IMG/VR virus record: IMGVR_UViG_3300003691_000002
Span: 1 to 64,000 of that record
Strand: one strand, 5' to 3'
DNA length: 64,000 nucleotides
Origin: a virus
In this document: positions 1 through 64,000 of the stretch, piece by piece
How the letters are laid out: each line of letters begins with the position of its first letter
Numbering within the stretch: position 1 is the first letter of the stretch
Position numbers and translations under genes: made by a program
Notes under the pieces: generated by a model
Database searches by the model: none
Told to the model about the DNA's origin: nothing
What the model saw: only the letters and a program-made list of their open reading frames with translations

Positions 1-39
1 AAAGTCTATTTGGTTTGAACGCAAATGATTGGGAAATAA

Positions 40-258
40 TATAACCTGAGTTATTATACCATAGCTGGCTATTCGGCAAACCCAATGGGTTATCTGGAAC
101 TAACAGCAGGAGATGATATAACACTTGGCTCTACACTAACTGGGAACAGCCATCCAACAGAAACTAACAATAGTTGGACTGGGTTTAGCATAATCAATCT
201 TGACAGCTTAGTTCCCACAAGTACACCAACAACTAAACGATATTTTATAATATCTTAA
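40..258 (+). pseudogene. Orphan 3' gene fragment (...VPTSTPTTKRYFIIS*), probably from a tail-fibre-like gene
   Basis: Frame open from 40 to TAA at 256-258, preceded by in-frame stops at 16-18 and 37-39; S/T/G-rich composition; an internal ATG (85) could give a short protein. Confidence 0.35.
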
Positions 259-261
259 TTA

Positions 262-924
262 ATGAAATATTATAAAGACATACCAATGAACTTACGCAAA
301 GACTATAAGAAGAGAATGACTGGTAGATTCTGGTTACTCCTCAAGGCACGCTGTAAGTTTAATAAAATGTATAAGAGAAGACGTGAGTTATTTGAGATGG
401 GTAAACCTGAATGTAACTTAAATCTTCCAGAAGACCACATCTATTGGTTCTTTAATTGCTCTGAAGAAGTATGTGATAAATTAGACTACGTCTCATGTGT
501 CTATGGGGATAAAAACTTCAGAAACAAAGTAGGCTTTAACTATGATACTGCTTCCCCCAAGCAAAAGAAGAAACAAGCCAGATTGTGGTTAATCAAGAGA
601 AACCCATTATGGAATAGAATCCTACGCGAGGGAATAGAACTTGTAGGGAATAACCGTAAGTTGATTAAAATTATAACCTCCACAGGAGGTGCTTCAGAAT
701 GGAATTGGCGTGATAAGAGTGACCCAGGATATCAATGTATCATCTTCAAAACAGAAAATGGTATTAAAACATTCAGGTATTCTTACACTATTCCACTCTC
801 AAAGATAAATCCTATACACCTGATAGGCAGGCTGTTAGGATACAGATACAGAAATGTAATGCGTGGCGCAGGCAACTCACGTTATATCTATAAAAACAGA
901 TGGTTTAAAAAGCTCACCACCTAA
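262..924 (+). CDS. Hypothetical basic protein, visibly more GC-rich than the rest of the window
   Basis: 220-aa ORF with ATG start; no recognisable motif. Confidence 0.7.
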   Translation: MKYYKDIPMNLRKDYKKRMTGRFWLLLKARCKFNKMYKRRRELFEMGKPECNLNLPEDHIYWFFNCSEEVCDKLDYVSCVYGDKNFRNKVGFNYDTASPKQKKKQARLWLIKRNPLWNRILREGIELVGNNRKLIKIITSTGGASEWNWRDKSDPGYQCIIFKTENGIKTFRYSYTIPLSKINPIHLIGRLLGYRYRNVMRGAGNSRYIYKNRWFKKLTT

Positions 925-1077
925 TATTGATAGTGCTACAACTGCGTCAAGTAACATAAAAAAAATCTTATAGTACAAGAAAGTCTTATACCTGGTTTAG
1001 GAATAAATGATTGGGTTGTAATATCACCCGTTAAGCCATAATTATTAATTAAATTTTAAAAGATAAAAATAACTAAA

Positions 1078-1377
1078 ATGACATTTGAACAAATATATCA
1101 TACAATAAGTTTAGGTTCTATTTTAGCAATTGTTGGAATAATTGTCAAAGGTATACAATTTATTAAATCTTCTACTACTCATCAAACCAATATTGTTAAT
1201 CAAATTAACAATAATAGAAAAGAAATAGAGCGTATTGAAAAAGATTTATTAAGCATCAAAGATAAAATGGAATCAGATAAAGACATTATTTTAAAAAAAA
1301 TAGGTGAGTTAAGTGATAATACTCAGTCTAGATTGGATAAAATTCACGAATTAATTATAGGAATAATTCAAAAATAA
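1078..1377 (+). CDS. Holin/spanin-like membrane protein (one N-terminal TM helix plus coiled coil)
   Basis: Hydrophobic ISLGSILAIVGIIVKGI, then heptad-rich region; lies just upstream of the endolysin. Confidence 0.55.
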   Translation: MTFEQIYHTISLGSILAIVGIIVKGIQFIKSSTTHQTNIVNQINNNRKEIERIEKDLLSIKDKMESDKDIILKKIGELSDNTQSRLDKIHELIIGIIQK

Positions 1378-1378
1378 T

Positions 1379-1825
1379 ATGGAAATAGTCTTAATAAGAT
1401 ATAATAGTGCAGAAGATTATACTGATGGGATTTTAATTATTGATGATGTTTTTGAATGTTATACATTAGAAGATGAATACAGAACTAAAAAAGTATACGG
1501 GGAAACCAGAATTCCAGATGGAACTTACTTCGTCGAACTTAGGACTGAAGGTAAATTACATCAAAGATACAAAGACAAATTTGGCGAAGATTTCCATAAA
1601 GGTATGCTTTGGGTTAAAGATGTACCTGGATTTCAATATATTCTTTTCCATATAGGTAATAATGATGATGATACTGCTGGATGTATATTAGTAGGATCTA
1701 CTGCAGATAAAGATAGAAATTTTATAGGTTCTTCTACAGCTGCTTATAAAGATATGTATCCTGTAGTTAGAGATGCTATACTTGACGGAGAATCCGTTAC
1801 AGTTACAATTCAAACTATTGCATAA
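1379..1825 (+). CDS. DUF5675-family putative endolysin (peptidase)
   Basis: Motifs CYTLED, ETRIPDGTY, ILFHIGN...TAGCILVG characteristic of DUF5675; located in lysis cassette. Confidence 0.8.
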   Translation: MEIVLIRYNSAEDYTDGILIIDDVFECYTLEDEYRTKKVYGETRIPDGTYFVELRTEGKLHQRYKDKFGEDFHKGMLWVKDVPGFQYILFHIGNNDDDTAGCILVGSTADKDRNFIGSSTAAYKDMYPVVRDAILDGESVTVTIQTIA

Positions 1826-2382
1826 TGAGTACAGCTTTAGAAAGACTTAATAGCAGGCAAAATGTAAACGAAAATAAACTTTCTAGACAAGAAAAAAGGA
1901 AAGCACGTAGGAATGCCAAAAAAGGTAAAACTTATAAAGAAAGAAATGGGACTACTCGTGTAGGAGATTTTTTAAGAGGTTTAAAAAATGCTGCTCCAGA
2001 ATTAGTAGAAGCAGCAGGTAAAATAACAGGAATTCCAGGTTTACAAGCTTTAGGAGAACTTATTTCAGGTGATGCACAATTAACTGACTTTGAAAAGCAA
2101 ATAGCTTTAAAAGAGTTAGAAATGGACATGATTGAAATGCAAGAGTTAACTAAGAGACTTCAATCTGATAATGAACATTTAATTACCAGATTAGTTCGAC
2201 CAGTTAGTTATGCATTTGTTCTTCTTAATTTAGGTATTTTAATGTATTTTGATGGAAATGTAGGAGAGTTTACTATTGATAAAGAATGGTTACCTACAAT
2301 AAAATCACTAGCTTTGACTATGACTGGTTTTTACTTTGGAAGTAGGGGCATAGAAAAAGTTATTAAAACAATGAATGGATAA
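1825..2382 (+). CDS. Holin (GTA 3TM-holin-like)
   Basis: RLVRP followed by TM helices and a C-terminal GFYFGSRGIEK motif; adjacent to endolysin. Confidence 0.7.
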   Translation: MSTALERLNSRQNVNENKLSRQEKRKARRNAKKGKTYKERNGTTRVGDFLRGLKNAAPELVEAAGKITGIPGLQALGELISGDAQLTDFEKQIALKELEMDMIEMQELTKRLQSDNEHLITRLVRPVSYAFVLLNLGILMYFDGNVGEFTIDKEWLPTIKSLALTMTGFYFGSRGIEKVIKTMNG

Positions 2383-2606
2383 TGCAGTTTTTAGATGATT
2401 TTTTACAAAGTAATTCCAAGTGGTTGATAATTTTAATATTTTCAGCAGGACTAGTATATTCAGAATTTCAAGGAGTTAAAAGACAACAATCTACTTTAGA
2501 GCGTAGATTAGAAAATAAAATAAATATAATTAATGAGCAAGATGATGTTATACATGATTTAGAGTTAAGGTTGACAAGGTTAGAAACTACTCCCTGTACA
2601 AATTAA
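2382..2606 (+). CDS. Small membrane protein with coiled coil (lysis accessory, spanin-like)
   Basis: TM segment WLIILIFSAGLVY then coiled coil ...LELRLTRLE; coupled TAATG start. Confidence 0.5.
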   Translation: MQFLDDFLQSNSKWLIILIFSAGLVYSEFQGVKRQQSTLERRLENKINIINEQDDVIHDLELRLTRLETTPCTN

Positions 2607-2617
2607 TTAAAAAAAAC

Positions 2618-2648
2618 TTGCATATATGAAAATTTTTTCGTATATTTG
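2618..2648 (+). promoter_or_regulatory. Bacteroidetes sigma-A type promoter (-33 TTG, -7 TAnnTTTG)
   Basis: TTG 2618-2620, 20-nt spacer, TATATTTG 2641-2648, in the intergenic gap; same geometry recurs at 9772-9802. Confidence 0.7.
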
Positions 2649-2672
2649 TAGTTATATTAAATATAATTTTAT

Positions 2673-3602
2673 ATGGAATTAAATGAAATTAAAGAGTTTC
2701 TTAGAAATAAGCCTGGATATTTAAAAGAAGGTAAAAAAAGACTAAGAGATATTTTAAGAAAACAGGGATTTGCAACTACTTTGTATACCTGCGCTCAAGC
2801 ATTAAGAGAGGTTAATGCAGAATTAAGTGTTAAACCTAGTTTAAAAAAAGAACCAAAAATTTTATTTTATGATATTGAAACTGCTTATGGCCTAGCAAGA
2901 GTATGGAGACCAGGGTGGAAAGTAAAAGTATCTTATAGAGATTTTGTAGAGCATCCTAAAATTATTTGTATTTCTTGGAAATGGAATAATAGTGATGAAG
3001 TACATACTGTTTATTGGGATAAAAATAAAAATGATAAAAAATTATTAGAAACTTTTATACCAGAATTAAATAAAGCAGATTTTATTGTTGCTCATAATGG
3101 GGATAAATTTGATCTTCCTTGGATAAGAGCAAGGGCTTTAGCAAATAATATACCAATGTACCCTAGATATACCGCTGTGGACACATATAAGGTGGCTAGA
3201 AACACTTTTAAGTTCCCAGCTAATAGATTAGATGATATAGGTGATTATCTTGGCTTAGGACGCAAATTAAACGCTCCTTATGAATTATGGACAAAAGTTA
3301 TTGATGAGAATTGTAGAGAAACTTTAGATGAAATGATAAAATATTGTGAACAAGATGTTTTCTTATTAGAAGCTGTTTATAATAAATTATCTGAATTTAC
3401 TCTACCAACTCTTCATAATGGTACGCTTAATGGAGAAACAAAACAAACTTCTCCTTATACAGGTACAACAAATATAGAACATATTAAAACAACTACTACA
3501 AAAGCAGGTACAAAAAAACATACTATGCTTTGTAAAGATACCAATAGGTATTTTGAAATGTCAAATACAGATTACAATAAATTTAAGTTAATTAATCAAT
3601 AA
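2673..3602 (+). CDS. RNase H-like (DnaQ/DEDD) 3'-5' exonuclease
   Basis: FYDIET, AHNGDKFDLP and YCEQDV motifs. Confidence 0.85.
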   Translation: MELNEIKEFLRNKPGYLKEGKKRLRDILRKQGFATTLYTCAQALREVNAELSVKPSLKKEPKILFYDIETAYGLARVWRPGWKVKVSYRDFVEHPKIICISWKWNNSDEVHTVYWDKNKNDKKLLETFIPELNKADFIVAHNGDKFDLPWIRARALANNIPMYPRYTAVDTYKVARNTFKFPANRLDDIGDYLGLGRKLNAPYELWTKVIDENCRETLDEMIKYCEQDVFLLEAVYNKLSEFTLPTLHNGTLNGETKQTSPYTGTTNIEHIKTTTTKAGTKKHTMLCKDTNRYFEMSNTDYNKFKLINQ

Positions 3603-3611
3603 TTTCTTACA

Positions 3612-4310
3612 ATGACACTAAATAAACTAATTTATGACGTAAGAGAGGCTCTGAGTCTTTATACTGATGATACAGAAGTATCAGATAGGTATATTATCTA
3701 TTTATATAATATTATACGTGCTGATTATTTAAGAAAAGATTTAAATAATTACCAACGCTCCTATGATATTTCTATAACTCAGACTTTTTGTGAGTCATTA
3801 GAGTTAGTGTCAGCAAATGAATGTAACGTAGATATAGAGTGTGATCAACTATTAAGAACTAGTAGACCTATACCTACCCCCTTAGAATTGCATACAAAAG
3901 TAGCTCTTAGCAGTGTAAAGCCCACTAATAGACTTGCTATACCTTTTAATTTTATTACTAAAAGGAGAGCTGCTTTTTTGCATGGGGCTAAAATTAAAAA
4001 AGCTTTGTATGCTTTTTTAGATGAAGATGGGTATATCTATGTAACTGCTCCTTCTGGAAATGAGCATAAATTATTGGATTGTTTAACTATAACTGGTGTT
4101 TTTGAAGACCCTTTAGAATTACAAGATTATACAGACTGTTGTGGATGTACTCCAGAAGAAGCTCCTTGTTTTACTTATGATAATACAGATTACCCATTAC
4201 AACCTCATTATGTAAATATTATAAGAGATGAGGTTGTTATGAAACTTGTAAATAAATTTAAACTTCAAGAAGACAAAATTAACGACGATATAAATGATCA
4301 AACGAGGTAA
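3612..4310 (+). CDS. crAss-like structural (ring/neck) protein
   Basis: ITGVFEDP...DYPL pattern typical of crAss ring proteins; conserved position before IHF-like and tail tubular genes. Confidence 0.65.
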   Translation: MTLNKLIYDVREALSLYTDDTEVSDRYIIYLYNIIRADYLRKDLNNYQRSYDISITQTFCESLELVSANECNVDIECDQLLRTSRPIPTPLELHTKVALSSVKPTNRLAIPFNFITKRRAAFLHGAKIKKALYAFLDEDGYIYVTAPSGNEHKLLDCLTITGVFEDPLELQDYTDCCGCTPEEAPCFTYDNTDYPLQPHYVNIIRDEVVMKLVNKFKLQEDKINDDINDQTR

Positions 4311-4797
4311 AAGTAAAATAAAAGTAGATTATGGGATGCCTGATTATTATAAGTTTTATAAAAAAAACTTAGAAAATCCTGTAGATAAACATAAATACAA
4401 ACAAGTCATAGAAGATTTTAATTTAGAATTACAAGACCTTTTGCTTTTTAAAGGAGTAACTTATAAAATGCCTGGTTTAAATTTTGAACTAGTACTTAAA
4501 AAATCAAAAAGAACTTCTAAAGTAAAAGACGGAAAGCTTTATACAAACATCCCTATTAATTGGGTAGCTACTAGAAAAATGTGGGAAGAGCATCCTGAAA
4601 CAAAAAATAATAGGTATGTAAGATACAATAATTCTCATAGTAATAACTATGTATTTAAGATATATTTAAAAAAATTTAAATCTGCTTTTAAATTTAGAAG
4701 CCTTTATAAATTTGATATTGTAAGACAATTTAAAAGAAAAATAGGGAAAGAAATAAAAAATCCTGATAATAATATTGATGCTTATTTACTCTACTAA
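4294..4797 (+). CDS. crAss-like IHF/HU-like DNA-binding protein
   Basis: INWVATRKMW...YNNSHSNNY motif, basic; syntenic position. Confidence 0.65.
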   Translation: MIKRGKSKIKVDYGMPDYYKFYKKNLENPVDKHKYKQVIEDFNLELQDLLLFKGVTYKMPGLNFELVLKKSKRTSKVKDGKLYTNIPINWVATRKMWEEHPETKNNRYVRYNNSHSNNYVFKIYLKKFKSAFKFRSLYKFDIVRQFKRKIGKEIKNPDNNIDAYLLY

Positions 4798-4799
4798 TT

Positions 4800-5615
4800 A
4801 TGTTCAACGGAAAATACATATCATTAAAAGAAATATTATGGCAAGTATATAACTTACCATATACAGAAGAATTAAATTATACAGATGCAGCAGAATATGC
4901 TGTAGATGCTATAAGGTTAATAGGAGCTCCTTTAGCTTATATTGACAAGGTAGAAGCTACTTCATTAGTAGAATATAAAGCAGCTTTGCCTGATAATATT
5001 ATTACTATTAAAGGAGTTAAATTATTAAATGCAGGAGGGCAAGATATTGCTCTTAGAAGAGCCACTGATCTTTATCATCCTTCTATTCCTTGTAATGATT
5101 CTGGTCCTTCTATAAATACAGATACTACAGATTTACCCAATAGTCCTTATGATGAATCAAATCAAGGAGTTAACACTTCAGTTGTAGACACAGAAGCAGG
5201 TACTACTGGAGAAAGAATGAGTGAGTATACTTATATTACTAACGGAGGAGTAATACAAAGCTCTGTAAAAGAAGGAAATATAGAAATAGCTTACCAAGGA
5301 CTTGCTTGTGATACTGAAGGATTTCCTTTAATACCTGATAATATACAGGTAAAAGAAGCTATTAGATATTATATTACTTACAGATATTTAGAACCTTTAT
5401 GGGGTGCAGGAAAAGTAACTGATAAATGGTATAATAATGTAGAGCAAAAAAAATCTTTTTATATGGGCGCTGCAAACACTTCTATGCAGTTGCAAGGTAT
5501 AGATCATTTAGAATCTACTATGAACGCAGTAAATAGACTTATTGTAAATGATAAAGCTTATGATAATTTCTATATTGGGGCAGGACAAAGAGAACGTATT
5601 AAAAGGTATCATTAA
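4800..5615 (+). CDS. Tail tubular/ring protein (P22 gp4-like)
   Basis: IAY...DTEGFPLIPD...EAIRYYI motif; directly upstream of the stabilization protein. Confidence 0.75.
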   Translation: MFNGKYISLKEILWQVYNLPYTEELNYTDAAEYAVDAIRLIGAPLAYIDKVEATSLVEYKAALPDNIITIKGVKLLNAGGQDIALRRATDLYHPSIPCNDSGPSINTDTTDLPNSPYDESNQGVNTSVVDTEAGTTGERMSEYTYITNGGVIQSSVKEGNIEIAYQGLACDTEGFPLIPDNIQVKEAIRYYITYRYLEPLWGAGKVTDKWYNNVEQKKSFYMGAANTSMQLQGIDHLESTMNAVNRLIVNDKAYDNFYIGAGQRERIKRYH

Positions 5616-8600
5616 TGGATAAATCATCTAAATATACATACAGAGGTATAAATCAAGATATATCAAAGGGTAAACATCTACCTGAATATTATTTTGAAGC
5701 CCAACATATTAGGATATTAGCTACTGATACACAATCTTCTTTAGGGGTATCTAATGAAAAAGGAAATGAAGCAGTAATAATTATTCCTTATGTAGATATT
5801 GATACTAATACTAAAGAAATAACTGTTTCAGAAACAGATTTTACAGGAGAAGTAATACAAACACTTTTTTATACTAATTCTGAAATAGATACTCAAATAT
5901 CTAATAGTTTACTTCCCGCTTCTTCTCAAGGGCAAAAGATAATAAGCACTGTAGATACTAGGGAAGGTATTGTTATTTTTACTACAGATGATTTAGGAAT
6001 GGATTGTATATGGTATGTCCCTGCTGTATTGCAAGGAGATTATACCATTAATTTACTATATGTAAGAAATCTTAACTTTAGCAGTAATAACCCAATTCAA
6101 GCTATATTTAATTATGAAAATGATATTATAGAGAAAATATATTGGGTAGATGGCAACAACCAACTTAGATTTCTTAATTTAGACCATAGTATTGCTAATG
6201 GAGATAATGAAGAATTAATTGATATTAATTCTAATACTATAAATTTTGTAGGTAACTTTGATTTGTCTCAGCCTGTTGTAACAGGTGTATTACAAGGAGG
6301 AGGTCATACATCTGGTATGATTCAGTATGCATACAATCTTTATAGACTTAATGCGTCACAAACTACCCTATCCCCTGTTACAGATTTAATACCTTTAGGT
6401 AAAGGAGATAACTTAGGAGGAGGTGATGTAAATGAAGTTGTAGGAGCTACTCCCGTTATTACTATTGATAATATTGACCCTGAATATACTAATATCAGGT
6501 TATATGCAATTAAATACACGTCTTTAAATCAAGACCCTAGTGTTAGTTTATTAGCAGACAGAGAAATAAATTCTTCAAATTCTTTTACTTATTTTGATGA
6601 TGGAACAATAGAACAGACTGTTTCTATTGAAGAACTTCTTTTTTTAGGTAGTAGTCCTATTATACCTCAACATATAGAGACAAAAGATAACATCTTATTT
6701 TCTGCTAATATTAAACAAAACAATTTTGATGTAGATTTAGATTGTAGAGCTTTTAGTTATCTACAAGGAACAAGTACTAGTTATATATTAAATAATATTA
6801 TTCCTGATGACGGCTTTACTTTAAGCATTCCAAATGCTATTACAGGTATAAATGTTCAAGATGCAGGTAGTGATGTAGTACAAGTAGATGGTACCTTTAG
6901 TAATATTCCTGAAGAATTTGATTGTATAAATCCTAACTATGATTTTTATAGATACAAAATTAATAGTAATGAGCAGGGAGGAACAGGTAAATATGTGGAA
7001 TATTCTATTAATCCTTTAAATGTATCTAATTCTTCTAGAAAAAGATTCTTTAAATCTGATGAAATATATAGAATAGGCATTGTATTTTATAACAGATTAG
7101 GTCAAAAAACCTTTCCTAAATGGGTAGCTGATTTAAAAGCTCCCACAAAAAACTTAGAAGGAAGTTATAATATTCTTGAGGTTTCTTTAACTGCAGAATT
7201 TTATACTTGGCTTGCTAATGATGCTAATTTTGAAACTGAAGATGATAGACCTACTGGTTATAAAATTATAAGAGCAGACAGACAGTTTAAAGACAGGACT
7301 GTATTGTATCAAGGTATATTATCTTCTGCTATGTTTCAGGTAAAAGGAGATGCAGCTAAAACTTACGAAGATTATTATACGTTATCTAATAGGCAAGCTG
7401 TTCAAGATGATGCTGTAAAAATGCCTTCTTGGGCTATTAGACCTTTTGAATCTAGGTTATATTTACAACCTGATATTGGCGGAGGCTCTAATGTAACTAG
7501 TGGTAGAGTTATAGAAACATTGCATCTTTCTTGGTTAAATGATGCTTTGGATATAAATGACGCTAATTCTACAGATGGAGGGGAGATTCATACCGCTGTA
7601 CAAAGAGACAATAAAATATCTCAAACTTTTCAGCATACTAAAATGATGCAATTTTTTAGTCCTGAAATTATGTTTGATTTAGCTTCTACTAAAGAAGGGT
7701 TAGAGTTAAAAGTAAATGGGGTATGCGTAACTACTAATGAAGTAGTAAGATCACAAGAAACTTTTATTGCAACATCTTTAAGAAAAAATGGAGGTAAATT
7801 TGAATATTTTCCTACTAGACAAATTATAGATGATTTTAATATAGCAGATACTTTTAATACTCCTGGAGGTAGAAGTCCTCGTTATATAGGTCCTTCTGGC
7901 GCGTCTGATACTGTAGATTTTTATCAATTCTATAGGGAGTTTAATTCCTTTGAAAGAAACACTAATAATAATACTTACCCTATTTATGGAAAACCTGAGC
8001 TTTTAATAGAAGGACAAAAGGAAATTTCTTATAATGGCGACCCTAAATATAAGTTTATTAATAGCTTAGAAATATTTGCATCTGATGGCAATTTAGATGA
8101 TTGTAGTAATGGAGATGTTAACTGTACTCCTATTGTAAGTATAAATTCTTGGGCTAATAAAAGCGCTTTAATAGTATTAGGAGATGCAAATGACACTACT
8201 AATGCAAGAACTAAGTTAGAAGATTTATATACAGATACTAGTAATACAAACCCTAATGGGGTTATTTCGGTAGATGTTATTGTACCTGTGCTGAATGTAT
8301 ATTTTGGAAATATATATGGGGGAAATAGCTTTGAAGATAAAAAACTTAACACTTATTATGAGATAGGTAGTTATACAGACATTCAAACTAATAATGTTTT
8401 TATTGATTCTCCTGGAGATACTTATGTTCAAAACTTCCAATTTTTAAGAATAGGTAAGACAAACACAGAAACATTTGATACAGGTATTCCACAATTTAGT
8501 GAAATTATATCTTTTCCTGTAGAAACAACTGTAGATTTAGAAAATAGAAATGATTTTAGTATATTTGATTGGGATAGTAATTTTCAACCTACTTTTGAGC

Positions 8601-9739
8601 AATATACAAATTATAATACAGTTTATTCTCAACAACCTACTTTAATCCCTTTTGTAAGCACTGGTAGTAATTTTAAACCTGTAGAGTTATTTGATACTAG
8701 AGTATATGCTTCTAAAGTAAAAATACCTGGAGAAGATATAGATAGTTGGACAGATTTATTAATAAATGAATTTGAAGATTTAGACGGTAAATATGGTCCA
8801 ATTAATGCTTTAGTTAATTTTAAAGACAATTTATATACTTTCCAAGATGAAGCTATAGCAGGATTATCTATTAACCCAAGGGTTCAAATACAAGGCTCTG
8901 ATGGAGTTGCAGTAGAATTAGGTACAGGAGAGGTTTTATATGATGTTAATTATATAACTACTGTATCTGGCTCTATAAATAAATGGGGAGTGTTATCTAC
9001 TAATAAAGGTATTTATTATTATGATGCTTTAAATAAAGGATTAGGAAGAGTTCCTGACGCAGTAGGACCTATTCTTTCAGATGTTAAAGGGCTTCATACT
9101 TATTTTAATAATAATTATAATTATAATGATCTTAAAATAGACAATCCTTTACTTGGTACTGGAGCATTATTAGGATATGATAACTTTAACAAAGATGTTT
9201 ATATATCTCTTTTACAAGGAGAAGAATCCTTTACTAGGTTATTCAATGAAAATCAAAATGAATTTGTCGATTTAAAATTATATTATCCTAGAAATTATAT
9301 ATATAAAGGACCCAGAATGTTGCTTACTAATAGTGATAGAACTAAAATTTATGAGCAATATGCAGGAGATTACAATAAATATTTTGAAGAAAGAATACCT
9401 TCTAAAATAACATTAATGTTAAATCCAGATAGTGATTATGTTAAGGTGTTTAATAATATTATATTTAATTCTGAAGTATACTTAGAAGATATTGAACAAC
9501 CCCAACGTACGCTTACTCATATTAGAGCTTATTCTGAACACCAAGATTCTGGAAGAATTCCTTTATTAATTTCTAGATCAAGTAATGTTAGGAGAAAACT
9601 AAGAGCTTGGAAAGCAGATATTCCTAGACAAGGTAGACAAAGAATGAGAAATCCTTGGATATTTTTAGAATTAGAATATGATAATACATATAATGGTAAA
9701 TTTATATTACATGATATTATAGTAAATTACACATTATAA
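5615..9739 (+). CDS. Tail stabilization/muzzle protein (P22 gp10-like)
   Basis: 1374 aa, beta-rich; IYWVDG, YRIGIVFYN, GDTYVQ, LDGKYGPIN and RMRNPW motifs of the crAss Tstab family. Confidence 0.85.
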   Translation: MDKSSKYTYRGINQDISKGKHLPEYYFEAQHIRILATDTQSSLGVSNEKGNEAVIIIPYVDIDTNTKEITVSETDFTGEVIQTLFYTNSEIDTQISNSLLPASSQGQKIISTVDTREGIVIFTTDDLGMDCIWYVPAVLQGDYTINLLYVRNLNFSSNNPIQAIFNYENDIIEKIYWVDGNNQLRFLNLDHSIANGDNEELIDINSNTINFVGNFDLSQPVVTGVLQGGGHTSGMIQYAYNLYRLNASQTTLSPVTDLIPLGKGDNLGGGDVNEVVGATPVITIDNIDPEYTNIRLYAIKYTSLNQDPSVSLLADREINSSNSFTYFDDGTIEQTVSIEELLFLGSSPIIPQHIETKDNILFSANIKQNNFDVDLDCRAFSYLQGTSTSYILNNIIPDDGFTLSIPNAITGINVQDAGSDVVQVDGTFSNIPEEFDCINPNYDFYRYKINSNEQGGTGKYVEYSINPLNVSNSSRKRFFKSDEIYRIGIVFYNRLGQKTFPKWVADLKAPTKNLEGSYNILEVSLTAEFYTWLANDANFETEDDRPTGYKIIRADRQFKDRTVLYQGILSSAMFQVKGDAAKTYEDYYTLSNRQAVQDDAVKMPSWAIRPFESRLYLQPDIGGGSNVTSGRVIETLHLSWLNDALDINDANSTDGGEIHTAVQRDNKISQTFQHTKMMQFFSPEIMFDLASTKEGLELKVNGVCVTTNEVVRSQETFIATSLRKNGGKFEYFPTRQIIDDFNIADTFNTPGGRSPRYIGPSGASDTVDFYQFYREFNSFERNTNNNTYPIYGKPELLIEGQKEISYNGDPKYKFINSLEIFASDGNLDDCSNGDVNCTPIVSINSWANKSALIVLGDANDTTNARTKLEDLYTDTSNTNPNGVISVDVIVPVLNVYFGNIYGGNSFEDKKLNTYYEIGSYTDIQTNNVFIDSPGDTYVQNFQFLRIGKTNTETFDTGIPQFSEIISFPVETTVDLENRNDFSIFDWDSNFQPTFEQYTNYNTVYSQQPTLIPFVSTGSNFKPVELFDTRVYASKVKIPGEDIDSWTDLLINEFEDLDGKYGPINALVNFKDNLYTFQDEAIAGLSINPRVQIQGSDGVAVELGTGEVLYDVNYITTVSGSINKWGVLSTNKGIYYYDALNKGLGRVPDAVGPILSDVKGLHTYFNNNYNYNDLKIDNPLLGTGALLGYDNFNKDVYISLLQGEESFTRLFNENQNEFVDLKLYYPRNYIYKGPRMLLTNSDRTKIYEQYAGDYNKYFEERIPSKITLMLNPDSDYVKVFNNIIFNSEVYLEDIEQPQRTLTHIRAYSEHQDSGRIPLLISRSSNVRRKLRAWKADIPRQGRQRMRNPWIFLELEYDNTYNGKFILHDIIVNYTL

Positions 9740-9771
9740 TAAATTATATTATAATTATTGTTAAAAATTAT

Positions 9772-9802
9772 TTGCTTTTTGTACAAATTTTTTGTATATT
9801 TG
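9772..9802 (+). promoter_or_regulatory. Bacteroidetes sigma-A type promoter for the cargo/RNAP operon
   Basis: TTG 9772-9774, 20-nt spacer, TATATTTG 9795-9802; ATG at 9807. Confidence 0.7.
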
Positions 9803-9806
9803 TAAG

Positions 9807-12800
9807 ATGCAAGAATTAGAATTCCTTATAAACCAATTAGTTAAAACTAAAGGAGGCACTCCCAAAGATTACTATGATCTTTTAGGGAGTGTTGCATTTC
9901 ATGAATCTGCTGGTACTATGAATCCTAGTATAAGACAATACGGAGGAGGTCCAGGTAGAGGAGTGTATCAGTTTGAAGAAGGTAAAAATGCAGGAGGTAT
10001 AACTGCTGCTAGAAGAACTAAAAGATTCTTGCAGAGTTTAGGAGCAAAAGTACCTAAATGGCTACAAGAAGCTGTTAAAGGTAATTCTTTAGATGCAACT
10101 AAATTAAAAAAAGAACAACAAGATGTTCTTTTTTTAGGTAATATGATAATGCATCCCAAAGCTGATTTTAAAAAAATATGGAATGGTGAAGAAACTGTTC
10201 CAGAATTTTGGGCTAATTATCATTGGGCAGGAAGTTCTGCACAACGAAAAAAGAAGTTAGAATCTTTTATGACTTCTTTAGAGAGATATAAAGAAGCAAA
10301 TCCAGATGCTTTTAATACTACTTTTGACCCAGAAGGTTCAGGTTATGACTATGCAACAGCGACTAAATATAATATACAGCCAGATGCCTCGGGACATTAT
10401 CCCAGCGTAGTGCCTGAAACTGGTCAAATTCTTAAAGGTAAAAAGCATCCTACTTATAGAGCAACTGCTAAAAAAGAAAAACAATTAGGCAGAGAGATTT
10501 ATAAAGGAGATGATAATCTTTATTATTCTAGAAAAGGTATTGGAGAATTAGCAAATACTAAAGTAAAGAAAGATAATACAATGGTCTTTCAGCCTATCAT
10601 TACTAATGATGTAATGAAAGACTTACCATCTACTTATGTACCTCCTATTGATGATGATTTAGAAGGATTAAATCAATTTGCAGTAGGGGGTCCTGTAGAC
10701 CCCCCTACAAAAAAGAAACCTCCTACAGTTGTTTATGGTACTCCTGAATATGCTAAAGCATATAGAGAAGGACTATTTGCAGAACTACCAAATGAATTAG
10801 ATGAGGTTGTTATTAATAGTAGTGTAGATTATAAGAAATATCCTTTGTATGATAGTCTTTCTGAAGATGAAAAAAAATACTTTAATGATAACAGCCCTAT
10901 TGGTAGAGCAATTAGAAGAAAGGCTTACACTAAAAAATCATTAGCCAGTGATGCTAAAAATATAGCACCACAATTAATTGAAGGAGCAACAGAAGCTTTG
11001 CAAATTCCTCAATCTGCTATGGTAGAAGGTATACAAGCTGTAAGAGGAAAAAATTATAACTTTGCAGATGCTTTACCTGGAAGTAATAATCAGCGCAGAC
11101 CTTCTCAATTTATTGGATATAAAAATCCTACAGGCATTTTACAAAATGTTGTTAATTTTGGTATTGATGCTCTTACTGACCCTGTAGATTTATTAGGAGC
11201 AGGTTATGTGGGAGATATTGGCAAAGTAGCAAAAGCTGCAAATAAAACTGATTTAGGTTTTGCTAGAAATAATCCTATTTCTTTACTTGTTGATTCTATT
11301 GAAAAAGGTATTTATAAGCTTGATTACAAAGATTCTCATCCTAAAATAAAAAAATATTTTGACGAGCAAGTAGACTTTTTTAAAAGTGAAAAAGGGAAAG
11401 ATAGGTTACAAGGAATGGGAATTGTAGGGGATAGATACACTAACTTCATAGATAAGTTAGAAAAATTAAAACTTACTTCTGGTCCTGAAACAGGGTCTTT
11501 ATATTCGCCAGGATTTGGAAAAATGCATATAAATATGTTCCAAGACAATAGTAGAGAGCTAGGAGATATAAGTTATAAATCAATAGTAGATCATGAGTTT
11601 GGGCATTTTATACAAGACCATAAAAACAGCCAATTAACAGGTAGATTAGCACAATTTCCTTTTAGAACATATGGAGATTGGGCTATGTCAAAAATAGATA
11701 TTAAAGATAAAACAATTGCAGATGTACCAAAAATTTTAAAAGACCCTAACATATCTTTTAAGCAATTTATAAAAGAATCTGATGGATATGCAACTAAAAG
11801 AGCACAACCAACATGGGCAGATGTAAAATTAGGAGAATTAAAATTAAAAAAAGGTAATAAAATACCTTCTAAATTAGAGAGAGAATTTTCTAATAGAGCT
11901 CAACAACATGATTATTTTAGAAGAGGTAATGGAAAATACGGAACAAACGTAGATAATATGACTGAGCGTTATCCTTTTCTAAGAGAGTACAGGCAAGCTA
12001 TGGTGGATAGAAAATATCTTAAAGATAAGTGGGAAGAGATTACTCCTGAGAAAGTTGCCTCTTTTCAAAGAGTATATCCTAAAATAAGATTAAATAATAT
12101 TATGAATAATACCCCTGCTAATCATCAACTTATAGCTGATCTTTTAAATTATACAGCAGGTAGTATTCCTATAGCCACACAACTGCCTAAAGAAAACAAT
12201 AAATATGCAGAAGGTGGGTCAGTAAATTCTAATTGTGGTGGTCCAGGTCAGCCTCCTTGTAAAGAAAACGATTCTTTACCAAAATATTTAACTCCCACAA
12301 AAAAAGGTTTTAAGTTAAACCCATATGAATTACCTGATACTAATAAACTAGAGCATGAAAGAAAATGGATGCTTAATTGGTTAAAATCTCCAGGAAGAAA
12401 TAAACAATTTGAATCGTTATCTAGAACTCAGTACGAAGAAGATCACCCACTAAAAAATTGGTGGTATAATAATGTTCCATCCGAAAAAGAAAAAAAAGAA
12501 CGTATATTAGAAGAATATAATAAAGAAATAAAAAATATAGTTTTAAATAATGTAGAAACTGTTAAATATAAAGGAGGAGTAGATGTTCCTGGTAATACTT
12601 ATATGTCGTCTGCAATAGGTGCTTATTCTCCTTTGGGTCATTATATCTATTTCCCATATTGGTTAGAAGATCCTGAAAATACAGATAAAGGAGCAGCTGC
12701 TCATGAAACAGCCCATGCTTCACGTATTGATAAATTTAAAGGTTCTAAAGATATACTTACAAATGTTTTAAAAAATGATAAAAAGTACAAAAATTTAAAT

Positions 12801-13277
12801 GATCGGTATCTTGGTAGTTTTAGTGAAATATATGCTAGAATATTTGGGATAAGAAGAGAGCTTGATATTAAACCAGACGAAGTTGTAACTCCTGAGTTAC
12901 TTCTTAAAAAAGAAAAAGAATATTATAAAAAAAATAATATAGAACCAGACTACCAAGAAATTAAACAAATAATGGAACAGAAATCATTAATTGAATTAAT
13001 GAATTTATTAGTACAGAATGAAAAGCATACATTAAAGCAAAAAGGAATAAGCCCCGCAGCTTATGGGGGTAATGTTTCAAATCAAAGCCCTCAGTTTTAT
13101 AGAGAAACTAATTCTTATGATGAAGGTGGTAGTCATGAATCAAATATTAATGGAGGAATACCAATAGGTACTTCTTCTAATGGTAAACTAAATACAGTGG
13201 AAGAAGGAGAATTTTCTTATAACTTCCCTAAACAAGGAAAATTTATTTTTAGTAATAGAATTAATTATGAAAATTAA
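9807..13277 (+). CDS. Multidomain virion cargo protein: lysozyme-like N-terminus and two zincin-like HExxH domains
   Basis: AFHESAG...GRGVYQFE; VDHEFGH; AAHETAH; C-terminal GGSHESN..GGI crAss motif. ATG 9807 preferred over TTG 9792, which overlaps the promoter. Confidence 0.7.
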   Translation: MQELEFLINQLVKTKGGTPKDYYDLLGSVAFHESAGTMNPSIRQYGGGPGRGVYQFEEGKNAGGITAARRTKRFLQSLGAKVPKWLQEAVKGNSLDATKLKKEQQDVLFLGNMIMHPKADFKKIWNGEETVPEFWANYHWAGSSAQRKKKLESFMTSLERYKEANPDAFNTTFDPEGSGYDYATATKYNIQPDASGHYPSVVPETGQILKGKKHPTYRATAKKEKQLGREIYKGDDNLYYSRKGIGELANTKVKKDNTMVFQPIITNDVMKDLPSTYVPPIDDDLEGLNQFAVGGPVDPPTKKKPPTVVYGTPEYAKAYREGLFAELPNELDEVVINSSVDYKKYPLYDSLSEDEKKYFNDNSPIGRAIRRKAYTKKSLASDAKNIAPQLIEGATEALQIPQSAMVEGIQAVRGKNYNFADALPGSNNQRRPSQFIGYKNPTGILQNVVNFGIDALTDPVDLLGAGYVGDIGKVAKAANKTDLGFARNNPISLLVDSIEKGIYKLDYKDSHPKIKKYFDEQVDFFKSEKGKDRLQGMGIVGDRYTNFIDKLEKLKLTSGPETGSLYSPGFGKMHINMFQDNSRELGDISYKSIVDHEFGHFIQDHKNSQLTGRLAQFPFRTYGDWAMSKIDIKDKTIADVPKILKDPNISFKQFIKESDGYATKRAQPTWADVKLGELKLKKGNKIPSKLEREFSNRAQQHDYFRRGNGKYGTNVDNMTERYPFLREYRQAMVDRKYLKDKWEEITPEKVASFQRVYPKIRLNNIMNNTPANHQLIADLLNYTAGSIPIATQLPKENNKYAEGGSVNSNCGGPGQPPCKENDSLPKYLTPTKKGFKLNPYELPDTNKLEHERKWMLNWLKSPGRNKQFESLSRTQYEEDHPLKNWWYNNVPSEKEKKERILEEYNKEIKNIVLNNVETVKYKGGVDVPGNTYMSSAIGAYSPLGHYIYFPYWLEDPENTDKGAAAHETAHASRIDKFKGSKDILTNVLKNDKKYKNLNDRYLGSFSEIYARIFGIRRELDIKPDEVVTPELLLKKEKEYYKKNNIEPDYQEIKQIMEQKSLIELMNLLVQNEKHTLKQKGISPAAYGGNVSNQSPQFYRETNSYDEGGSHESNINGGIPIGTSSNGKLNTVEEGEFSYNFPKQGKFIFSNRINYEN

Positions 13278-15303
13278 CAAAGACATAAACAGCAGACTTA
13301 ACAAAATGTTAGGTATACCTAAATGGGTACAAGCCGCTACACCTGCTGAAGAAGCTAAAAAAATAGAAAGAAAGTTTAAGGATAGAAAAACTCCTGAAGC
13401 TATGAGAACCAAGGAAGATCTTTTGTCTAAAGTAGCGGAAAAACAAGAGATGGTTAAACAAATGATGGAGCCTGAAACTCCTGCAGTTCCTTTAGATCAA
13501 ATGCCTAACCAAATGGCAAATGGAGGCGCTATTGCAGATACTTTAACTCAAACAGGGCTTGGAGTAGCTGGTACTGTTATAGGGGGACCAATTGGAGGAA
13601 TGATAGGAGGAGCTTTAGGGCAAATTGCAGGACCTATGGTTGGGGGGTTATTTGGACAAAACCAAGTAAACGAAGATATTAATAATAATGCTTTGGCTAC
13701 TAATATGTCTCAAATGGCATATGGAGGTATGACAGACCCTATAGGAAAGAAAACTAAAACAAAACCACCTACTAAAATAAATCCTTATGATGCATTAGAA
13801 GCGTCTATGACAGGTATACAACAACCTAATCTTAATTTAGGTCCATATGCAACTGCAGGATATTTAGATGTACAAAATCAAGGTACTAATTATATAGTTA
13901 GTCCTACAGGTAAAAATCCTCAAAACTATCAAGGATTTCAGCAGCAATTAAAAACCTTGCAAAAGCTTAACCCTAATGCTATTATAGAACCAAACTATTT
14001 ACAATTCCAAAATAGAATGGGTTATGGAGGAAAAACTAATAGTTATCCTGATGGAGGCTTTCCTAATATTATGCCTTATATAAATAACCTTGCAAAATTT
14101 CAAGGAGATCCTTCTTATCCACCTTCTGTTTATTCTAATCAAGAGATGAGGGGTATTCAATTACCCAAAGTTCCGAGAGTAACTATGGATACTGGAGCTG
14201 GTATTCCACCTTCTGTATTCTCTACATTTGAAATAGGGGATGGATTAAATCTTACCCCACCTCCAGCTTATCCTGAGATAACTCCTAACGCTTTTAGTCC
14301 TCAAGGAGTAAGCTTAAAAAACCGTTTTGCTGGTACTCCTTCTGTAGTAGGACAAATGGAAAGAGATGGTTGGAGAGGTAACCCTATAGTAGACACAGGT
14401 GCATCAATGCCTCCAGGAGTATTTTCTAAACAAGAAGGATCTTTATTACCAAGACAAAACTTTATAAGGCCAGGGATTAAACCACCAGTAGTAAGTCAAG
14501 GAAAAACCAATACAAATATTTCTTCTGCACCTATTGCTCCTTCTACTCCTGTTCCTACTGTAAAAAGAGAAAATACTCCTAATTTAATTAATTATGCAGG
14601 TACTATGCCTGCTGCTACAATGTCTTCTTTAAAAGGAACTACAATGCCGCAATCTGTTGGTGATGAAGCAAAGAAAAATGCTCCAGGTATGAAAAAATCT
14701 AATTCTTCTGGATTAGGAGAAGTTATGCCTTATTTAGCACAAGCAGGAAGACTTGCTCCTTTACTTGGTAATTTATTTAATCCAATTAAACAAGCCCCTC
14801 CTGTTAGAAGAGAAAGAATAATTGGAAATAATAATTTAGGTAGAATAGATCAAAACTTTATTGTTAATCAAGCGAATCAAGCTACTGCTAATGCTGCTAA
14901 TATGATGAGAGCTAACTCTGGTGGAGATAGTGCAAGACTTTATAGTGGATTAGTAGGAGCTACTAGAGCAGGTGCCGCAGGAGCTTCTTCAGGTGCGTAT
15001 CAAGCTCAAGCAGGTAATATAGATCTAAATCTTAAAGAAAATCAGTTAAATCAAAGACAAGCTTTATCAAATCAAGCAATGGGTAATTATGATACTATTG
15101 ATAATATGGCTAACTTTGGAAACACTCAATCTTTAAGACAAGCAAAGCTTAACGCTATTTTAAATTCTATTGGTTCTTTAGGAAAAGAAACTTCTGATAA
15201 AGAACTAGTAAAAGAAATTTACGGATATACCTGGGATGGTAAATTTGTAAGAGATAAGCAAGGTAATATTGTAGCTATGTTTGGAAGTTATTTAAATAAA
15301 TAA
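13267..15303 (+). CDS. Low-complexity virion cargo/ejection protein
   Basis: G/P/N/Q/A-rich, glycine-zipper TM-like segment, MAxGG repeats, no Cys. Confidence 0.65.
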   Translation: MKINKDINSRLNKMLGIPKWVQAATPAEEAKKIERKFKDRKTPEAMRTKEDLLSKVAEKQEMVKQMMEPETPAVPLDQMPNQMANGGAIADTLTQTGLGVAGTVIGGPIGGMIGGALGQIAGPMVGGLFGQNQVNEDINNNALATNMSQMAYGGMTDPIGKKTKTKPPTKINPYDALEASMTGIQQPNLNLGPYATAGYLDVQNQGTNYIVSPTGKNPQNYQGFQQQLKTLQKLNPNAIIEPNYLQFQNRMGYGGKTNSYPDGGFPNIMPYINNLAKFQGDPSYPPSVYSNQEMRGIQLPKVPRVTMDTGAGIPPSVFSTFEIGDGLNLTPPPAYPEITPNAFSPQGVSLKNRFAGTPSVVGQMERDGWRGNPIVDTGASMPPGVFSKQEGSLLPRQNFIRPGIKPPVVSQGKTNTNISSAPIAPSTPVPTVKRENTPNLINYAGTMPAATMSSLKGTTMPQSVGDEAKKNAPGMKKSNSSGLGEVMPYLAQAGRLAPLLGNLFNPIKQAPPVRRERIIGNNNLGRIDQNFIVNQANQATANAANMMRANSGGDSARLYSGLVGATRAGAAGASSGAYQAQAGNIDLNLKENQLNQRQALSNQAMGNYDTIDNMANFGNTQSLRQAKLNAILNSIGSLGKETSDKELVKEIYGYTWDGKFVRDKQGNIVAMFGSYLNK

Positions 15304-15305
15304 TT

Positions 15306-17246
15306 ATGATTGCAAATAGATATACTCAAGCAGAATTTCCAGAATATAATCCTTATTCTTTGCAGGAGCTTATGATGGCGCCTGCTTATAAAAGAGAAAA
15401 ACACGATGCTATTAATGCTGGGATATCTGAGTTAGAAACACAGCTTGCTCAGATTGATTCATTACCTGAAATGACTCCTGCTTTAGAAGAAGAAAGAAAT
15501 AGACTTTATAATGAATTAGAAGGTCTTTCTACACAACTTGCACAAGAAGGATTTAACCAAGCTTCTAAGAGTGATTTTTTAAAGTTTAATAAAGATTATC
15601 AACTAGCTTTAGGTCCTACGGGCAGAGTTGGCCAGATTGCTAATGCTAAAGCACAGTATGATATAGAAAGAGCAAACTTGTTAGAAAATGCTGTTAATAT
15701 GGGCTTTAGTCCAGAAGGAGCTATGAATATGTTTAACCAAGGATATCAAGATTATATAAAAAAATTTAATGAAACAGGTGTTATAGATCCTTTCTTTGCT
15801 CCTACTCCTCCTCAGTTTCATTCTATTGAACAAGATCTTGCTACTCTTAGTAATTTGATGACTTCAAATGTAAAAGATAATTTTCAAGATGGTTCTTATA
15901 AAATTAAAGGTACACCAGAAGGGTTATATGTTATAGATTCAAGAACAGGTAATAGAGTAGAAGAAGAAAATGCCAAACAAATAGAGCAACAACTAAATTT
16001 CTTACAAAACAAATGGCTTAAAGAAGGGGGAGCTGGATATAAAACTCTTAATTGGCATAACCTTTCACCAGAAGTAGCAGAGCAAATGATTCAGGCAGGT
16101 GTAGGAATGCAAGCATTTAGTAAAGTTCAGGATGCTCAAAAACAAGATTTTAGAGTAATAGCCCCTTCTTCAAGTAGCAGAAAAGGTCTAACAGGAGTTG
16201 GGTTTATTAATAATTTAGTCCAAGGATTAGATTCAAAATTTGTAGATGGTAATTCTCCTTTATTAAATACTAAGGCTTATTCTGAAGCTGAATATACTCC
16301 TGAAGGAAACTTAATAGAATCAGGAAAATTCGATACTTACCAAGAAAAAGTTAATTGGTACAAAGAAAATGGATATGAAATATCTCAAAAAGAAGGCGAA
16401 TTAGCTGTTGCAACTATAAGAGATGATGGTAGGTTAGCTTTATCTATGGGTACAGGTTTAGGACCTACTGGTTTCTCTCAGCAAAATACTATAGTTATTC
16501 AAAAAGATGGTAATCATTTAAAAGAAGATTTAAATAAAATGAGAGCTGAAAATCCTCAATTGGCTAATCTAAATGATCAAGAGCTAGTAGAGAGATTACA
16601 AAACTTCCAAATAAAGTTTGAAAAAGCTTACTCTGGCTCTACTATCCCTATTGGAGCTGATTTTGAATGGATGAATGATCAAATTTTTGGTAATCAAGCA
16701 GGTGGAGGAGAAAAAAGTATAGGTAGAATCTTTAATAAAGGAGTTCTATATAATGGAGAAGAGTTGCCGATGGATTTGGTATTAGACGAACTTGGGTATG
16801 ATTCAGATGAATATAATGATTTCTTAGAGCAAGGTAAGCCTACATTAAAAGGATATATGCCTGCTCTTGGTAAATGGCTTGCTACTGCATTAAATGCTGA
16901 TGGTGAACCTGTTAATTTCTTTGTAGAAGCTCCAGAAAATATATCTATACTTACACAAGATAGTCAAAATATTACTAATGCTATTATGGCAGGACAAGCT
17001 TTTGCTAAATTAGGACCTGCTTTTAATCCTCAAGGTCAACAAATAGGGTTTAAATATCTTGTTAATGATTATGATAATCCTCAAATAGTCTTGTCTACTT
17101 TTAATGTAGATAATATATCTGAACTTCTTACTAATCCAATTGTAGGGCAAGTTGGTTATGAAAAACATATGAGAGATGAATTAACTAATTTAAATGCTAA
17201 TTTAAATTATTTGAACATGTCTGGTATTGATAAAACTACTAATTAA
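15306..17246 (+). CDS. Virion cargo/ejection protein
   Basis: MIANRY...YNPYSLQEL N-terminus typical of crAss cargo genes; coiled coil; position before giant genes. Confidence 0.65.
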   Translation: MIANRYTQAEFPEYNPYSLQELMMAPAYKREKHDAINAGISELETQLAQIDSLPEMTPALEEERNRLYNELEGLSTQLAQEGFNQASKSDFLKFNKDYQLALGPTGRVGQIANAKAQYDIERANLLENAVNMGFSPEGAMNMFNQGYQDYIKKFNETGVIDPFFAPTPPQFHSIEQDLATLSNLMTSNVKDNFQDGSYKIKGTPEGLYVIDSRTGNRVEEENAKQIEQQLNFLQNKWLKEGGAGYKTLNWHNLSPEVAEQMIQAGVGMQAFSKVQDAQKQDFRVIAPSSSSRKGLTGVGFINNLVQGLDSKFVDGNSPLLNTKAYSEAEYTPEGNLIESGKFDTYQEKVNWYKENGYEISQKEGELAVATIRDDGRLALSMGTGLGPTGFSQQNTIVIQKDGNHLKEDLNKMRAENPQLANLNDQELVERLQNFQIKFEKAYSGSTIPIGADFEWMNDQIFGNQAGGGEKSIGRIFNKGVLYNGEELPMDLVLDELGYDSDEYNDFLEQGKPTLKGYMPALGKWLATALNADGEPVNFFVEAPENISILTQDSQNITNAIMAGQAFAKLGPAFNPQGQQIGFKYLVNDYDNPQIVLSTFNVDNISELLTNPIVGQVGYEKHMRDELTNLNANLNYLNMSGIDKTTN

Positions 17247-20200
17247 TGGAAGAAGAAAATTTATTATTAGGTGATATACAGTCTAGGGGAATGTCAGCTT
17301 CCCCTAATCCATTAATTGCGGATATAGCTGCAAGAAACTCTTTAAGCTATGAATCTGCATTTAACTATAGTGGTATTGTACCTGTTGGTGGAATAGGATT
17401 AGGAGAGTCTAGATATGATAAACCTAATATACCTTTTTCACAGTTATATAATTTAGATGAAATTAGGGCTAGAAGACAGCCTTGGCTTGCTAAATTTGGA
17501 GCTGGTTTTGGTAGAGTAGGAACTAAAGCAGTTTCTGAAATAGCCAAAATGCCTGGTGTATTAGGAGGAATTGTTGGAGGTGCAATAGGGCAAGCAATAG
17601 ATTTAGCCACAGGTGAAGATAATACAGACTTTGTTAAAACAGCTTTTGATAATATTTGGATTAATTCTATAGCTGACGCAGAAGAACATATTAATGAGGA
17701 GGTTTTACCTGTATATGTTAGAAAAGCTGTACAAGATGGAAATCTTTGGGATAAAATTACTTCTATTGATTTCTGGGCAACTGACGGTGCAGATGGTTTA
17801 GGATATATTGTAGCAATGTTAGCTCCAGGACAAGCTATTAGTAAACTTGGATTAGGTTCTAAACTTATGCCTACTAAGGCTTTAACTGCTATGGCTAAGT
17901 CTACTGATGATGCAGCAGCTACTTTAGCATCATTAGGAATAAAACCTTCAAATGCAGATATTGGACTTGCTGCTGTAGCTAATACTATTTTTGAATCTGC
18001 TGCAGAAGCTAAAGGTTCTATGGATTCTTTTGAGCAATCTCCAAAATATCAAGAAGAATTAGAAGAAAGAATAAATAAAAATTATAATGAGATAATTGCT
18101 AATGCGCAGGGCAATCCTGAAATAATACAAAATGCTAAAATTCTTGCACAAGAAAAAGCAGAAAAAGAAATGCAAGAATTAAAATCTGGTATAGGAGCTA
18201 AAGTTTTTAAATCCAATGTGGGTATATTAATAGGTCCTAACATAGCAATGTCTAAAATATTATGGGGAGGAAGAGCTGCTAGAGGAGCTAGAAATCAAAT
18301 AACTAAAGAAGGTGTTGAAAAAGTTGCTAATCCTTCCACTTTAAAAAAGATTAAAAATTGGGGAGATGAATGGGGCAAAGGTGTATTAAGAGAAGGATTT
18401 TGGGAAGAAGGGCTGCAAAGTACTGCAGAAAATTACTTTACAGAAAACCCAGAAAATACTTTAGGAGATTTTTTAACAGATGCTCCTAAAGAGTGGCTTA
18501 AAACATTAGGTACTACAGACGGGCAAGTAGCAGTATTTCTTGGCTCAGTTTATGGTGGTACAATGTCTGCAGCAGCTAATAGTTATAAAGCTAAAAAAGA
18601 TAGGGAAACTTTAAATAGGCTTATAGAAAGAGGAAACAATTCTTTAAATCAATTAGCTTCGATTTTTCAATCTAGTGATGTTTTTGAAACTGTTATAAAT
18701 GAACAAGGAGAAGAAGAAGTAGTTTATGTAAAAAATGAAGAAACAGGGGAGTTAGAAAAGAAAGTAGACCCTGTTAAATTAAGAATGAAATTAGAGGGGG
18801 ATTTAAAATTTGAAGCCCTTTCTGCTATATTTGATGTTGCTAAAGAAACAGGTGATAAAAGACTTTTAGACGCTGTTAAAAACAAAGCTTACACAGAAAT
18901 GGTTATACCTTTTATCTTAGATGATAAATTAGGTGTAGAAACTCTTAGACAAGCTTTAGATGCGCATGGTAAAATTGCAGAAGCAACACAAGGTAACAAT
19001 CTTGATATAAATGAAATTAAATCAGATATTTTAAATAAAGCTACTTATTTAAAAAATCAATATAATCTTTTTCAGGATTTTTCTAGGTCTCTTATAAAGC
19101 TAAATGCTGATAATGTAAAAAACAAAGATTTTGATATTTTCTATGACAAATTGTTAGAGCAATATTTAGTATCTCATTCTGAGTTACAATTTTTAGAAAA
19201 AAGAAAAGAAAAATTAACAGAAACTATTACAGAGCTTGGTAATAATAATAGAAGGTTTCCAGATGCTGCAAATATATTATTGGACCCTAAAAACCAATCT
19301 TTAATTAGAGATGTTTTACAATCAGACCCAAGATTAGAAAAAGCTTATACAGAGTATTTAACGCTTGACCCTTCTATTGAATCTAAAAAAGATGTAATAG
19401 AGGACGTATGGAATCAAGATAAAAGTAATGAAGCGTTTCAAAAATTTGTAAATGATTCTAGAGAGTTAGAAAGAAAATTAGAACAAGCTAAAAAAGTACA
19501 AACTGTTTTAGATGATATTGCTAATTCTTCTAATTTAGAGGAATTAGATAATATCCTTATACCTGAAGGTATAGATAATGAGACAAGAGATCTTATAAAT
19601 GCCACTAAAAAAGAAAGAAAAGAAGAATTAGAAGCAGCAGAAGAAGAGGAGGCACAAAAAGCTAAAGAAGACGCTGACTCTTCTTTAAATGAAAATGAAA
19701 GAGAGAGTTTAGAGAAAGAAGCGTACATTAAAAATCTCAAAGAAAACTTTGCAGAGGGAGATATTATTACTGTACCTGACTGGCATAAAAATGCAGGAGA
19801 TGATGTAACTATTACTAAAATTAATAAAAAATCTATCTCAGTAGAAGATAGTAAAGGCAATAAGTTTTTAATTAAATATGAAGACTACTATGATGCTGCT
19901 GCTTCTAATGATATTCTTACAGTTTATTCCACAGAAGGAAATGTTCTTACTGAAGAAGATAGACAAGTAACTAAAGTAGTAAATGCAAAAGAAGATACTA
20001 GATTAGAGCAGGAATCTTTTGATACTCCTGTAATGATTAGGAATGATGAGCTTGACCAAATTTTTAACTTTATAGACCCTGCAGTAGAAGTTTTTGAAAG
20101 AAACCCTGTAGACAAAAAAGGACATAAAGTTTATTTTGAAATTGCTGGAACTACTACAGAAACAACTTTATCTAAAGAAGAAAAATCTGAGTTAAAAAAA

Positions 20201-23200
20201 TTAAAGGATGAACAAGAAATACTTAGAAGAAAATTAGCTCTAGCTCAAGGAGATTTTTCTAATTTTGAAAAAAACTGGTTTATTTATTTACCTGAAACTC
20301 ACGAAAAATACCCTAATGCTAAGTTAAAAGTAGTAAGAAAAAATAAAAAATCTTTTTCAGTTCAATTTTTATATGGCAAATTAAAAGATACTAAGGGAAA
20401 TATTACTTTTGAAAGTATTACAAAGGGAGTTACCTCTGAGTATATTTCTACATTACAAGAACAATTAAAATCTGCACAAGATAGAATAAATAAATACAGG
20501 CAAACTCCTGTATTAAAAAGAGAGGAATTACCTCCTAATGTTTTAAAGGCATTAGAAATGTGGGAAGCTGCTACTAGTGTAGATGAAAATGGTAAAGTAA
20601 CTATTGACCAAGACACTATTGATGAGGAGTTTTTAATTAACTACTTACCTATTAATGCCAAGTTTTCTAAAAGCTTAATGGCTCCTTTACACACTAAGTC
20701 TGATAAAGCTAGTGCTGTTAAATTTAATGCATTATTTAATGCAAAAACTAAAAGAATTAGAACAACTATAATTAAAGAAATTCTTTCTGGTACTCCTATT
20801 AATGACTTAAATACAGTTATTAAAGGACAAATGAATGGTACTATTAAAGCAGATGAAGGAACTCCTGGTAGAGCTGCTGTTAACTCCGTACAAGACCTTT
20901 ATGAATTTCAAGGAGATATAAGTAATATAAAAGCGGATAGACTATTTATTGCTAATGAAGTAGGTAAATTAGAAAATACTAAAGGAAAAACTATTACTTT
21001 AAATAGACCAGTAGCTCCTGGTGAATTATATGTATTAATTCATACAGCTGCTGGAATGCCTTTTTATTTAAAACTAAATGTAGAAAAATTAGATCAAAAT
21101 ACTGCAGAATTCCTGTATGATCTATATAAAGAAAGATTTAAAAATGTAGCTGCAGGTAAACAAGTAAGGCTTAAAACAATGTCTGAAGAGTTATATAATA
21201 AGTTCTTGACTCAATACTCAGATGTTGTACCTTTACTTGGTAAAGATGAAAAAGATATTACTGTAAAAGATGTAATAGATTTCTTTATATATGACAGGTC
21301 TAGTAATAAAAAATCTAGAACAAGATTTATAAGCCAAGAAATTTTTGTTATTGGTAAAGATGAATTTACAAAAAAAGATTTTGAAAAACCAGAAGAAAAA
21401 GAAAGATTTATAAGTGCTTTAATGGATGTCAAAAGACACCATATAAGATTTAAAAAGAGAAAGAATGCTCCTAAAAAACAAGCTACTTTAGAAAATGTAG
21501 CATACCGTAGGTATATGTTTGGTAATAAAATAATATCTACTAATGCAGTTGTTAATGAGCCTACTTTCCAAGGTAAGACCACTATTTATTTAGATACTTT
21601 TTCTTTACGTGTTAAAAATAAACTATCTGATTACAATCCTGGAAAAGCTAAAGTTTATAAAAAACAATTAAGAGGTACTAATAAACAACTAAGAAAATAT
21701 TTTCCAAAGCTTGCAGAAAGATATGTATCTCTTACTACTAATGAGCAAGGTTATACTGTAAAGAATGAATCAGGTTTTTATCAAAGAGCTTCTAGATTAA
21801 AAAATCTTACTCCTTACCAGAAAAAAGATGCAACATTTTTTAAAGCTGTAAAGAGAGGTACTATTATAGATAACATGTTTAGGCAATTCTTTGCTTACCC
21901 TATGAATAGATTTCATTTTATAGAAGAAGGAAAAAGAACTGTAGATAATGTTAATGGGGCTTATAATAAAAAATATGCAGACAATAAAGAAATAGAAGGA
22001 ACAGATATAGAAATGACTACTGAGTTCTTTGAAAATTTATTTGATGTTTTTCAAAGCTATGCAGATTATTTTTATAAAAACAATTATGTAATATATTCTA
22101 ACGCTCCATCTGCTGTAGGAATTTTTGGTGACAAAGAAGATACAGATACTTATTTTGGAGGTACTATTGATTTACTTGCCTATAAAGTAGATACTGGAGA
22201 GTATCATATGTTTGATTTAAAAACTACTTTTAAAGATAGAAGTTTTTTCTATAATAATCCTAAAGAAGATAAATATAACTATAAAAATGGAGATCAAATA
22301 CAATTAAATGCTTATAGAGAATTATATTATCAATTTGCTGGAATCCCAGTATCTAGAATGTTTGTTATTCCTTTGACCACTAGAGCCTCACAAGGTAACA
22401 AATATGAAAATATTGGTGAAGATAAAAATCAAAAAATATTAGATGTAGAAGAATTTGATCTTAAAAAATATTTTGAAGAAAAATGGCTTCCTGCAATAAA
22501 AGCTAAAAAGAAAAAGAATACATCAGGAAAACCAACTCTTAATTATTCTAGTATATTTGGAGATAATCCTAATACTGCTAGCAGCAATGTTACAATAACC
22601 TCTACTGTTAGAGAGGCTTTCATTGGTTGGGTAAAAGAAGGCCCAGATGTGATTGAAAAATATAGTATAGGTATACCTAAAGGTTCAGGAACAAGTGCTG
22701 CTATAGATGTTTATTATATTCATCCTGCAGGTATGTTAGCACAAAGACAAGACCCAACTAAAAGGGATAATTATGTATTGGTAACCAACCCTTCAGTAAT
22801 TAAAAAAGTTATAACAACATATTTTGAACTAGCAGAAAAGCAGGCAAAAATGGTAGCAGTACAAAGTAAAAAACTGCCTGCTTTACAAGAAAAGAAAGCA
22901 GAATTACAAGCTGCTTTAACAGGTGTTACAGACCCAGCTAAAATTAAAGCTATAAAAGCTAACATTGCAGCTAAATATAAAGGAAAAGTACCAGGGTCTA
23001 TGGACATTTTAACAATTCAAAGTTTTAAAAAGTTGTATGGGGAACTTTTAGAAATAAAAGATGAGGTATTAGAAAATTTTAACAACTCTATTTCAGGAGC
23101 AGTTACAACTACTATTCCTTCTGTTAACCCTAATACAGATACCCCTACAATTCCTACAACTCCTGTACCCCCTACTCCACCAGGAGAAAATAATACTCCT

Positions 23201-23455
23201 GTACCTCCGTCAGGGAATGGAGTTCAACAAGACACTGTTATTAATTTAAGTAATATGTCAGAAGAAGAAAAAACTGATTTGTTTGATAATTTAATGAAGA
23301 GTACTTATGCTACACCTGTACTATTAAAGGCTTTTCAAAAAGAAGCAGCTAAATTATCAAATCCAGAAAAGGGAGAATTAATTAATACATTTATATCTTT
23401 ACTTAAAGATAAAGGTATAACAGAGGAAGAAATATCTAAAAAATGCGGATTATAA
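17246..23455 (+). CDS. Giant cargo protein upstream of RNAP, with membrane-like N-terminal segments and a PD-(D/E)xK nuclease-like domain
   Basis: 2069 aa; GTIDLLAYK...MFDLKT...QLNAY at about 22160-22315. Confidence 0.75.
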   Translation: MEEENLLLGDIQSRGMSASPNPLIADIAARNSLSYESAFNYSGIVPVGGIGLGESRYDKPNIPFSQLYNLDEIRARRQPWLAKFGAGFGRVGTKAVSEIAKMPGVLGGIVGGAIGQAIDLATGEDNTDFVKTAFDNIWINSIADAEEHINEEVLPVYVRKAVQDGNLWDKITSIDFWATDGADGLGYIVAMLAPGQAISKLGLGSKLMPTKALTAMAKSTDDAAATLASLGIKPSNADIGLAAVANTIFESAAEAKGSMDSFEQSPKYQEELEERINKNYNEIIANAQGNPEIIQNAKILAQEKAEKEMQELKSGIGAKVFKSNVGILIGPNIAMSKILWGGRAARGARNQITKEGVEKVANPSTLKKIKNWGDEWGKGVLREGFWEEGLQSTAENYFTENPENTLGDFLTDAPKEWLKTLGTTDGQVAVFLGSVYGGTMSAAANSYKAKKDRETLNRLIERGNNSLNQLASIFQSSDVFETVINEQGEEEVVYVKNEETGELEKKVDPVKLRMKLEGDLKFEALSAIFDVAKETGDKRLLDAVKNKAYTEMVIPFILDDKLGVETLRQALDAHGKIAEATQGNNLDINEIKSDILNKATYLKNQYNLFQDFSRSLIKLNADNVKNKDFDIFYDKLLEQYLVSHSELQFLEKRKEKLTETITELGNNNRRFPDAANILLDPKNQSLIRDVLQSDPRLEKAYTEYLTLDPSIESKKDVIEDVWNQDKSNEAFQKFVNDSRELERKLEQAKKVQTVLDDIANSSNLEELDNILIPEGIDNETRDLINATKKERKEELEAAEEEEAQKAKEDADSSLNENERESLEKEAYIKNLKENFAEGDIITVPDWHKNAGDDVTITKINKKSISVEDSKGNKFLIKYEDYYDAAASNDILTVYSTEGNVLTEEDRQVTKVVNAKEDTRLEQESFDTPVMIRNDELDQIFNFIDPAVEVFERNPVDKKGHKVYFEIAGTTTETTLSKEEKSELKKLKDEQEILRRKLALAQGDFSNFEKNWFIYLPETHEKYPNAKLKVVRKNKKSFSVQFLYGKLKDTKGNITFESITKGVTSEYISTLQEQLKSAQDRINKYRQTPVLKREELPPNVLKALEMWEAATSVDENGKVTIDQDTIDEEFLINYLPINAKFSKSLMAPLHTKSDKASAVKFNALFNAKTKRIRTTIIKEILSGTPINDLNTVIKGQMNGTIKADEGTPGRAAVNSVQDLYEFQGDISNIKADRLFIANEVGKLENTKGKTITLNRPVAPGELYVLIHTAAGMPFYLKLNVEKLDQNTAEFLYDLYKERFKNVAAGKQVRLKTMSEELYNKFLTQYSDVVPLLGKDEKDITVKDVIDFFIYDRSSNKKSRTRFISQEIFVIGKDEFTKKDFEKPEEKERFISALMDVKRHHIRFKKRKNAPKKQATLENVAYRRYMFGNKIISTNAVVNEPTFQGKTTIYLDTFSLRVKNKLSDYNPGKAKVYKKQLRGTNKQLRKYFPKLAERYVSLTTNEQGYTVKNESGFYQRASRLKNLTPYQKKDATFFKAVKRGTIIDNMFRQFFAYPMNRFHFIEEGKRTVDNVNGAYNKKYADNKEIEGTDIEMTTEFFENLFDVFQSYADYFYKNNYVIYSNAPSAVGIFGDKEDTDTYFGGTIDLLAYKVDTGEYHMFDLKTTFKDRSFFYNNPKEDKYNYKNGDQIQLNAYRELYYQFAGIPVSRMFVIPLTTRASQGNKYENIGEDKNQKILDVEEFDLKKYFEEKWLPAIKAKKKKNTSGKPTLNYSSIFGDNPNTASSNVTITSTVREAFIGWVKEGPDVIEKYSIGIPKGSGTSAAIDVYYIHPAGMLAQRQDPTKRDNYVLVTNPSVIKKVITTYFELAEKQAKMVAVQSKKLPALQEKKAELQAALTGVTDPAKIKAIKANIAAKYKGKVPGSMDILTIQSFKKLYGELLEIKDEVLENFNNSISGAVTTTIPSVNPNTDTPTIPTTPVPPTPPGENNTPVPPSGNGVQQDTVINLSNMSEEEKTDLFDNLMKSTYATPVLLKAFQKEAAKLSNPEKGELINTFISLLKDKGITEEEISKKCGL

Positions 23456-23456
23456 T

Positions 23457-26400
23457 ATGGTTTGTAGTAGAAGTGTAAAATATTTAGGGAAAGACTCAAG
23501 CGTAAAATCTTTGTTATTTGATAAGTTATATCAAATAACAAAAGATGAAAAATACGCAGAGGATTTATATAACCAATTTAATACTGATTATTTCAAAAGA
23601 GAAGTTTTCGGAGATTTTACTAGTATAAATAGTGAAACTGAAGATTTATTTTTAAATAGAGTAGATGAAAATAATGAACCTCTTCTTATTTATAATTCAG
23701 ATATAGATAAATATTATTATATAGATTTATACGGACAAAAAGTTTATGAGCCTCAGCAGCAAGGATTGGAAATGTTCTTTACTAAAGAAGATTTAGATAT
23801 GCTTGTAAATACAATGGCTCTTAAATATTTTCAAACTTTAAATTATGATTTTGAAAATAATAATGCTGTTATTAAATTAAATAATATTTCTATTCAAGAT
23901 ATAGTAGAGCAATTTATAGATACTAAAATAAAAGAATTTCAACAGTCTGGTGATTTTATTAAAATGGCTTTAGCTCCTTCTTTAGAAGGTTCTAAACAAT
24001 ATATGAATGAATGGACTAAAAAGATAAGACAATTCTTTTTATCTAAAAAACTTATTATAAATGATTCAGTAGATTTTGAAACTGCTGAAGATTATTTAGA
24101 GCAAATAGAAGAGCAAGGTAAAGAAAATATTATAAGACCTGATGCTTGGACTACTGATAGAAAAAATACAGTTGCAAACAATATTAAATTATTTTTATCT
24201 TTATATAAAACATCTGAATTAAATAAATTTGGAGAATATAATTTTGTAAATTTTGAAGATGTTTTTACAAACTTAAATCAGATACTTTCTAATGTAGTAG
24301 CTGACTTAGATGAAAATGGTAATTTAGAAGATTTATATGAAGTCTTCTTAGAAGAAATAGGTAAATATGCTAAATATAAACCTTTTCTTCAAACTCTTTA
24401 TGATGATTTAAAAAGAGTTACTAATGAGGATTTTAAAAATAGATTTGTAAATACTTTCTTTTTAGCTCGTAAAAAATTCTTAGGAACTATATATGGGTAT
24501 GATGATAATGGTAATTTAAATGTAACTGTACAAGATTTTTCAGAAGTTACATCTAGAAAAAATGTAGTATTGTCTAAATGGAAAGACAATATGGAATTAA
24601 TGGATGTCACTGGCACTACTTTAGCCCAAGCAATGTCAGTGTTAAATCCAGCCTTAATAGCTTATAGTAAAGAGCCTAATGAGAATACTATTGAAAAGTT
24701 AAAAGATTCTTTTATGGAGGTACTTGCTTCTGTAGGAGTTACTATAACTAGGCAAAATTTAGACTTTTTATTAGAGACTCACAAAAAATTTGATGATCCA
24801 GGAGAAGCTCTTGCTTTTATGGCTACTCAAGCAGTAAGGGCTGTAAAAGAAATTGGTAAAACAAGTCCTGGAGCAGAAGTGCTTAGAAATTCAGCTTTTG
24901 TAAATTTAGCTTCTGGAGAAGCTTTCTTTTTTGATAAAGGCTCAGATGCTTCTTTCTTTTCTGTTGGTAAAAGTAGATGGTTATATTCTTTATATTCCCA
25001 CCTAGAGAAAATATTTATAGAATGGAAAAATAATCCTGAAGCATTAAGGTCTCATTTTAATAGTTCAGCCTGGACTAAAGGTAGTTTTTATGCTAAAAAA
25101 TTATTAGCTCTTGATTTAGAAGATGATGTAACAGATGAAGAAAGATTAGAGTTAATGCAACAAAGACTTGAAGATTTAGATGTCTTTGTATTTAACTCTT
25201 TTCAAACAGATAGAGCAGCTAAAGAGGCAGTAGATAATAAAAGTATTGAGTATATAGATAGGATAACTGACTATATCAATAAAATGCTTAACCATCATAA
25301 GAATGGTAAAACTTTTCATAACACTGCTTTAGCAGGAGATAAAAATAACCAATATCAAATAGTTTGGGGTGATTGGGTTCATCAAGAAACTAATGCTGAA
25401 AAAGGTACAGACGGTAAATTAATAATTAACGAGGATGTTAAAGATATTTTCTGGAATTATTTTAAAGCAGAATATTATCGTATAGAAGAAGCACATCAAA
25501 GACTAGAAAATCAGGAAGAGCCTATTGTTAATTATGATCAAAAAGCCCTAGAGATGAGCTTATTTCCATCTCTTTCACCTGTTCAAAATGGTAAAAATGT
25601 AGCCAAGCCAAAAGGTCTTAGTAAGCCTATTTATTATAAAGGGCGTCCTATATATAAAGACATAGAATCTAGAAAAGCAGATATTATGCCTTTAATCGTA
25701 GAGGCATTACATACTAAAATAAAAGAAACTTATAAAATATTAGAAGACGCAGGAGTTTTATATTATACATATCAAGGATTTAGAAAGCTTAGAAATGTAG
25801 ATTTTGATATTTTAAGAAGTTATATTCCTACAGATAATTTACAAAGACCTGTTAGACCTCTTTCTGAAAAAGCAAAAGATACAAGAAGAGCTAATATTGA
25901 AAATGGTTTATTTAGTTTAATATCAGATGTTACTGTAAACAGTTTAATTTCTCAAATAGAGTACTCTATGCTTATAGCTGGGGATGTAGCTTTTTACAAA
26001 AACTTTAATGATTACAAAAAAAGAATACAGCAAACATATACAGACGGACAGTATTTAAATAGATTGTCCTCAGATGAAGTTTATTTTAATATTGCCGTAA
26101 TTAATAGTGTAAAAGTTCCAGCTGTTAATTTAGACCTTATTAAAAAACATATAGATGATCCTTCAATTATAGACGCATATTCTAATGTAAATAATGCTGA
26201 TGGACAGGCTTGGATTACTCCTCAAAGGTGGAAATTTATTATGGATAAATTAGGTAAATCAGGACCTATTTTAGATTCTACCTATAAAAAAATGTTTGAA
26301 AGAGAACCTGTATTTACTTTAGAAGAATTAAAATTACTAGCACAGCCTTTAAAGGGTGTATATTTTAGTAATAGAAATGGGCATCCTATATATTTAAAGT

Positions 26401-29400
26401 ATTCTCAAGCTGTTATATTGCCTAATCTTATGCGCAATACTCCTATAGAAAAGTTGTATAAGAAAATGGTAGAAGATGAAAATGGCAATGAATTGCCTTT
26501 TAATGAACAAACTCACGAGCTTGTTACTTTGGATGGTATTAAAGTAGGCGCAATAGCTCCTACAACAGTACATAAAGCAGATGGCTCTATAGCAGAGGAT
26601 ATTCAACTAAATCAAATGCAGCTTGAAAATTATTATTGGAAGCTGCAACAAGACCTTCCCACAAAAGGAATTAAACCTAGGGATTTAGGTAGCCAAATAC
26701 AAAAAAATGTATTTCAAGGAATTGCTTTCTTTCCTGTGGAAGAAAGGTTTGATCTTGGTGGGAAAGAGCTTGATAAAAATGAAATGATTAAACATCTACA
26801 TAATATATTTGGCGTAATGTCAAATAGATCGATGTTAGATTTAGTACAAAGTTTGGGAATTAATTCTAAAGGGGAGATTAAAAATGTAGATGCTCTTTAT
26901 AGAAATATTATTCAACAACTAAGTAAAAGAGATACCCCTAATCAAGTAATGATTGAAGCATTACAATATGGAGTTTCTCCTTTTGGTATACCTGGAAGTT
27001 ATGAACTATTTCAAAATGTCTTTAGTAAGATATGGAATGATAACACTATAAAAATTAAAACAAATGGTGCAGGGTATATTCAAATGTCTGATTTTGGACT
27101 TAGTTATGATGAGGCTAAAAGGAAAAAAGGAATAAGATTTACTCCTTGGTTTGATAAAGAGGCTGGAAAACTTTCACCCCCTGTAATTGGGATTAATCCT
27201 GTTACAGGAAAAGAAGTGATTAAGCCTGCTGGCATATTTCTATCTGGTTCTTTTATTGCAAAACATATACCTGATTACAGAAAATTTACAGATGAACAAC
27301 TTTTTGGTAAATATGATGCAGAAACTGGAGAATTATTAGAACGAGGCAAAATAGATGAAAGGATATTAAAGAATATTGTGCACTATCGTATCCCTAATCA
27401 AGGGTTTTCTTCTAATGACCCTGTTACTGTAATGGGTATACTCCCAGATGAGATAGGAGATACTGTAGTTGTTTATACAGGTATTACTACTAAAACAGGT
27501 TCTGACTTTGATATTGATAAAGGATATTTAATGATGCCTGCTTATAAAGCAGATTATCCTGAAGGAATAAAAGTAGAAGTTAGAAAATATATAGAATATC
27601 AAAACTGGACTTATGAGGATGTTATAAATGAATTATATAATTTACAAGTATTACCTAAAAATAATAAAAAATTAAATTATAATATTTTAATTGATTTTAT
27701 TATCAATGACCCTACTTATGAACACTACGATGAATTTAGAAGTGTTTTAGAAATTCAAAAATTACAAAGAAAAACAGCTAAAAAATTAATTTATATTGAA
27801 CCTGATCACAATGCTCCACTGGAAACACAAACTATGGAGCAATTACAAAATCATTTATTAGAAGCTTATATATCAGTTTTTACAAATAAAAACAACTATA
27901 AGTTGTTAATGAATCCTATTGATTCTTCTGTTATTGAAAATGATATTAAATCATTTTTAGATGTACCAGAAACTTCTGATCTTTCTGGCTTCTCTGGTAT
28001 AGAAGATTTGGAATTGAAAAATAAATTAATGACAGGAAAAGCAGGATTAGGACAAGCTGTTAACTATACTGTTGATTATGGTAGGGGCTCTATGGCTAAT
28101 TTATCTATGTTAGATGCCACTTTCCCTATGGGAAGAGATACATTAGATAGGCAAAGTAGTTTAGAATTAACTGATGAAGATTTAAAATTCTATGTAAAAG
28201 AGTTTAATTCTAAGATGCCTAAAGAATTACATATAACTTATGAATTTGCACAGGAAAATCTAAGAGATATAGAGATTGCAACTTCTTTTATGACTATCAT
28301 TAACGGGTTTGTAGATGTTGCTAAAGATGATTATTTAGTACAAGGTAATTGGAATTTAGCTACTAATGCTGTAGGTCTTAGTATGCTTAGAGCAGGAACA
28401 CATCCTTTTATTATTACCAGGTTTTTATATCAACCTATAGTAAGAGAATATGTTAATTTCTTAGAAAGAGTTAATTCTCAAACTTTAAAAAGAGAAGGTA
28501 GTAGAATTAAATTATTTAAGCTAGAAAAAATACTAGACGAATTTAAAGAAAACAGTAATCTTACTTTAAATGGTAATACTATAAATGTATATCAGTTAAT
28601 GAAAAGGCATTTAGGGTATTCTGATGTACAATTTTTAAATAAAAAACGTATTGAAAAAAGTGAAGAAAGTATTGAAAATACTTATGAGAGATTATATGAA
28701 GAATTGCACGAAGCCTTTGATTTAGGTGCAGAAGATCAATATGAAGAAATACAAGAGATAGCTGAAAAAGCTAGAGACCTTTTATATTCTTATTTTTTAA
28801 GTCCTCAAACATCAGGTGTAAGTTACTTTTCATTAAAACATTTAACTAATCAAATTAAAAACCCTACTCTAGCAGGGCAAAAAGGTTACTTAGAATATTT
28901 TGAAGACACAAGAAAATTAGGTAGGAATTTAAATAAAGTAGTACAGGCAAATAAAACAGACGTAGAGGGTAAAGGTAAAAATGCTACGAGTAATTTAATT
29001 AAATTAAATATTATAAATAAGTTATTAACTTATATTGAAGAAGAAGAAGTTGCTGGTTATGAAACAATGCTTTTTTATGATGGTAAAATGACATCTGTTG
29101 CACACGCTATTAATAATAGTCTTAGTGAGCCTTTAAAAATAATGTTAAATAACCCTACATTATTTCCTACAGTTAATAGCTCTGCTATTAAAACTTTTAA
29201 TTATATTTCAAGAAGACTTAGTAAATTTAAATTAGACAATCAAGATTTAGGAGATACTCTTGAAAGAAATTATTATTCTTATTTAATGTCTGGTTTTGGT
29301 CCTTTTCAATTAAATACAGAGCAAAGGAAACAACTGTTGCTTAATATGCCTGATAGGGTAAGAGCTATGCAAATTTTATACCCTGAAAATGCTTTGTTAG

Positions 29401-30776
29401 AAGAGCTAGTGTTGATTACAAGTGAAGATACTGGAATTACTTATATAAATTCTACTATTAGTAAAAAAACTCCTGATAGAATAAAAGAAATGGTTTCTGC
29501 ATGGGAAGATCTTTTAGAAGAAGAGGCATTTTTTGCAGAAGATTTAATTAAATATTCTTATATACATTCAGGATTTAACAGAAGGATAAATTCATTTCAT
29601 GAGTATATCCCTCCAAAATGGTTTAATTTAAATAGATTAAATTCTTATCTTTACCAGTTAGATAAAGATCTTCCTGATGTTGTTGATATAAATTTTGTAG
29701 ATCAGTTCTTTAGAAATAATATAAATATTTCTTTTGGAAGTGTAACATTATGGCCTGGTAACTCTACTTATGACTATACTATAGACAAATCAGGAAAATT
29801 AGTTAGGTTAGGCCCTGTAATTGAAGACAAATCAGAAGCTAAATACTTAGCAAAAAGAACTATACGTTCTAGCAATCCTAATATTCCTGATAGAGATGTT
29901 TATTATAAATTAATAGGTATTAAAAGTACTAAAGCGGGGCTTAGAGGTATTTATGTTATTACTTCTCCTTTAGGTCTTATAGATGGTAGAAATAGATTTA
30001 CAGAATATAATATATTAAATAAAAACAATGTTGCTTATAATTTTTCTATGTTTGATGCAATTAATGAGCAGAGTTTTAAAAAGATTGATTTAATGAGTAT
30101 TGTTAATACTATTGAAAATAATTCAAAAGATATTACAAATTTAGATAAAGATGTATTCTTAGACACTCCTGTAGTTGATGAAGAATTTATGGCTGGTGGG
30201 TTTAGAACAGAAGAGTTACAAAGTAGTGATATAGAAAATGAGCAGCCTCCTACAAGAGTAGAGGTTAATAAAATTATATCTGGAGGACAAACTGGGATAG
30301 ATAGATTAGGATTAGAAATAGGACAAGAGCTGGGGATATTAACAGGAGGAACTGCTGCTCCAGGTTTTGTTACTGAGGAAGGTAAAGATGATTCTTTAGC
30401 TGATTTTGGTGTTGAAGAAATATCAGAAGATTTACAGCAAGGTAAAAAAGGCAGACAATTTTATTTACCTAGAACAGAGCAAAATGTCATTAATTCTGAT
30501 GGTACTGTATATTTTAGTGAAAATAAAAGTTCAGCTGGACTTAGAGCAACTAAAAATTTTGCAGATGGTTATGATAAACCTTTTATTTTAAATCCTACAG
30601 CAACAGAATTAAGAGAATGGATAGACAAAAATAATATACAAGTAATAAATGTTGCTGGTAATAGAAGCAGTAAAATGTCAGAGGAGTTTGTAGAAATAGT
30701 AAGAGAAACTATGATAGAAGCATTAACTCCTCAAGAGCTTTCTACAAAAGAGGGTGATAACTTTGATTTTTGTTAA
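23457..30776 (+). CDS. Virion-packaged double-psi beta-barrel RNA polymerase (phi14:2 gp66-like) with C-terminal SLOG domain
   Basis: 2439 aa; ADGQAW, YRIPNQ and catalytic GSDFDIDK (about 27498-27521); C-terminal IISGGQTGID...RTEQNV..SDGT...INVAGNR. Confidence 0.92.
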   Translation: MVCSRSVKYLGKDSSVKSLLFDKLYQITKDEKYAEDLYNQFNTDYFKREVFGDFTSINSETEDLFLNRVDENNEPLLIYNSDIDKYYYIDLYGQKVYEPQQQGLEMFFTKEDLDMLVNTMALKYFQTLNYDFENNNAVIKLNNISIQDIVEQFIDTKIKEFQQSGDFIKMALAPSLEGSKQYMNEWTKKIRQFFLSKKLIINDSVDFETAEDYLEQIEEQGKENIIRPDAWTTDRKNTVANNIKLFLSLYKTSELNKFGEYNFVNFEDVFTNLNQILSNVVADLDENGNLEDLYEVFLEEIGKYAKYKPFLQTLYDDLKRVTNEDFKNRFVNTFFLARKKFLGTIYGYDDNGNLNVTVQDFSEVTSRKNVVLSKWKDNMELMDVTGTTLAQAMSVLNPALIAYSKEPNENTIEKLKDSFMEVLASVGVTITRQNLDFLLETHKKFDDPGEALAFMATQAVRAVKEIGKTSPGAEVLRNSAFVNLASGEAFFFDKGSDASFFSVGKSRWLYSLYSHLEKIFIEWKNNPEALRSHFNSSAWTKGSFYAKKLLALDLEDDVTDEERLELMQQRLEDLDVFVFNSFQTDRAAKEAVDNKSIEYIDRITDYINKMLNHHKNGKTFHNTALAGDKNNQYQIVWGDWVHQETNAEKGTDGKLIINEDVKDIFWNYFKAEYYRIEEAHQRLENQEEPIVNYDQKALEMSLFPSLSPVQNGKNVAKPKGLSKPIYYKGRPIYKDIESRKADIMPLIVEALHTKIKETYKILEDAGVLYYTYQGFRKLRNVDFDILRSYIPTDNLQRPVRPLSEKAKDTRRANIENGLFSLISDVTVNSLISQIEYSMLIAGDVAFYKNFNDYKKRIQQTYTDGQYLNRLSSDEVYFNIAVINSVKVPAVNLDLIKKHIDDPSIIDAYSNVNNADGQAWITPQRWKFIMDKLGKSGPILDSTYKKMFEREPVFTLEELKLLAQPLKGVYFSNRNGHPIYLKYSQAVILPNLMRNTPIEKLYKKMVEDENGNELPFNEQTHELVTLDGIKVGAIAPTTVHKADGSIAEDIQLNQMQLENYYWKLQQDLPTKGIKPRDLGSQIQKNVFQGIAFFPVEERFDLGGKELDKNEMIKHLHNIFGVMSNRSMLDLVQSLGINSKGEIKNVDALYRNIIQQLSKRDTPNQVMIEALQYGVSPFGIPGSYELFQNVFSKIWNDNTIKIKTNGAGYIQMSDFGLSYDEAKRKKGIRFTPWFDKEAGKLSPPVIGINPVTGKEVIKPAGIFLSGSFIAKHIPDYRKFTDEQLFGKYDAETGELLERGKIDERILKNIVHYRIPNQGFSSNDPVTVMGILPDEIGDTVVVYTGITTKTGSDFDIDKGYLMMPAYKADYPEGIKVEVRKYIEYQNWTYEDVINELYNLQVLPKNNKKLNYNILIDFIINDPTYEHYDEFRSVLEIQKLQRKTAKKLIYIEPDHNAPLETQTMEQLQNHLLEAYISVFTNKNNYKLLMNPIDSSVIENDIKSFLDVPETSDLSGFSGIEDLELKNKLMTGKAGLGQAVNYTVDYGRGSMANLSMLDATFPMGRDTLDRQSSLELTDEDLKFYVKEFNSKMPKELHITYEFAQENLRDIEIATSFMTIINGFVDVAKDDYLVQGNWNLATNAVGLSMLRAGTHPFIITRFLYQPIVREYVNFLERVNSQTLKREGSRIKLFKLEKILDEFKENSNLTLNGNTINVYQLMKRHLGYSDVQFLNKKRIEKSEESIENTYERLYEELHEAFDLGAEDQYEEIQEIAEKARDLLYSYFLSPQTSGVSYFSLKHLTNQIKNPTLAGQKGYLEYFEDTRKLGRNLNKVVQANKTDVEGKGKNATSNLIKLNIINKLLTYIEEEEVAGYETMLFYDGKMTSVAHAINNSLSEPLKIMLNNPTLFPTVNSSAIKTFNYISRRLSKFKLDNQDLGDTLERNYYSYLMSGFGPFQLNTEQRKQLLLNMPDRVRAMQILYPENALLEELVLITSEDTGITYINSTISKKTPDRIKEMVSAWEDLLEEEAFFAEDLIKYSYIHSGFNRRINSFHEYIPPKWFNLNRLNSYLYQLDKDLPDVVDINFVDQFFRNNINISFGSVTLWPGNSTYDYTIDKSGKLVRLGPVIEDKSEAKYLAKRTIRSSNPNIPDRDVYYKLIGIKSTKAGLRGIYVITSPLGLIDGRNRFTEYNILNKNNVAYNFSMFDAINEQSFKKIDLMSIVNTIENNSKDITNLDKDVFLDTPVVDEEFMAGGFRTEELQSSDIENEQPPTRVEVNKIISGGQTGIDRLGLEIGQELGILTGGTAAPGFVTEEGKDDSLADFGVEEISEDLQQGKKGRQFYLPRTEQNVINSDGTVYFSENKSSAGLRATKNFADGYDKPFILNPTATELREWIDKNNIQVINVAGNRSSKMSEEFVEIVRETMIEALTPQELSTKEGDNFDFC

Positions 30777-30778
30777 TT

Positions 30779-33700
30779 ATGAAGTGTGCAGTACAATTTA
30801 AAACAAAAGAGTTTTTACAAGACAATAATTTAATTGACTCTAATAATAATGTATTAAACTTAGAGGAATTTAAAAAAGCAGCAAGAACTCTTGATAATTT
30901 AGCTTTTTCTAAGTATTCAGTAGATACCTTAGACAATAGTTTATTTTCATTAAGGAATGAGGCTGATGGGATAAAGGTAGAGTATAATGAAAATATGTTT
31001 AATATTTTGCAAAATGCAGAAGCGGAATATTATACAGAATCTTTTCAATCTTTACTTGAAAAATATAAGCAAAAAGTTAACTCGTTACGTGTTAATAATA
31101 ACTATGTTGAAGGTGATTTAGTAAGCGCTTTAGAGGATATAGAATTTACAGAAGTAACTGCAAGTACTACTTTATTTAATACGGAAAGACCTTCTAATGC
31201 TAATGAGGCTATAAAAAGAATTTTAGAAGAAGATTTAGATGGGGAAGTTAGGGAACTTTTAGAGCAAATAGTAAGGAAATTTCCTGAGCTTAAAACTAAA
31301 ATTCAATATGTTAGTGCTAAAGCTTTACTTGCTAAAACAAATGAGCCTGCTAATGTGATGGTCTATGACAGAATAAATAATGTTATATACGTTAGCCCTG
31401 AACTAATTAAAGAAAGAGGTTACTCTGCTAGTTACATAAGTAACACATTTGTACATGAGGTAATGCACTCTGTTACTCTAAAGGCTTTATTAGACCCTAC
31501 AACCATAGAGCAAGAGCTTTTCTCAGAGCAAGTGGCACTGGAGTATACCAGACTAAAAGAAAAGGCGTCAGAAGAGCTTAAAAACAGTAAAGGATTTGCC
31601 AATAAAGAGGAGTTTGTAGCAGAAATGTTCTCTAATCCTGATTTTAGACAGGAAGTGAATAGATTAGACAAGAATTTTTTCGATATGCTTATTAACTTAA
31701 TAAGACGCATATTTGGATTCAAAAAAAATAATGTTTATAATAGGTTAATTAAATCAGGAGTAAGAGGATTTTCTCAAGAAAATATTAATAATGAAAATGC
31801 TCCAGTTTATTATCTTAAAACAGATGAAAATTTTAAAGTAGATAATACTACTTTTGATAAAAGACTTGCTAATACTATAAAGAAAATCAATAATTCTATT
31901 GATCAAAATATAAAACAAATTAAAGGTAAATTAGAATATCGTAAAGAAACTAATTATAATACAGAAGTATTAGATGAAATACTTTTAACACTTCAAGCAA
32001 TAGAAAATGATATTCAAACTACTATTCCTTTAGAGCAAATTAAAGCAATTAATGATTTTGTAAAATTAATTCAAAGATCTTTAAATACTTTAAATGCAGG
32101 ACTTGCAAGAAGAGACCCTGAAAATTTAGAATACACTCGTAATCTTATTCAAAATTATACTGATATTATTTCTTATTATGAGGTTATAGAAGAAATTAAA
32201 GATATTGTTGTTGATTTAGAAACTTCTCGTCCAGAAAATATTTCCGAAGAAGATATAAAGAAGATAGCTGGAGCTACTAATTATACTTTAGGATTATTTT
32301 ATAATGTACAAGGACAGCTGCATTCGTTAATTAAAGAACATATGTTTGATACTTTAAATGATATTAAATATCATAAAGAAGTAGAGAATAAACATTATCA
32401 AAGATTAAAACAAGAACATAAAGATGCTAATCTTATAGGAGATAGGGAACAGTGGATTATACAAATGATGTCTACTCGTGATAAAGAAAGAATAGATGAA
32501 GATGTTAAAATAGCTACTGAAGAATTAATTGCTAATCCTGTATTTGATATTAGTTCTTTTACTCTTAAATTTGTTTCTAGTGTTAATGTAGGTTCTAAAT
32601 TTGTTCAAATATTAGAACATATGTTAAATGAAATATACACAGAAAGAAATAGTGAAAGAGAAAAAGCAGATCAAGAATTTCAAGATATTTTTACAGAAGC
32701 AGTTCAAACTAAAGGAACAAATAATATTAAAAAACTTTATAGTAATCTATATGAACAAACTGCTGATGGAACTTATTATTTAAAAGGAGAATATTCTGTT
32801 AAATTTTTAGATGAGGTAATAGGTAAAATCAATACTGTTAGAGAAAAATATGATGAGCAAATTGAAGAACTTCAATTAACTTACTTAGGTACAGACCCTG
32901 ATAGTGATTTTTATCAAGCTCAAAATGATAAGGTAAGAGCTTTAGTTGAAAAAAGAAATACAGAAATAAAAGCTATTGAAGATGCTAATTATGATTATGG
33001 CGCTGAAAATGAAAAAATAATTAAAGATAAATGGAAAAATGATTTATCTTCTTTATCTGAAATAGATAAAAAACTTTTAAGTTTCTTTACTAAATCTTCA
33101 GAAGATATTCGTAAGCTTTCATATTCTGCTCCTATAATGATGAGCAATATTAAATATTATGGGAATGGAAAATTTTACACTTTACCTAAAATTTCTAAAT
33201 CTGATACAGAAAGATTAATTGTAGATAAAAATGCAGTAGGTTATGTAAAAGATAAATTTGCAGATAGAAATGTAAGAGTTGATGACGTAGGGTATGTAGA
33301 AGAAATGTCTACAGTTGCAGGTAAAAAGATTTTACAGAAAAAATTGTGGTATAGAGACCCTGTTGGAGTATTTGATTCTAAAAATCAATCTTTAGATTTA
33401 ATGACGATATTCCGTTTAGATTATATAAACGCTCTTAATTATAATATAAGACATCAACATGAAGATAAATTAAATTATTTATTAGAAATAGCTTCTGCAA
33501 AAGAAAAGTTTTATAAAAAGAAAGGAAATTTATTAGTAGTCAATCCTAAATTAGAGCAAGCAAAAGTAATTGATGGTGAACAATCTAATACTGCTGCTTT
33601 AATGAAACATATGATGGAAACTAGATTTTATGATGTAATGGCTAAAACAGGTACTACTTTTTTAGGAATGGAAGCGCATAAAATAGTCGATATGCTTAAT

Positions 33701-35032
33701 AGTACATCTGCACTACTTACTTTGTCTTTAAATTTTGCTTCAGGAACTGCTAACGTAATAAATGCTAATGGGCAATTATTTATAGAAAGTTTTGCAAAGG
33801 GTTATCATATAACAGCAAAAGACATAGCTAAAGCTAATGCTTTATATGGTAATAATTTACCTGAAATATTGAAAGATACTACAAGACCTGTAAATAGGTC
33901 TTTAGTTAATCAGATTCATGAATACTTTGATACTCAAGGATTAAGAAATATGTCTAATGTTAATTTTATTATAACAGACATGCTTAAACTTGGTATGAAT
34001 AAAGAAGCTTTAAGAGTATTTCAAGAGTCTGGAGAACATTGGATTCAATCTACTGTAGCTTTAAGTATTTTAAATAATATTAAAGTTTTAAATGAGAATA
34101 GTCAATTTATTGATAAAGATGGTAAAGTAGTAAAATCTAAAGACAAAGCAGCATCTGTTTTAGATATGATGTCTGTAGATAAAACTACTGGTGCTTTACA
34201 AATAAGTGATAAATTTACTTATACTACTCATTCTAAATTAACTAAATGGAATGAAGGAGGTAAAGAAAATGTAACTAGTTTAATCCATAAAAAATTAGAC
34301 GATATAATTGGTAACTACAGACAGACTCATCAGCCAGAAGTAATGAAACATTGGCTAGGAAAACTTGTATTATTATATCGCAAGTTTTTAGTACCAATGG
34401 CTATTTATAGAGGTAAAGGATTAAATACTGTAGGAATAAGAAAAGAAAACTTACAAGAAAAAGATAGACCTTTTAATTATGCCTTACAAGAATATGATGA
34501 AGGTTATTATACTACATTTTTTAGATATGTTTTAGATTCAATTAAAAGAAGAAAATTCTATTTACTTTCTAAAGGGGAAGTTTGGAAAAATCTTACTGAT
34601 TTTGAAAAACATAACATAAAAAAGTTTGTAGTAGAAACAGTTATGATATATGGTATGCTTCCTTTACTTGTAGAGTTTGCTGCAGCTTCTGCTAAAGCAG
34701 ATACTTCTCAAGATGATGAAGAATACTTATTCTTTTTAATATATCAAATTCGTAGATTAAGAACAGAATTAGCACAATACAGAAGTTATAATGAAGCTTT
34801 TAAAATGTTAAGATCCCCTATTCCTTCTGCACGTTTGTTTGAAACTACTTTAGATATATTTACTACATCACTTAATCCTACTAAATGGGGAGAAGTATAT
34901 GAAAATGGACATAATAAAGGTAAAAATAAAATTATTACTAAAACTATGAAACAAATTCCAGTAGCTAAAGAATTCTATAGAACTTATAAAGATTTATTTG
35001 AATTTCAAAATAGTTATTTTGGTAATAGATAA
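30779..35032 (+). CDS. Giant cargo protein with zincin metalloprotease motif
   Basis: FVHEVMHSVT...EEFVAE motif; third giant gene of the crAss RNAP block; ATG at 30779 (MKC...). Confidence 0.75.
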   Translation: MKCAVQFKTKEFLQDNNLIDSNNNVLNLEEFKKAARTLDNLAFSKYSVDTLDNSLFSLRNEADGIKVEYNENMFNILQNAEAEYYTESFQSLLEKYKQKVNSLRVNNNYVEGDLVSALEDIEFTEVTASTTLFNTERPSNANEAIKRILEEDLDGEVRELLEQIVRKFPELKTKIQYVSAKALLAKTNEPANVMVYDRINNVIYVSPELIKERGYSASYISNTFVHEVMHSVTLKALLDPTTIEQELFSEQVALEYTRLKEKASEELKNSKGFANKEEFVAEMFSNPDFRQEVNRLDKNFFDMLINLIRRIFGFKKNNVYNRLIKSGVRGFSQENINNENAPVYYLKTDENFKVDNTTFDKRLANTIKKINNSIDQNIKQIKGKLEYRKETNYNTEVLDEILLTLQAIENDIQTTIPLEQIKAINDFVKLIQRSLNTLNAGLARRDPENLEYTRNLIQNYTDIISYYEVIEEIKDIVVDLETSRPENISEEDIKKIAGATNYTLGLFYNVQGQLHSLIKEHMFDTLNDIKYHKEVENKHYQRLKQEHKDANLIGDREQWIIQMMSTRDKERIDEDVKIATEELIANPVFDISSFTLKFVSSVNVGSKFVQILEHMLNEIYTERNSEREKADQEFQDIFTEAVQTKGTNNIKKLYSNLYEQTADGTYYLKGEYSVKFLDEVIGKINTVREKYDEQIEELQLTYLGTDPDSDFYQAQNDKVRALVEKRNTEIKAIEDANYDYGAENEKIIKDKWKNDLSSLSEIDKKLLSFFTKSSEDIRKLSYSAPIMMSNIKYYGNGKFYTLPKISKSDTERLIVDKNAVGYVKDKFADRNVRVDDVGYVEEMSTVAGKKILQKKLWYRDPVGVFDSKNQSLDLMTIFRLDYINALNYNIRHQHEDKLNYLLEIASAKEKFYKKKGNLLVVNPKLEQAKVIDGEQSNTAALMKHMMETRFYDVMAKTGTTFLGMEAHKIVDMLNSTSALLTLSLNFASGTANVINANGQLFIESFAKGYHITAKDIAKANALYGNNLPEILKDTTRPVNRSLVNQIHEYFDTQGLRNMSNVNFIITDMLKLGMNKEALRVFQESGEHWIQSTVALSILNNIKVLNENSQFIDKDGKVVKSKDKAASVLDMMSVDKTTGALQISDKFTYTTHSKLTKWNEGGKENVTSLIHKKLDDIIGNYRQTHQPEVMKHWLGKLVLLYRKFLVPMAIYRGKGLNTVGIRKENLQEKDRPFNYALQEYDEGYYTTFFRYVLDSIKRRKFYLLSKGEVWKNLTDFEKHNIKKFVVETVMIYGMLPLLVEFAAASAKADTSQDDEEYLFFLIYQIRRLRTELAQYRSYNEAFKMLRSPIPSARLFETTLDIFTTSLNPTKWGEVYENGHNKGKNKIITKTMKQIPVAKEFYRTYKDLFEFQNSYFGNR

Positions 35033-35054
35033 ATAATTTAATTTTTTAATTAAT

Positions 35055-35093
35055 AAAAAAAGAGCATCTTTATAAATTAAAGATGCTCTTTTT
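35055..35093. terminator. Bidirectional intrinsic terminator between the convergent arms
   Basis: AAAAAAGAGCATCTTTA-TAAAT-TAAAGATGCTCTTTTT perfect inverted repeat with A and T tracts. Confidence 0.9.
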
Positions 35094-35124
35094 AGTAAAA
35101 CAAATGGTTATTTAATAATTATGT

Positions 35125-35877
35125 TTATTTTTTTATTCTTAAATTTGATAAATCATACATAGTGAGTTCTATATTATCTAAACGATTAAATTGTTTTACT
35201 AATTTATCAAATGTTCTTTTATGATTAACTTTTAAAAATTTTAATGCTTGCTTAAAAGTAATTGATTCAGTTATTATTTTTCTTTCTCTTATATATCTTT
35301 TTGCTTTTGTTTTGTAATCAACTTTATCCATATGTTTTAAAAATATATTCTGTTTTATTAACTTTTCTAAATCTTTTTCTGTTTTTTGTGTATTAATAAA
35401 ACACCTAGTAAAAATATGTTCATTTTTACTTATATCTTTTAAATCTTTTTCTTTAAAATAAGTACGATTTAATTTTAATAAATACATCCGCATATCACTT
35501 TGATTAGAACTAGTATACTTTTTACTAAATACTATTTCTATAAAAGGAAAATATGTTTTAAAAAGTTTTTTTACTTTGTCATAAGACCATTCTTTTTCAT
35601 TAATATCTATTACCCATAATGGTTTCATCATCATATAAACTTTAAAAAAAATAATATAGACAATATTTTTTTTTATTTCTTCTTGATTTTTAAATTCAAA
35701 ATGTCTATTGACACTATAAAAAATAGAATCTATATTACTTATAGAGCCTACTTGACAATTACCAGTAATATTATAATTTAATTTTGATCTATAAGTTCCA
35801 AATACATTATCAAAAGATATTTTTACAGTGTGATCTGTTGAAGAATCTGATTCTGTAAATTCAATAAATGCTTTCAT
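35125..35877 (-). CDS. Hypothetical protein (NCQ...YTSSN motif family)
   Basis: 250-aa ORF; motif order resembles ORF 57383-58129. Confidence 0.65.
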   Translation of the reverse strand: MKAFIEFTESDSSTDHTVKISFDNVFGTYRSKLNYNITGNCQVGSISNIDSIFYSVNRHFEFKNQEEIKKNIVYIIFFKVYMMMKPLWVIDINEKEWSYDKVKKLFKTYFPFIEIVFSKKYTSSNQSDMRMYLLKLNRTYFKEKDLKDISKNEHIFTRCFINTQKTEKDLEKLIKQNIFLKHMDKVDYKTKAKRYIRERKIITESITFKQALKFLKVNHKRTFDKLVKQFNRLDNIELTMYDLSNLRIKK

Positions 35878-35880
35878 TTT

Positions 35881-36420
35881 TTAAAATCTAGTTTTTAATC
35901 TTTTATTTATTTCTTCTAATGTTATAGGCTCATAATGTAATTGTTCTGCTGAAACATTAAAATAATTAGGATGTAATATTTCAACATCTTTTTTAAATTC
36001 AAAATCCCAAGTATAAGCATGTATATTATTTTCATGTAAATGACCATGAATATTTATACTTGCTCTATAAGTTAATTCTTTAGGATGTATAGGTATATGA
36101 GTTAATAAATATTTATTTTTATATTTTATAGGCCCTGAAACATGATCTACATGTTTTAATAATTCTCTAACATCTTGTCTTCTGTCGTGATTTCCTAAAA
36201 CTACATATTTCTTTCCTTTTAATAAATCTAATAATTCATAACCTGCTTTCTTCTCCATAGTAATATCACCTAATATATAAGTGACATCTTTTTTATGAAC
36301 AACTTTATTCCAAGTTTCAATAATATGTTTGTTCATTTTTTGTGCATTTTCAAATCCTCTGAAAGAAGCACAATTTTCGTGATTAAAATGTAAATCTGAA
36401 ATAAATCTTACTACGCCCAT
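35881..36420 (-). CDS. Calcineurin-like metallophosphoesterase
   Basis: SDLHF, LGD, GNHD, THIP and HGHLH motifs; start MGVVRF at 36420. Confidence 0.9.
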   Translation of the reverse strand: MGVVRFISDLHFNHENCASFRGFENAQKMNKHIIETWNKVVHKKDVTYILGDITMEKKAGYELLDLLKGKKYVVLGNHDRRQDVRELLKHVDHVSGPIKYKNKYLLTHIPIHPKELTYRASINIHGHLHENNIHAYTWDFEFKKDVEILHPNYFNVSAEQLHYEPITLEEINKRLKTRF

Positions 36421-36716
36421 ATTTGTGGAATTAAAGTTGATATATACCATCCTAATAAAAATCCTACACTGCTAGGTATTGGAAATAAAATATTTTTTCC
36501 AAATTTACTAACGTATTTATTTCTATTAAGTATTTTACTTTCTAATTGTTTTAATCCATAGTAGGCAAAAAAAATAAACCACCATAAATTACTAATTACT
36601 GCTCCAATAACTATTGCGCTAAAGAAGCCGTAAAGAAAATTAACAAAAGCATGTTTTGTTATTTCTTGTATTGATACTTCTGTATCTAAAACTTTTCTTT
36701 TTTTAGTATAGTGCAT
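36411..36716 (-). CDS. Small membrane protein
   Basis: Two to three hydrophobic helices. Confidence 0.65.
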   Translation of the reverse strand: MHYTKKRKVLDTEVSIQEITKHAFVNFLYGFFSAIVIGAVISNLWWFIFFAYYGLKQLESKILNRNKYVSKFGKNILFPIPSSVGFLLGWYISTLIPQIWA

Positions 36717-37611
36717 TCTCTCTAAATGTTTTTAAAAAGCTAAGATTAATTTTATTTATTATTTCAACATAATTTAATAATATAAAATTTCTAATAAATA
36801 GTTCATTTTCTTTTGCAGAATAAAAAAAATACATTATTGTTTTTAACATATGATCAAAAGAAAATTCTTTAAATAAATTATCATGAATTTTATTATCTTC
36901 ATCAAAAAAATTTTCAATATAATATGCTTGTAAAAAATCAATACAAAAATTTAATTTTTCTTCTTCTGTTAGCATATTAAAACATTTTATTGAATAATGA
37001 TTTGGTAATAAAAAACTTACTTTATAAACAGCAGATTTTAAATACATAGTATCTGTTTTATAAAATAATTGTACAATTTTGCCTAATGATTTTTTAAAAG
37101 GGGTTGCTTTTTTAATATCATCTTCATAGCAAGTTTGTGCGCTATATGTTGAAAAGTAATCTCCTGCACTTATGGCTTTTTGTATCTTTTCATTTGTTAT
37201 ATATCCATTACAATTTAATTGTTCAAGTAATTTAGGATACATATAATGAAAACCTAACATTCTATTATGCCAAACTTCTATATCATAATGAATCTTAAAT
37301 AAATTAAGACTATTAAAAATAAAAGTAGTAATAGGAGATGCTATTTTTGTTTTATTAAAAGCTAATTCATACCTATAATAATATTTGGCATATTTTAAAT
37401 GCAATGGGTTATAAAAACATAATGTATCTAAAAAGCTATCTACATTTTTATATAATCTAATTCCTTCATCTTTAAAATAAAGTTCATATTCTTTATTTTT
37501 AATAGAGTCTAAAAAATCATCAACTTCATGATCAAAAGCAATAAATTCTTTATCTATAATATCATGAGATGAATTGTAATAATTAATAGCTATATCTCCT
37601 ATTACTAACAT
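36703..37611 (-). CDS. Hypothetical protein, possibly a degenerate nucleotidyltransferase-like protein
   Basis: N-terminal MLVIGDIAI...DIIDKE resembles the hhhGS...DxD pattern but is degraded. Confidence 0.4.
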   Translation of the reverse strand: MLVIGDIAINYYNSSHDIIDKEFIAFDHEVDDFLDSIKNKEYELYFKDEGIRLYKNVDSFLDTLCFYNPLHLKYAKYYYRYELAFNKTKIASPITTFIFNSLNLFKIHYDIEVWHNRMLGFHYMYPKLLEQLNCNGYITNEKIQKAISAGDYFSTYSAQTCYEDDIKKATPFKKSLGKIVQLFYKTDTMYLKSAVYKVSFLLPNHYSIKCFNMLTEEEKLNFCIDFLQAYYIENFFDEDNKIHDNLFKEFSFDHMLKTIMYFFYSAKENELFIRNFILLNYVEIINKINLSFLKTFRENALY

Positions 37612-37613
37612 TT

Positions 37614-38813
37614 TTATTTTTTAATGTGATTTATACATTCTTTTAGGTTATTAAAATAAAACATTTTTAAATTTGAAATATTACTAAAAATTTTATTAAA
37701 CCAAACTTCTTCTTGGGTATTTTTAGTTACAAATATAAAAACTCTTCCTATTTTATTATTCTTTCTTAATCTTCCGATTCTTTGAATAAAATCTTTATCT
37801 GTACTATAATAAGACATTATAATACAATTATCAACATTATTAAGATTTGCTCCTTGTTTTAATTTTTTAAAACTTCCTATAACATTTGTAATTCCTTTTT
37901 CAAAGTTATCTCTTATTGCTGTATTTTCTGCATCAGTGTTACGAGAGCTTACAACATTATTTGTAACTTTATATAAGGAGTCTAAAGAATTACTAAATAT
38001 TATAGTTTTACTTTTTAAATGTTTTAAAATTTCTTTTGTTGCAGCTATTTTTGAAGGTAAATTATATAATATATTACTTCTTTTATGAGAAGTTATTCTT
38101 ATTTTTAATTTTTTAGTTTCTTCGTCAGAAATAAACCACGCTGTTTTATGTTGTTTATCCCAATATGAGTATGCTGCATCTTCAGTTTGATAGAATCTTT
38201 TCTTTTTATTACCTGCTTCTATAGTTTTATTTTTGTTATCTAATTCATGATTTATAACAAAAATTTCTAATTCTCTGGTTGTACCATCTTTTTGACCGTC
38301 TTTAACAGTATATTTAAAACAAATAGGAGCTATTTTATTTAATAAATCTCCTTTAGTATAAGATACAATTTCTGTTTCATATAAAGTTTTAGTATTAATA
38401 GTAGCAGATAATCCTATAATTGCATCATATTTATTATTAAAATAAAATTTAGAATATGCAGGAGTTAAAGAATCATGTATTTCATCAGCAATTACTAATC
38501 CAATATCATTTCTTCCCTTCCATTTATAAACTGTTTGATAACAATAAAAATGTAAATTATAGTCTTCTAAAACATTTTTATCAAAAAGCTTGTTAAACTT
38601 ATCAATATCATTTTTTAAATCTTTAATTCTATCTGTTGCTTCTGCTAAAAATAAATGTATTTTACCATCATTTTTAGGCATTGTATATAAAGCATGTAAA
38701 GATATAAAAGTTTTTCCTAAACCAGTTATGATTTCACAAGTACCTTTTTTATCTTTTTCGATCCATTTATGTAAAGCTTCTGTTTGAATTTTATTTCTAA
38801 CAGAGTCTAACAT
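37614..38813 (-). CDS. Superfamily 2 (DExH) helicase
   Basis: TGLGKT, DEIH, SAT and QRIGR motifs. Confidence 0.92.
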   Translation of the reverse strand: MLDSVRNKIQTEALHKWIEKDKKGTCEIITGLGKTFISLHALYTMPKNDGKIHLFLAEATDRIKDLKNDIDKFNKLFDKNVLEDYNLHFYCYQTVYKWKGRNDIGLVIADEIHDSLTPAYSKFYFNNKYDAIIGLSATINTKTLYETEIVSYTKGDLLNKIAPICFKYTVKDGQKDGTTRELEIFVINHELDNKNKTIEAGNKKKRFYQTEDAAYSYWDKQHKTAWFISDEETKKLKIRITSHKRSNILYNLPSKIAATKEILKHLKSKTIIFSNSLDSLYKVTNNVVSSRNTDAENTAIRDNFEKGITNVIGSFKKLKQGANLNNVDNCIIMSYYSTDKDFIQRIGRLRKNNKIGRVFIFVTKNTQEEVWFNKIFSNISNLKMFYFNNLKECINHIKK

Positions 38814-38831
38814 AAAAAATTTTTTTTAAAT

Positions 38832-38863
38832 AAAAAAAAGGGCAGTGAAAACTGCCCTTTTTT
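38832..38863 (-). terminator. Intrinsic terminator after nrdA
   Basis: AAAAAAGGGCAGT-loop-ACTGCCCTTTTTT inverted repeat. Confidence 0.85.
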
Positions 38864-38864
38864 A

Positions 38865-40493
38865 TTATGCTTCACAAGCTACACATTCATTAATGTCTCT
38901 TGCAAAAGATTGTGCTGCACTTTGACTAAATTGATAATACAAAGTTTTAATTCCTTCTTCCCACGCATATAAATAAAGTTTATTAATTTCTTTAGCTGGT
39001 ACAGAAGGATGAATCATAAGATTCAATGATTGACTTTGGTCTATAAATTTTTGTCTTTGTGCTGCTTGTAATATTAATTCTTTTGGACTTATTTCAATAA
39101 AAGATTTAAATACTTCTTTTGTTGGAAAATCTAAATGTTGACAACTTCCATCATTGTCTAAAATAGATTGCCATACTTCAGGAGTATTTAGATCATATTT
39201 TTCAAGTTCCTGTTCAAGTATTTTATTTTTATATACAGATTTAGATTTAGCTAAATCTTTTACAAAATAATTAGACTTAATAGGCTCAATTCCCATTGAA
39301 ACTTGTCCTAAAATAAAACTACTAGATTTTGTAGGTGCTATAGCTAAAAGAGTAGTATTAGCAAATCCTTCTCTTAAACATTTATAACCTAAATGTTCAT
39401 AACACCATCGAGAAGCATAGTCACTTCTCTCTTTTAAAGTAGAAAATATTTCATGATTTATTTGTTTAGTTTTTAAAGATTCAAATTCAATAAGTTTAGA
39501 TTGTAAATAAGAATGATATCCTAATACACCTAAACCTAAAGCACGATGTTCTTTAGCAAATTTATGTGCTCTTCCCATTCCTGGTAATTTAGAAGACTTT
39601 TCAATAAAATCTTCCATAACAGCATTTAAAAAAAGAACATAAGTTTCTATTGCGTCTGTATTTTTTATTTCATCCCAATGCAATAAATTTATACTACCTA
39701 AACAACAAACAAAAGAACTATAAGAATCAGTTGGTAATTGTATTTCTGAACATAAATTACTTGCTGTAATTTCTAATCCTAATTCTTTATAAGGAGTATT
39801 ATTGTTACTGTTATCTTTAAACATAATATAAGGAAATCCAAACTCACTTCTTCTTTGAAGAACTTTAGCCCAAACTTTTCTGTTTGGAGATTCTGGATTA
39901 TTTATCATATCATGTAACCAATCGTCTGTAACAGTTACAGCATATTGTAAATTTTGTATAGGATTTCCTTCAATACCAATATCTAAAAAATCCATAATAT
40001 CAGGATGTTCAATAGGTAGATATAAAGCACAGGCACCTCTTCTAGCATCTGATTGTTTACATTTGTCTATAATAGTATCGTACATTACAGCATAATGTAC
40101 AGGACCGTCTGCTTTACCTCCAGTACTAATATTAGCACCACGAGGTCTAATATTACCTAAATAAGCAGAAGTACCACCTCCATATTTAGACATCATTCCT
40201 ATTTCTCTACCTGCATTCAAAATACTGTCTAATGTATCGTCTACATTAGAACCATAACAACTAATCGCTAATGCACGTTCATAACCAAAGTTGGTCCATA
40301 CAGGAGTAGAAAGAGAATAAAATCCTCTTTGCATATAATCCTCAAATTTTTGAGAAAAATTTTTAATTCCTAATATTTTTTCTGCGTGATTAGCAATATC
40401 TTTAATTCTTTGTTCAGGAGTAATATTTTCTTTTAAATATCCCCTTGACAAAAATATTCTACTTTCTTCATTTAGCCAATAATACTTTTTCAT
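38865..40493 (-). CDS. nrdA: Class I ribonucleotide reductase alpha subunit (short, no ATP cone)
   Basis: SNLCSEI, APT, TLYY and C-terminal CVAC motifs. Confidence 0.95.
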   Translation of the reverse strand: MKKYYWLNEESRIFLSRGYLKENITPEQRIKDIANHAEKILGIKNFSQKFEDYMQRGFYSLSTPVWTNFGYERALAISCYGSNVDDTLDSILNAGREIGMMSKYGGGTSAYLGNIRPRGANISTGGKADGPVHYAVMYDTIIDKCKQSDARRGACALYLPIEHPDIMDFLDIGIEGNPIQNLQYAVTVTDDWLHDMINNPESPNRKVWAKVLQRRSEFGFPYIMFKDNSNNNTPYKELGLEITASNLCSEIQLPTDSYSSFVCCLGSINLLHWDEIKNTDAIETYVLFLNAVMEDFIEKSSKLPGMGRAHKFAKEHRALGLGVLGYHSYLQSKLIEFESLKTKQINHEIFSTLKERSDYASRWCYEHLGYKCLREGFANTTLLAIAPTKSSSFILGQVSMGIEPIKSNYFVKDLAKSKSVYKNKILEQELEKYDLNTPEVWQSILDNDGSCQHLDFPTKEVFKSFIEISPKELILQAAQRQKFIDQSQSLNLMIHPSVPAKEINKLYLYAWEEGIKTLYYQFSQSAAQSFARDINECVACEA

Positions 40494-40495
40494 AG

Positions 40496-41470
40496 TTAAA
40501 ATAAGTCACTTCCTGTGATAGGTTTTGATTTTTTGTTATAATCTATTTGTTTTTTGTAAAAAAAGTCTCCTTCTTTAGTAGATTTTAACTCTACTTCAAA
40601 CCAAAGAGTAGGTTCTAATAATTCAATGTTAACTTCAAATAAAGGTTCTAAACCAATTTTTTCTAAAGAGTTATTAAATCTATTTTTAATAAATTCCTGC
40701 ACAACTCTTTGAGGTAAAAAATCTAATTCTCCCTTTTCAAAAATCCAATCTAATACTTTGCATTCAGCTATATAAGCTTTTTTGCAAGCAGAATAAATTA
40801 ATTTATTAAAATCTTCATCAAACCACTCAGGGTTTTCTTTTTTTATAATATTGATAATTTCAACACCAAAATTACCATGTATATCTTCTTCCTTTGATGT
40901 AGCTTCTACTACATTAGATATACCTTTAAACAGATTTTTGTCTTTATTAAAAGACATTAAAATCAAAAATTGGCTAAATAATGACACATGTTCAATAAAA
41001 AGAGAAAAAAGTAATACACTTTTAGTATAAAGCTTATCACTCTTGCTACGTGTACCATCTAAATATTTAGTAAGATAGCTAATTCTATCTTTTATAGCTG
41101 GTACTTCTATTACCTTTTCAAATTCTTTTTGTAAACCTAATACATTTAATAATTCTGCATAGGCATCTTTGTGTCTTACTTCGGATTCAGCAAAAGTCAT
41201 TCCAACATCTCCTATTTCAGGTATAGGCATTCTTTTATACATGTCTGCCCAAAATGTTTTAACACTGACTTCTATTTGTGCTATTCCTAGCATGGATCGT
41301 TTAATTGCTTCCTTTTCAACTTCAGTTACGTTTACTTTATAATCAGATATATCAGAAGTAAAATTAAATTCTGTATGCAACCAATAAGAATGTCTAATTG
41401 CATTTTTAAATTTAATTAATTCTGGATATTGATATGGAAGAATATTAATCCTTTTCTTAAATATACTCAT
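40496..41470 (-). CDS. nrdB: Class I ribonucleotide reductase beta subunit
   Basis: EVRHKDAY, KEEDIH and DFF...DY motifs. Confidence 0.95.
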   Translation of the reverse strand: MSIFKKRINILPYQYPELIKFKNAIRHSYWLHTEFNFTSDISDYKVNVTEVEKEAIKRSMLGIAQIEVSVKTFWADMYKRMPIPEIGDVGMTFAESEVRHKDAYAELLNVLGLQKEFEKVIEVPAIKDRISYLTKYLDGTRSKSDKLYTKSVLLFSLFIEHVSLFSQFLILMSFNKDKNLFKGISNVVEATSKEEDIHGNFGVEIINIIKKENPEWFDEDFNKLIYSACKKAYIAECKVLDWIFEKGELDFLPQRVVQEFIKNRFNNSLEKIGLEPLFEVNIELLEPTLWFEVELKSTKEGDFFYKKQIDYNKKSKPITGSDLF

Positions 41471-41496
41471 AAGCTAATATACTTACTAACTTATTA

Positions 41497-42054
41497 TCAA
41501 ATGTGTAATGTTTGTTTGTTTAATTGAATTGTTTCTTTTTCTTTAGACATTATATCTGATAATTCAGCATCATCAGAAAGAGTAACATTCAATTCTTTTT
41601 CTATTGATTTTTTTAAAATCTCTTCTCTATATAAAATATGTTTTATTCTTAATAAAAAACCAATAGCATCTGGCTTCCTATGATAAATATGTGTAAAAAA
41701 CTCTAAAATAAGTTCTTTAGCATCTTCTTCATATAAAGAATACTTACCTTGAATAAAACAATTATATTCATATAAATATTCTTCTGGAAACTTAAATACT
41801 AATACAATAGTTTCTTTAGAAGAATCAATTAAATCTATAAAATATTCATTATTTGTTAATGAATATTCATATTGTTTAAAATCATCTGTATCTATATATT
41901 CTAGTTCTACAAATATACAATTTTTATATTTATTTTCACTATCAAAAATATAAGTATTAAGAATATTATTGTAATATTTTTTATTAAAATTTACAACTTC
42001 TGATAATAATGGTAGTAAGTAAGTTTTTGATTTGTTAGACTTACTTTTTTTCAT
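41497..42054 (-). CDS. Conserved crAss-like hypothetical protein
   Basis: TYLLPLL...FIQGKYS...AEL pattern; usually follows the PD-(D/E)xK nuclease. Confidence 0.65.
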   Translation of the reverse strand: MKKSKSNKSKTYLLPLLSEVVNFNKKYYNNILNTYIFDSENKYKNCIFVELEYIDTDDFKQYEYSLTNNEYFIDLIDSSKETIVLVFKFPEEYLYEYNCFIQGKYSLYEEDAKELILEFFTHIYHRKPDAIGFLLRIKHILYREEILKKSIEKELNVTLSDDAELSDIMSKEKETIQLNKQTLHI

Positions 42055-42067
42055 TACATAAAAATAT

Positions 42068-43069
42068 TTATTCTAAAGTTATAAATGAATCTTCTAATTT
42101 TAACCTTCCTTTAGATTCATAAATTTTTTTAGATAATTTAAATTCGTTGTGATTAATATGCCATTTTATTTCTTCTAACAACTCATTTAAACCTTTATAT
42201 TTTATACCAGAAGTATCGGTAAAACCGTTTTTAGATGCCTTTAGCCATTTTTTAGTTGTTTCATATACTAAAGGAATCCTTTCATATCGTGAGATATATA
42301 AAAATTCAAAAGGTAATAATTTATATCCTTTTAATCCTGTTAATTTTAAAAAAGTAGGGAATGCAAGGGTATAAATTAAAGCTTGGAGATCATATCTCCA
42401 TTTTAAAAGACTTGTTATAAATTTACTACAACTATCTTTTCCTGTTTTCAAGTCAATAAATTTTACAGTCTTTTTTTTGTGGTCTATTAAAACTTTATCA
42501 ATAATGCCTCTAATTTTGAAGCCTGATTTTTCAAACGTAAATTTAAATTGATTATAATGTTCTAAATTATTATTAAAAATATAACTAGAATTTTCGTGGG
42601 TTAATAATACTTCCACTACTTCTTTTGCAAACTCTAAATCTTCAGAACTTACAATAGTTTTATTTTTAGAATCAAATTTAGCATGAATATAATTCCAAAA
42701 TTCTTCAGAATTTAACTCTTGTAAAATACGTTCATCTTTCCAGCGAGGCCATAACTTATTTTTTTTACAAAGTTCTAGCATCTCTTCTATAGAGGGTATT
42801 TCAATATAATTATCTAAAATTATATTGCATAATTTAGCAAGATTACCTATAGGCTTACCGCCATCAAATACAAGATAAATCTTATTAAAATTATGTTTAT
42901 TTAGCAATAAATCATCTATAAGAGAACCAAGTCTAATTCCATCAGAGTCTATTTCTTTTTTAACTCTAACAAGTGCTTCCGCACCATTTTTGTTAAAATC
43001 GACAATACGACTATAAGATAAGGCACGATCAAATTTCTCTAGATCATATAATGCATCTAATTCATTCAT
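42068..43069 (-). CDS. PD-(D/E)xK exonuclease (RecE/ExoVIII-like)
   Basis: LSYS, GS..D, RGIIDK...IDLKT and YDLQALIY motifs. Confidence 0.85.
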   Translation of the reverse strand: MNELDALYDLEKFDRALSYSRIVDFNKNGAEALVRVKKEIDSDGIRLGSLIDDLLLNKHNFNKIYLVFDGGKPIGNLAKLCNIILDNYIEIPSIEEMLELCKKNKLWPRWKDERILQELNSEEFWNYIHAKFDSKNKTIVSSEDLEFAKEVVEVLLTHENSSYIFNNNLEHYNQFKFTFEKSGFKIRGIIDKVLIDHKKKTVKFIDLKTGKDSCSKFITSLLKWRYDLQALIYTLAFPTFLKLTGLKGYKLLPFEFLYISRYERIPLVYETTKKWLKASKNGFTDTSGIKYKGLNELLEEIKWHINHNEFKLSKKIYESKGRLKLEDSFITLE

Positions 43070-43115
43070 TTAAAATTTAAACGACCACTTTTTAATTGTT
43101 TTTGTTTCATAAGCA

Positions 43116-43559
43116 TTATAAAATTTTTAAATAAACACCAGGATTTTCTTTGTCGTAAGAATAATAATTTCCTTTCAACAAAAGTGGAAAAGGTAAAAAA
43201 TAATCCATATTATCATCTTCAATAATGTTATGTGCTACTAATAAATCTGCAATTATCTGCACAGCATTATGAAAATCAAATTTATGTCTAGTTCCACGTA
43301 CAAAATGGATACCTATTTTTAATGGGTATTTTTCCTTTTCCACTTGAGCTTTAAATTCCTCAATGTATTCTAAAAATAAATTAGGTCTAGTTATATATTC
43401 TTTAACTGTTTTTTTACTTGCAGAAAAAGATTGTATACCTAAACTTCTTAAATATTTAGTTACTGTTTTGGAATGAAAAACTCCTCTTTTAGTTTTAATT
43501 TTACTGTTTTTTAAACTTGGAACATTTCCAGGTATAAATACTTTACCATGTGATTTCAT
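43116..43559 (-). CDS. RusA-like Holliday junction resolvase
   Basis: GNVPSLKN, DFHN and IEDDN motifs; start MKSHGK. Confidence 0.7.
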   Translation of the reverse strand: MKSHGKVFIPGNVPSLKNSKIKTKRGVFHSKTVTKYLRSLGIQSFSASKKTVKEYITRPNLFLEYIEEFKAQVEKEKYPLKIGIHFVRGTRHKFDFHNAVQIIADLLVAHNIIEDDNMDYFLPFPLLLKGNYYSYDKENPGVYLKIL

Positions 43560-44283
43560 TTTTATTGTGTTCACTAAGTTTTTGATTAATTTCGTCAAGG
43601 ACAGAAGCAGACCATACTTTTGCTCCTTTTTTATAACCAACTTCTTTAATTAAATCATCAACAATAAAAACATCATGTTTTTCCGTATCAATACAATGTT
43701 TAAATTCATTAGCAATATCTTCTCCTAAAAATAAAAAACATAAATATGCTTTTTTATTTAAAACAGATAAAATAAATTCAGTAAAATTTTTCCAAATATT
43801 CTTATGTTTGAATCTTTCCTTTCTACTTAATGTTTGAAAAGAAGGCAATAAAAAAACGCCTTGTTTCATATAAGAATTCATGGTAGGACTAAAATTTAAA
43901 TTTAAAGTACCAAGAGCATTTTCTATAGAAGTATTCCAATAATGAGAAAAAAAAGGTAATCCAAATTCAGTAAGAGAATTAATTCCACATCCTCCTACTA
44001 AAGCATGAGGATACACTCCATTAGGTATAATTACAACTTTTATACGAGAAAATTCAGTAAGTCTAAAATTTTCAAATAAATTTTCTTTTTTTGGAAAAAC
44101 AATTTCTTCGTAATCATTTTTATAAACTTCATTTAAAAAAATCATCAAATTATATAAATAAGTTGAAGACATAAATTTTTGAGATTTTTTTAAAACTTTA
44201 TACCAAGATTTTCCAAATAATTTTTTATAATCAATATTTAATACATAAGGAACTTTTACTTTCTTTATATTATTTAAATCCAT
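43543..44283 (-). CDS. Uracil-DNA glycosylase-like protein, apparently catalytically degenerate
   Basis: VFPKKENLFENF, IKVVII, KQGVFLL, WKNFT and FLFLG scaffold; GQDPY, Asn and HPS catalytic motifs replaced. Confidence 0.75.
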   Translation of the reverse strand: MDLNNIKKVKVPYVLNIDYKKLFGKSWYKVLKKSQKFMSSTYLYNLMIFLNEVYKNDYEEIVFPKKENLFENFRLTEFSRIKVVIIPNGVYPHALVGGCGINSLTEFGLPFFSHYWNTSIENALGTLNLNFSPTMNSYMKQGVFLLPSFQTLSRKERFKHKNIWKNFTEFILSVLNKKAYLCFLFLGEDIANEFKHCIDTEKHDVFIVDDLIKEVGYKKGAKVWSASVLDEINQKLSEHNKNEITW

Positions 44284-44285
44284 TT

Positions 44286-45992
44286 TTAAAAATTATTTTC
44301 TAAATCTCTTAGTACTTCTTCTTCTTCTACTTGTTGTATTATTTCTGCTACTGCTGGTACTTCTTCATTATGATTAACAAATCTTATATTTGCAGCTTGA
44401 AGGTTACTACGATTAACCAAAGAATAAAAAGCATTTTTAAATTCTTTTTTTGAATTATTTAAAATATATCTAAAATCTACAGAAACAGGAGGACTATACA
44501 AAAGATTAGATTCATTAAAAAGAACAGGAGCTTCACCTTCTAATACTTTATTTTTAAAGTATTGTTGTCTTTTTCTCCAATAATCTTTTATAACTTGTGC
44601 AAGTTTATTATCTTGAATTTCACTAATAATTATATAATTTAAATTTAATTTAGTAATAAGTCTTAAATCATTTTTAAGTAATTTATCAACATTATTATTA
44701 ACAAATTTTATAATAGCAATACAAGTAAATAAATAAAAGATTACTTTATTAACATCAAAAGTAGGAGTATGAATTCTAAATTCTACAGTTTTTTTATTTC
44801 CAAAAACTATTGGAATTAAATTAACCCAATGATACCTACTTCTAATATTCCATTTAGCATTTCCATTAGGGTCGCTTGGATGATTTATAACTTCATCCAA
44901 GTTACTTTTATAATGACTAAATGGAATTCCTCCTGATAATTGAGAAAATAAAACATCAAATCCTACTTCAGGCTTACTAAGTAATGAATAATAAAATGTA
45001 TCTCTATCTAATTCTTTAGTATAATCTTTTCTTTTTACTCTATATTTTTTACTTTTATATAAAGGAAAAGCAGAATAAAAATCATCTTGAATTAAATAAA
45101 GAACTTTATATAACCCTAATAAATGTTTTGGAGTTCTTTTTAAACCTGCTACATGTAAATGTAAAGAACATTCATAATCTTCTTTAGTATATCTTTTAAG
45201 TTTTTTTAAACTTTTAATTAAACTAAAAACACCTTTAACACCTGAATAAGGAATAGTAGCATATTCTAAACCTTGTATACTTCCATCTCTTAAAGGAATT
45301 AATCCTAATTTTTTACAATCTCTTTCAGGAACTTTTCCTCTTACAGTTTCAAATTCAAAACCAAAACTATAATTTTCTTCAAAAAAATATCTAAATTGTT
45401 TTAAAAAACTATCTATTTCTATATCTACATTACATTTATTATAAATTTCTATAGCAGTATTTAAATAATTTTTTGAATCATATAACAAGCCTCTTTTTTC
45501 TTCTTGATTACATTCAGGTAATGAAATAAATTTATATGCTCTTGTACGCTTAACATGTTCATATATTTCAGTTTCTAAATTATATTTATAATAACGTGAG
45601 TTATTAAAAATATTATCATTTAAAACATTAAAAAATCCCTCAGAAGATTCTACTAATAAAGGAGCTATTTTATCTAAAGGAGATAAACTAAAATGTCCAA
45701 AAATAAGTTTATCTTTTTCAATACCTATTACTCCTTTAACAAATGTGTTATCTTTTTTGATTATATATCTTCCAATTCTATGATCAAAAATTATTCTTTC
45801 TGTTTCAGCCCTATACCATTTTTTAACTTCTGGGATATAATATACATCTCCAGAATTTTTAATATGTATATTACCTTTTTTATAATATTTACCATACATA
45901 AAACGGCAATTTATAATAGGTAATTTTTCTTGTGAAACAGTTGTGACTAATTTATTTTTTATATATTTACTACTCATAATAAAATTAATCAT
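44286..45992 (-). CDS. Putative amidoligase (COOH-NH2 ligase, Amidoligase_2-like)
   Basis: FGFEFE, RDGSI, EY, SLHLHV, RY..VN and TVEFR motifs. Confidence 0.85.
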   Translation of the reverse strand: MINFIMSSKYIKNKLVTTVSQEKLPIINCRFMYGKYYKKGNIHIKNSGDVYYIPEVKKWYRAETERIIFDHRIGRYIIKKDNTFVKGVIGIEKDKLIFGHFSLSPLDKIAPLLVESSEGFFNVLNDNIFNNSRYYKYNLETEIYEHVKRTRAYKFISLPECNQEEKRGLLYDSKNYLNTAIEIYNKCNVDIEIDSFLKQFRYFFEENYSFGFEFETVRGKVPERDCKKLGLIPLRDGSIQGLEYATIPYSGVKGVFSLIKSLKKLKRYTKEDYECSLHLHVAGLKRTPKHLLGLYKVLYLIQDDFYSAFPLYKSKKYRVKRKDYTKELDRDTFYYSLLSKPEVGFDVLFSQLSGGIPFSHYKSNLDEVINHPSDPNGNAKWNIRSRYHWVNLIPIVFGNKKTVEFRIHTPTFDVNKVIFYLFTCIAIIKFVNNNVDKLLKNDLRLITKLNLNYIIISEIQDNKLAQVIKDYWRKRQQYFKNKVLEGEAPVLFNESNLLYSPPVSVDFRYILNNSKKEFKNAFYSLVNRSNLQAANIRFVNHNEEVPAVAEIIQQVEEEEVLRDLENNF

Positions 45993-47805
45993 TTTCTTCT
46001 AAATCGATTGATAAAACAGAAACTAAATTTTCAATATAATCAGAAGTAAAATCTATTATATGTTGGCCAATTGCATTTTGTGATAATTTTTCATCTTCTT
46101 CTAACAAATCTAAGACTGCTTTATTATCTAAAATAGAATTTTCAACTAATTGCAAAATTTCTTCTGAGATATTATCTACTGTTTCTTTTTCTTCTTCTTT
46201 TTCTTCTTTATATGCTTCTAGAATTTCATCTACAATTTCTGTAGAGGATTTTGCTACAATATTACTAAAAACATTAGTTTTAATTGTTTCATAATATGTA
46301 CAAAATCCTTTATTAATAGTATAAATTCTAGAAGCTCCTAAAGGAGCAATTATTCCTGTAAAAACTTGACCATTTAATATTAAAGGTTGTTTATTTGTTA
46401 AAATACTATTTACAGGGTGAACAGAAGCAAAAGAAAGCCTGGAAGGATTTAACATATTTGGATTATTATCTTCAATTGTTTTTACAGCTTCCCAATCAAA
46501 AGTAGATCTTAATTCTATGCCTTTATATATTGGTTTAATAAAAGCATCTATATTAGTAAAGTCTTTATCTTTAAAAGGTATAAAAGTAGTTTTAGAAGGT
46601 TTAATTACAAAATCTTGTGCTTCTAAACAGAAATTAGAGTTTTTTAGATTTTTTAGTCTCCTTCTAGCTGCTTTTAAATCATCTTGAGATAGTAAATAAA
46701 AACCACATCCTTTTATCCAAGTATATAATCCTGTAACTAAATGACCATTTCTTTTATATCTAAAATTATTAAAATAAATATTCTTTCCAGAAACATTTAT
46801 TTCTTCATAAAAAAGATCATAAGAAGAAGTAGCCACGTCTGGTAAAACATACTGTCTTTTTTCAGGAAGAAAGTTATAATCTCTTTTTTTAGCCCCTCCT
46901 CTTGCGTAGTTAGATTTATTATTTTCTTTTGGTTTACTAGAAACATAATATTGATTGTGCTTTCTAGTTATTACTGTTTTTTCTGCTGTTTTTAAGCAAC
47001 CATTTTTAACTTTGTAAACAGTATTAAAATCTAAGTTAATAATGTTTTTACCACCAATAATTTTTAAACCTTCTTCTTGAGAAGAAAGATAAAGACTATT
47101 TTTATTTTGTTGCCAAGCATATAAAGGTCTTTCTTCTGTTCCTTCTAAAGCATTAAAAGTTTTTTTAGATTTACCTTTATAAAAATAAATAGTATTAGGT
47201 TCATCAACTTTAAACCAAATTAAAGCTGCAGCCCCTTGATATTGTTCTAATACTGAGTAATCATCAGTTTTAGATAAAATTTCTAATAAAATTTCACTAT
47301 CTATTTTTGGTACAACAACAGTAGAATTTGCTTTTTTTACTTCTTTATCGGTCTCTACTTCAAACTTATTAGCTAATGTAATATCATTGTGTAATGTACC
47401 ATTATGAACACCTACAAAAATTGTTTTTTTGTTTTTATTTTTAAAACCAAAAGGATGAGCATTTTCTTCAGTATGAGCACCCCTAGTAGCTTGTCTAGTA
47501 TGGCCTATTACTACAGGATATTTATAAGGTTTTTTATAACCATTTGCTAAAACAAAATCTCTATAGAGTTTATTTTCTCCAGTTCCTTTTTTAATAGCAT
47601 TATCTGATACAACTCCACAAGAATGTATTCCTCTTGCTTGGTTTAGTATCCCTAATAAATCAAATTTTAATTTATCAAAGTCTTTTGGAGTTTTACCTGC
47701 CCAAGCAAAAATACCACAAAATAAAATATCATGTTTATTTTTAAAAATAATATTTAATCCTGTAGAAATAGTTAATAATATTAATATTAAATTAAGTAAA
47801 TTCAT
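45985..47805 (-). CDS. Class II (Ntn) glutamine amidotransferase with hydrophobic leader
   Basis: CGIF, RG..S.G, GHTRQAT, NAHPF, HNGT, DSE and ERPL motifs. Confidence 0.9.
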   Translation of the reverse strand: MNLLNLILILLTISTGLNIIFKNKHDILFCGIFAWAGKTPKDFDKLKFDLLGILNQARGIHSCGVVSDNAIKKGTGENKLYRDFVLANGYKKPYKYPVVIGHTRQATRGAHTEENAHPFGFKNKNKKTIFVGVHNGTLHNDITLANKFEVETDKEVKKANSTVVVPKIDSEILLEILSKTDDYSVLEQYQGAAALIWFKVDEPNTIYFYKGKSKKTFNALEGTEERPLYAWQQNKNSLYLSSQEEGLKIIGGKNIINLDFNTVYKVKNGCLKTAEKTVITRKHNQYYVSSKPKENNKSNYARGGAKKRDYNFLPEKRQYVLPDVATSSYDLFYEEINVSGKNIYFNNFRYKRNGHLVTGLYTWIKGCGFYLLSQDDLKAARRRLKNLKNSNFCLEAQDFVIKPSKTTFIPFKDKDFTNIDAFIKPIYKGIELRSTFDWEAVKTIEDNNPNMLNPSRLSFASVHPVNSILTNKQPLILNGQVFTGIIAPLGASRIYTINKGFCTYYETIKTNVFSNIVAKSSTEIVDEILEAYKEEKEEEKETVDNISEEILQLVENSILDNKAVLDLLEEDEKLSQNAIGQHIIDFTSDYIENLVSVLSIDLEEND

Positions 47806-48608
47806 TTAATTAAAATATTTGATTCTTCTATAATAGATTTTCTTAGTTCTAATATTTCTTCATTAGACATTTCATGAGCATTTAATATAGCGTTCTCATG
47901 TTTATATTGTAGTTCTTTAAAATAAGGAAAACTAGCTAATTCTATAGCTGCTAAAGTATTAACAAAAATAGTTGTTTGTAATTCTTTTGTTTTTAGCCAA
48001 AAATTAGAAAGAGTTCTGTATTCTAAACCATAAAATTTATCTCTATAATTGCCTAATTGCCCGTAATATTGTTTTCTTTCTTTATCTGGGTCAATAACTA
48101 AAGCTAATAACCCTAAAGTAATATCTAAAGCTTTCACTAATCTCATATTAGCTAAATCATTAGGAGAAGTATATCCTATATGAATATGTCCCCCACACAT
48201 TCTAGTGGTGTAATCTTCAGAAAATTGTAATTGATTTTGCTCAAAAGTATATACATTAAAATCAGGATCACAACCAAACATACGAGCTTGTCTACTAGTT
48301 AACTCTTCCTTTTTAAAAGTATGTGTAGTTGAAAAATCTAATTTATGATTTTTATTATTTAATTTTAGATAAATATTTAAATAATCTAAAACTAATTGTA
48401 TATTATTTAGAAATTCTTTTTCAGAAACGCATGGAGGAATATTAAATTCTACCATTACATTGTCTTCTTGAACAAAATATCCTTCTTTATTTAAAACAGG
48501 TTTTGGATTGTTTTTAGTTCCTCCAATTAGCCCTTCTGCAGAAATAATTTGTGATCCATCATTCACAAACAATTCTGGGTCAGCTCCTATTGTTACATTT
48601 TTATACAT
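47802..48608 (-). CDS. phiEco32-like COOH-NH2 ligase type 2
   Basis: IGADPELF, EDNVMVEFN, GCDPDFN, GGHIHIG and EYRTLSNFW motifs. Confidence 0.92.
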   Translation of the reverse strand: MYKNVTIGADPELFVNDGSQIISAEGLIGGTKNNPKPVLNKEGYFVQEDNVMVEFNIPPCVSEKEFLNNIQLVLDYLNIYLKLNNKNHKLDFSTTHTFKKEELTSRQARMFGCDPDFNVYTFEQNQLQFSEDYTTRMCGGHIHIGYTSPNDLANMRLVKALDITLGLLALVIDPDKERKQYYGQLGNYRDKFYGLEYRTLSNFWLKTKELQTTIFVNTLAAIELASFPYFKELQYKHENAILNAHEMSNEEILELRKSIIEESNILIK

Positions 48609-49299
48609 ATAAATAATCTAAAATAATATTTCTTATAAAATCTAAAGTTTCTTGAGGTACTCCTTCAAATTCAGGATGTCCTTGTATAGCTAATCCATTT
48701 ATTTTAGGATAATAAACTATTTCTGGTTCAATAAAATTATTTGCTAATTCTATCTCTTCATTTTTTCCATTTAAATAAGTATCGCTTTCAAAAAATTTTG
48801 ACCAAGCAATAAGCTTATAATCATCTTCAGGTAAATTAAAAGGATACATCATTTGATGGTGTGTAGAAGTCATATCAAAACTTTTAAACCTATTATTGCC
48901 CCGCATTACCTCTATGAAATGATTTTTAGTATGATTTGTTACGTGTTGAATTAATTTACCATCAGCACGAACAGTCAAATATTGGGCTCCTCTACAAATA
49001 CCTAATTTTTTTATTTTATAAGGTAAATAATTAAATAATAGACCACATCTTAAATCTCTTTCTTCATTAACAAATGTATGTCTACCATTTTTTTCTCCAT
49101 ATAAATTAGGATTTACATCTTCCCCGCCAGTATAAATAAGCAAATCTTTATCTAAATTTATTTTTATTTTACTGGTATTTAAATCATCAAGAAATTTTTT
49201 TATATTATTTACTTCTATAAATTCAATTTCTTCATTAAAAACAAAACTTAAAAATTTTTTATAATTTTTGTTTAATAGAGATTCACTGATAATTTTCAT
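48601..49299 (-). CDS. Class I glutamine amidotransferase / peptidase C26 (PuuD-like)
   Basis: GGEDVNP, GICRGAQ, STHHQ and QGHPE triad motifs. Confidence 0.9.
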   Translation of the reverse strand: MKIISESLLNKNYKKFLSFVFNEEIEFIEVNNIKKFLDDLNTSKIKINLDKDLLIYTGGEDVNPNLYGEKNGRHTFVNEERDLRCGLLFNYLPYKIKKLGICRGAQYLTVRADGKLIQHVTNHTKNHFIEVMRGNNRFKSFDMTSTHHQMMYPFNLPEDDYKLIAWSKFFESDTYLNGKNEEIELANNFIEPEIVYYPKINGLAIQGHPEFEGVPQETLDFIRNIILDYLYV

Positions 49300-50089
49300 T
49301 TATTTTTTTATTTATTATTTTTGGTAATATTTCTTTATATTTTTCAGCTGTAATTTCTCCAAAAGAAGGTGCTGAATTAATTTCAATAATAACAAAAGCT
49401 GGAAATTTATTATTAGATTGAACTCTTACATCAACAGCCCCAAAATCTAGACCTACTGCATTAAGAGCTTTTACAGACTCATTTACAATATAATCCCAAT
49501 TATCAGGTTTGTCAAAAAGTTCATTTTTTTCTAATATCCAAACACAATTTAAATTATTTTTAAACCATTTATGTTCATCTGGAGTATTATTTTTAATCAT
49601 TTTTCTACAAGAATAAAAAACACCATCTTTTGTAACATGAAGTCTATATTCTTTATTAAAATTATAAAAACGCTCAAAAATAAAATTATTTAATTCTCCA
49701 GAATGCTTATTTAAAAAAGAATTTAAATCTGTAGCATTATCAATTTTTTCATTACCATTATTCCTACTTCCAAATCTTCTTTTAGCTATAATAGGAAAAG
49801 GCATATTTTCAAAATTTACTATTTCTTTAGTAATGCAATTAAAAAAATTGTAATTTTTATAAAAAGTAAACCATATAGGAGTTCTTACATCTGCTTCTAA
49901 AAATTTATTTTTCATTTTTAATTTATCAGATGAGTTTTTTACTGCTTCTATTGTGTTTACCTCAATATTTGCATTTGATATAGTAGTTGAACCAAATCTA
50001 ACAACTACTGTTTTTTCAACTTTTGGTAAAATTCTTCTCAATACATTATGAGAAGGATGTCTACTTCTAATTCGTGGTCTATACTTCAT
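49283..50089 (-). CDS. ATP-grasp ligase (RimK/YheCD-like)
   Basis: KEYRLHV, GLDFGAVD and IEINSAPS motifs. Confidence 0.9.
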   Translation of the reverse strand: MKYRPRIRSRHPSHNVLRRILPKVEKTVVVRFGSTTISNANIEVNTIEAVKNSSDKLKMKNKFLEADVRTPIWFTFYKNYNFFNCITKEIVNFENMPFPIIAKRRFGSRNNGNEKIDNATDLNSFLNKHSGELNNFIFERFYNFNKEYRLHVTKDGVFYSCRKMIKNNTPDEHKWFKNNLNCVWILEKNELFDKPDNWDYIVNESVKALNAVGLDFGAVDVRVQSNNKFPAFVIIEINSAPSFGEITAEKYKEILPKIINKKINENYQ

Positions 50090-50504
50090 CTACAATTTTA
50101 TGTACTTTATTAATCATACTTTGATCATTCCAATCTCCAGAATCAACTATAGGTAAATTTTTTAAATCTATTCTATTACCTGCCAGGTAAACAAAAGCAT
50201 TTCCCCAAGGAGTAGGAATAATATCTTTATTATAAAGATTATTTTTTCCTTCCCCAATATAGCCTTCAAGATTATCTAATTGTTTTGCTGTATTTTCATT
50301 ATCTATTTCAAAAACATCCATTGTAATAGAAGTTGCACTTCTATTTGTTTCTATTATAGCAGGAAATGCTCCTAAACTAAACATTGTATAAATAGGTTCT
50401 GTTCTAAAAGTTCCTAAATGTTTTGAATCTTTTAAGAAAGTTTTATAATTATTATGTCCTAATCTTAAAGTTCCATAAACTGCTACTAATACTTTATTTT
50501 TCAT
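50079..50504 (-). CDS. Gamma-glutamylcyclotransferase (AIG2-like)
   Basis: VAVYGTLR, LDNLEG and SGDW motifs. Confidence 0.92.
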   Translation of the reverse strand: MKNKVLVAVYGTLRLGHNNYKTFLKDSKHLGTFRTEPIYTMFSLGAFPAIIETNRSATSITMDVFEIDNENTAKQLDNLEGYIGEGKNNLYNKDIIPTPWGNAFVYLAGNRIDLKNLPIVDSGDWNDQSMINKVHKIVDEV

Positions 50505-50506
50505 AT

Positions 50507-51535
50507 TTAAAAAGGTAAATAAATTTCTTTTTTATATATCTCTATACTTTTCTTTCTTCCCCAAACTTTTATTAAATCACTAAAATCTTTACATTGATAT
50601 CTATCAGGTATAGTAATTGATTTTAGTCCAAATTTTGTAGCTAATTCTTTAGCTTTAATTTGTCCAACATTTTCTTCTTTATCATAATCATTGTCATACC
50701 AAATATAAATATGTTTAAATCTTTCTTTTAACTGATCTATAATATGTTGTTTGGGTAATACTGTTTCTGATTGTAATGCTACAGCAGGAATTCTTAAATT
50801 TTCTACAATTGCCATTACATCTTTTAATGATTTTGTAATAATTAATTCTTTATGTCTTAAAGGTAATTGTTCCCATCCTTGCCAAACAGAATAATTATGA
50901 TTATTTAAAAATTTATATTTTTTATTATAAGGTTGATATATTTTTAAAGATGTTTTATTATCTTTTTTCTCAACATAAGAATAAGCATATTTATCTGCTT
51001 TTACAGCAGAACCTTCTTTATTATAAAAAATATAACTAATAGGGGAAACTCTGTATTTTTTTAATGTATATAAAGAAATTCCAAATTTTTCCCAAAACAT
51101 TATATCATGTTCTTTCCATTGTCTTGTTTTTTTTGCTAAGATTTTTCCAGAACTTTCAGATAATAATTTTTCTCTGCTTTTTGTATTTTTTTCTTGTTTA
51201 TAATTAGAAGCTTCAATTTCTTTATAATTAAAATGCCATTTTAAATTAAAATCAACAATAATTTTATTTAATGCTTCATAATAAGATAAATTAAACAATA
51301 GTTTAACAAATTCTATACAATCACCTTTATACTTAAAATCATTAAACCATATTTCTCCTGTTTTTTTATTTAAAAAAAATCTCAACGAAGGAACATTTTC
51401 TTCTCTAAATAAAGATTTATAGCTTTTAGATAAAGCAATATCTTGTTGCATATAATATCTATATATATCTATATCTTGTATATAAGAAAAAATATGTTCC
51501 TTAGAAGGATCTTTTTTATTTAAATTAATAGTCAT
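50507..51535 (-). CDS. DNA primase (crAss-type TOPRIM)
   Basis: KIYQPY, ITKSLKDVM, YDND and KDFSD motifs. Confidence 0.88.
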   Translation of the reverse strand: MTINLNKKDPSKEHIFSYIQDIDIYRYYMQQDIALSKSYKSLFREENVPSLRFFLNKKTGEIWFNDFKYKGDCIEFVKLLFNLSYYEALNKIIVDFNLKWHFNYKEIEASNYKQEKNTKSREKLLSESSGKILAKKTRQWKEHDIMFWEKFGISLYTLKKYRVSPISYIFYNKEGSAVKADKYAYSYVEKKDNKTSLKIYQPYNKKYKFLNNHNYSVWQGWEQLPLRHKELIITKSLKDVMAIVENLRIPAVALQSETVLPKQHIIDQLKERFKHIYIWYDNDYDKEENVGQIKAKELATKFGLKSITIPDRYQCKDFSDLIKVWGRKKSIEIYKKEIYLPF

Positions 51536-51777
51536 TACATTGGAGGTGTTAATACCATATAAATACTACCAAGAATAGCTATTAAAACCATTGTCCAAAT
51601 TAAGCTAAAACCTATTTTTTTAGCTGTATGTTTTTTTATAGCATATTTTTTATAATCATTTTTCATTGTTTTTTTGTTTATAATTAATCCGCAACAGTTC
51701 AATTAGTCCTGCTGTAATACCAATTAGAGCTAACCATAATATCGGGTCATTAATTGCTCTCATCGTTGTTTTAGTTT

Positions 51778-51948
51778 TTAATTTTTGTTTAATTCTGTTA
51801 AACAAACATTCATAATATAAGTCTGTTCTTTTTTTAATTCTTCAGGAAAAACTTGTAAAGCAAATTGATATAGAAATTCAAAAAATTCTTTATCTGCTTT
51901 AAATTCTTTTTGTTTTTCTTTTTGTGTTTTTCTATAAACAACTTCCAT
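51778..51948 (-). CDS. Small hypothetical protein (about 56 aa); two further short hydrophobic ORFs follow in 51535-51765
   Basis: Read by hand: MEVVYRKTQKEKQKEF...ELNKN*; below the ORF-track cutoff. Confidence 0.5.
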   Translation of the reverse strand: MEVVYRKTQKEKQKEFKADKEFFEFLYQFALQVFPEELKKEQTYIMNVCLTELNKN

Positions 51949-51961
51949 AATTAGTTTTAAA

Positions 51962-51991
51962 AAATAAGGGGGAAATTAATCCCCCTTATTT
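51962..51991 (-). terminator. Intrinsic terminator after the SSB-like gene
   Basis: AAATAAGGGGGA-loop-TCCCCCTTATTT inverted repeat. Confidence 0.8.
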
Positions 51992-52000
51992 AATTAATTA

Positions 52001-52585
52001 TTAACTCCAATTCTCTACATCTTGAACAGGATTATCTTGTTTCATAACGCCTTCATCAGTGTCAGGAATAAGTTTTTCCATTAAATCACTTGGTTTTTTA
52101 AATAAAGTAGGTTTTTCACCTGCTCTTTCTATAAAATCAAAAAACCTAAGACTCAAATAACCTTTTTTATTAGGATAAGCTAATGTACCAAAAGTAACAT
52201 AAACATTATATTTATGATTACTTGCATTTTCTTTTACTAATTTAAAAAGAACATCAAAAGCTTCTTTTGTGCTATTAACTTCTGGAAAAACATAGTCTTT
52301 CCCCATAACAACCTTTGCAATTTGCAAAACTCTATTAATTTGAAGTTTAGCATATTTTTGATTAGCTTCTTCTGTTTTTTGAGGATTAGGTTGTGGATAA
52401 TAAAAACCCTCATTGATAACAGCGCCTGTTTCATCTGTTACGATGAGTTTATAATCAGGTCTATTTTCTGGTTCATCTACTGCTCTTTTTTCAATAGCAA
52501 TATCTACACCTTCTACTAGTCCTGCCTGTCCATTATTAAAAATAGGTTTTGAAGTGTTAAATTCGTTACTGTTTAAATCTATCAT
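52001..52585 (-). CDS. Putative single-stranded DNA-binding protein (crAss-type)
   Basis: Directly after the Sak4-like ATPase; acidic C-terminal tail ending in W. Confidence 0.55.
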   Translation of the reverse strand: MIDLNSNEFNTSKPIFNNGQAGLVEGVDIAIEKRAVDEPENRPDYKLIVTDETGAVINEGFYYPQPNPQKTEEANQKYAKLQINRVLQIAKVVMGKDYVFPEVNSTKEAFDVLFKLVKENASNHKYNVYVTFGTLAYPNKKGYLSLRFFDFIERAGEKPTLFKKPSDLMEKLIPDTDEGVMKQDNPVQDVENWS

Positions 52586-52622
52586 ATTGTTTTAATTCCG
52601 TCCATATACCTACCACTTTTTA

Positions 52623-53393
52623 TTAATTAATAAAAATATCTGTCCAATTTATTTTTATTTCATCAGTTTGTGGGTCTGATTCGGCAACAATAATTTCTTT
52701 GCCCTTCAGATGAGGTGATCTTGCTCCTGATAACAAGTTAGGAGAAGAATTAAAATTAATAATAGTTTGATTGTCTTTTCGATATAAATATCCTACAGCA
52801 TCTACTTGAGAACAAAGAATAGAAGAAGCTTTACCAGTTAAAGCAAGACCTCTTTCTGTCATTTCTTTGCCTTCTCTTTCAACTAATTTGTCTTTTACAT
52901 GTCCTAATATAATTAAAGTATCACAAATTTCTTTTAATTCGTTAATAACCATACTAAGAGCATCTCTAGTATATTTATAACCTGCACCGTTTGGTAAAGT
53001 AGTAACATCTGTACCAACCCAGTTTCTACCCATTGAAGTTTTTTTATACAATTGATTAGCAAGAGGTAAAACAATATCTTCCAATGCCGTTACAGTATCA
53101 ATTGCAATATAAGGATAAATTTTCTTACCCTTTTCTTCATTTTTCTCTTTAATAAGTTCAATGTACTTTTTTAAAGTAGAAATAGGTAGTTCTTTATTTT
53201 TAGATGCTTCTTTAATAATATCAATTTTTAAAGCATCTACAAAATGAGAACCAGATTCTAAATCAAAAATTAAACAACCAGGTAAAGCTGCTACAAGAGT
53301 AGTTTTACCCATTTTTGGCTGACTAAATATAACCACTGTTTCAGGGTTAACTCGATCAGCCTCAATTTTTTTAAATGGTAATTCCATCATCAT
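52623..53393 (-). CDS. AAA ATPase (Sak4-like recombinase)
   Basis: QPKMGKT Walker A, DLESGS, IDTVT and LPNGAGY motifs. Confidence 0.85.
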   Translation of the reverse strand: MMMELPFKKIEADRVNPETVVIFSQPKMGKTTLVAALPGCLIFDLESGSHFVDALKIDIIKEASKNKELPISTLKKYIELIKEKNEEKGKKIYPYIAIDTVTALEDIVLPLANQLYKKTSMGRNWVGTDVTTLPNGAGYKYTRDALSMVINELKEICDTLIILGHVKDKLVEREGKEMTERGLALTGKASSILCSQVDAVGYLYRKDNQTIINFNSSPNLLSGARSPHLKGKEIIVAESDPQTDEIKINWTDIFIN

Positions 53394-53442
53394 ATTATAT
53401 CTTATGTTTTTAATTAATAAAACACAGATACATTGTTAAAGT

Positions 53443-54498
53443 TTATGATAATGCCAACATTTCTGCCGGAATTTTACCTTGAGATTTATATCCTTTTAAG
53501 ATATAATCATCAATCTCACTTTTTTCTAAGTCTTTTAAATTTTTTAAATTTTTTTTAATTTTTAAAGTACAATTACTAAATCTAAAATTTGTACTTCTTT
53601 TTAATTGTGTTTTTACGGCTTCAAAATGAGGATGATATATGTGAACATTCCTCAAATCCCCAATTAATTTTCCTGGAATATAACCTGTTATTTTAGAAAG
53701 TATATGCATTAATAAACCATAAGAAGCAATATTAAAAGGTAACCCTAAGAAAGTATCTACAGAGCGTTGCTCCCATACTAAATCAAATCCATATCCACCT
53801 TTTTTAAGAGGATAACACATAACTTGAAATCCTTTATGACATGGTGGTAGAGCCATCTGGTCAAGTTCCCCAGGATTCCAAGCAGTTACAATAAGCCGGG
53901 TAGACATAGGAGTTTTAATCATATCATAAATGAGATAATCAATTTGGTCTAAATAACTACGTTTTAAATACTCTATCCTAGTATTTCTCCAATTATATGA
54001 ATGTTTTTCATAAACTGGCAAAGAATCTACAAACCATTCACGCCATTGAGCTCCATACACCCTTCCTAAATCTCCTAATGTATAATCAGGAATACTTTGA
54101 AATTGATATAATTCTTCTATAGTTCTATTTAAAATAGTTTCTATAAATTCTTCAAATGTAAAAATATTTTGTGATTGAGCAAAACCTTGTCTTACTAAAC
54201 TATTATAACGCTCTTTATAATGATTATAAGCATCTTTATTCCAGATATGAATATCATTATCAATAAGATATTTAATATTGGTATTTCCTTTTAAAAACCA
54301 AAGAAGTTCTCCTACTACACCTTTCCAATATAATGTTTTAGTAGTTATAGCTGGGAAACCTTCAGACATATTATATTCAAACCTATAACTTGGTATTTCT
54401 CTTCTTAAAACTTCTTTTCTATTAGGGTCTTGATAATCATAACCTGAATTAAAAATTTTATTTAAAAGAGTATGATATTTTTTATCAATTAATGCCAT
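53443..54498 (-). CDS. thyA: Thymidylate synthase
   Basis: ELLWFL, YGAQWR, ALPPCH, RSVD..LGLPFN and HIY motifs. Confidence 0.95.
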   Translation of the reverse strand: MALIDKKYHTLLNKIFNSGYDYQDPNRKEVLRREIPSYRFEYNMSEGFPAITTKTLYWKGVVGELLWFLKGNTNIKYLIDNDIHIWNKDAYNHYKERYNSLVRQGFAQSQNIFTFEEFIETILNRTIEELYQFQSIPDYTLGDLGRVYGAQWREWFVDSLPVYEKHSYNWRNTRIEYLKRSYLDQIDYLIYDMIKTPMSTRLIVTAWNPGELDQMALPPCHKGFQVMCYPLKKGGYGFDLVWEQRSVDTFLGLPFNIASYGLLMHILSKITGYIPGKLIGDLRNVHIYHPHFEAVKTQLKRSTNFRFSNCTLKIKKNLKNLKDLEKSEIDDYILKGYKSQGKIPAEMLALS

Positions 54499-54603
54499 TT
54501 ATTTCATTTTTTTTCTTTTTTAATTTTCTAAAATATCTTTTAATATCTATATCAGGTCTTTGATGTAAATAATGTCTTCTTCTTGAATATTTACTCATAA
54601 TTT

Positions 54604-55350
54604 TTATTTTGGAATTTTTGGTATTAAATCATAATTAGATTTAGCTTTTTTACTTCCAATAAGGTTTGCTAAACAAGTATATTCTTTTCTAGAAATTCTT
54701 TTTAAAGTTTTATGACTTATTTTTCTATGACAGGGAGAAATATTAGAATGATTAAAAATTTTTTGATAACCTAAATTGTTCCAATCTAAATTTTTATTAT
54801 AAATTCTTAATAAAAATTTTAAACTATCTTCTCCCTTTTCTCTTTTATTTTGTATAAGTTCTTTATAATAAGAAGTTCTTTTTAAACCATTACTATGCCA
54901 AAAAATTCTTAAAAAATTTAAAATAATAAGATTTTTTAAATATGAATTTGTAAAAAACTCATAATAAATATAACTTTTATCGTTGTAAGTTACTAATTTA
55001 CAAGTAGTGAATTCATTAATATAAGATATTGTAGCAAGTAAAGCTTTTTCATCTCTTTTATTCCATTTATGTCTTGTATTATTTTCTAACTTATTAGCTC
55101 TAAATTTTGATATGAATATTCCTTTTACATTTTTAATATCTGTACCATTAGCAACATATTCTGTATCATTATTTAAAAAATTTTTAAGTCCTGCAAAACA
55201 AAAAGTATTACTAACTTTTTGAAATTTTTGTTTTGATAATTTTCTATTACTTGTTAAATTACGATCACTATATACAAATAAATAACAATCGTAAGAAGGA
55301 ACAGCTCTTACAAAACATGGTACTTTTGGGTCATAATAATCTAAATTCAT
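54604..55350 (-). CDS. Hypothetical protein
   Basis: Likely start MNLDYY at 55350, which removes the overlap with the upstream gene. Confidence 0.6.
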   Translation of the reverse strand: MNLDYYDPKVPCFVRAVPSYDCYLFVYSDRNLTSNRKLSKQKFQKVSNTFCFAGLKNFLNNDTEYVANGTDIKNVKGIFISKFRANKLENNTRHKWNKRDEKALLATISYINEFTTCKLVTYNDKSYIYYEFFTNSYLKNLIILNFLRIFWHSNGLKRTSYYKELIQNKREKGEDSLKFLLRIYNKNLDWNNLGYQKIFNHSNISPCHRKISHKTLKRISRKEYTCLANLIGSKKAKSNYDLIPKIPK

Positions 55351-55351
55351 T

Positions 55352-55738
55352 TTAGGATAATATGGTAGTATTATTTTTTTCTTTGAATTGTATAGTGCCG
55401 TTTTGTATTTTAAAATATTTAATCGGTTTATTATGTTGTTGAGCATACTTAATTTCTGCTTGAACCCCTGTAGATTGTAATACTTTATTATAGCCTTCTT
55501 CTGGTATAAGTACAAATACTTCATCACAAAAATCTATGAATTGATAATCAATTTTTTGCCAAAATTCCCAATTACCTGGAACTTCATATTCTGATATTAA
55601 AGTTAAAGGATGACTATGTGTTATAGGACTAAATACATTATATCCTTGTTGTAATAATAAAATAGTAGCAATATTTACTTGTTTATAAGAACTGTCTCTC
55701 ATTCCAGAATAAGGAACTGCTAAATATATTTTTTTCAT
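55352..55738 (-). CDS. DUF1937 / nucleoside 2-deoxyribosyltransferase-like protein
   Basis: IYLAVPYS, FSPITHSH, CD and STGVQAEI motifs. Confidence 0.8.
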   Translation of the reverse strand: MKKIYLAVPYSGMRDSSYKQVNIATILLLQQGYNVFSPITHSHPLTLISEYEVPGNWEFWQKIDYQFIDFCDEVFVLIPEEGYNKVLQSTGVQAEIKYAQQHNKPIKYFKIQNGTIQFKEKNNTTILS

Positions 55739-56040
55739 TTATTATTTTTTTCTTTTTTCTTCTTATTCAATGGTATAAAAGTGCCTATGCTACTTCCTAT
55801 CATATAACCTAAAATTGGAAACCAACTATCCTTGAGAATAGCATTTACACCAATGGTCATAGATAATAGCCATAATACTGATATAACATTAGTACTTATT
55901 ATTGCTTTTGTTATTTGTAAATTATTTACATGAATAATATTTAAACTACGAGCATAAAAAAATATTATTTGTAATATACAAATTAAAAAAGAAGAAAAAT
56001 AAATATTATCAAGCCATTGTATCATCTTTGAATCTGTCAT
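55735..56040 (-). CDS. Small three-TM membrane protein (DUF5698-like)
   Basis: Three hydrophobic helices, Y..GS.IGT. Confidence 0.6.
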   Translation of the reverse strand: MTDSKMIQWLDNIYFSSFLICILQIIFFYARSLNIIHVNNLQITKAIISTNVISVLWLLSMTIGVNAILKDSWFPILGYMIGSSIGTFIPLNKKKKEKNNK

Positions 56041-56332
56041 CTAAATCTTTACGAAATAAAAACATATAAGATAAAAACATAGCATTACATAAAATGTGTC
56101 CTACATGATAAAGTTTACTTTCTTTATCATTATCTTCTCCTTCCATAAAAGAAATTATATGTCTTTGCATACTTTCTAATATTTCTGTCCACTTTAAACC
56201 TTTTTTCCAATTGTGTGCATCATATTTGTTAGCTCCAAACATTAATACTTCTACCATTGGTTTTAAAGCAGAAAAAGAAACTAAAGACCATTTTAATTTA
56301 TTTTTATTTTCTCTTATTCCTAAATTTTTCAT
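56009..56332 (-). CDS. dATP/dGTP diphosphohydrolase (DUF5664)
   Basis: FGANKY..HNWKKG, SMQRH, D.ES.L.H..H..CN motifs. Confidence 0.88.
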   Translation of the reverse strand: MKNLGIRENKNKLKWSLVSFSALKPMVEVLMFGANKYDAHNWKKGLKWTEILESMQRHIISFMEGEDNDKESKLYHVGHILCNAMFLSYMFLFRKDLDDRFKDDTMA

Positions 56333-56338
56333 AAAAAT

Positions 56339-56364
56339 ATTCCCCTCAATTAAGAGGGGAATTT
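56339..56364 (-). terminator. Hairpin/terminator after dnaB
   Basis: ATTCCCCTC-AATTAA-GAGGGGAAT inverted repeat. Confidence 0.7.
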
Positions 56365-56366
56365 TA

Positions 56367-57305
56367 TTAATTATTAATTTGTTTTAAAGAAGTATATACT
56401 TTTTGCATATTTGTTATATCATCTGGTTTAGGTAATTCTTTAAAAAAATTAACTGCACCATCAAAAAACAAAGGAGCAACAGTACCTCCTCCTCCACTTC
56501 TACCTCCCAAAATTTCTAAAAATCTGATATGATCTCTAAAAGCTTTAATATCATACCCCATATATTCTGGAAGTTCATGTCTAAAGGGACTAAATAATCC
56601 CATAATTAAATCAGCATCACGTTGAGTTAATTTACAATCACCTAATCCATTCAAGGTAGGTTTAAGTTTATTAGCTTTAGCGTGTTCAAGAGATTCTTGA
56701 GAAGCTGCTTGTTGTTGAATAACAACAGGTATATAATTATATTTATTTCTAAGTAAAATCAAATAATCAGAAGATAATTTTGTAATAGCTTGGTGTAAAC
56801 TTGTATTATTTTCAGGAGTAATAAGTCCAACATGATCTATTATTATCATAACATATTCATCTGGATTATTAGGCTGATAATAATCATCTATCTCTATTTT
56901 TTGTGTTTTACCTGTTTTGGGATCAGTAATCTCAATTTCTTTTTTATGTTGAGTACCATTAGCTTGCGCGTATTCTCTTAGTATTTTATAAATTCCAAAA
57001 GGATTTCTAATGTTATCTATAAAAGTTACTAATTCTTCTATTTTTTCAAAATAAGGTTTGTATTCCTCTATTTTTTTTAAAATTTCTGGTGACAATATTT
57101 TACTACTTTTAGTACTTCTAAGATCACTAGGAGCCACTCTAATGCCTTCTTTTAAATATAATATATTAGAAAAAGCAGAGAGCATTTTTTGTTCTTTAGA
57201 CATTTCTAAACTAAAATAAAATATTTTTAATTTTATGTTTAGATTTTCATCAATTACTTTGCGAATAGGATTATAAACAAATAACCAATCAGTTATTTGC
57301 GTTTT
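56367..57305 (-). CDS. dnaB: Replicative DnaB-like helicase, exon 2
   Basis: Starts KTQITDWLF (second half of Walker A); FSLEM, IIDH, VIQQQ and RDAD motifs. Confidence 0.9.
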   Translation of the reverse strand, partial: KTQITDWLFVYNPIRKVIDENLNIKLKIFYFSLEMSKEQKMLSAFSNILYLKEGIRVAPSDLRSTKSSKILSPEILKKIEEYKPYFEKIEELVTFIDNIRNPFGIYKILREYAQANGTQHKKEIEITDPKTGKTQKIEIDDYYQPNNPDEYVMIIIDHVGLITPENNTSLHQAITKLSSDYLILLRNKYNYIPVVIQQQAASQESLEHAKANKLKPTLNGLGDCKLTQRDADLIMGLFSPFRHELPEYMGYDIKAFRDHIRFLEILGGRSGGGGTVAPLFFDGAVNFFKELPKPDDITNMQKVYTSLKQINN

Positions 57306-57382
57306 CAATTTGTTACTAAAAAAGAAAATTCTTTTTCGATTAGGCCATTTCTGCCTAATTCTATAATTTAATATATAAAAAA

Positions 57383-58129
57383 TTATTCTACTAATATTAC
57401 TTCCTCATAAACAACTGAATCAAATACTACTGCATTTGAAAAATCTAATTCACTTTTATTAATAATCCAAACTTTAATATTGTTACTAGATTTTACATTA
57501 TGGGTTGTGTGAGTTAAAACTGAAGGATAATTAGATAAAACAGTATCAATAATACCATATCTAAGTTGAGCTTTTACTTCTGGTATTTCTTCCTCTTCTG
57601 CATCATTAAATTTATTATTTTCATCTGCTATATTAGTAGATAATAAAAAAAGAGTATTATCCATTTCTTCCATAACAGTGTTTATAGTAGATGCAAAAAT
57701 AGCTTCTGTAACAATATTTTTATCTTTTACTAAATTGTTATAAGTTAAAAATTCATCAAATACTTTATTATTTAGTAAAGAAGAAATAAAAGGATTAATT
57801 CCATAAATTTCTAAAATAGCACAACTAATAGGAGATTGTGTGTAAGAAAAGTTATCAAAAATATTTTTTAAAGTAAATATTTTTCCTTCATTATATATTA
57901 AAGATAAATCTGTATTTTTTTGATGTAATTTTAACTTATTAATATCAAATTTTTCTTCTTCTTGTTTAACAATTTGGAAAAGTGATTTACTATATTGTTG
58001 AAGAAGATTTAAATCATTTATAATTTCATATTTATCTTCTGTTTCATTTTCAACATTATAGATTTTATTAACAGATATTCTAAAATTTTTAGAATTTGTA
58101 CATCTAATTTGTGTTGTCTTGAGATTCAT
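57383..58129 (-). CDS. Intron-nested hypothetical protein (P9 loop)
   Basis: 248-aa ORF bounded by the P9 strands; no homing endonuclease motif. Confidence 0.8.
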   Translation of the reverse strand: MNLKTTQIRCTNSKNFRISVNKIYNVENETEDKYEIINDLNLLQQYSKSLFQIVKQEEEKFDINKLKLHQKNTDLSLIYNEGKIFTLKNIFDNFSYTQSPISCAILEIYGINPFISSLLNNKVFDEFLTYNNLVKDKNIVTEAIFASTINTVMEEMDNTLFLLSTNIADENNKFNDAEEEEIPEVKAQLRYGIIDTVLSNYPSVLTHTTHNVKSSNNIKVWIINKSELDFSNAVVFDSVVYEEVILVE

Positions 58130-58285
58130 TTTTATAATTTTTTATATTTTATATTTATAGTTCGGACTGTCTCATCAACCTAATTACAACATTTTTTACA
58201 TTGTAATGCTTGATGTAATAAATAATCAGGTACATAAAATATATTTGTACAATTATTATTACAACATTCTTTTGGTTTTTTTACA

Positions 58286-58720
58286 TTATAATCCATATTT
58301 TTTTAATTTTTCATCAAGTAATGGTTTTTCTTCATCTGGTAAAGAATCCCAATATTCCATTAAAATAAAATATACTTTTTTATAATCAGGTTGTTCCTTG
58401 TCAGTCTCTACACCGTTTTGTAAAATTAATTCAATTTCATACAAAGTATTTATAGATGTTCTTTTTCCATTTTGATAATCTATACATAATTGTTTAATTT
58501 TATCAAGTGACGGCACGGGATTGTCTTCAACTAATAAATTGTAATCTGGTTTATTATACCAATCTTCTCTATATTTAGTTTTTTCTTTTTCAATTTCTTG
58601 AACTTTTTCATCTACTAATTGTTTAAGAAGTTCTATTTCATTTTTATGAAAAATTAGATTAAAATTTAATTTATATTGAATATTTTGTAAATCTACATAA
58701 TTTATTGGTATTTTTTTCAT
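58286..58720 (-). CDS. Intron-nested hypothetical protein overlapping the ribozyme core
   Basis: 144-aa open frame running through Q (EDNPVP) and R/P8 (NGVETDKEQPDY). Confidence 0.7.
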   Translation of the reverse strand: MKKIPINYVDLQNIQYKLNFNLIFHKNEIELLKQLVDEKVQEIEKEKTKYREDWYNKPDYNLLVEDNPVPSLDKIKQLCIDYQNGKRTSINTLYEIELILQNGVETDKEQPDYKKVYFILMEYWDSLPDEEKPLLDEKLKKYGL

Positions 58721-58758
58721 TGATTACATTTTATAATATTAAAGATTTTCCCCGTTTG

Positions 58759-59043
58759 CTAAAATTTTTCTTGCACAAATTTTAAAAACTCTGCAATAAT
58801 TTTATCAGGATTTTCATTTTTATAAATTTGGCAAAATTGGCGTGCTAACTCTAATAATGATTCATAGTAATCATCTTGAATTAACTGAATGTTCCTAATT
58901 TCTATTAAATTAGGAAATTTAACAGGAAGTTTTCTTTGTAGACTATTAACATTGTCTACTCTTACAAATTTTGTTATGATTTTCTCATCAAAAATTGTAT
59001 CATCATCTGTTTCTACAAGTAATTCAAGAAAGTATGTTTTCAT
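58759..59043 (-). CDS. Intron-nested hypothetical protein
   Basis: 94-aa ORF, ATGA-coupled to the upstream ORF; stop lies 2 nt before the P element. Confidence 0.7.
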   Translation of the reverse strand: MKTYFLELLVETDDDTIFDEKIITKFVRVDNVNSLQRKLPVKFPNLIEIRNIQLIQDDYYESLLELARQFCQIYKNENPDKIIAEFLKFVQEKF

Positions 59044-59423
59044 TTTCTTTTACGAGAATAAATTATTGAAGAGTCAGGTAATAAAATATAATCTTTGCCT
59101 CTAAAAGCATATCTAAGAATATCTTTTGGATTTTTCTCTATACTTTTTCCTACTACTCTATTATTTATATCCATTAAATAAATACTTCTTGTATTATTTC
59201 TTTTATTAATATTGATAGTAGGAGTAAGTAAATTTAATTTTGCTTTTTTAGAAATTCTTTTAGATAAAACTTTAATAGTTTTATAAATAACATCTTTAAG
59301 AACTATATTTTCTCCAGTAATTTCTTTTAAAGCGTGTAAATTAAATCCTTCTTCTTCGGGAAAAAATTCATTTATTACCTCTAATACAATTAATTCTTTT
59401 TCATTTTTTGTATCTACATTCAT
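59040..59423 (-). CDS. Intron-nested hypothetical protein
   Basis: 127-aa ORF starting just after the P3 5' strand. Confidence 0.7.
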   Translation of the reverse strand: MNVDTKNEKELIVLEVINEFFPEEEGFNLHALKEITGENIVLKDVIYKTIKVLSKRISKKAKLNLLTPTININKRNNTRSIYLMDINNRVVGKSIEKNPKDILRYAFRGKDYILLPDSSIIYSRKRK

Positions 59424-59478
59424 TTTAACTTAATTCGGAATTTGCTGTAAATGTTACCACTTACAGGGGCAAAACTTT

Positions 59479-59643
59479 ACCCACTTTCGTATTCGCAGTT
59501 AGTAAATAATATTTACCTTGTTCAATACCTGGATTTTCATTTTCAAAACGAGGTAATCCCCAAGGAATACAATTCACATGACCGTCAAGGATTCTGTCTC
59601 TACGATCATTTATATCTTTTAAAACTCTATTATATAAGCTCAT
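59479..59643 (-). CDS. dnaB: Replicative DnaB-like helicase, exon 1 (55 codons)
   Basis: NCIPWGLPRF...PGIEQGKYYLLTANTKVG, the crAss DnaB N-terminus up to the Walker A glycine. Confidence 0.9.
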
Positions 59644-60260
59644 TAAGATAATTTACTTGTCCAATCGTCATCTGTATTGGCTCCTTGTAGAATTTCATCT
59701 ACATATGCAGAAAGACGAGAAGCTTCATTTTTTTTAGTGTCTTGTTTGTATATAAAATAATCTGCTCTTTGAAGAAATCTAGGGTCTCTACCTTCAGTAT
59801 TAATATAAAGATCAACAGCTTTTAAAATCACATCTAATTCAATACCTTTATTGGCTTGAATCCATCTTTTTAGTTTTGATTTAACAGCGGTTCTATCTCC
59901 CATAGCTCCTACTTTAAGACCTTTCCATTTACTCCTAAAAACATCTACAAAATTATCAATTTGTTCATTTAATTTTCGATCAGATATTTTTATTGTTTTT
60001 TTCTTTTTTTCAAATTGTAAATCTGCAGATATAGTATAGAATTCAATTAATTCTTTACCTGCTTCTCTAAGAGTAATATTATTTGTAGTAATTTTAATTA
60101 ATTTTTTATCTTCTAATGTTTTTAAATTCTCTTCAGTTAAAGAATCAACATTAGGAGATAATTTATCACCACTAAACAAATAATATAGAAATAATAATTC
60201 ATCAAAAGTTATTTTATAATAATCAAGAACATTTTTGTCAATAATCAAAAAAGTCCTCAT
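59643..60260 (-). CDS. Putative replication protein (winged-helix N-terminus) upstream of dnaB
   Basis: L..LE.K.LIK wHTH-like segment; FLQRADYFIYK; coupled to dnaB. Confidence 0.55.
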   Translation of the reverse strand: MRTFLIIDKNVLDYYKITFDELLFLYYLFSGDKLSPNVDSLTEENLKTLEDKKLIKITTNNITLREAGKELIEFYTISADLQFEKKKKTIKISDRKLNEQIDNFVDVFRSKWKGLKVGAMGDRTAVKSKLKRWIQANKGIELDVILKAVDLYINTEGRDPRFLQRADYFIYKQDTKKNEASRLSAYVDEILQGANTDDDWTSKLS

Positions 60261-60444
60261 TTGTGTCTGTATAATTTACATTGATACTATGAATGTAATC
60301 CTCTGCTATTTCAGAAGAAGTTTTACCAGTTCCTTCACATATATTACATTTTTTTTTATATTTGCCTCTAAGAACTATTTCTCCTGTACCTAAGCAACAA
60401 GGACATTCTACATCTTTACTCATATTTAAATTGTTAAAATACAT
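60238..60444 (-). CDS. DnaJ-type zinc-finger protein
   Basis: CPCCLGTG and CNICEGTG repeats. Confidence 0.75.
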   Translation of the reverse strand: MYFNNLNMSKDVECPCCLGTGEIVLRGKYKKKCNICEGTGKTSSEIAEDYIHSINVNYTDTNEDFFDY

Positions 60445-60688
60445 CCTTAAAAGATAAAGTGTATTGATGTCCTCCTATGTCAATGTTTCTACTTTTTTCT
60501 TGTTCAAGAATATTTATAATTTCATATATAGACATATCAAGTTCAAACCACTCTAACAATTTATTTTTTATAGTGATTAAATCATCTTTGTAGATTTCAT
60601 ATAAATAATCTACTGCAAATTGAGGTTTATCATAAAAAGTAATAAATTGTTTTAAACTTTCAAGTTTTTTTGTATCAATTTTTGTCAT
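60434..60688 (-). CDS. Hypothetical protein
   Basis: 84-aa ORF in tight operon. Confidence 0.6.
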   Translation of the reverse strand: MTKIDTKKLESLKQFITFYDKPQFAVDYLYEIYKDDLITIKNKLLEWFELDMSIYEIINILEQEKSRNIDIGGHQYTLSFKDVF

Positions 60689-60689
60689 A

Positions 60690-62657
60690 TTAATGATTCC
60701 AGAAATTAGTTATTACAGCAGAAGCCTTTAATGGTATAATTTTACACCATTTATCTCCTGCTTTTTTCATACACTTTTCTAAGTTAGTAGCTACTAACTC
60801 TGCAATCTCTTGGTTACATTCTACATTAATTTCATCATGTACTATATTAGTAATAAATACTTTTGTTTGCAGATTTGATTTAAGTATCCAATTTCTAAAT
60901 AATATAGTAGCATATTTTGTAATACTTCCTGCTTCTCCTTGAATAGGATAATTTAAAGCATTACGTTTAATTTTACTTACTTCTGTAGGAGATTTAGGTT
61001 CATAAAACCAATTTTTCCTATTAGTAATATTATCAATTAAAATATAACCTGTTTTGAGAGTTCTACGTTGTACTGTATCAAAATAAAGTTTTAAACCAGG
61101 AAAGGCTTTAAAATAAGCGTCATAAACTTTATCACCTACTTCCGTAGATACTCCTAAATTTTCAGCAATAGTATAGCCATTGCCACCATAGTTAATGGCA
61201 AAACCAGCAGCTTTGGCTATTTGCCTTTTATCTTTGTGATTGTCTTTAATTTCTTTTAGAGATAAATTTGCAAGTTCTGGAAATATTTTAGATGCTACAA
61301 AGCTGTGCATATCTCCAAGACCTTGTTTATAAAAAGAAATTAAATCTTCATCACGAGATTTATTTGCAAGAATAATTTGTTCTTGTCCAGAATAGTCTGC
61401 ATTTACAATTTTAAATAAGGAAGGTGCATCAAATGCTTTTCTGAACTCTTCTTTTGCTGGTATATTTTGAAGATTAGGACCACTGCTACTAATGCGACCA
61501 GTGGCAAGAATTTGTTTATAATTACTATGTAATCTACCTGTAATTGGATGAATATGTTTAAAAAAATCTTTTCCAAAGGTAGTACAAGATTGTTCATATT
61601 CTTTGTATAATAAATAATCTTCAATAAAAGTCTTTAAATCTTCTGGTATATCTTTATTAATTGTATTTAAAGAGCTTTTAACAACATTAGCATTAACAGT
61701 ATAAGATAATTCTTTTGTAGTAGTAGAAACAGCTTGTGGGCATATATTCAAATGTTTAAATAAATCTACAACCTGTTTAGGACTACCCCAATTTATATTG
61801 GTTTTAATTTCATTTGAAAATAAATCTAATTGTTTTTCTATAAATTTACTATCACCTAAATTATTTAAAACAAAATTATTTAGTTTATTTTCGTACTGTT
61901 TAAATATAACTAAATTATCTTCATAAGTTTTTAACCATATTTCTTTATTGAAATGCATTCCTTTATATTCAATGTCACCTAAGACTTCTATGAATAACAT
62001 TTCTAATTTTAAACATGGCATTAAATTATGTCTTACAATTTTATTGAGTTGTGCTGTTCTTATTTTAAGAGGATAATAAATATCCCAAGCACCATACTCA
62101 ATTTCTTCTTTTTTAAAATCTTTTTGACCAATAGTACTAAAATTAGACCTGGTGTTTTTGTCTATATCTATATCTAAATACTTTTGGACAATAGCTTTTA
62201 AAGAGAAGTTTGTTTTATAACCATTTTTTAAAATTTGCTCCACAATCATAGTATCGTATAAATTATTTATACGAACATTATAATTGTGTAATATATGTTT
62301 ATATTCAAATTTTAAATTGTGCCCTACTACTACAACAAGAGGGTCTGTAAGTAAAGACAATATACTGGTTATATTATTAATTTTTCTTACATCAATAATA
62401 TATTGTCTTTCTAAATCACCTATCTGAAACATTATTATTTCAGATAAGTAAGGATCTAATCCTTCTTTGTTTTTATAAATCTTACCTTTATAAAATTTAT
62501 CTTTTATTTGTTTGTCAATCTTTCCGCCAAACTTACGGGTTGTTTCTATATCTAATGAGATTATTTTTTTCTCTTTTAGATAATTATAACAATCTTCTAA
62601 AGTAGCACTCTTAAACTCAGAATGATTAAATCCTATTGTAAAAATGCTTAAATTCAT
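60690..62657 (-). CDS. polA: Family A DNA polymerase with 3'-5' exonuclease and no 5'-3' exonuclease
   Basis: DIET, TGRISSSGPNLQNIP, DYSGQE, RQIAKAAGFAINYG and VHDE motifs. Confidence 0.95.
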   Translation of the reverse strand: MNLSIFTIGFNHSEFKSATLEDCYNYLKEKKIISLDIETTRKFGGKIDKQIKDKFYKGKIYKNKEGLDPYLSEIIMFQIGDLERQYIIDVRKINNITSILSLLTDPLVVVVGHNLKFEYKHILHNYNVRINNLYDTMIVEQILKNGYKTNFSLKAIVQKYLDIDIDKNTRSNFSTIGQKDFKKEEIEYGAWDIYYPLKIRTAQLNKIVRHNLMPCLKLEMLFIEVLGDIEYKGMHFNKEIWLKTYEDNLVIFKQYENKLNNFVLNNLGDSKFIEKQLDLFSNEIKTNINWGSPKQVVDLFKHLNICPQAVSTTTKELSYTVNANVVKSSLNTINKDIPEDLKTFIEDYLLYKEYEQSCTTFGKDFFKHIHPITGRLHSNYKQILATGRISSSGPNLQNIPAKEEFRKAFDAPSLFKIVNADYSGQEQIILANKSRDEDLISFYKQGLGDMHSFVASKIFPELANLSLKEIKDNHKDKRQIAKAAGFAINYGGNGYTIAENLGVSTEVGDKVYDAYFKAFPGLKLYFDTVQRRTLKTGYILIDNITNRKNWFYEPKSPTEVSKIKRNALNYPIQGEAGSITKYATILFRNWILKSNLQTKVFITNIVHDEINVECNQEIAELVATNLEKCMKKAGDKWCKIIPLKASAVITNFWNH

Positions 62658-62668
62658 ATTTAAAATAT

Positions 62669-62911
62669 TTAGTCTTGTCTAACTAAATACTTTTTACAAA
62701 ATAAATTTAAGATTTTAATATAAATGTGATTTTTATTATATTTATATATTCTTTGGGTGTCGTTATGAAAAATATGAAGATATAAATTTCCTTTTAATAT
62801 AACAAATTTTTCACGTATTCTATATTCTTTAATACTTTTTCTTTTAAGATTTGCAAGTATTTTTTTTCTACGCCATACATATTTATTTTTAAAAGTTTTT
62901 ACATGTATCAT
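62669..62911 (-). CDS. Hypothetical basic protein
   Basis: 80-aa ORF tiling the strand. Confidence 0.5.
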   Translation of the reverse strand: MIHVKTFKNKYVWRRKKILANLKRKSIKEYRIREKFVILKGNLYLHIFHNDTQRIYKYNKNHIYIKILNLFCKKYLVRQD

Positions 62912-62914
62912 AAT

Positions 62915-63109
62915 TTAAAATACTAGATTGTAATTTTTTTCTTCTAATATGGAATATAAAAATTCTGCTACAAATACACTTTTTTCATTAATTAATTCTA
63001 TGTCAGAACTTAATGTAGTATATAAATTAATAATACACCCAAAAGAATAAGCTTGTTCAATAAGTTCTATGTAATATTCTAAAATAGCTAATATATCTTT
63101 TTCTGACAT
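62915..63109 (-). CDS. Hypothetical protein
   Basis: 64-aa ORF tiling the strand. Confidence 0.5.
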   Translation of the reverse strand: MSEKDILAILEYYIELIEQAYSFGCIINLYTTLSSDIELINEKSVFVAEFLYSILEEKNYNLVF

Positions 63110-63135
63110 TTTTATATAATTATAGCATAAATAAT

Positions 63136-63399
63136 TTATTTAAAAAATCCTATAAAAAAAAGAACAATAAAAACTAAATACCCAATGGGCAATATAATTT
63201 TCTCATAAACTGCCTCTGTTTCTGCGTCCAATAAAAAAGTTTTTGTGTAAAATACAATACTTACACCTGTAAAAATTAAGAAGAAACCAGAAATAAGGCT
63301 TAAATAATCTCCTCCATTAATAATTTGATGTATAAGCATACCTATTCCCAGTAATATTACCAGGAATGGGTATACTTGTTTAATTAAATTTTGTTTCAT
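63136..63399 (-). CDS. Small three-TM membrane protein
   Basis: Three hydrophobic helices. Confidence 0.65.
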   Translation of the reverse strand: MKQNLIKQVYPFLVILLGIGMLIHQIINGGDYLSLISGFFLIFTGVSIVFYTKTFLLDAETEAVYEKIILPIGYLVFIVLFFIGFFK

Positions 63400-63406
63400 T
63401 TTATTA

Positions 63407-64000
63407 TTAATTTAAAATAATACCTATTGATAAGAATCCTGATGGATTTTCAAACATTTGCCATTTAGAATTATCACCATTTAATGCTTTTATATCATAT
63501 CTGGCAGTGAAAGAGCCTGAAAATTCTAAATAAAATCTAGAATGAAATATTCTATCCCATCTAATTTTACCTATTATACTTGGATTAAAAGTAGTTAGTT
63601 CTGGATTAAACATAACCATTCCATCTCTTCCTACAAATTCACCTTGCACTCCAGTTAAAAAAGCAAGAGTAGAATCGTTATTGGGATCAGCAAAATATCC
63701 ACTTCTAAGACTAAATGTAGCTATTTCTCTATTAATAGATATTCCTATAGAGGTATAATCTATTTGTTGAAATACGCTTAAAAATAAATGTCCTTCCCAA
63801 TAATCTCTATTAATGCTAAATCCACCTTTCCATACAAATGCTTGAGTGTTTCTTCTAACACCTTCATCATTTTTTTTACCGCCTACAATAGCATTTTTAA
63901 CGTCAAAACCATTTATAATAGAGATTCTATCTTCTCTATCAGGTTGCCAACCTATTTGTCCTGTACAAGTAGCTGTGTATATAATTAATATTGCTGCAAT
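63407..64000 (-). CDS. Putative outer-membrane beta-barrel protein (start lies outside the window)
   Basis: Frame is open from the window edge: IAAILIIYTATCTG|QIG signal peptide, amphipathic beta-strands, C-terminal SGFLSIGIILN. Confidence 0.6.
   Translation of the reverse strand: MAAILIIYTATCTGQIGWQPDREDRISIINGFDVKNAIVGGKKNDEGVRRNTQAFVWKGGFSINRDYWEGHLFLSVFQQIDYTSIGISINREIATFSLRSGYFADPNNDSTLAFLTGVQGEFVGRDGMVMFNPELTTFNPSIIGKIRWDRIFHSRFYLEFSGSFTARYDIKALNGDNSKWQMFENPSGFLSIGIILN

What the first reader, a model, noticed from the sequence alone, without database searches (positions are those of the whole stretch)
23444..30787. Only four cysteines in about 5900 aa of giant cargo proteins, all at the protein junctions
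Seen by reading the translations: the 2069-aa protein has one Cys, in its end ...KKCGL*. The 2439-aa RNAP has two, at MVC... and ...FDFC*. The third giant protein has one, at MKC..., and none at its far end. The outer ends of the trio lack Cys, as do the two preceding cargo proteins. Inference: head-to-tail disulfides (or a metal/thiol link) chain the three proteins in gene order, so they could be packaged and threaded through the tail as one string and released in the reducing cytoplasm.
Basis: partly seen in the sequence, partly recalled or inferred. Interest (0 to 1): 0.72.

Follow-up and report, generated by a model that had tools for sequence, protein, structure and literature searches.

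The report
Terminal cysteine clasps chain crAss cargo
Three giant proteins that this marine crAss-like phage carries in its particle, with its RNA polymerase in the middle, have no cysteine except one at each end that faces the next protein, a rule kept across the phage order that points to still untested disulfide bonds tying them end to end.

Summary
Proteins A (2069 aa), B (virion RNA polymerase, 2439 aa) and C (1417 aa) hold four cysteines in 5925 residues: A -2 from its C-end, B at residue 3 and its last residue, C at residue 3. The two preceding cargo proteins have none.

Relatives keep the rule at 20-45% identity:
- 17 of 17 A homologues.
- 36 of 36 full-length B homologues.
- 142 of 149 full-length C homologues.

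The pairs persist when gaps between the genes reach 1.4 kb, or when gene A lies on the other strand (crAss001, DAC15). A pair is absent where two partners are fused into one protein. A new pair sits where a partner is split.

Cyanophage A4 has the same sequence signature, and a published cryo-EM map shows that pair as a real disulfide (PMC12002296). A4's proteins are not detectably homologous to these.

Best reading (about 0.6): head-to-tail disulfides make one A-B-C chain for joint packaging and ordered ejection. No crAss virion has been tested.

I found no paper describing this for crAss phages. This scan has noted the same signature on at least eight other genomes.

The parts
17246..23455 (+). 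Protein A (2069 aa), counterpart of phi14:2 gp67 and crAss001 gp47. Cys-free except Cys2067.
   Evidence: 17 of 17 homologues have exactly one Cys, 0-3 residues from the C-end. No Pfam or PHROG family.
23444..23446 (+). TGC codon of A Cys2067 (..KKCGL*), the proposed partner of B Cys3.
   Evidence: It is the only invariant column in an alignment of the last 300 aa of 9 A proteins.
23457..30776 (+). Protein B (2439 aa), the virion RNA polymerase. DFDID at residues 1350-1354, cpYpsA SLOG domain at 2273-2408. Cys only at 3 and 2439.
   Evidence: 29% identity to phi14:2 gp66 over 81% of the query, E 1e-153; (36 of 36 full-length homologues have a Cys at both ends).
23463..23465 (+). TGT codon of B Cys3 (MVC..).
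30771..30773 (+). TGT codon of B Cys2439, the last residue (..FDFC*), the proposed partner of C Cys3.
30779..35032 (+). Protein C (1417 aa), counterpart of phi14:2 gp65 and crAss001 gp49. HExxH at 226-230. Cys only at 3.
   Evidence: Cys3 is invariant together with H226, E227 and H230 in 38 diverse homologues.
30785..30787 (+). TGT codon of C Cys3 (MKC..).
   Evidence: The AF2 model of C residues 1-300 (pLDDT 85) puts Cys3 just before helix 4-15.
13267..17246 (+). Two Cys-free cargo-type proteins (678 aa and 646 aa). The second matches crAss_CARGO2 weakly. They are not part of the chain here.
   Evidence: 0 Cys each; PF25712 at 19.3 bits, below the cut-off of 27; 17 and 18 Cys expected from base composition.
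5615..13277 (+). Context: the muzzle protein (5615-9739) and a cargo-protein-1-like protein (9807-13277). They fix this block as the crAss tail and cargo module.
   Evidence: crAss_MUZ E 5e-210; crAss_CARG1 E 3e-11.

Best explanation
A, B (the virion RNA polymerase) and C are packaged cargo proteins that have been purged of cysteine. Each junction keeps a clasp: one Cys within a few residues of the C-end of the upstream protein, and one Cys at residue 3-8 of the downstream protein.

The two thiols of a clasp most likely form an intermolecular disulfide in the virion. This gives a head-to-tail chain A-S-S-B-S-S-C with the same N-to-C polarity as the single fused polypeptides of related phages.

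The chain would fix 1:1:1 co-packaging and the order in which the partly unfolded proteins leave through the tail. The Cys-free bodies prevent wrong cross-links. Because the clasps sit at the extreme ends, the chain stays almost linear. Host thiol reductases could later separate the parts.

Shown: the sequence rule, its conservation, and its coupling to gene fusion and fission.

Shown by others: the same signature is a real disulfide in phage A4, and crAss001 virions contain other intermolecular disulfides.

Inferred: the disulfide in crAss cargo, the threading of the chain, and the release by reduction.
For: 1. Conservation at 20-45% identity.
- A: 17 of 17 homologues have exactly one Cys, 0-3 residues from the C-end, and 0 of 17 have one at the N-end.
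- B: 36 of 36 full-length homologues have a Cys at position 3-8 and another 0-7 residues from the C-end; 33 have exactly two.
- C: 142 of 149 full-length proteins have a Cys at position 2-8 (107 of them at position 3) and 137 have only that one. There are 5 non-terminal Cys in 218,492 residues, and 0 of 149 have a Cys in the last 8 residues.

2. It is a feature of the proteins, not of the DNA.
- The pairs persist across gaps between the genes of 0 to 1386 nt.
- They persist when gene A lies on the opposite strand, in crAss001, DAC15, cr112_1, cr116_1 and cr128_1.

3. Fusion removes a whole pair.
- A+B fusions FpV4 gp32, L013, L014, L022, P0087, P0089 and P0091 hold a single Cys, at the C-end.
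- The B+C fusion P0237 (3373 aa) has no Cys at all.

4. Fission creates a pair.
- L058 (574 + 1934 aa), L050 (689 + 2002 aa) and L057 (1167 + 1308 aa) carry new facing Cys.
- Unsplit homologues (L052, L053) have only the N-terminal Cys.
- L047 shows a run of at least four such proteins.

5. Only the head-to-tail assignment makes every fusion remove a complete pair.

6. Precedent. In A4, gp27 (1717 aa, sole Cys at 1715) and gp26 (1114 aa, sole Cys at 5) are joined by a disulfide seen by cryo-EM (passages of PMC12002296; Cys counts).

7. crAss001 virions use intermolecular disulfides in the tail and at the portal vertex (PMC10172136).

8. Residues flanking the clasp Cys are enriched in K/R (0.21 against 0.137) and poor in D/E (0.06 against 0.147).
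Against: - No crAss virion has been examined for this bond. The cargo is unresolved in the crAss001 maps, and that paper does not mention cargo cysteines.
- Virions assemble in a reducing cytoplasm. This genome has no thioredoxin or glutaredoxin match. The Erv1 search is uninformative because its control found nothing in any genome.
- Gut crAss phages live without oxygen.
- The position of the Cys is not strict. The C-end Cys of B lies 7-8 residues in for the crAss001 group and 49 residues in for cr273_1.
- Seven of 149 C-family proteins show no N-terminal Cys. Two are visibly miscalled starts (P0019 against P0012, P0124 against P0021). For P0117, relatives of its N-terminal part do carry the Cys. 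The other four are unresolved.
- The Cys-rich lineage L026/L027 keeps the three B and C end Cys, but its gene A was not found.
- The state tree needs only three changes and has long branches, so independent events at the A/B junction are few.
- Fused lineages show that separation of A and B is not required for function.
Confidence: 0.62

Rival explanations
1. The paired terminal thiols are joined by something other than a disulfide, such as a bridging metal ion (a zinc-clasp or Cu(I)-type bis-thiolate) or another thiol chemistry. The chain-forming role would be the same.
For: The pairing logic demands only that the two Cys work together. A metal link could form in the reducing cytoplasm, where assembly happens.
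Against: - There is only one Cys per terminus and no conserved His, Asp or second Cys beside it, which is too few ligands for a usual Zn site.
- Pairs act independently, since A+B fusions keep a lone B-C pair.
- The one solved case with this signature, A4, is a disulfide.
Confidence: 0.12
2. Each terminal Cys has its own job and they do not bond to each other. Examples would be a cysteine switch that masks the zincin site of C, regulation of the polymerase, or attachment to the portal, capsid or DNA.
For: Cys3 of C is invariant together with the HExxH motif in 38 diverse homologues. Published work proposes that the packaged polymerase is self-inhibited and later activated.
Against: - 27 of 142 C proteins that keep the N-terminal Cys lack any HExxH.
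- Both members of a pair vanish together at fusions and appear together at fissions.
- The outer ends of the chain never carry a Cys: 0 of 17 A N-ends and 0 of 149 C C-ends.
Confidence: 0.1
3. The pattern is a by-product of gene junctions (start and stop context, translational coupling) or of chance in Cys-poor proteins.
For: In the window the genes abut: a 1-nt and a 2-nt spacer.
Against: - The pairs persist across gaps of 359-1386 nt and when gene A is on the other strand.
- The position in the protein is conserved while the DNA context varies.
- The odds of four of four Cys falling within 5 residues of the four inner ends are about 1e-10, and the pattern repeats in over 190 homologues.
Confidence: 0.01

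Closest known systems
Cyanopodophage A4 (Anabaena phage A-4L) ejection proteins gp27 and gp26: disulfide Cys1715-Cys5 in the pre-ejectosome (PNAS 2025, PMC12002296; passages read)
   Same: The sequence signature is identical. The upstream protein of 1717 aa has its only Cys 2 residues from the C-end, and the next gene's protein of 1114 aa has its only Cys at position 5. Neighbouring gp29 is Cys-free. Both are packaged ejection proteins of a podophage.
   Different: - No detectable homology to crAss A, B or C (phmmer best E 0.002 in a small set; hhalign probability 0.1%).
- One link, not a two-link chain.
- No RNA polymerase involved.
- In A4 the bond is seen inside a folded pentameric ring.
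Cys-free ejection proteins of other podophages: N4 gp50-52, DEV gp71-73 (PMC11445570, passages read), T7 gp15 and gp16
   Same: Strong suppression of cysteine in proteins that are ejected through the tail. N4 gp50 (3500 aa), gp51 and gp52, and T7 gp15 and gp16, have 0 Cys. The DEV paper explains this by passage through the periplasm.
   Different: Those proteins have no terminal pairs. In crAss phages depletion is combined with one retained Cys at each facing end.
Cellulophaga phage phi14:2 gp67-gp66-gp65 and Bacteroides phage crAss001 gp47-gp50-gp49 (virion RNA polymerase block)
   Same: These are homologous proteins, and both are found in virions according to the papers. The same four Cys are present: phi14:2 at 1797/1797, 3 and 2179/2180, and 3; crAss001 at 2339/2341, 5 and 2404/2412, and 5.
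   Different: - The window phage is only 29% identical to phi14:2 in B.
- B here carries an extra C-terminal cpYpsA SLOG domain.
- Neither paper mentions these cysteines: 0 occurrences of cysteine or disulfide in the phi14:2 preprint, and none about cargo in the crAss001 atlas.
Intermolecular disulfides of the crAss001 tail and portal vertex (gp57 dimer, tail hub with ring proteins, R1 with R2; PMC10172136)
   Same: They show that a crAss virion, even from the gut, forms and uses disulfides between proteins.
   Different: Those bonds are in resolved structural proteins that are not Cys-depleted. They are not in the ejected cargo.

Membership tests
Crassvirales virion RNA polymerase block (phi14:2 gp67/gp66/gp65 type) | The middle protein is homologous to gp66 and has the DFDxD catalytic motif. 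| tested here: met
   tblastn 29% identity over 81% of the query, E 1e-153. DFDID at residue 1350.
Crassvirales virion RNA polymerase block (phi14:2 gp67/gp66/gp65 type) | The block lies after the muzzle and cargo protein genes of the crAss tail module. | tested here: met
   crAss_MUZ (E 5e-210), crAss_CARG1 (E 3e-11) and a weak crAss_CARGO2 match lie upstream in the same order as in phi14:2.
Crassvirales virion RNA polymerase block (phi14:2 gp67/gp66/gp65 type) | The third protein carries a zincin-type HExxH motif. | tested here: met
   HExxH at 226; the motif is invariant in 38 homologues; only weak fold matches to M34-type zincins (best E 0.07).
Crassvirales virion RNA polymerase block (phi14:2 gp67/gp66/gp65 type) | The proteins are present in the virion and ejected into the host. 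| not testable with these tools
   Known for phi14:2 and crAss001 from the papers. This phage is uncultured.
A4-type disulfide clasp between consecutive ejection proteins | The upstream protein has its only Cys a few residues from the C-end, and the downstream protein has its only Cys at about position 3-8. | tested here: met
   window; A4 gp27 at 1715/1717, gp26 at 5.
A4-type disulfide clasp between consecutive ejection proteins | Sequence homology to A4 gp27 and gp26. | tested here: not met
   no significant similarity. The resemblance is in how it works, not in common descent that can be detected.
A4-type disulfide clasp between consecutive ejection proteins | The disulfide is observed in the virion. 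| not testable with these tools
   Needs non-reducing gels, disulfide mass spectrometry or cryo-EM of a crAss virion.
Cys-free ejection proteins of podophages (N4, DEV, T7) | Cysteine is strongly suppressed relative to the rest of the proteome. | tested here: met
   4 Cys in 7249 residues of five cargo proteins, against 0.3-3.5% in 27 of the 32 other ORFs.
Cys-free ejection proteins of podophages (N4, DEV, T7) | Complete absence of cysteine. | tested here: not met
   Four conserved terminal Cys, against 0 in N4 gp50-52 and T7 gp15 and gp16.

The most novel reading that the evidence does not exclude
Terminal cysteines are a sequence-readable code that specifies which packaged proteins are tied together and in what order. 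In crAss-like phages, and convergently in A4-like cyanophages, a peptide bond between cargo modules can be exchanged in evolution for a head-to-tail disulfide and back. The virion therefore always ejects one continuous thread of about 0.7 MDa or more, with the RNA polymerase inside it, and the host's own reductases cut that thread on arrival. If so, chain membership, ejection order, and true gene fission as opposed to intron interruption could all be read from genomes alone.
Probability: 0.4. Interest if true: 0.85.

Novelty: new variant of a known kind. Interest (0 to 1): 0.72.

Why it matters
Crassvirales include the most abundant phages of the human gut. How they pack and deliver megadalton cargo, including the polymerase that starts infection, is an open question. 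The crAss001 atlas could not resolve the cargo and left the ejection order to 'interactions with one another'.

A conserved two-link clasp gives a concrete model that two cultured phages, phi14:2 and crAss001, can test at the bench. It explains why these giant genes are fused in some lineages and split in others. It extends a single structural observation in a cyanophage to a whole phage order. It also offers a simple rule for annotating cargo chains and start codons in metagenomic phage genomes.

Tried and rejected
- **Nucleotide-level junction signal.** Rejected: the pairs persist across gaps of 359-1386 nt and when gene A is on the other strand.
- **Cysteine switch for the zincin of C.** Rejected as the sole reason: 27 of 142 C proteins with the Cys lack HExxH.
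- **Homology of the clasp to A4 gp26 and gp27.** None found.
- **A phage-encoded thiol oxidoreductase in this genome.** No PF00085 or PF00462 match. The PF04777 search is uninformative, because its control found nothing in any genome.
- **Close relatives by single-protein scan of IMG/VR.** None. The alignment-based scan worked.
- **Context of the Cys-less C homologue P0209.** None found.
- **p-crAssphage.** Accessions NC_024711 and JQ995537 are not in the phage collection. Intestiviridae is therefore represented by one genome and Crevaviridae by none.
- **AF2 model of the last 300 aa of A.** Low confidence (pLDDT 47.7, 9 sequences). It is used only as a hint of a Pro/Thr-rich linker followed by a small helical end module.
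- **Alignment A3.** The A fragment was spread wrongly over the full-length homologues, so the alignment was not used for folding.
- **Foldseek of C residues 1-300.** Only weak zincin matches.
- **Rfam on the interrupted polymerase genes (L028, L031).** No family at gathering score, so the nature of those inserts is open.
- **Suoliviridae A+B fusions.** They hold 1-16 internal Cys, and I did not map these onto the old A/B junction. The statement 'no Cys at the fused junction' rests on the seven fusions that have no internal Cys at all.
- **Rows left out of the tree.** cr116_1 gp051 (truncated core) and P0086 (no polymerase core found).
- **Near-duplicates.** L005, L006, L008, L012, L020, L025, L027, L048, L055 and the similar L054 and L056 were counted once with their twins.
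- **Supplements.** Supplementary files of the papers were not opened. Extended Data Table 3 of PMC10172136 (reduced against non-reduced mass spectrometry) may bear on the claim.


Full report
**What is in the window.** The window belongs to an 88.7-kb IMG/VR virus record. Its + strand carries the crAss tail and cargo module:
- muzzle protein, 5615-9739;
- a cargo-protein-1-like protein, 9807-13277;
- two further proteins of 678 and 646 aa, the second with a weak cargo-protein-2 match;
- three giants: A (17246-23455, 2069 aa), B (23457-30776, 2439 aa) and C (30779-35032, 1417 aa).

B is the virion RNA polymerase. It is 29% identical to Cellulophaga phage phi14:2 gp66 over 81% of its length (E 1e-153). 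It has DFDID at 1350 and an added cpYpsA SLOG domain at 2273-2408. C has HExxH at 226.

A has one Cys (2067 of 2069). B has two (3 and 2439, its last residue). C has one (3). The 678-aa and 646-aa proteins have none.

From base composition one expects about 50, 67 and 35 Cys codons in A, B and C. The off-frames of the same DNA hold 19-140 TGT or TGC triplets each. Of the 32 other ORFs of 150 aa or more, 27 contain Cys (0.3-3.5%). Only one has a Cys in its first 8 residues and two in their last 8.

**Conservation.** The nearest named phage, phi14:2, shows the same four positions at 29% identity: gp67 at 1797/1797, gp66 at 3 and 2179/2180, gp65 at 3.

Searches of a collection of 5.8 billion proteins gave the following.
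- **A:** 17 of 17 homologues have exactly one Cys, 0-3 residues from the C-end.
- **B:** 54 hits.
  - 36 are full-length polymerases. All 36 have a Cys at position 3-8 and another 0-7 residues from the C-end, with three internal Cys in 87,465 residues.
  - P0069-P0072 are fragments.
  - P0074 has odd ends and no Cys.
  - P0079-P0085 and P0088 match only the SLOG domain; P0080 and P0090 were not classified.
  - P0086, P0087, P0089 and P0091 are long fusions, treated below.
- **C:** the 37 proteins plus the 140 new representatives give 177. Of these, 149 are at least 1000 aa long and start with M.
  - 142 have a Cys at position 2-8 (107 at position 3, 27 at position 4).
  - 137 have no other Cys.
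  - There are 5 non-terminal Cys in 218,492 residues.
  - None has a Cys in the last 8 residues.
  - Of the seven without the Cys, P0019 and P0124 are visibly called from an internal Met (compare P0012 and P0021). For P0117, relatives of its N-terminal part carry the Cys. The other four are unresolved.

In an alignment of 38 diverse C proteins, Cys3 is invariant together with the HExxH residues. In the otherwise barely alignable last 300 residues of nine A proteins, the Cys is the only invariant column.

**It is a protein feature.** I counted 14 distinct genomes in which A and B are separate genes and both lay in the fetched DNA: the window, phi14:2, L004, L007, L009, L010, L015, L016, L018, crAss001, cr112_1, cr128_1, DAC15 and cr116_1. 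All 14 have the A C-end Cys and the B N-end Cys.

Gaps between the genes range from an overlap to 1386 nt. In the five gut Steigviridae of this set, gene A lies on the opposite strand, convergent with B and C, yet it keeps its single C-end Cys.

Across 35 distinct genomes that hold both the B C-end and the C N-end:
- all 35 have the C Cys at position 3-6;
- 34 have the B Cys within 10 residues of the end;
- the exception is cr273_1, at 49 residues.

The one Intestiviridae genome sampled has a different architecture and obeys the same rule. A 2018-aa zincin-bearing protein has its only Cys at 2017. It is followed by a 4098-aa polymerase with Cys3 and no C-end Cys, and no cargo gene follows.

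**Fusion and fission.**
- Where A and B are one polypeptide, the junction pair is gone. FpV4 gp32 (4287 aa), L013, L014, L022, P0087, P0089 and P0091 each hold a single Cys, at the C-end, facing Cys3 of C where C was fetched.
- P0237 is a 5'-truncated protein of 3373 aa that aligns to B 68-2090 and C 589-1409. It has no Cys at all.
- Where the C-type protein is split, a new facing pair appears.
  - L058: 574 aa (Cys 3 and -2) plus 1934 aa (Cys 4). Together they are colinear with residues 3-573 and 590-2350 of the unsplit L051 protein.
  - L050: 689 aa (Cys 3 and last) plus 2002 aa.
  - L057: 1167 aa (Cys 4 and -1) plus 1308 aa (Cys 4).
  - The unsplit L052 and L053 proteins have only the N-terminal Cys.
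- L047 shows at least four proteins in a row with facing Cys.
- A FastTree of the polymerase core (69 rows) needs at least two changes between the split and A+B-fused states and one for B+C. It has long-branch caveats.
- Only the head-to-tail pairing (A C-end with B N-end, B C-end with C N-end) makes every fusion delete a complete pair.
- An interruption of the polymerase gene exactly after DFD, in cr116_1 and L028, carries no conserved pair and looks like an insert to be spliced out. No Rfam family was found there.

**What the link is.**
- The PNAS 2025 paper (PMC12002296, passages read) reports a cryo-EM disulfide between Cys1715 of gp27 and Cys5 of gp26 in the packaged pre-ejectosome.
- In the A-4L genome, gp27 (1717 aa) and gp26 (1114 aa) each have exactly that one Cys, and gp29 has none.
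- So the same signature is a real disulfide in one virion.
- A4's proteins are not detectably related to A, B or C, so this is a likeness of mechanism.

The crAss001 atlas (PMC10172136, passages read) shows intermolecular disulfides in the tail and at the portal vertex. It lists gp45, gp46, gp47, gp49 and gp50 as unresolved cargo that must partly unfold to leave, and it says nothing about cargo cysteines. The phi14:2 preprint has no occurrence of cysteine or disulfide. It notes that the three proteins are fused in some phages.

Cys-free ejection proteins are known from N4 and DEV (PMC11445570). I confirmed 0 Cys in N4 gp50-52 and in T7 gp15 and gp16.

Residues flanking the clasp Cys are rich in Lys and Arg and poor in acidic residues. 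This suits reactive thiolates, though that step is inference.

Structure predictions:
- C residues 1-300 (pLDDT 85): Cys3 sits at the tip just before helix 4-15 of a confident N-domain.
- Last 300 aa of A (pLDDT 48, low confidence): a disordered Pro/Thr-rich linker, then a small helical end module that ends at the Cys.

**Limits.**
- Nothing here shows the bond in a crAss virion.
- Assembly is cytoplasmic, and this genome shows no thioredoxin or glutaredoxin.
- A metal or other thiol bridge is not excluded.
- Fused lineages show that later separation is not essential, so I rate joint packaging and ordered ejection above release by reduction.
- A cysteine switch for the zincin is unlikely as the main reason, because 27 of 142 C proteins keep the Cys without any HExxH.

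**Novelty.** Five library searches found no paper describing terminal cysteine pairs or a disulfide chain in crAss cargo. Supplements were closed. This scan has reported the same signature on at least eight other genomes. My counts are independent of those notes, apart from the lead to the A4 paper.

Noticed in passing
window 30273-30680: The polymerase B ends in a cpYpsA SLOG domain (PF12694, E 6e-22), followed by about 30 residues and the terminal Cys. phi14:2 gp66 lacks this extension. Other large phage proteins share only this domain (P0079-P0088).
   Followed up: partly
L028 11758-12875; L031 17962-18803: In two relatives the polymerase ORF stops right after DFD of the catalytic DFDID motif and resumes with (I/V)DK about 0.8-1.1 kb later. 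In cr116_1 the insert holds a Cys-rich 215-aa ORF. P0070 and P0071 end at the same point. No Rfam intron family reached its gathering score.
   Followed up: partly
L032-L036, L038, L040, L019-L025, L028: Suoliviridae-type loci read TAG as a sense codon in the cargo and late genes (4-78 in-frame TAG per gene). Of the eight replication genes counted for TAG in three of these loci, all have none.
   Followed up: partly
window 17246-23455 (alignment A3 consensus): The A-family consensus contains a stretch reading ..DLL.YD........IDLKT....R.. followed by ..IQQNAY.EL.KQ... From recall, this looks like a PD-(D/E)xK nuclease motif. Pfam gave no hit for A.
   Followed up: no
window 9807-13277: The cargo-protein-1-like protein is not Cys-free. 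It has two Cys 8 residues apart (positions 815 and 823 of ORF 9792-13277) and none at its ends.
   Followed up: no
L045 1229-1819 (phage T7): T7 gp14 has a single Cys, at position 2. gp15 and gp16 have none, and no facing C-end Cys was seen in gp13.
   Followed up: no
L041 8855-9100; L043 26226-26501: cr128_1 and Rudgehvirus jaberico are annotated with small thioredoxin-like proteins. The window's genome gave no thioredoxin or glutaredoxin match.
   Followed up: partly
L026/L027 5105-17184: One Steigviridae-like lineage has relaxed Cys depletion: 19 Cys in B and 10 in C. It still keeps Cys3 and the last-residue Cys of B and Cys3 of C. Its gene A was not in the fetched DNA.
   Followed up: no

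What the first reader, a model, noticed from the sequence alone, without database searches (positions are those of the whole stretch)
57306..59478. Group I intron in dnaB carrying four ordinary genes and no recognisable homing endonuclease
Seen: dnaB stops at ...ANTKVG and resumes 2173 nt later at KTQITD; joining GGT(59479) to AAA(57305) restores Walker A and a 367-aa helicase. The group I elements occur in order on the minus strand: P1 GGGU/GCCC with U.G wobble, P2 CUGUAAGUG-GUAA-CAUUUACAG, P4 ACGGGG/UCCCGU, P5 UCUUUAA/UUGAAGA, P7 GACUG/CAGUC, a 13-bp P8, P9, terminal G, and P10 GUUUU/AAAAC. Established: the P and Q sequences are near-identical to those of the T4 td intron, and phage group I introns normally carry at most one ORF, a homing endonuclease. 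Here four ORFs (127, 94, 144 and 248 aa) without HNH, GIY-YIG or LAGLIDADG motifs spread the core over about 2.1 kb. Inference: a domesticated intron acting as a gene container or nested operon, whose excised RNA could itself be a polycistronic mRNA. Caveat: P3 is only 4 bp by eye (UUCC/GGAA).
Basis: partly seen in the sequence, partly recalled or inferred. Interest (0 to 1): 0.93.

Follow-up and report, generated by a model that had tools for sequence, protein, structure and literature searches.

The report
Gene-laden group I intron in helicase
The replicative helicase gene of this marine crAss-like phage is cut inside its ATP-binding loop by a T4 td-like self-splicing-type (group I) intron whose RNA loops hold four to five genes that are not recognisable homing endonucleases, a layout shared by many related phages.

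Summary
dnaB (minus strand) is split exactly inside Walker A (..ANTKVG | KTQITD..) by 2173 nt (57306-59478). An uninterrupted relative reads straight across the junction.

The insert has every group I element in order. Across 11-17 distinct relatives, P2, P3, P5, P7 and P8 pair far better than shuffled or slid controls, with many compensatory changes. P and Q are identical to the real T4 td sequence over 10 and 14 nt.

Against this, Rfam's Intron_gpI model finds nothing here or in compact relatives, while T4 td and nrdB reach only 40 and 36 bits. No RNA evidence of splicing could be obtained.

The same intron sits at the same codon in cultured Cellulophaga phage phi14:2, where DnaB is annotated as a truncated gene. 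It also occurs in about 15 metagenomic phages, with 2-6 ORFs in four loop positions.

The cargo has no nuclease family. ORF1 and ORF2 are orphans. ORF4 belongs to a family of 946 clusters that also occurs free-standing. ORF3 is read through the catalytic core in 23 of 23 variants.

The "gene container" reading is partly supported. "Domesticated" and "polycistronic mRNA" are untested. This scan has found the same intron family before on other DNA.

The parts
59479..59643 (-). dnaB exon 1 (55 codons, ends ..ANTKVG; last 4 nt GGGU form the P1 5' strand)
57306..59478 (-). group I-type intron, 2173 nt
56367..57305 (-). dnaB exon 2 (312 codons plus stop; DnaB_C, Pfam E 2.2e-08); the first 5 nt AAAAC form the P10 partner
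59467..59475 (-). internal guide sequence GUUUUGCCC (P10 strand 59471-59475, P1 strand 59467-59470)
   Evidence: P10 covaries: GAUUU/AAAUC in phi14:2 and L067
59445..59466 (-). P2 hairpin, 9 bp plus GUAA loop; the in-frame stop TAA of the exon-1 frame lies in its 5' strand
   Evidence: 116/144 paired, 0/2000 shuffles
59437..59440 (-). P3 5' strand UUCC
58394..58397 (-). P3 3' strand GGAA
   Evidence: 43/44 paired
59422..59429 (-). 5' strand GUUAAAAU of the helix closing the ORF1-ORF2 insert between P3 and P4 (overlaps the ORF1 AUG)
   Evidence: phi14:2 has UUAAUCAA/UUGAUUAA at the same place
58758..58765 (-). 3' strand AUUUUAGC of that helix (contains the ORF2 stop UAG)
59040..59423 (-). ORF1, 127 aa, orphan
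58759..59043 (-). ORF2, 94 aa, orphan
58750..58755 (-). P4 5' strand ACGGGG (P element, AAACGGGGAA identical to T4 td)
58739..58745 (-). P5 5' strand UCUUUAA
58286..58720 (-). ORF3, 144 aa; starts in L5 and is read through P5', P4', P6, L6, P7, P3' and P8 5'
   Evidence: 23/23 variants in frame and open
58524..58530 (-). P5 3' strand UUGAAGA
   Evidence: 61/72 paired
58515..58520 (-). P4 3' strand UCCCGU (Q element, AGACAAUCCCGUGC identical to T4 td)
58510..58513 (-). P6 5' strand CCGU
   Evidence: position worked out
58413..58416 (-). P6 3' strand ACGG
58402..58408 (-). P7 5' strand GAGACUG (bulged A; R element)
58382..58393 (-). P8 5' strand CAACCUGAUUAU
   Evidence: basal 6 bp: 101/102 paired, 7 combinations
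58180..58296 (-). 38-aa Cys-rich ORF in the P8 loop; it ends on the UAG of the P8 3' strand, where ORF3 ends in 13 of 23 relatives
58176..58187 (-). P8 3' strand GUAAUUAGGUUG
58164..58169 (-). P7 3' strand CAGUCC (S element)
   Evidence: 85/85 paired; G-C and A-U coupled
58155..58160 (-). P9 5' strand CUAUAA
57383..58129 (-). ORF4, 248 aa, in the P9 loop; weak DUF6501-like N-terminus; family of 946 clusters
57361..57366 (-). P9 3' strand UUAUAG
   Evidence: L072 has CUACAA/UUGUAG
57340..57358 (-). P9.1 hairpin UUAGGC-AGAAAUG-GCCUAA (conserved CAGAAAUG loop, stems covary)
57319..57336 (-). P9.2 hairpin (holds an ORF in L061 and others)
57306..57317 (-). conserved 3' end AGUAACAAAUUG with terminal G at 57306

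Best explanation
This is a genuine group I intron related to the phage T4 td intron, inherited in a lineage of marine crAss-like phages (Crassvirales, near Cellulophaga phage phi14:2). It must be spliced out of the dnaB transcript to join ..ANTKVG to KTQITD.. and restore the Walker A loop of the only DnaB-type helicase seen here.

Mechanism (inferred from the anatomy). The guide sequence GUUUUGCCC pairs with the last exon-1 bases (GGGU, with U.G at the splice site) and later with the first exon-2 bases (AAAAC, P10). P3-P8 and P4-P6 form the core. P7 (GAGACUG/CAGUCC with a bulged A) gives the guanosine pocket. The terminal G at 57306 serves the second step.

The ribozyme is only about 350-400 nt. 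The rest is coding sequence extruded from helices that tolerate inserts:
- ORF1 and ORF2 sit in a helix inserted between P3 and J3/4.
- ORF4 sits in the P9 loop.
- ORF3 starts in L5 and is read straight through P5'-P4'-P6-P7-P3' into the P8 loop, where a 38-aa Cys-rich ORF follows.

Start and stop codons lie in or next to helix strands, and ORF3 covers the core. On any one RNA molecule, translation of the cargo and folding of the ribozyme should therefore exclude each other.

The cargo is most likely a set of accessory phage genes of unknown function that use the intron loops as tolerated insertion sites and are transcribed with the early replication genes. They are probably not the intron's homing machinery.
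For: Shown by sequence:
- The split lies inside Walker A, and an uninterrupted relative reads through it.
- An in-frame stop follows 5 codons after the 5' splice site.
- All helices occur in the canonical order.
- The P and Q elements are identical to T4 td.

Shown by comparison:
- The same interruption at the same codon occurs in cultured phage phi14:2 and in about 15 further loci.
- Covariation is strong. P3 has 8 strand combinations, 43/44 cells paired. P7 G-C and A-U are perfectly coupled, 85/85. P8 has 7 combinations, 101/102. P2 is 116/144 and P5 61/72. All five give 0/2000 shuffles, and slid controls give 0.01-0.67.
- P9 and P9.1 stems covary around a conserved CAGAAAUG loop.
- P10 changes with the exon: GUUUU/AAAAC here, GAUUU/AAAUC in phi14:2 and L067.
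- In relatives the ORFs sit in different loops, while the short form of each loop exists elsewhere (L014, L048 and L061 have 70-71 nt between guide and P4; L067 and L069 have 48-56 nt of L5).
- On the DnaB tree the intron marks two clades, 12 of 14 rows and 4 of 4 rows.

Cargo:
- No nuclease family in Pfam, PHROGs, NCBIfam or PADLOC.
- The ORF4 family has 946 clusters at E<=1e-3. None of its 13 invariant residues is Glu or His, and only one is Asp.
- Free-standing homologues exist in L017 (colinear E-x-D-E block, 62/38/35% identity to the L019 cargo) and in L080/L081.

phi14:2 is a cultured phage with the same split dnaB, which argues (by inference) that the arrangement works.
Against: - Rfam's Intron_gpI covariance model gives no match in the window at E<=10, none at gathering score in 13 related loci, and none at E<=1 in six relatives with compact loops. 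T4 td and nrdB give 40.3 and 35.7 bits (E 9e-08 and 2e-06, both under the gathering score of 50).
- No RNA evidence exists.
- The covariation counts use related sequences, so shuffles overstate significance. P4 is invariant and P6 nearly so.
- An insert between P3 and J3/4 and a 4-nt J7/3 without P7.1/P7.2 are unusual for subgroup IA (recalled).
- A 2.2-kb intron with four large loops may need help to fold.
- Nothing shows that any cargo ORF is translated.
- ORF1 and ORF2 have no relatives at all, so no comparison can show them to be under selection.
Confidence: 0.85

Rival explanations
1. The intron is real, but one or more cargo ORFs (ORF4, or the universal ORF3 with its Cys-rich tail) are a new family of homing endonucleases or other selfish mobility proteins, and the remaining ORFs are hitch-hikers. 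The crowding would then reflect repeated invasion of loops by selfish genes rather than use of the intron as a gene platform.
For: - The ORFs occupy the loops where endonuclease genes usually sit.
- The intron is polymorphic inside a clade: L015 and L017 lack it.
- The same intron splits an SF2 helicase gene in L072.
- Classical endonuclease genes do enter this system: LAGLIDADG in L014 (E 3e-34), with an ORF of the same size at the same place in L047, and GIY-YIG in a twin intron in L007.
- ORF4-like and 'E' family genes are patchy and multi-copy.
- Free-standing copies fit free-standing endonucleases as well.
- ORF3 is the only ORF present in all 23 variants.
Against: - No match to any nuclease family in four libraries, nor to any solved structure by sequence.
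- The invariant residues of the ORF4 family (C, Y, N, D, Y, F, S, C, S, T, N, S, I) hold no acidic or histidine cluster.
- The conserved ORF3 motifs (DNPVPSL, NGVET) are simply the Q and R ribozyme elements read as codons.
Confidence: 0.3
2. dnaB is a dead gene broken by an inserted gene cassette. The phage would rely on another helicase, and the group I-like motifs would be relics or chance.
For: No splicing evidence exists. Rfam's model does not recognise the insert. The window encodes another helicase (SF2, 37614-38813).
Against: - Both exons are intact and conserved in every interrupted locus, with no stops. The exon-2 proteins build a well-supported tree.
- The break is at the same codon in two DnaB clades.
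- The helices covary, which relics or chance would not give.
- P10 tracks the exon sequence.
Confidence: 0.04
3. The insert is a twintron or a nest of several introns, each contributing one ORF.
For: Relatives L007, L008, L010, L016 and L047 carry a second, different group I-like core (R GGUUCAGAGACUAG, S AAGAUAUAGUCC) a few nt upstream of this intron. L007 was scanned and has a GIY-YIG gene there; L008 and L016 have look-alike ORFs.
Against: The window holds exactly one set of P, Q, R and S elements and no twin-type R or S. The helices that close the ORF-bearing loops are simple stems, and their short hairpin forms exist in relatives.
Confidence: 0.03

Closest known systems
Phage T4 td intron (group I, subgroup IA2) with I-TevI
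   Same: - Identical P (AAACGGGGAA) and Q (AGACAAUCCCGUGC) elements.
- The same 9-bp P2 with a GNRA loop, and P8 directly after P3'.
- In relatives, the same P9 hairpin ..AUGGUGACAU...
- It sits in an essential DNA-metabolism gene of a lytic phage.
- An in-frame stop lies just inside the intron.
- An ORF reaches into core helices (I-TevI contributes 20 nt to P6a, P6.0 and P7; passage read in PMC3073962).
   Different: - td is 1017 nt with one GIY-YIG gene in P6. This intron is 2173 nt with 4-5 ORFs of no nuclease family in three further places.
- An ORF-bearing helix is inserted between P3 and J3/4.
- J7/3 is 4 nt, with no P7.1/P7.2 (their position is recalled).
- One ORF covers the whole stretch P5'-P8.
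- td reaches 40 bits with Rfam RF00028; this intron reaches none.
Group I introns whose endonuclease ORF overlaps the core ("core creep"), e.g. the Bacillus thuringiensis nrdF intron (56 nt over P6a/P7/P7.1/7.1a)
   Same: Coding sequence doubles as ribozyme helices (Table 1 and text passages of PMC3073962; Fig. 2 legend of PMC3984707).
   Different: In those cases one end of a recognised endonuclease gene overlaps the core by 9-56 nt. Here a small non-endonuclease ORF runs through P5', P4', P6, P7, P3' and P8 in 23 of 23 variants, and the Q-to-R spacing is always a multiple of 3.
[quoted passage not shown] 2021, PMC7886860)
   Same: Same phage order. [quoted passage not shown]
   Different: They were found through endonuclease or maturase domains in human-gut genomes. 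A DnaB intron, phi14:2 and multi-gene non-endonuclease cargo are not mentioned in the passages I read. The paper's Supplementary Fig. 12 could not be opened.
   Same: A host-useful gene is housed in a group I intron beside, or instead of, an endonuclease gene.
   Different: Those are organellar, with one or two ORFs. This is a phage intron with up to six ORFs spread over four loops.

Membership tests
Group I intron (self-splicing ribozyme) | P1 formed by the 5' exon end and an internal guide, with U.G at the splice site | tested here: met
   GGGU|..GCCC. The same holds in phi14:2 and 10 or more relatives.
Group I intron (self-splicing ribozyme) | Core helices P3-P8 in the canonical order, including the P3/P7 pseudoknot, supported by covariation | tested here: met
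   Order shown. P3 43/44, P5 61/72, P7 85/85 and P8 101/102 paired, 0/2000 shuffles each. Slid controls are 0.01-0.67. P4 is invariant and P6 nearly so.
Group I intron (self-splicing ribozyme) | Guanosine-binding P7 with a bulged nucleotide next to a G-C pair (consensus recalled) | tested here: met
   GAGACUG/CAGUCC with a bulged A in 17 distinct sequences.
Group I intron (self-splicing ribozyme) | Terminal G, and P10 between the guide and the 3' exon | tested here: met
   ..AAAUUG| with G at 57306, and GUUUU/AAAAC. phi14:2 and L067 have GAUUU/AAAUC. P10 is only 2-4 bp in several relatives.
Group I intron (self-splicing ribozyme) | Match to the Rfam RF00028 covariance model | tested here: not met
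   No hit at E<=10 in the window, at gathering score in 13 loci, or at E<=1 in 6 compact relatives. Control: T4 td 40.3 bits and nrdB 35.7 bits, both under the gathering score of 50.
Group I intron (self-splicing ribozyme) | GTP-dependent self-splicing, or ligated exons in RNA | not testable with these tools
Subgroup IA2 (T4 td type) | td-like P, Q, P2 and P9 | tested here: met
Subgroup IA2 (T4 td type) | P7.1/P7.2 between P7 and P3' (recalled as the mark of subgroup IA) | tested here: not met
   Only ACAA lies between P7 and P3' in the window and in most relatives. L014, L047 and L076 have an insert there; in L014 and L047 it holds an ORF that Pfam calls LAGLIDADG in L014.
Homing endonucleases (LAGLIDADG, GIY-YIG, HNH, PD-(D/E)XK, EDxHD) for ORF1-ORF4 | Match to a family profile or its catalytic motif | tested here: not met
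   Pfam, PHROGs, NCBIfam and PADLOC give no nuclease family. The ORF4 profile finds no PDB chain. Controls in relatives score clearly: LAGLIDADG 3e-34 and GIY-YIG 4e-10.
Homing endonucleases for ORF1-ORF4 | Nuclease fold | not testable with these tools
The Atlas's own model of ORF4 is poor (pLDDT 0.40).
DnaB-type replicative helicase (host gene) | DnaB_C domain and an intact Walker A after joining | tested here: met
   Pfam DnaB_C E 2.2e-08 on exon 2. The alignment with cr108_1 gives A-x4-GKT across the junction.

The most novel reading that the evidence does not exclude
In a lineage of marine Crassvirales a td-type group I intron has become a long-lived, heritable platform for accessory genes. 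Genes would move between free-standing positions beside dnaB and the intron's loops, as suggested by L017 against L016/L019. Up to six genes would ride in one ribozyme. A small protein overprinted on the catalytic core (open in 23 of 23 variants) would couple translation to splicing, so that the decision between making helicase and making cargo is taken on each transcript.
Probability: 0.35. Interest if true: 0.85.

Novelty: new variant of a known kind. Interest (0 to 1): 0.72.

Why it matters
By the text-book picture (recalled), phage group I introns carry either no ORF or one homing-endonuclease gene. Here the ribozyme is a thin scaffold, roughly a sixth of the element, around four to five genes of no known family. 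The same design recurs in about 15 related phages, with 2-6 ORFs each.

If the intron splices, three things follow:
- A small ribozyme core can assemble across kilobase-sized loops in vivo.
- Intron loops are a way for compact phage genomes to gain genes without breaking operons.
- A protein can be encoded through P4-P8 of an active ribozyme.

It also has a practical side. The DnaB of the cultured Cellulophaga phage phi14:2 is annotated as a truncated 280-aa protein with five "hypothetical" genes before it; these are exon 1 (g024) and the intron cargo (g025-g028). Endonuclease-based intron searches in Crassvirales would miss this family. phi14:2 and its host offer a system in which all of this can be tested.

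Tried and rejected
1. Rfam searches: no Intron_gpI match. I keep this as evidence against membership by that model. I do not treat it as decisive, because the T4 td and nrdB controls also stay under the gathering score.

2. RNA evidence: the look-up of sequencing runs gave one metatranscriptome run with 5% of the words. That is too small a share to mean anything.

3. ORF identity, all without a usable result:
- Word-index searches for ORF4, ORF1 and ORF2 found only the window's own proteins.
- PDB sequence searches with the ORF4 and 'E' family profiles found nothing significant.
- Atlas look-ups gave scores of 0.79 and TM below 0.4, which are leads only.
- Pfam gave only weak DUF6501 matches to the N-terminus of ORF4 and its L004 homologue (E 5e-4 and 1.5e-4, under the cut-off).

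4. Local profile searches of ORF1 and ORF2 against 60 ORF families from the fetched loci gave under 10 bits. They are orphans.

5. I tested whether cargo family 'A' (not in the window) shares a fold with ORF4. hhalign probability was 0.1%, so I rejected the idea. Its hits to designed armadillo proteins were not followed.

6. A paralogue of ORF4 in the phage's own 88,690-nt record: none at E<=10.

7. Other introns of this type in the window: none.

8. Bacteroidetes-type TAnnTTTG promoter motifs before the cargo ORFs: the only two lie inside ORF4.

9. Of the 34 stretches from the core-pattern scan, about ten are chance matches or another intron type in unrelated GC-richer contigs (L049, L051, L053-L055, L062, L065, L066, L068, L077). 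They were dropped from all counts. Duplicate contigs (L060=L004, L073=L008, L074=L058, L013=L010, L063=L003) were counted once.

10. L016 and L019 have a variant Q element and a splice site 4 nt upstream, so the script did not parse them. L019 enters P2 and P3.

11. Literature: searches found no description of a DnaB intron in phi14:2 or of multi-gene phage group I introns. I read passages of PMC7886860, PMC3984707, PMC10136315 and PMC3073962 only. Supplements were closed.

Full report
WHAT IS THERE

The window is part of an 88,690-nt virus record with about 24% G+C around the finding. Its nearest named relatives are Cellulophaga phage phi14:2 and crAss-like phage cr108_1, both Crassvirales, Steigviridae.

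On the minus strand a 60-codon ORF (59461-59643) reads ..YYLLTANTKVG and then KVLPL-stop. A 313-codon frame (56367-57308) carries a DnaB_C domain (Pfam E 2.2e-08) and begins, after one extra codon, KTQITD. The uninterrupted cr108_1 helicase reads ..ANSKIGKTQIAD.. across this point. The break therefore lies inside the Walker A loop, and joining 59479 to 57305 gives 55 + 312 = 367 residues. Between the exons lie 2173 nt with ORFs of 127, 94, 144 and 248 aa and a further 38-aa Cys-rich ORF.

THE RIBOZYME

- P1 GGGU/GCCC with U.G.
- P2, 9 bp with a GUAA loop.
- P3 UUCC/GGAA.
- P4 ACGGGG/UCCCGU.
- P5 UCUUUAA/UUGAAGA.
- P6 CCGU/ACGG.
- P7 GAGACUG/CAGUCC with a bulged A.
- P8 CAACCUGAUUAU/GUAAUUAGGUUG.
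- P9 CUAUAA/UUAUAG, then P9.1 and P9.2.
- The conserved end AGUAACAAAUUG with a terminal G.
- P10 GUUUU/AAAAC.

I fetched the real T4 td intron. Its Q element AGACAAUCCCGUGC (14/14) and P element AAACGGGGAA (10/10) are identical to the window's. The design of P2 and, in relatives, of P9 (..AUGGUGACAU..) is the same.

RELATIVES

A search with exon 2 gave 43 loci. With three annotated stretches of the two named phages, 46 loci were checked with both exons: 28 are uninterrupted at this point, 11 are interrupted there, and 7 do not reach exon 1. A scan for the Q..R core gave 34 stretches, of which about ten are chance matches or another intron type in unrelated contigs. The rest added six more complete dnaB introns and copies in other genes.

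phi14:2 is the key case. Its g024 is exon 1 (..ANSKVG). Exon 2 begins 2616 nt later (KSQITD). Its annotated "DnaB" (g029) is a truncated piece, and g025-g028 are intron cargo.

COVARIATION

Using anchors in the conserved elements, I counted pairs over distinct sequences:
- P2: 116/144 cells paired (n=16).
- P3: 43/44 (n=11; CUCA/UGAG, CUCA/UGGG, UUCC/GGAA, UUCA/UGAA, CUCU/GGAG, CUCC/GGAG and CUCG/CGAG pair fully; UUCA/GGAA has one mismatch).
- P5: 61/72 (n=12).
- P7: 85/85 (n=17; GACUG/CAGUC or GACUA/UAGUC, never mixed).
- P8: 101/102 (n=17; 7 combinations).

In each of these, 0 of 2000 shuffles reached the observed value. P6 gives 16/20 (141/2000), and P4 never varies. Sliding the 3' partner by 1-3 nt lowers pairing to 0.01-0.67. 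P9 appears either as a closed hairpin (CUAUAUGGUGACAUAUAG; CUACAUGGUGACAUGUAG in L061) or as CUAUAA...UUAUAG around an ORF (CUACAA/UUGUAG in L072). The P9.1 stems differ in nearly every sequence around a fixed CAGAAAUG loop. P10 follows the exon: GUUUU/AAAAC here, GAUUU/AAAUC in phi14:2 and L067. These sequences are related, so the shuffle numbers are not probabilities. The number of independent compensatory types is nevertheless hard to explain without the structure.

EVIDENCE AGAINST

Rfam's Intron_gpI model finds nothing in the window at E<=10, nothing at gathering score in 13 related loci, and nothing at E<=1 in six relatives with the most compact loops. The controls T4 td and nrdB score 40.3 and 35.7 bits, below the gathering score of 50. 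The model is thus weak on this subgroup, but it does see them and does not see this family.

Two features are also unusual for subgroup IA (recalled knowledge): one or two helices inserted between P3 and J3/4, and no P7.1/P7.2 (only ACAA lies between P7 and P3').

No RNA evidence could be had.

WHERE THE GENES SIT

- ORF1 and ORF2 lie in a loop closed by GUUAAAAU/AUUUUAGC. This stem overlaps the ORF1 AUG and holds the ORF2 UAG. phi14:2 has UUAAUCAA/UUGAUUAA at the same place, while L014, L048 and L061 have only 70-71 nt there.
- ORF3 starts in L5 and runs through P5', P4', P6, L6, P7, P3' and the P8 5' strand.
- ORF4 fills the P9 loop.

In 15 parsed relatives the td-like intron holds 2 (L061, 1157 nt) to 6 (L004, 3574 nt) ORFs of at least 60 aa. 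They are spread over the P3-P4 insert, L5, the core and P8, and the P9 extensions.

THE CORE ORF

In 23 of 23 distinct core variants the distance from Q to R is a multiple of 3 (108-138 nt) and the frame stays open through R. In 13 of 23 the ORF ends on the UAG of the P8 3' strand. Its conserved motifs DNPVPSL and NGVET are the Q and R elements read as codons, so they say nothing about protein function. The frame conservation, however, indicates that it is translated.

In the window ORF3 stops earlier. The Cys-rich tail seen in relatives is a separate 38-aa ORF in another frame, ending on that same UAG. Partial overlap of endonuclease ORFs with the core ("core creep", 9-56 nt) is known (passages of PMC3073962; figure legend of PMC3984707). 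An ORF across P5'-P8 goes well beyond the cases listed there.

WHAT THE CARGO IS

None of the four ORFs matches a nuclease or any other family above threshold in Pfam, PHROGs, NCBIfam or PADLOC. By contrast, a LAGLIDADG gene in L014 and a GIY-YIG gene in the twin intron of L007 score 3e-34 and 4e-10.

ORF1 and ORF2 have no relatives in 5.8 billion proteins by word search, in the fetched loci, or among local family profiles.

ORF4 belongs to a family found in ten intron-bearing loci. A profile of it finds 946 clusters at E<=1e-3 and 392 at E<=1e-10 among 1.84 billion representatives. Its invariant residues (C10, Y24, N38, D39, Y46, F51, S102, C103, S164, T165, N166, S214, I218) include no acidic or histidine cluster. 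Only its N-terminus weakly resembles DUF6501.

ARE THEY ORDINARY GENES?

In L080 and L081, which are unrelated AT-rich phage contigs, an ORF4-like gene lies in a tight gene array with no ribozyme motifs nearby.

L017 is more telling. Its dnaB is intact, and it falls inside the intron-bearing clade next to L016. Between the replisome organiser and dnaB it has free-standing genes E(141 aa)-x(131)-D(215)-E(155). These are colinear with the intron cargo E2-[core]-D-E3 of L019, at 62, 38 and 35% identity, and no P, Q, R or S element is present. In the window the replisome-organiser gene abuts dnaB exon 1 directly. So the same genes can live inside or outside the intron. I cannot tell which state came first.

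MOBILITY AND HISTORY

On a DnaB (exon 2) tree of 32 rows, the intron marks the window's clade (12 of 14 rows, support 99/99) and the phi14:2 clade (4 of 4). The intron-less L015 and L017 are nested inside the first clade, and at least 3-4 gains or losses are needed.

The same intron, with ORF3 and an ORF4-like gene, splits an SF2 helicase gene in L072 whose window homologue (37614-38813) is intact. Five relatives also have a second, different group I-like core a few nt upstream; Pfam finds a GIY-YIG gene there in L007, and L008 and L016 have look-alike ORFs.

The family is therefore old and mostly inherited vertically, but not frozen.

READING

Most likely (0.85) this is a working td-related group I intron whose peripheral loops have filled with accessory genes. 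Splicing is needed to make DnaB. The layout of starts, stops and the core ORF implies that translation of the cargo and folding of the ribozyme exclude each other on one RNA, the principle described for I-TevI (PMC3073962, passages) in an extreme form.

Whether the cargo is useful to the phage, selfish, or both is open; I give the "new endonuclease or selfish genes" rival 0.3. "Domesticated" and "polycistronic mRNA" are not tested.

PRIOR WORK

Yutin et al. [quoted passage not shown] My three literature searches found no description of this DnaB intron, of the phi14:2 case, or of multi-gene phage group I introns. Supplements were closed.

This scan has met the same intron family in at least seven other genomes, and their follow-up agents reached the same verdict. 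I tested the claims independently here.

Noticed in passing
L003 (NC_021806.1) 3983-7708; record 12982-16707: In Cellulophaga phage phi14:2 the annotated DnaB (g029, 280 aa) is only part of exon 2. g024 is exon 1 plus a short read-through, and g025-g028 are intron cargo. The record already joins its PolB from two pieces but not DnaB.
   Followed up: yes
L017 3456-5754 (IMGVR_UViG_3300020045_005261): This intron-less relative carries homologues of the L016/L019 intron cargo, in the same order, as free-standing genes directly upstream of an intact dnaB. No ribozyme motifs are present. The direction of the change is unknown.
   Followed up: partly
L072 6877-10068: The same intron family (core, ORF3-like and ORF4-like genes) splits an SF2 helicase gene (ResIII/Helicase_C) after about residue 110. 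The window's homologue at 37614-38813 is intact.
   Followed up: partly
L007, L008, L010/L013, L016, L047: first 0.5-1.2 kb after dnaB exon 1: A second, different group I-like core (R GGUUCAGAGACUAG, S AAGAUAUAGUCC) lies a few nt upstream of the td-like intron (twin introns in Walker A). L007 has a GIY-YIG/NUMOD gene there by Pfam; L008 and L016 have look-alike ORFs, some preceded by a TAnnTTTG promoter-like motif.
   Followed up: partly
L014 4804-5427; L047 (same place in the intron): A LAGLIDADG gene (Pfam 3e-34 in L014) sits between P7 and P3', the position where subgroup IA introns have P7.1/P7.2 (recalled). L047 has an ORF of the same size at the same place, which was not scanned.
   Followed up: partly
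window 58180-58296 (-): A 38-aa Cys-rich ORF in the P8 loop overlaps the end of ORF3 in another frame and ends on the UAG of the P8 3' strand. It corresponds to the Cys-rich C-terminal tails of ORF3 in relatives, so ORF3 looks split here by a frame change within a run of A.
   Followed up: partly
L061 9765-10142 (-): A tmRNA gene (Rfam RF00023, 58.2 bits, E 5e-20) lies on this crAss-like phage contig, near its dnaB region.
   Followed up: no
L005 4279-4602 and homologues (alignment A3): Cargo family 'A' (about 105 aa, CCALCQL..GNGQTAVF..) matches designed armadillo-repeat proteins in the PDB by sequence (best E 1.8e-12). This may be a real Arm-like repeat or a consensus-like artefact.
   Followed up: no
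L065 and L068: A compact, GC-richer group I-like core shares the P and Q elements (UAGCUAACGGGGAAGCC .. AAUCCCGUGG, 42 nt apart) but not the rest of this family. L065 and L068 gave no Rfam match at the gathering score.
   Followed up: no

Follow-up and report, generated by a model that had tools for sequence, protein, structure and literature searches.

A conserved protein-coding frame probably overprints a group I-type intron core within a helicase gene from a marine crAss-like phage

The window analysed here, 64,000 nucleotides of viral DNA (positions 1 to 64,000 of the IMG/VR record IMGVR_UViG_3300003691_000002), carries a minus-strand DnaB-like replicative helicase gene of a marine crAss-like phage, which is split by a 2173-nt intron (Table 1). 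Within this intron, ORF144 is very probably a genuine protein-coding gene that overprints the group I-type core, and its frame appears to be a family-wide conduit with exchangeable loop cassettes and a mosaic product. The frame passes from the P5 loop through P5'/P4'/P6 into the P6 loop, and then through P6'/J6-7/P7/P3'/P8, overprinting about 53 nt of the catalytic core. The first-pass annotation called a gene across P7 unusual. This holds in that no endonuclease is recognisable in ORF144, whereas overlap with P7 itself is not unprecedented, since endonuclease ORFs with such overlaps are listed in Table 1 of Edgell et al. 2011 (PMC3073962).

Table 1. Positions in the window of the helicase exons, the intron elements and the intron ORFs
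Feature	Position	Strand	Description
Helicase exon 1	59479..59643	-	55 codons; ends ...VG at GGU; from the ORF list, PHROG 19 match
Group I-type intron (predicted)	57306..59478	-	2173 nt, 22% G+C; last base G57306
Helicase exon 2	56367..57305	-	starts AAA ACG, K T of the Walker A motif
P1	59467..59482	-	GGGUAA / UUGCCC, U.G pair at the splice site; MFE fold
P2 hairpin	59445..59466	-	9 bp; fold
P3 5' strand	59437..59440	-	UUCC; pairs with GGAA 58397-58394
Hairpin B, P3-P4 interval	58758..59429	-	8-bp stem 59429-59422 / 58765-58758; loop holding ORF127 and ORF94
ORF127	59423-59040	-	hairpin B loop
ORF94	59043-58759	-	hairpin B loop
P4 5' strand, J4/5, P5 5' strand	58741..58755	-	P4 58755-58750; P5 58745-58741
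ORF144	58286..58720	-	N-terminal part encoded in L5; EDNPVPSL (core peptide 1); L6 module; NGVETDKEQP (core peptide 2); C-terminal module
Core block 1, inside ORF144	58510..58528	-	P5 3' strand, J5/4, P4 3' strand 58520-58515, P6 5' strand 58514-58510
Core block 2, inside ORF144	58382..58416	-	P6 3' strand 58416-58412, J6/7, P7 5' strand 58406-58402
Core block 2, remainder		-	P3 3' strand 58397-58394, P8 5' strand 58393-58382
C-terminal module CDS	58289..58390	-	residues 111-144, PDYKK..ILMEYWDSLPDEEK..GL; first codons form the P8 5' strand; alignment A1
38-aa Cys-rich ORF	58180..58296	-	+1 frame, overlaps the end of ORF144
3' core	58164..58187	-	P8 3' strand 58187-58176, J8/7 58175-58170, P7 3' strand 58169-58165
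ORF248	57383..58129	-	P9 loop; homologue of phi14:2 g028, tblastn E 1.6e-9
3'-terminal hairpins, two	57318..57358	-	P9.1-like 57358-57340; P9.2-like 57336-57318

Architecture of the split helicase gene

Exon 2 of the helicase is matched by the Pfam family DnaB_C, a RecA-type domain (34.2 bits against a cut-off of 27), and exon 1 can be aligned from residue 1 with the helicase of cr108_1. The 5' splice site lies directly after U59479 and G57306 precedes exon 2, which places the intron within the Walker A (P-loop) codons. Joining GGU to AAA in silico yields a helicase that aligns with the uninterrupted cr108_1 helicase over residues 1-365 at 48% identity, without a gap between GK and TQI, and the Walker A motif is intact (..VGKTQ.. 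compared with ..IGKTQ.. in cr108_1). Excision restores the host frame exactly here and likewise in phage phi14:2 and the loci L149 and L183, where, as in others, the helicase is broken at the same codon; in phi14:2 and its relatives the split helicase has been mis-annotated as a pair of separate genes. Members of this intron family that have the same frame also occupy other host genes and sites (L008, L009, L169 and L202). The frame of exon 1 ends at a UAA within P2, 5 codons past the splice site.

The intron contains four ORFs of at least 94 aa and one of 38 aa, the last of which stops at a UAG inside the P8 3' strand, the usual stop of the family. The 38-aa ORF is offset by 1 nt from the frame of ORF144, and a run of seven A lies at 58304-58298. 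In searches against Pfam, PHROGs and NCBIfam, no endonuclease is recognisable in most members of the family, nor in the copy in the window. Only in L133 is there a gene for a LAGLIDADG_2 endonuclease (E 3e-38), a separate ORF just after P7.

Pairings and covariation of the intron core

The features characteristic of group I introns comprise the U.G pair in P1, the 3' terminal G, a P4-P6 domain and a P3-P8 pseudoknot with P7. P1 and P2 fold as predicted. In relatives at other host sites both strands of P1, the exon side and the internal guide sequence, change together (CCGU/GCGG, UGGU/GCCA, GCGU/GCGC), and P2 of phi14:2 differs from that of the window on both strands. Six different pair combinations occur in P3 among the relatives. 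A search by context only gave P3 candidates with 4/4 pairs in 15 members and 3/4 pairs in 3 members, whereas 10 control matches elsewhere in the same loci pair at only 0-3 of 4 positions; phi14:2 and L211, which this search missed, have 4/4 pairs in a search that required pairing.

In typical group I architecture, the P3-P4 junction consists of a few nucleotides. Such a short junction is absent here; one or two hairpins separate the P3 5' strand from the AA/AAA preceding P4 in the window and its relatives, and one of them holds two ORFs in the window. The stem of this hairpin B closes a GAAA tetraloop in L013, and the hairpin is compact in L137. P4 comprises 6 bp, and P5 and P6 comprise 5 bp each. 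Covariation is seen for P4 in L013 (CGAGG with CUCG) and for P5 in L012 (CCUUU/AAAGG), and P6 varies on one side only, from G.U to G-C, in L175 and L205. P7 occurs in three pair types across 26 members (GACUA/UAGUC in 13, GACUG/CAGUC in 12 and GACUU/AAGUC in 1), and P8 covaries with many pair types across members.

The Rfam model Intron_gpI gives no match in the window at the gathering score, none in the intron region, L169 or L038 at E up to 10, and none at E up to 1 in six related loci; the family is missed entirely by curated RNA models. All members carry long insertions, and P1-P3 lie far from P4. Because the covariation is strong, the Rfam miss is taken to reflect how far the model can reach among heavily interrupted introns, and it is not counted against the intron. 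Judged from its sequence, the element in the dnaB-like gene is a group I-type intron, which is predicted to be self-splicing. This assignment had been proposed by the first-pass annotation and is borne out by the exon junction and the covariation; its helix labels (P5 loop, P5'/Q, P6 loop, R/P7/P3'/P8 and P8 loop) coincide with the pairings derived and covariation-tested here.

Position and openness of ORF144

ORF144 is present with its 144 codons on the minus strand, which the first-pass annotation had left unstated. The codons that it quoted, GAA GAC AAT CCC GTG CCG and AAC GGT GTA GAG ACT GAC AAG GAA CAA CCT GAT TAT, are located at 58528-58511 and 58417-58382, respectively, and the C-terminal sequence that it gave is correct. 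The start at 58720 falls in L5, between the P5 strands 58745-58741 and 58528-58524, and the stop at 58288-58286 falls in L8, between the P8 strands 58393-58382 and 58187-58176. The exact 144-aa product is recorded from 5 contigs. One marine-sediment metatranscriptome run matched 10% of the sampled words, a match that bears on neither habitat nor expression.

Openness by chance had been judged unlikely, and none of 2000 mononucleotide shuffles of the 2173-nt intron contains an open run of at least 145 codons; the longest run in the shuffled introns reaches 144 codons, with a mean of 70.6. The stronger test is comparative, the frame being kept in all 28 related introns that carry the Q and R motifs.

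Conservation of the frame across related introns

Related introns were collected by frame-blind DNA motifs (21 members) and by peptide patterns (7 more members, which are biased towards an open frame), giving 28 unique members. The loci kept contain Q and R, plus S if it is present, in order, since matches to the S and Q 14-mers are mostly due to chance; L004, L139 and L201 were dropped as chance matches, L001 and L011 as copies of phi14:2, and five peptide-pattern loci as duplicates. The members are related to one another, and sequence counts overstate the independent events.

Across all 21 members found by DNA motifs, the frame shows no stop from a point ahead of P4' to one beyond P6'. The distance from Q to R (P4' to P6') takes at least 16 values between 25 and 196 nt and is 1 mod 3 in 28/28 members. 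The frame is open from Q to R in 28/28, the other two frames being open for just 5-43 codons. Stops or frameshifts in homologous introns, named in the first-pass annotation as evidence that would speak against a gene, occur between Q and R in 0/28. In the P6 loops, the 764 in-frame codons contain no stop, compared with 77/743 and 124/743 in the other frames; third codon positions have 8% G+C and first positions have 26% G. Conservation in core block 1 is equal over the three codon positions (0.89, 0.91 and 0.88), and of the three frames through the core, the conserved one is the only one free of invariant stops.

The frame ends at the UAG in the P8 3' strand in 15/26 members and right after P7 in L133 and L258, and the compact member L169 retains a 26-codon ORF in it. 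The window departs from the family pattern: its R-to-S distance is 243 nt (0 mod 3, the usual remainder being 2), and ORF144 stops 115 nt ahead of P7'. Furthermore, in the compact relative L038 a stop interrupts P6 and a core-spanning ORF is absent, so the ribozyme itself does not need the open frame; L038 stands outside the 28 members, as its R motif differs, and its P6 is different as well.

The loop-encoded parts can barely be aligned across the family. Two clearly homologous L6 pairs have dN/dS of 0.38 and 0.25, and most low-identity pairs scatter at approximately 0.4-1.5, values that are not meaningful. Because of this poor alignability and scatter, selection on the amino-acid sequence can be assigned to a few modules only.

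Protein modules of ORF144

The last 34 residues of ORF144 are, by comparison with other proteins, a widespread small phage protein module. Its pattern, ..Y.ILMEYWDSLPDEEK..L..GL, has 18 invariant positions across 4 proteins (alignment A1), and the best-matching stretch of the phmmer hits of ORF144 ends at residues 140-144 in 77/84. The module occurs without core motifs in 78/87 proteins read, and 13 viral loci that lack intron motifs encode it in free-standing form. In P0011, another core-spanning ORF is joined to this C-terminal module. The L6 module shows best-stretch identities of 59-65% in P0003 and P0009, and no relative was found for residues 1-40.

The absence of a recognisable endonuclease identity, noted in the first-pass annotation, holds for Pfam, PHROGs and NCBIfam; the sole profile hit of ORF144, to a 'DNA polymerase' family of PHROGs, is weak (E 0.004). 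The C-terminal module is covered by no Pfam family, and a PDB profile search with it gave nothing at E below 0.2. The ESM Atlas model of the protein is poor (pTM 0.35) and has no usable feature hit. The partner domains of the free-standing relatives are zinc-ribbon hits that stay below threshold, namely Lar_restr_allev (26.5 bits vs 28.6) and zf-C4_ClpX (25.4 vs 27). Among 10 neighbouring ORFs scanned at six module loci, 4 ORFs, spread over three loci, had family matches, one each to an exonuclease, to a primase-helicase, to a Gam-like protein and to an integrase; this evidence is too weak to name a function. Cys-rich, zinc-ribbon-like C-termini were seen by eye in 9 of the first 21 members.

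Proposed model and alternative explanations

The observations are best accommodated by a conserved translational conduit, which would lead from an AUG in L5 through P5'/P4'/P6, the P6 loop and P6'/J6-7/P7/P3'/P8 into L8, usually to the UAG of P8'. The loops L5, L6 and L8 would then act as exchangeable coding cassettes. The L8 cassette of the window is probably a captured copy of the widespread small phage module, in which case the product would be a mosaic small protein with no recognisable endonuclease. A ribosome on this frame would have to melt P4, P6, P7, P3 and P8, so that translation and catalysis would be sequential on any one RNA molecule; translation might precede folding on the nascent transcript, or it might take place on the excised intron.

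Selection may instead have favoured uninterrupted translation from the L5 AUG to P8' and not the protein, which we consider rather doubtful. Ribosomes trailing the polymerase would hold the long AU-rich loops and the incomplete core open until transcription reaches the final core strands; they may also shield the RNA from decay or premature termination, and would then stop at P8', freeing the ribozyme to fold. Such a role is consistent with a frame that is kept though the loop-encoded sequences are mostly unalignable, with the position of the P8' UAG 9 nt before J8/7-P7' in the 15 of 26 members that stop there, and with the survival of the 26-codon ORF in L169. In compact forms, moreover, the AUG lies 15-30 nt before P4', and initiation must therefore melt P5 and P4. 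However, the C-terminal and L6 modules are conserved as proteins, the P8' UAG would be conserved for pairing anyway, L038 lacks the ORF despite being a compact relative, and the ORF of the window ends 115 nt early. A related proposal, that the clade evolved obligatory translation of its core, with foreign modules inserted in frame into three loops along the conduit from L5 AUG to P8' UAG, ribosomes gating folding, and splicing of the essential replication gene coupled to translation, seems unlikely as well. The first-pass annotation had gone further and suggested that ORF144 translation and helicase pre-mRNA splicing exclude each other and thereby could time replication. On physical grounds, we infer that such exclusion would apply to one RNA molecule; the conserved frame does overlap P4, P6, P7, P3 and P8, and the host gene, whose Walker A motif is split, is essential for replication. 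As a timing device it is nevertheless improbable: nothing ties the ORF to timing, the cargo modules vary between members, and the same intron family and frame reside in other host genes and sites (L008, L009, L169, L202), which makes the feature one of the intron rather than of helicase control.

It is very improbable that the core-spanning ORF encodes a factor of the intron's own, such as a novel homing endonuclease, a maturase or a DNA-binding protein. The zinc-ribbon-like C-termini of about half of the first 21 members would suit such a factor, as would the lack of another recognisable endonuclease in most members and the end of the frame just after P7 in L133 and L258, with the LAGLIDADG gene coming next in L133. 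Yet no match to a nuclease or maturase family was found, the parts common to all members are only those dictated by the RNA core, and the C-terminal module of the window is mostly free-standing and unconnected with introns. Extremely improbable is the reading in which no intron exists, a split or dead helicase having been interrupted by a four-gene cassette with an incidentally open frame. The unmatched Rfam group I model and the lack of an endonuclease in the window copy would fit it, but the break inside the P-loop codons is repaired exactly by exon joining, a U.G pair marks the 5' site and a G the 3' end, and covariation is found in P1, P2, P3, P4, P7 and P8. The same element occupies the same codon in phi14:2, L149, L183 and others, and the frame statistics (28/28 open, no stop in the P6 loops) likewise stand against it.

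If ORF144 is the genuine core-overprinting gene that we favour, the family would provide a natural case with many members in which one stretch of RNA serves as both ribozyme core and message, the coding frame being conserved over many independent indels. Intron loops could then serve as in-frame cassettes that capture ordinary phage genes. In addition, the coexistence of translation and ribozyme folding in bacteria becomes testable, since one member resides in the cultured Cellulophaga phage phi14:2 (gene g027).

Comparison with known systems

Some mitochondrial group I introns contain LAGLIDADG or GIY-YIG maturase/endonuclease ORFs that continue the frame of the upstream exon, to which they are fused, and extend across core helices. 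As in the present family, these are long frames through the P1-P8 sequences of the ribozyme; the difference is that the exon frame stops here after 5 codons, and a separate AUG in L5 opens the core-spanning ORF. In the T4 td intron, I-TevI is controlled by a sequestered ribosome-binding site and by late transcripts. There, as would be expected for ORF144, folding is disturbed by ribosomes that translate an intron ORF extending into the core. Initiation of the Bacteroidota type differs. Expression of intron ORFs that reach the core is described as tightly controlled in the accessible text of Hausner et al. 2014 (PMC3984707).

Non-endonuclease genes in the loops of a group I intron have a parallel in the giant cargo-carrying intron ND5-717 of corallimorpharian mitochondria, as presented in the accessible part of PMC6545197. 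In gut crAss-like phages, introns have been found via endonuclease domains in the MCP, PolB and primase genes and in that of ATP_43b (Yutin et al. 2021, PMC7886860, accessible text); like the intron predicted here, they are of the self-splicing type and lie in core replication or structural genes of Crassvirales. In that part of the paper, the helicase figures only in the list of conserved genes, and a helicase intron, an overlap of ORF and core, or a marine clade is not mentioned. A description of the helicase intron or its ORF was not found in the literature passages covered.

The closest comparison is 'core creep', in which homing-endonuclease ORFs overlap the group I core (Edgell, Chalamcharla and Belfort 2011, PMC3073962, accessible text). 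The overlaps given there include 56 nt across P6a/P7/P7.1 in B. thuringiensis nrdF and 81 nt across P6/P7/P3/P8/P9.0/P9 in the Synechococcus lividus LSU intron. In both situations, the protein frame shares nucleotides of essential helices, which imposes a double constraint of RNA and protein. However, core creep proceeds outwards from one loop, whereas ORF144 crosses two core blocks together with L5, L6 and L8, and searches of Pfam, PHROGs and NCBIfam match ORF144 to no endonuclease. Moreover, the frame is a property of the whole clade (28/28) with swappable cassettes, and even the compact L169 retains it in an ORF of 26 codons. What is new relative to known endonuclease core creep is a putative non-endonuclease frame that is threaded through the predicted core across an entire clade.

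The interrupted helicase gene

Every gene in the intron part of the window lies on the minus strand. There, the DnaB-like helicase (Pfam DnaB_C, 34.2 bits; cut-off 27) is broken within its Walker A codons by an element of 2173 nt (59478-57306 (-), 22% G+C), which contains four ORFs of 127, 94, 144 and 248 aa on the same strand. When the exons are joined by script after U59479 and before A57305, residues 1-365 of the product align at 48% identity with the helicase of the crAss-like phage cr108_1, which is uninterrupted, and no gap falls at the junction (..VGK|TQI..). The element is present once in the 88,690-bp IMG/VR virus record containing the window. Among named phages, Cellulophaga phage phi14:2 and cr108_1 are closest to this record; both belong to the Steigviridae (Crassvirales).

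Features of the split helicase gene and of the element within it, in the 5' to 3' order of the coding strand
Feature	Position	Strand	Remarks
Helicase, first half	59643-59461	-	60-aa ORF; PHROG 19
P1		-	GGGUAA/UUGCCC; U.G pair at splice site; minimum-energy fold
P2		-	9-bp hairpin; exon frame stop inside, 5 codons past splice site; minimum-energy fold
P3 5' strand		-	UUCC
Extra P3-P4 hairpin	59422-59429 / 58758-58765	-	8-bp stem
P4 5' strand, P5 5' strand		-	preceded by insertion, then AAA
ORF144	58720-58286	-	144 aa
Core block 1	58528-58510	-	P5', J5/4, P4', P6
P6 loop		-	93 nt, between the two core blocks
Core block 2	58416-58382	-	P6', J6/7, P7, P3', P8 5' strand
P8 loop		-	long, between P8 strands
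Cys-rich ORF	58296-58180	-	38 aa
P8 3' strand, J8/7, P7 3' strand	58187-58165	-	
P9 stem, terminal hairpins		-	stem encloses ORF248; two terminal hairpins (minimum-energy folds); last base G
ORF248	57383-58129	-	P9 loop
Helicase, second half	57308-56367	-	313-aa ORF; PHROG 19

A probable group I-type intron family

Rfam recognises the element neither in the window nor in its relatives; the case for a group I-type intron was therefore built on comparison with related sequences. IMG/VR was scanned frame-blind for exact matches to three core motifs of the window; after chance hits were discarded, 20 related loci remained. One is phi14:2, whose helicase carries an interruption of about 2.6 kb at the same codon. 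From this comparison, the element is very probably a self-splicing group I-type intron with one atypical feature: P3 and P4 are separated by one or two hairpins.

The P7 strands pair as GACUA/UAGUC in 13 members, GACUG/CAGUC in 12 and GACUU/AAGUC in one. The 5' strand of P3 was located by context alone, without requiring pairing, and the candidates pair with P3' at 4/4 positions in 15 members and at 3/4 in 3, compared with 0-3 of 4 positions for ten control matches elsewhere in the same loci; phi14:2 and L211, not found by this search, pair at 4/4 positions as well. Six P3 combinations occur (UUCC/GGAA, CUCA/UGAG, CUCU/AGAG, CUCU/GGAG, CUCG/CGAG and CUCA/UGGG), to which L251 adds a seventh, CUCC/GGAG. 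Covariation is also seen for P4 in L013, P5 in L012 and P2 in phi14:2, P8 shows many pair types across members, and P1 and the host exon change together where the intron occupies other genes.

Added hairpins separate the P3 5' strand from P4 in the family (L013, L137, L211, L008 and the window); an insertion at this junction is not known as a standard group I peripheral element. In the window, a 650-nt loop with the 127- and 94-aa ORFs is enclosed by the 8-bp stem of the second hairpin. L137 and similar loci contain a CCUA-GAAA-UAGG hairpin followed by a second hairpin, and in L013 a GAAA tetraloop caps the second P3-P4 hairpin.

In the RefSeq record of phi14:2 (NC_021806.1), the helicase parts at 7983-8177 and 10866-11708 are annotated without a join as g024 'hypothetical protein' (exon 1) and g029 'DnaB' (exon 2), although this record does give a join for the DNA polymerase. 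Genes g025-g028 lie within this unannotated intron, g027 being the ORF144 counterpart. Within 2.3 kb, the L008 contig contains two 5' ends (P1-P2-P3 strands) belonging to the intron family, about 2.2 kb apart, which suggests two introns of the same family in neighbouring positions. On the 104-kb viral contig L010, a tRNA gene (75 bits) is located at 9684-9757, about 1.4 kb from the intron.

A conserved reading frame through the core

ORF144 runs from L5 to L8 across both core blocks, exactly as the first-pass annotation described, and overlaps helices and junctions that total about 53 nt. In all 21 members found by DNA motif, this frame (..DNPVPS[LI]....NGVET[DN]..) stays open from upstream of P4' through P6'; their core blocks lie 25 to 196 nt apart, a spacing that is 1 mod 3 without exception. 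Each of the other two frames runs there for just 5-41 codons, because the core contains invariant stops, UAG in J6/7 and UGA after P6. Within the P6 loops, stops occupy 0/764 in-frame codons versus 77/743 and 124/743 in the other frames, and the loops show coding composition, with G+C of 8% at third positions and G of 26% at first positions. Seven more unique members were recovered from a metagenome scan by peptide patterns, a search biased towards an open frame; with these included, the frame is open in 28/28, and the stops or frameshifts that would have spoken against the first-pass reading were not encountered between the core blocks in these homologous introns.

The frame continues past P7 in 26/28 members. 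Of the 26 members with a recognisable P7 3' strand, 15 have its stop at the UAG within the P8 3' strand. Even the compact member L169, with a P6 loop of about 10 nt and a P8 hairpin of 20 nt, retains a 26-codon ORF in frame. In L133, the frame ends right after P7, as it does in L258, and a LAGLIDADG_2 endonuclease gene (E 3e-38; 1653-2276 (-)) is situated between P7 and a compact P8. Conservation inside the core blocks is equal across the codon positions (0.89, 0.91, 0.88 and 0.83, 0.90, 0.86), which matches the prediction of RNA constraint. A more distant compact relative, L038 (about 9930-10060), has a short P5, a 15-nt P8 hairpin and a different P6 stem with a stop, and no core ORF, and is unrecognised by Rfam despite its compact form; the frame is therefore not required by the ribozyme itself.

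Loop modules of ORF144

The loop-encoded parts are highly divergent across the family and mostly unalignable. Loop modules that are shared behave as proteins, with dN/dS of 0.38 and 0.25 in the two clearly homologous P6-loop pairs. The L6 module of the window also occurs in P0002, P0003, P0009 and P0010 (51-65% identity over the best stretch). The C-terminal module, the last 34 residues of ORF144 (PDYKK.Y.ILMEYWDSLPDEEK....L...GL), has 18 invariant positions over four proteins and forms the C-terminus of small free-standing proteins at 13 viral loci, all 13 of which lack the intron motifs. Of the 84 representatives obtained by exhaustive phmmer search, 77 have a best stretch that ends at residues 140-144 and 7 match the core/L6 part; no relative of residues 1-40 was among them. 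Among 87 proteins in total, 78 contain the module without core motifs, 8 the core motifs only, and one both: P0011, in which a second core-spanning ORF is fused with this C-terminal module. The identical 144-aa product is recorded from 5 contigs; the families, fold and solved structures searched gave no function for it.

The module opens with CCU GAU UAU, codons that are also the P8 5' strand. The 9-nt core of this strand is present in two identical copies 160 nt apart (58222-58230 and 58382-58390 (-)), each a potential partner of the P8 3' strand. The direct repeat that they form may be a trace of the way in which the C-terminal module entered.

The R-to-S distance in the window is 243 nt (0 mod 3, the family's usual value being 2), and the ORF144 stop lies 115 nt ahead of P7'. 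The 38-aa Cys-rich ORF overlaps the end of ORF144 in the +1 frame and stops at the family's usual P8' UAG. In L246, a free-standing relative, the module is followed in a single frame by a zinc-ribbon-like CxxC...CxxC segment, so the L8 of the window resembles this two-part gene with its parts separated by a 1-nt offset, which adjoins a run of seven A (58304-58298). With a shift of 1 nt, both ORFs would form a single module-plus-zinc-ribbon protein like that of L246; the offset could reflect a recent mutation, the presence of two genes, or frameshifting.

Further cargo is found in other loops. ORF248 is conserved, matching phi14:2 g028 (10122-10736; E 1.6e-9) and, by eye, the starts of ORFs in L010 and L171 (..C[IV][ND]A[KR]NY.LT.G..Y..); its family annotation gave nothing beyond sub-threshold DUF hits. 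In L137 and L175, a separate ORF of about 100 aa (M..TT..CCALCQ...), another recurrent cargo gene, fills the P5 loop and stops immediately ahead of the core-spanning ORF's AUG.

Translation, catalysis and known systems

A conserved coding frame and the ribozyme core occupy the same nucleotides, and the loops are in-frame cassettes, one of them a captured phage gene. A ribosome in the ORF144 frame would have to unwind P4, P6, P7, P3 and P8, so translation and catalysis would alternate on one RNA molecule. Translation may precede folding, in which case ribosomes would trail the polymerase and come off at P8' or close to it; alternatively, the excised intron may be translated. Such translation may be tolerated, may assist folding or may set timing. 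The same clade carries the same frame in other host genes, which speaks against the helicase-specific timing switch that the first-pass annotation proposed.

Introns of crAss-like phages were previously found via endonuclease domains, and main-text passages on them do not mention the helicase intron (PMC7886860; PMC10136315). Endonuclease ORFs are known to overlap group I cores, which Edgell et al. 2011 explain as 'core creep'; the overlaps in their Table 1 reach 81 nt and include P6, P7, P3 and P8 (PMC3073962). Hausner et al. 2014 describe tight control over the expression of such ORFs (PMC3984707). Compared with core creep, however, ORF144 is not a recognisable endonuclease and bridges three loops across two core blocks; its frame is conserved throughout a clade over at least 16 different loop lengths, and the cassettes of this clade are exchangeable.
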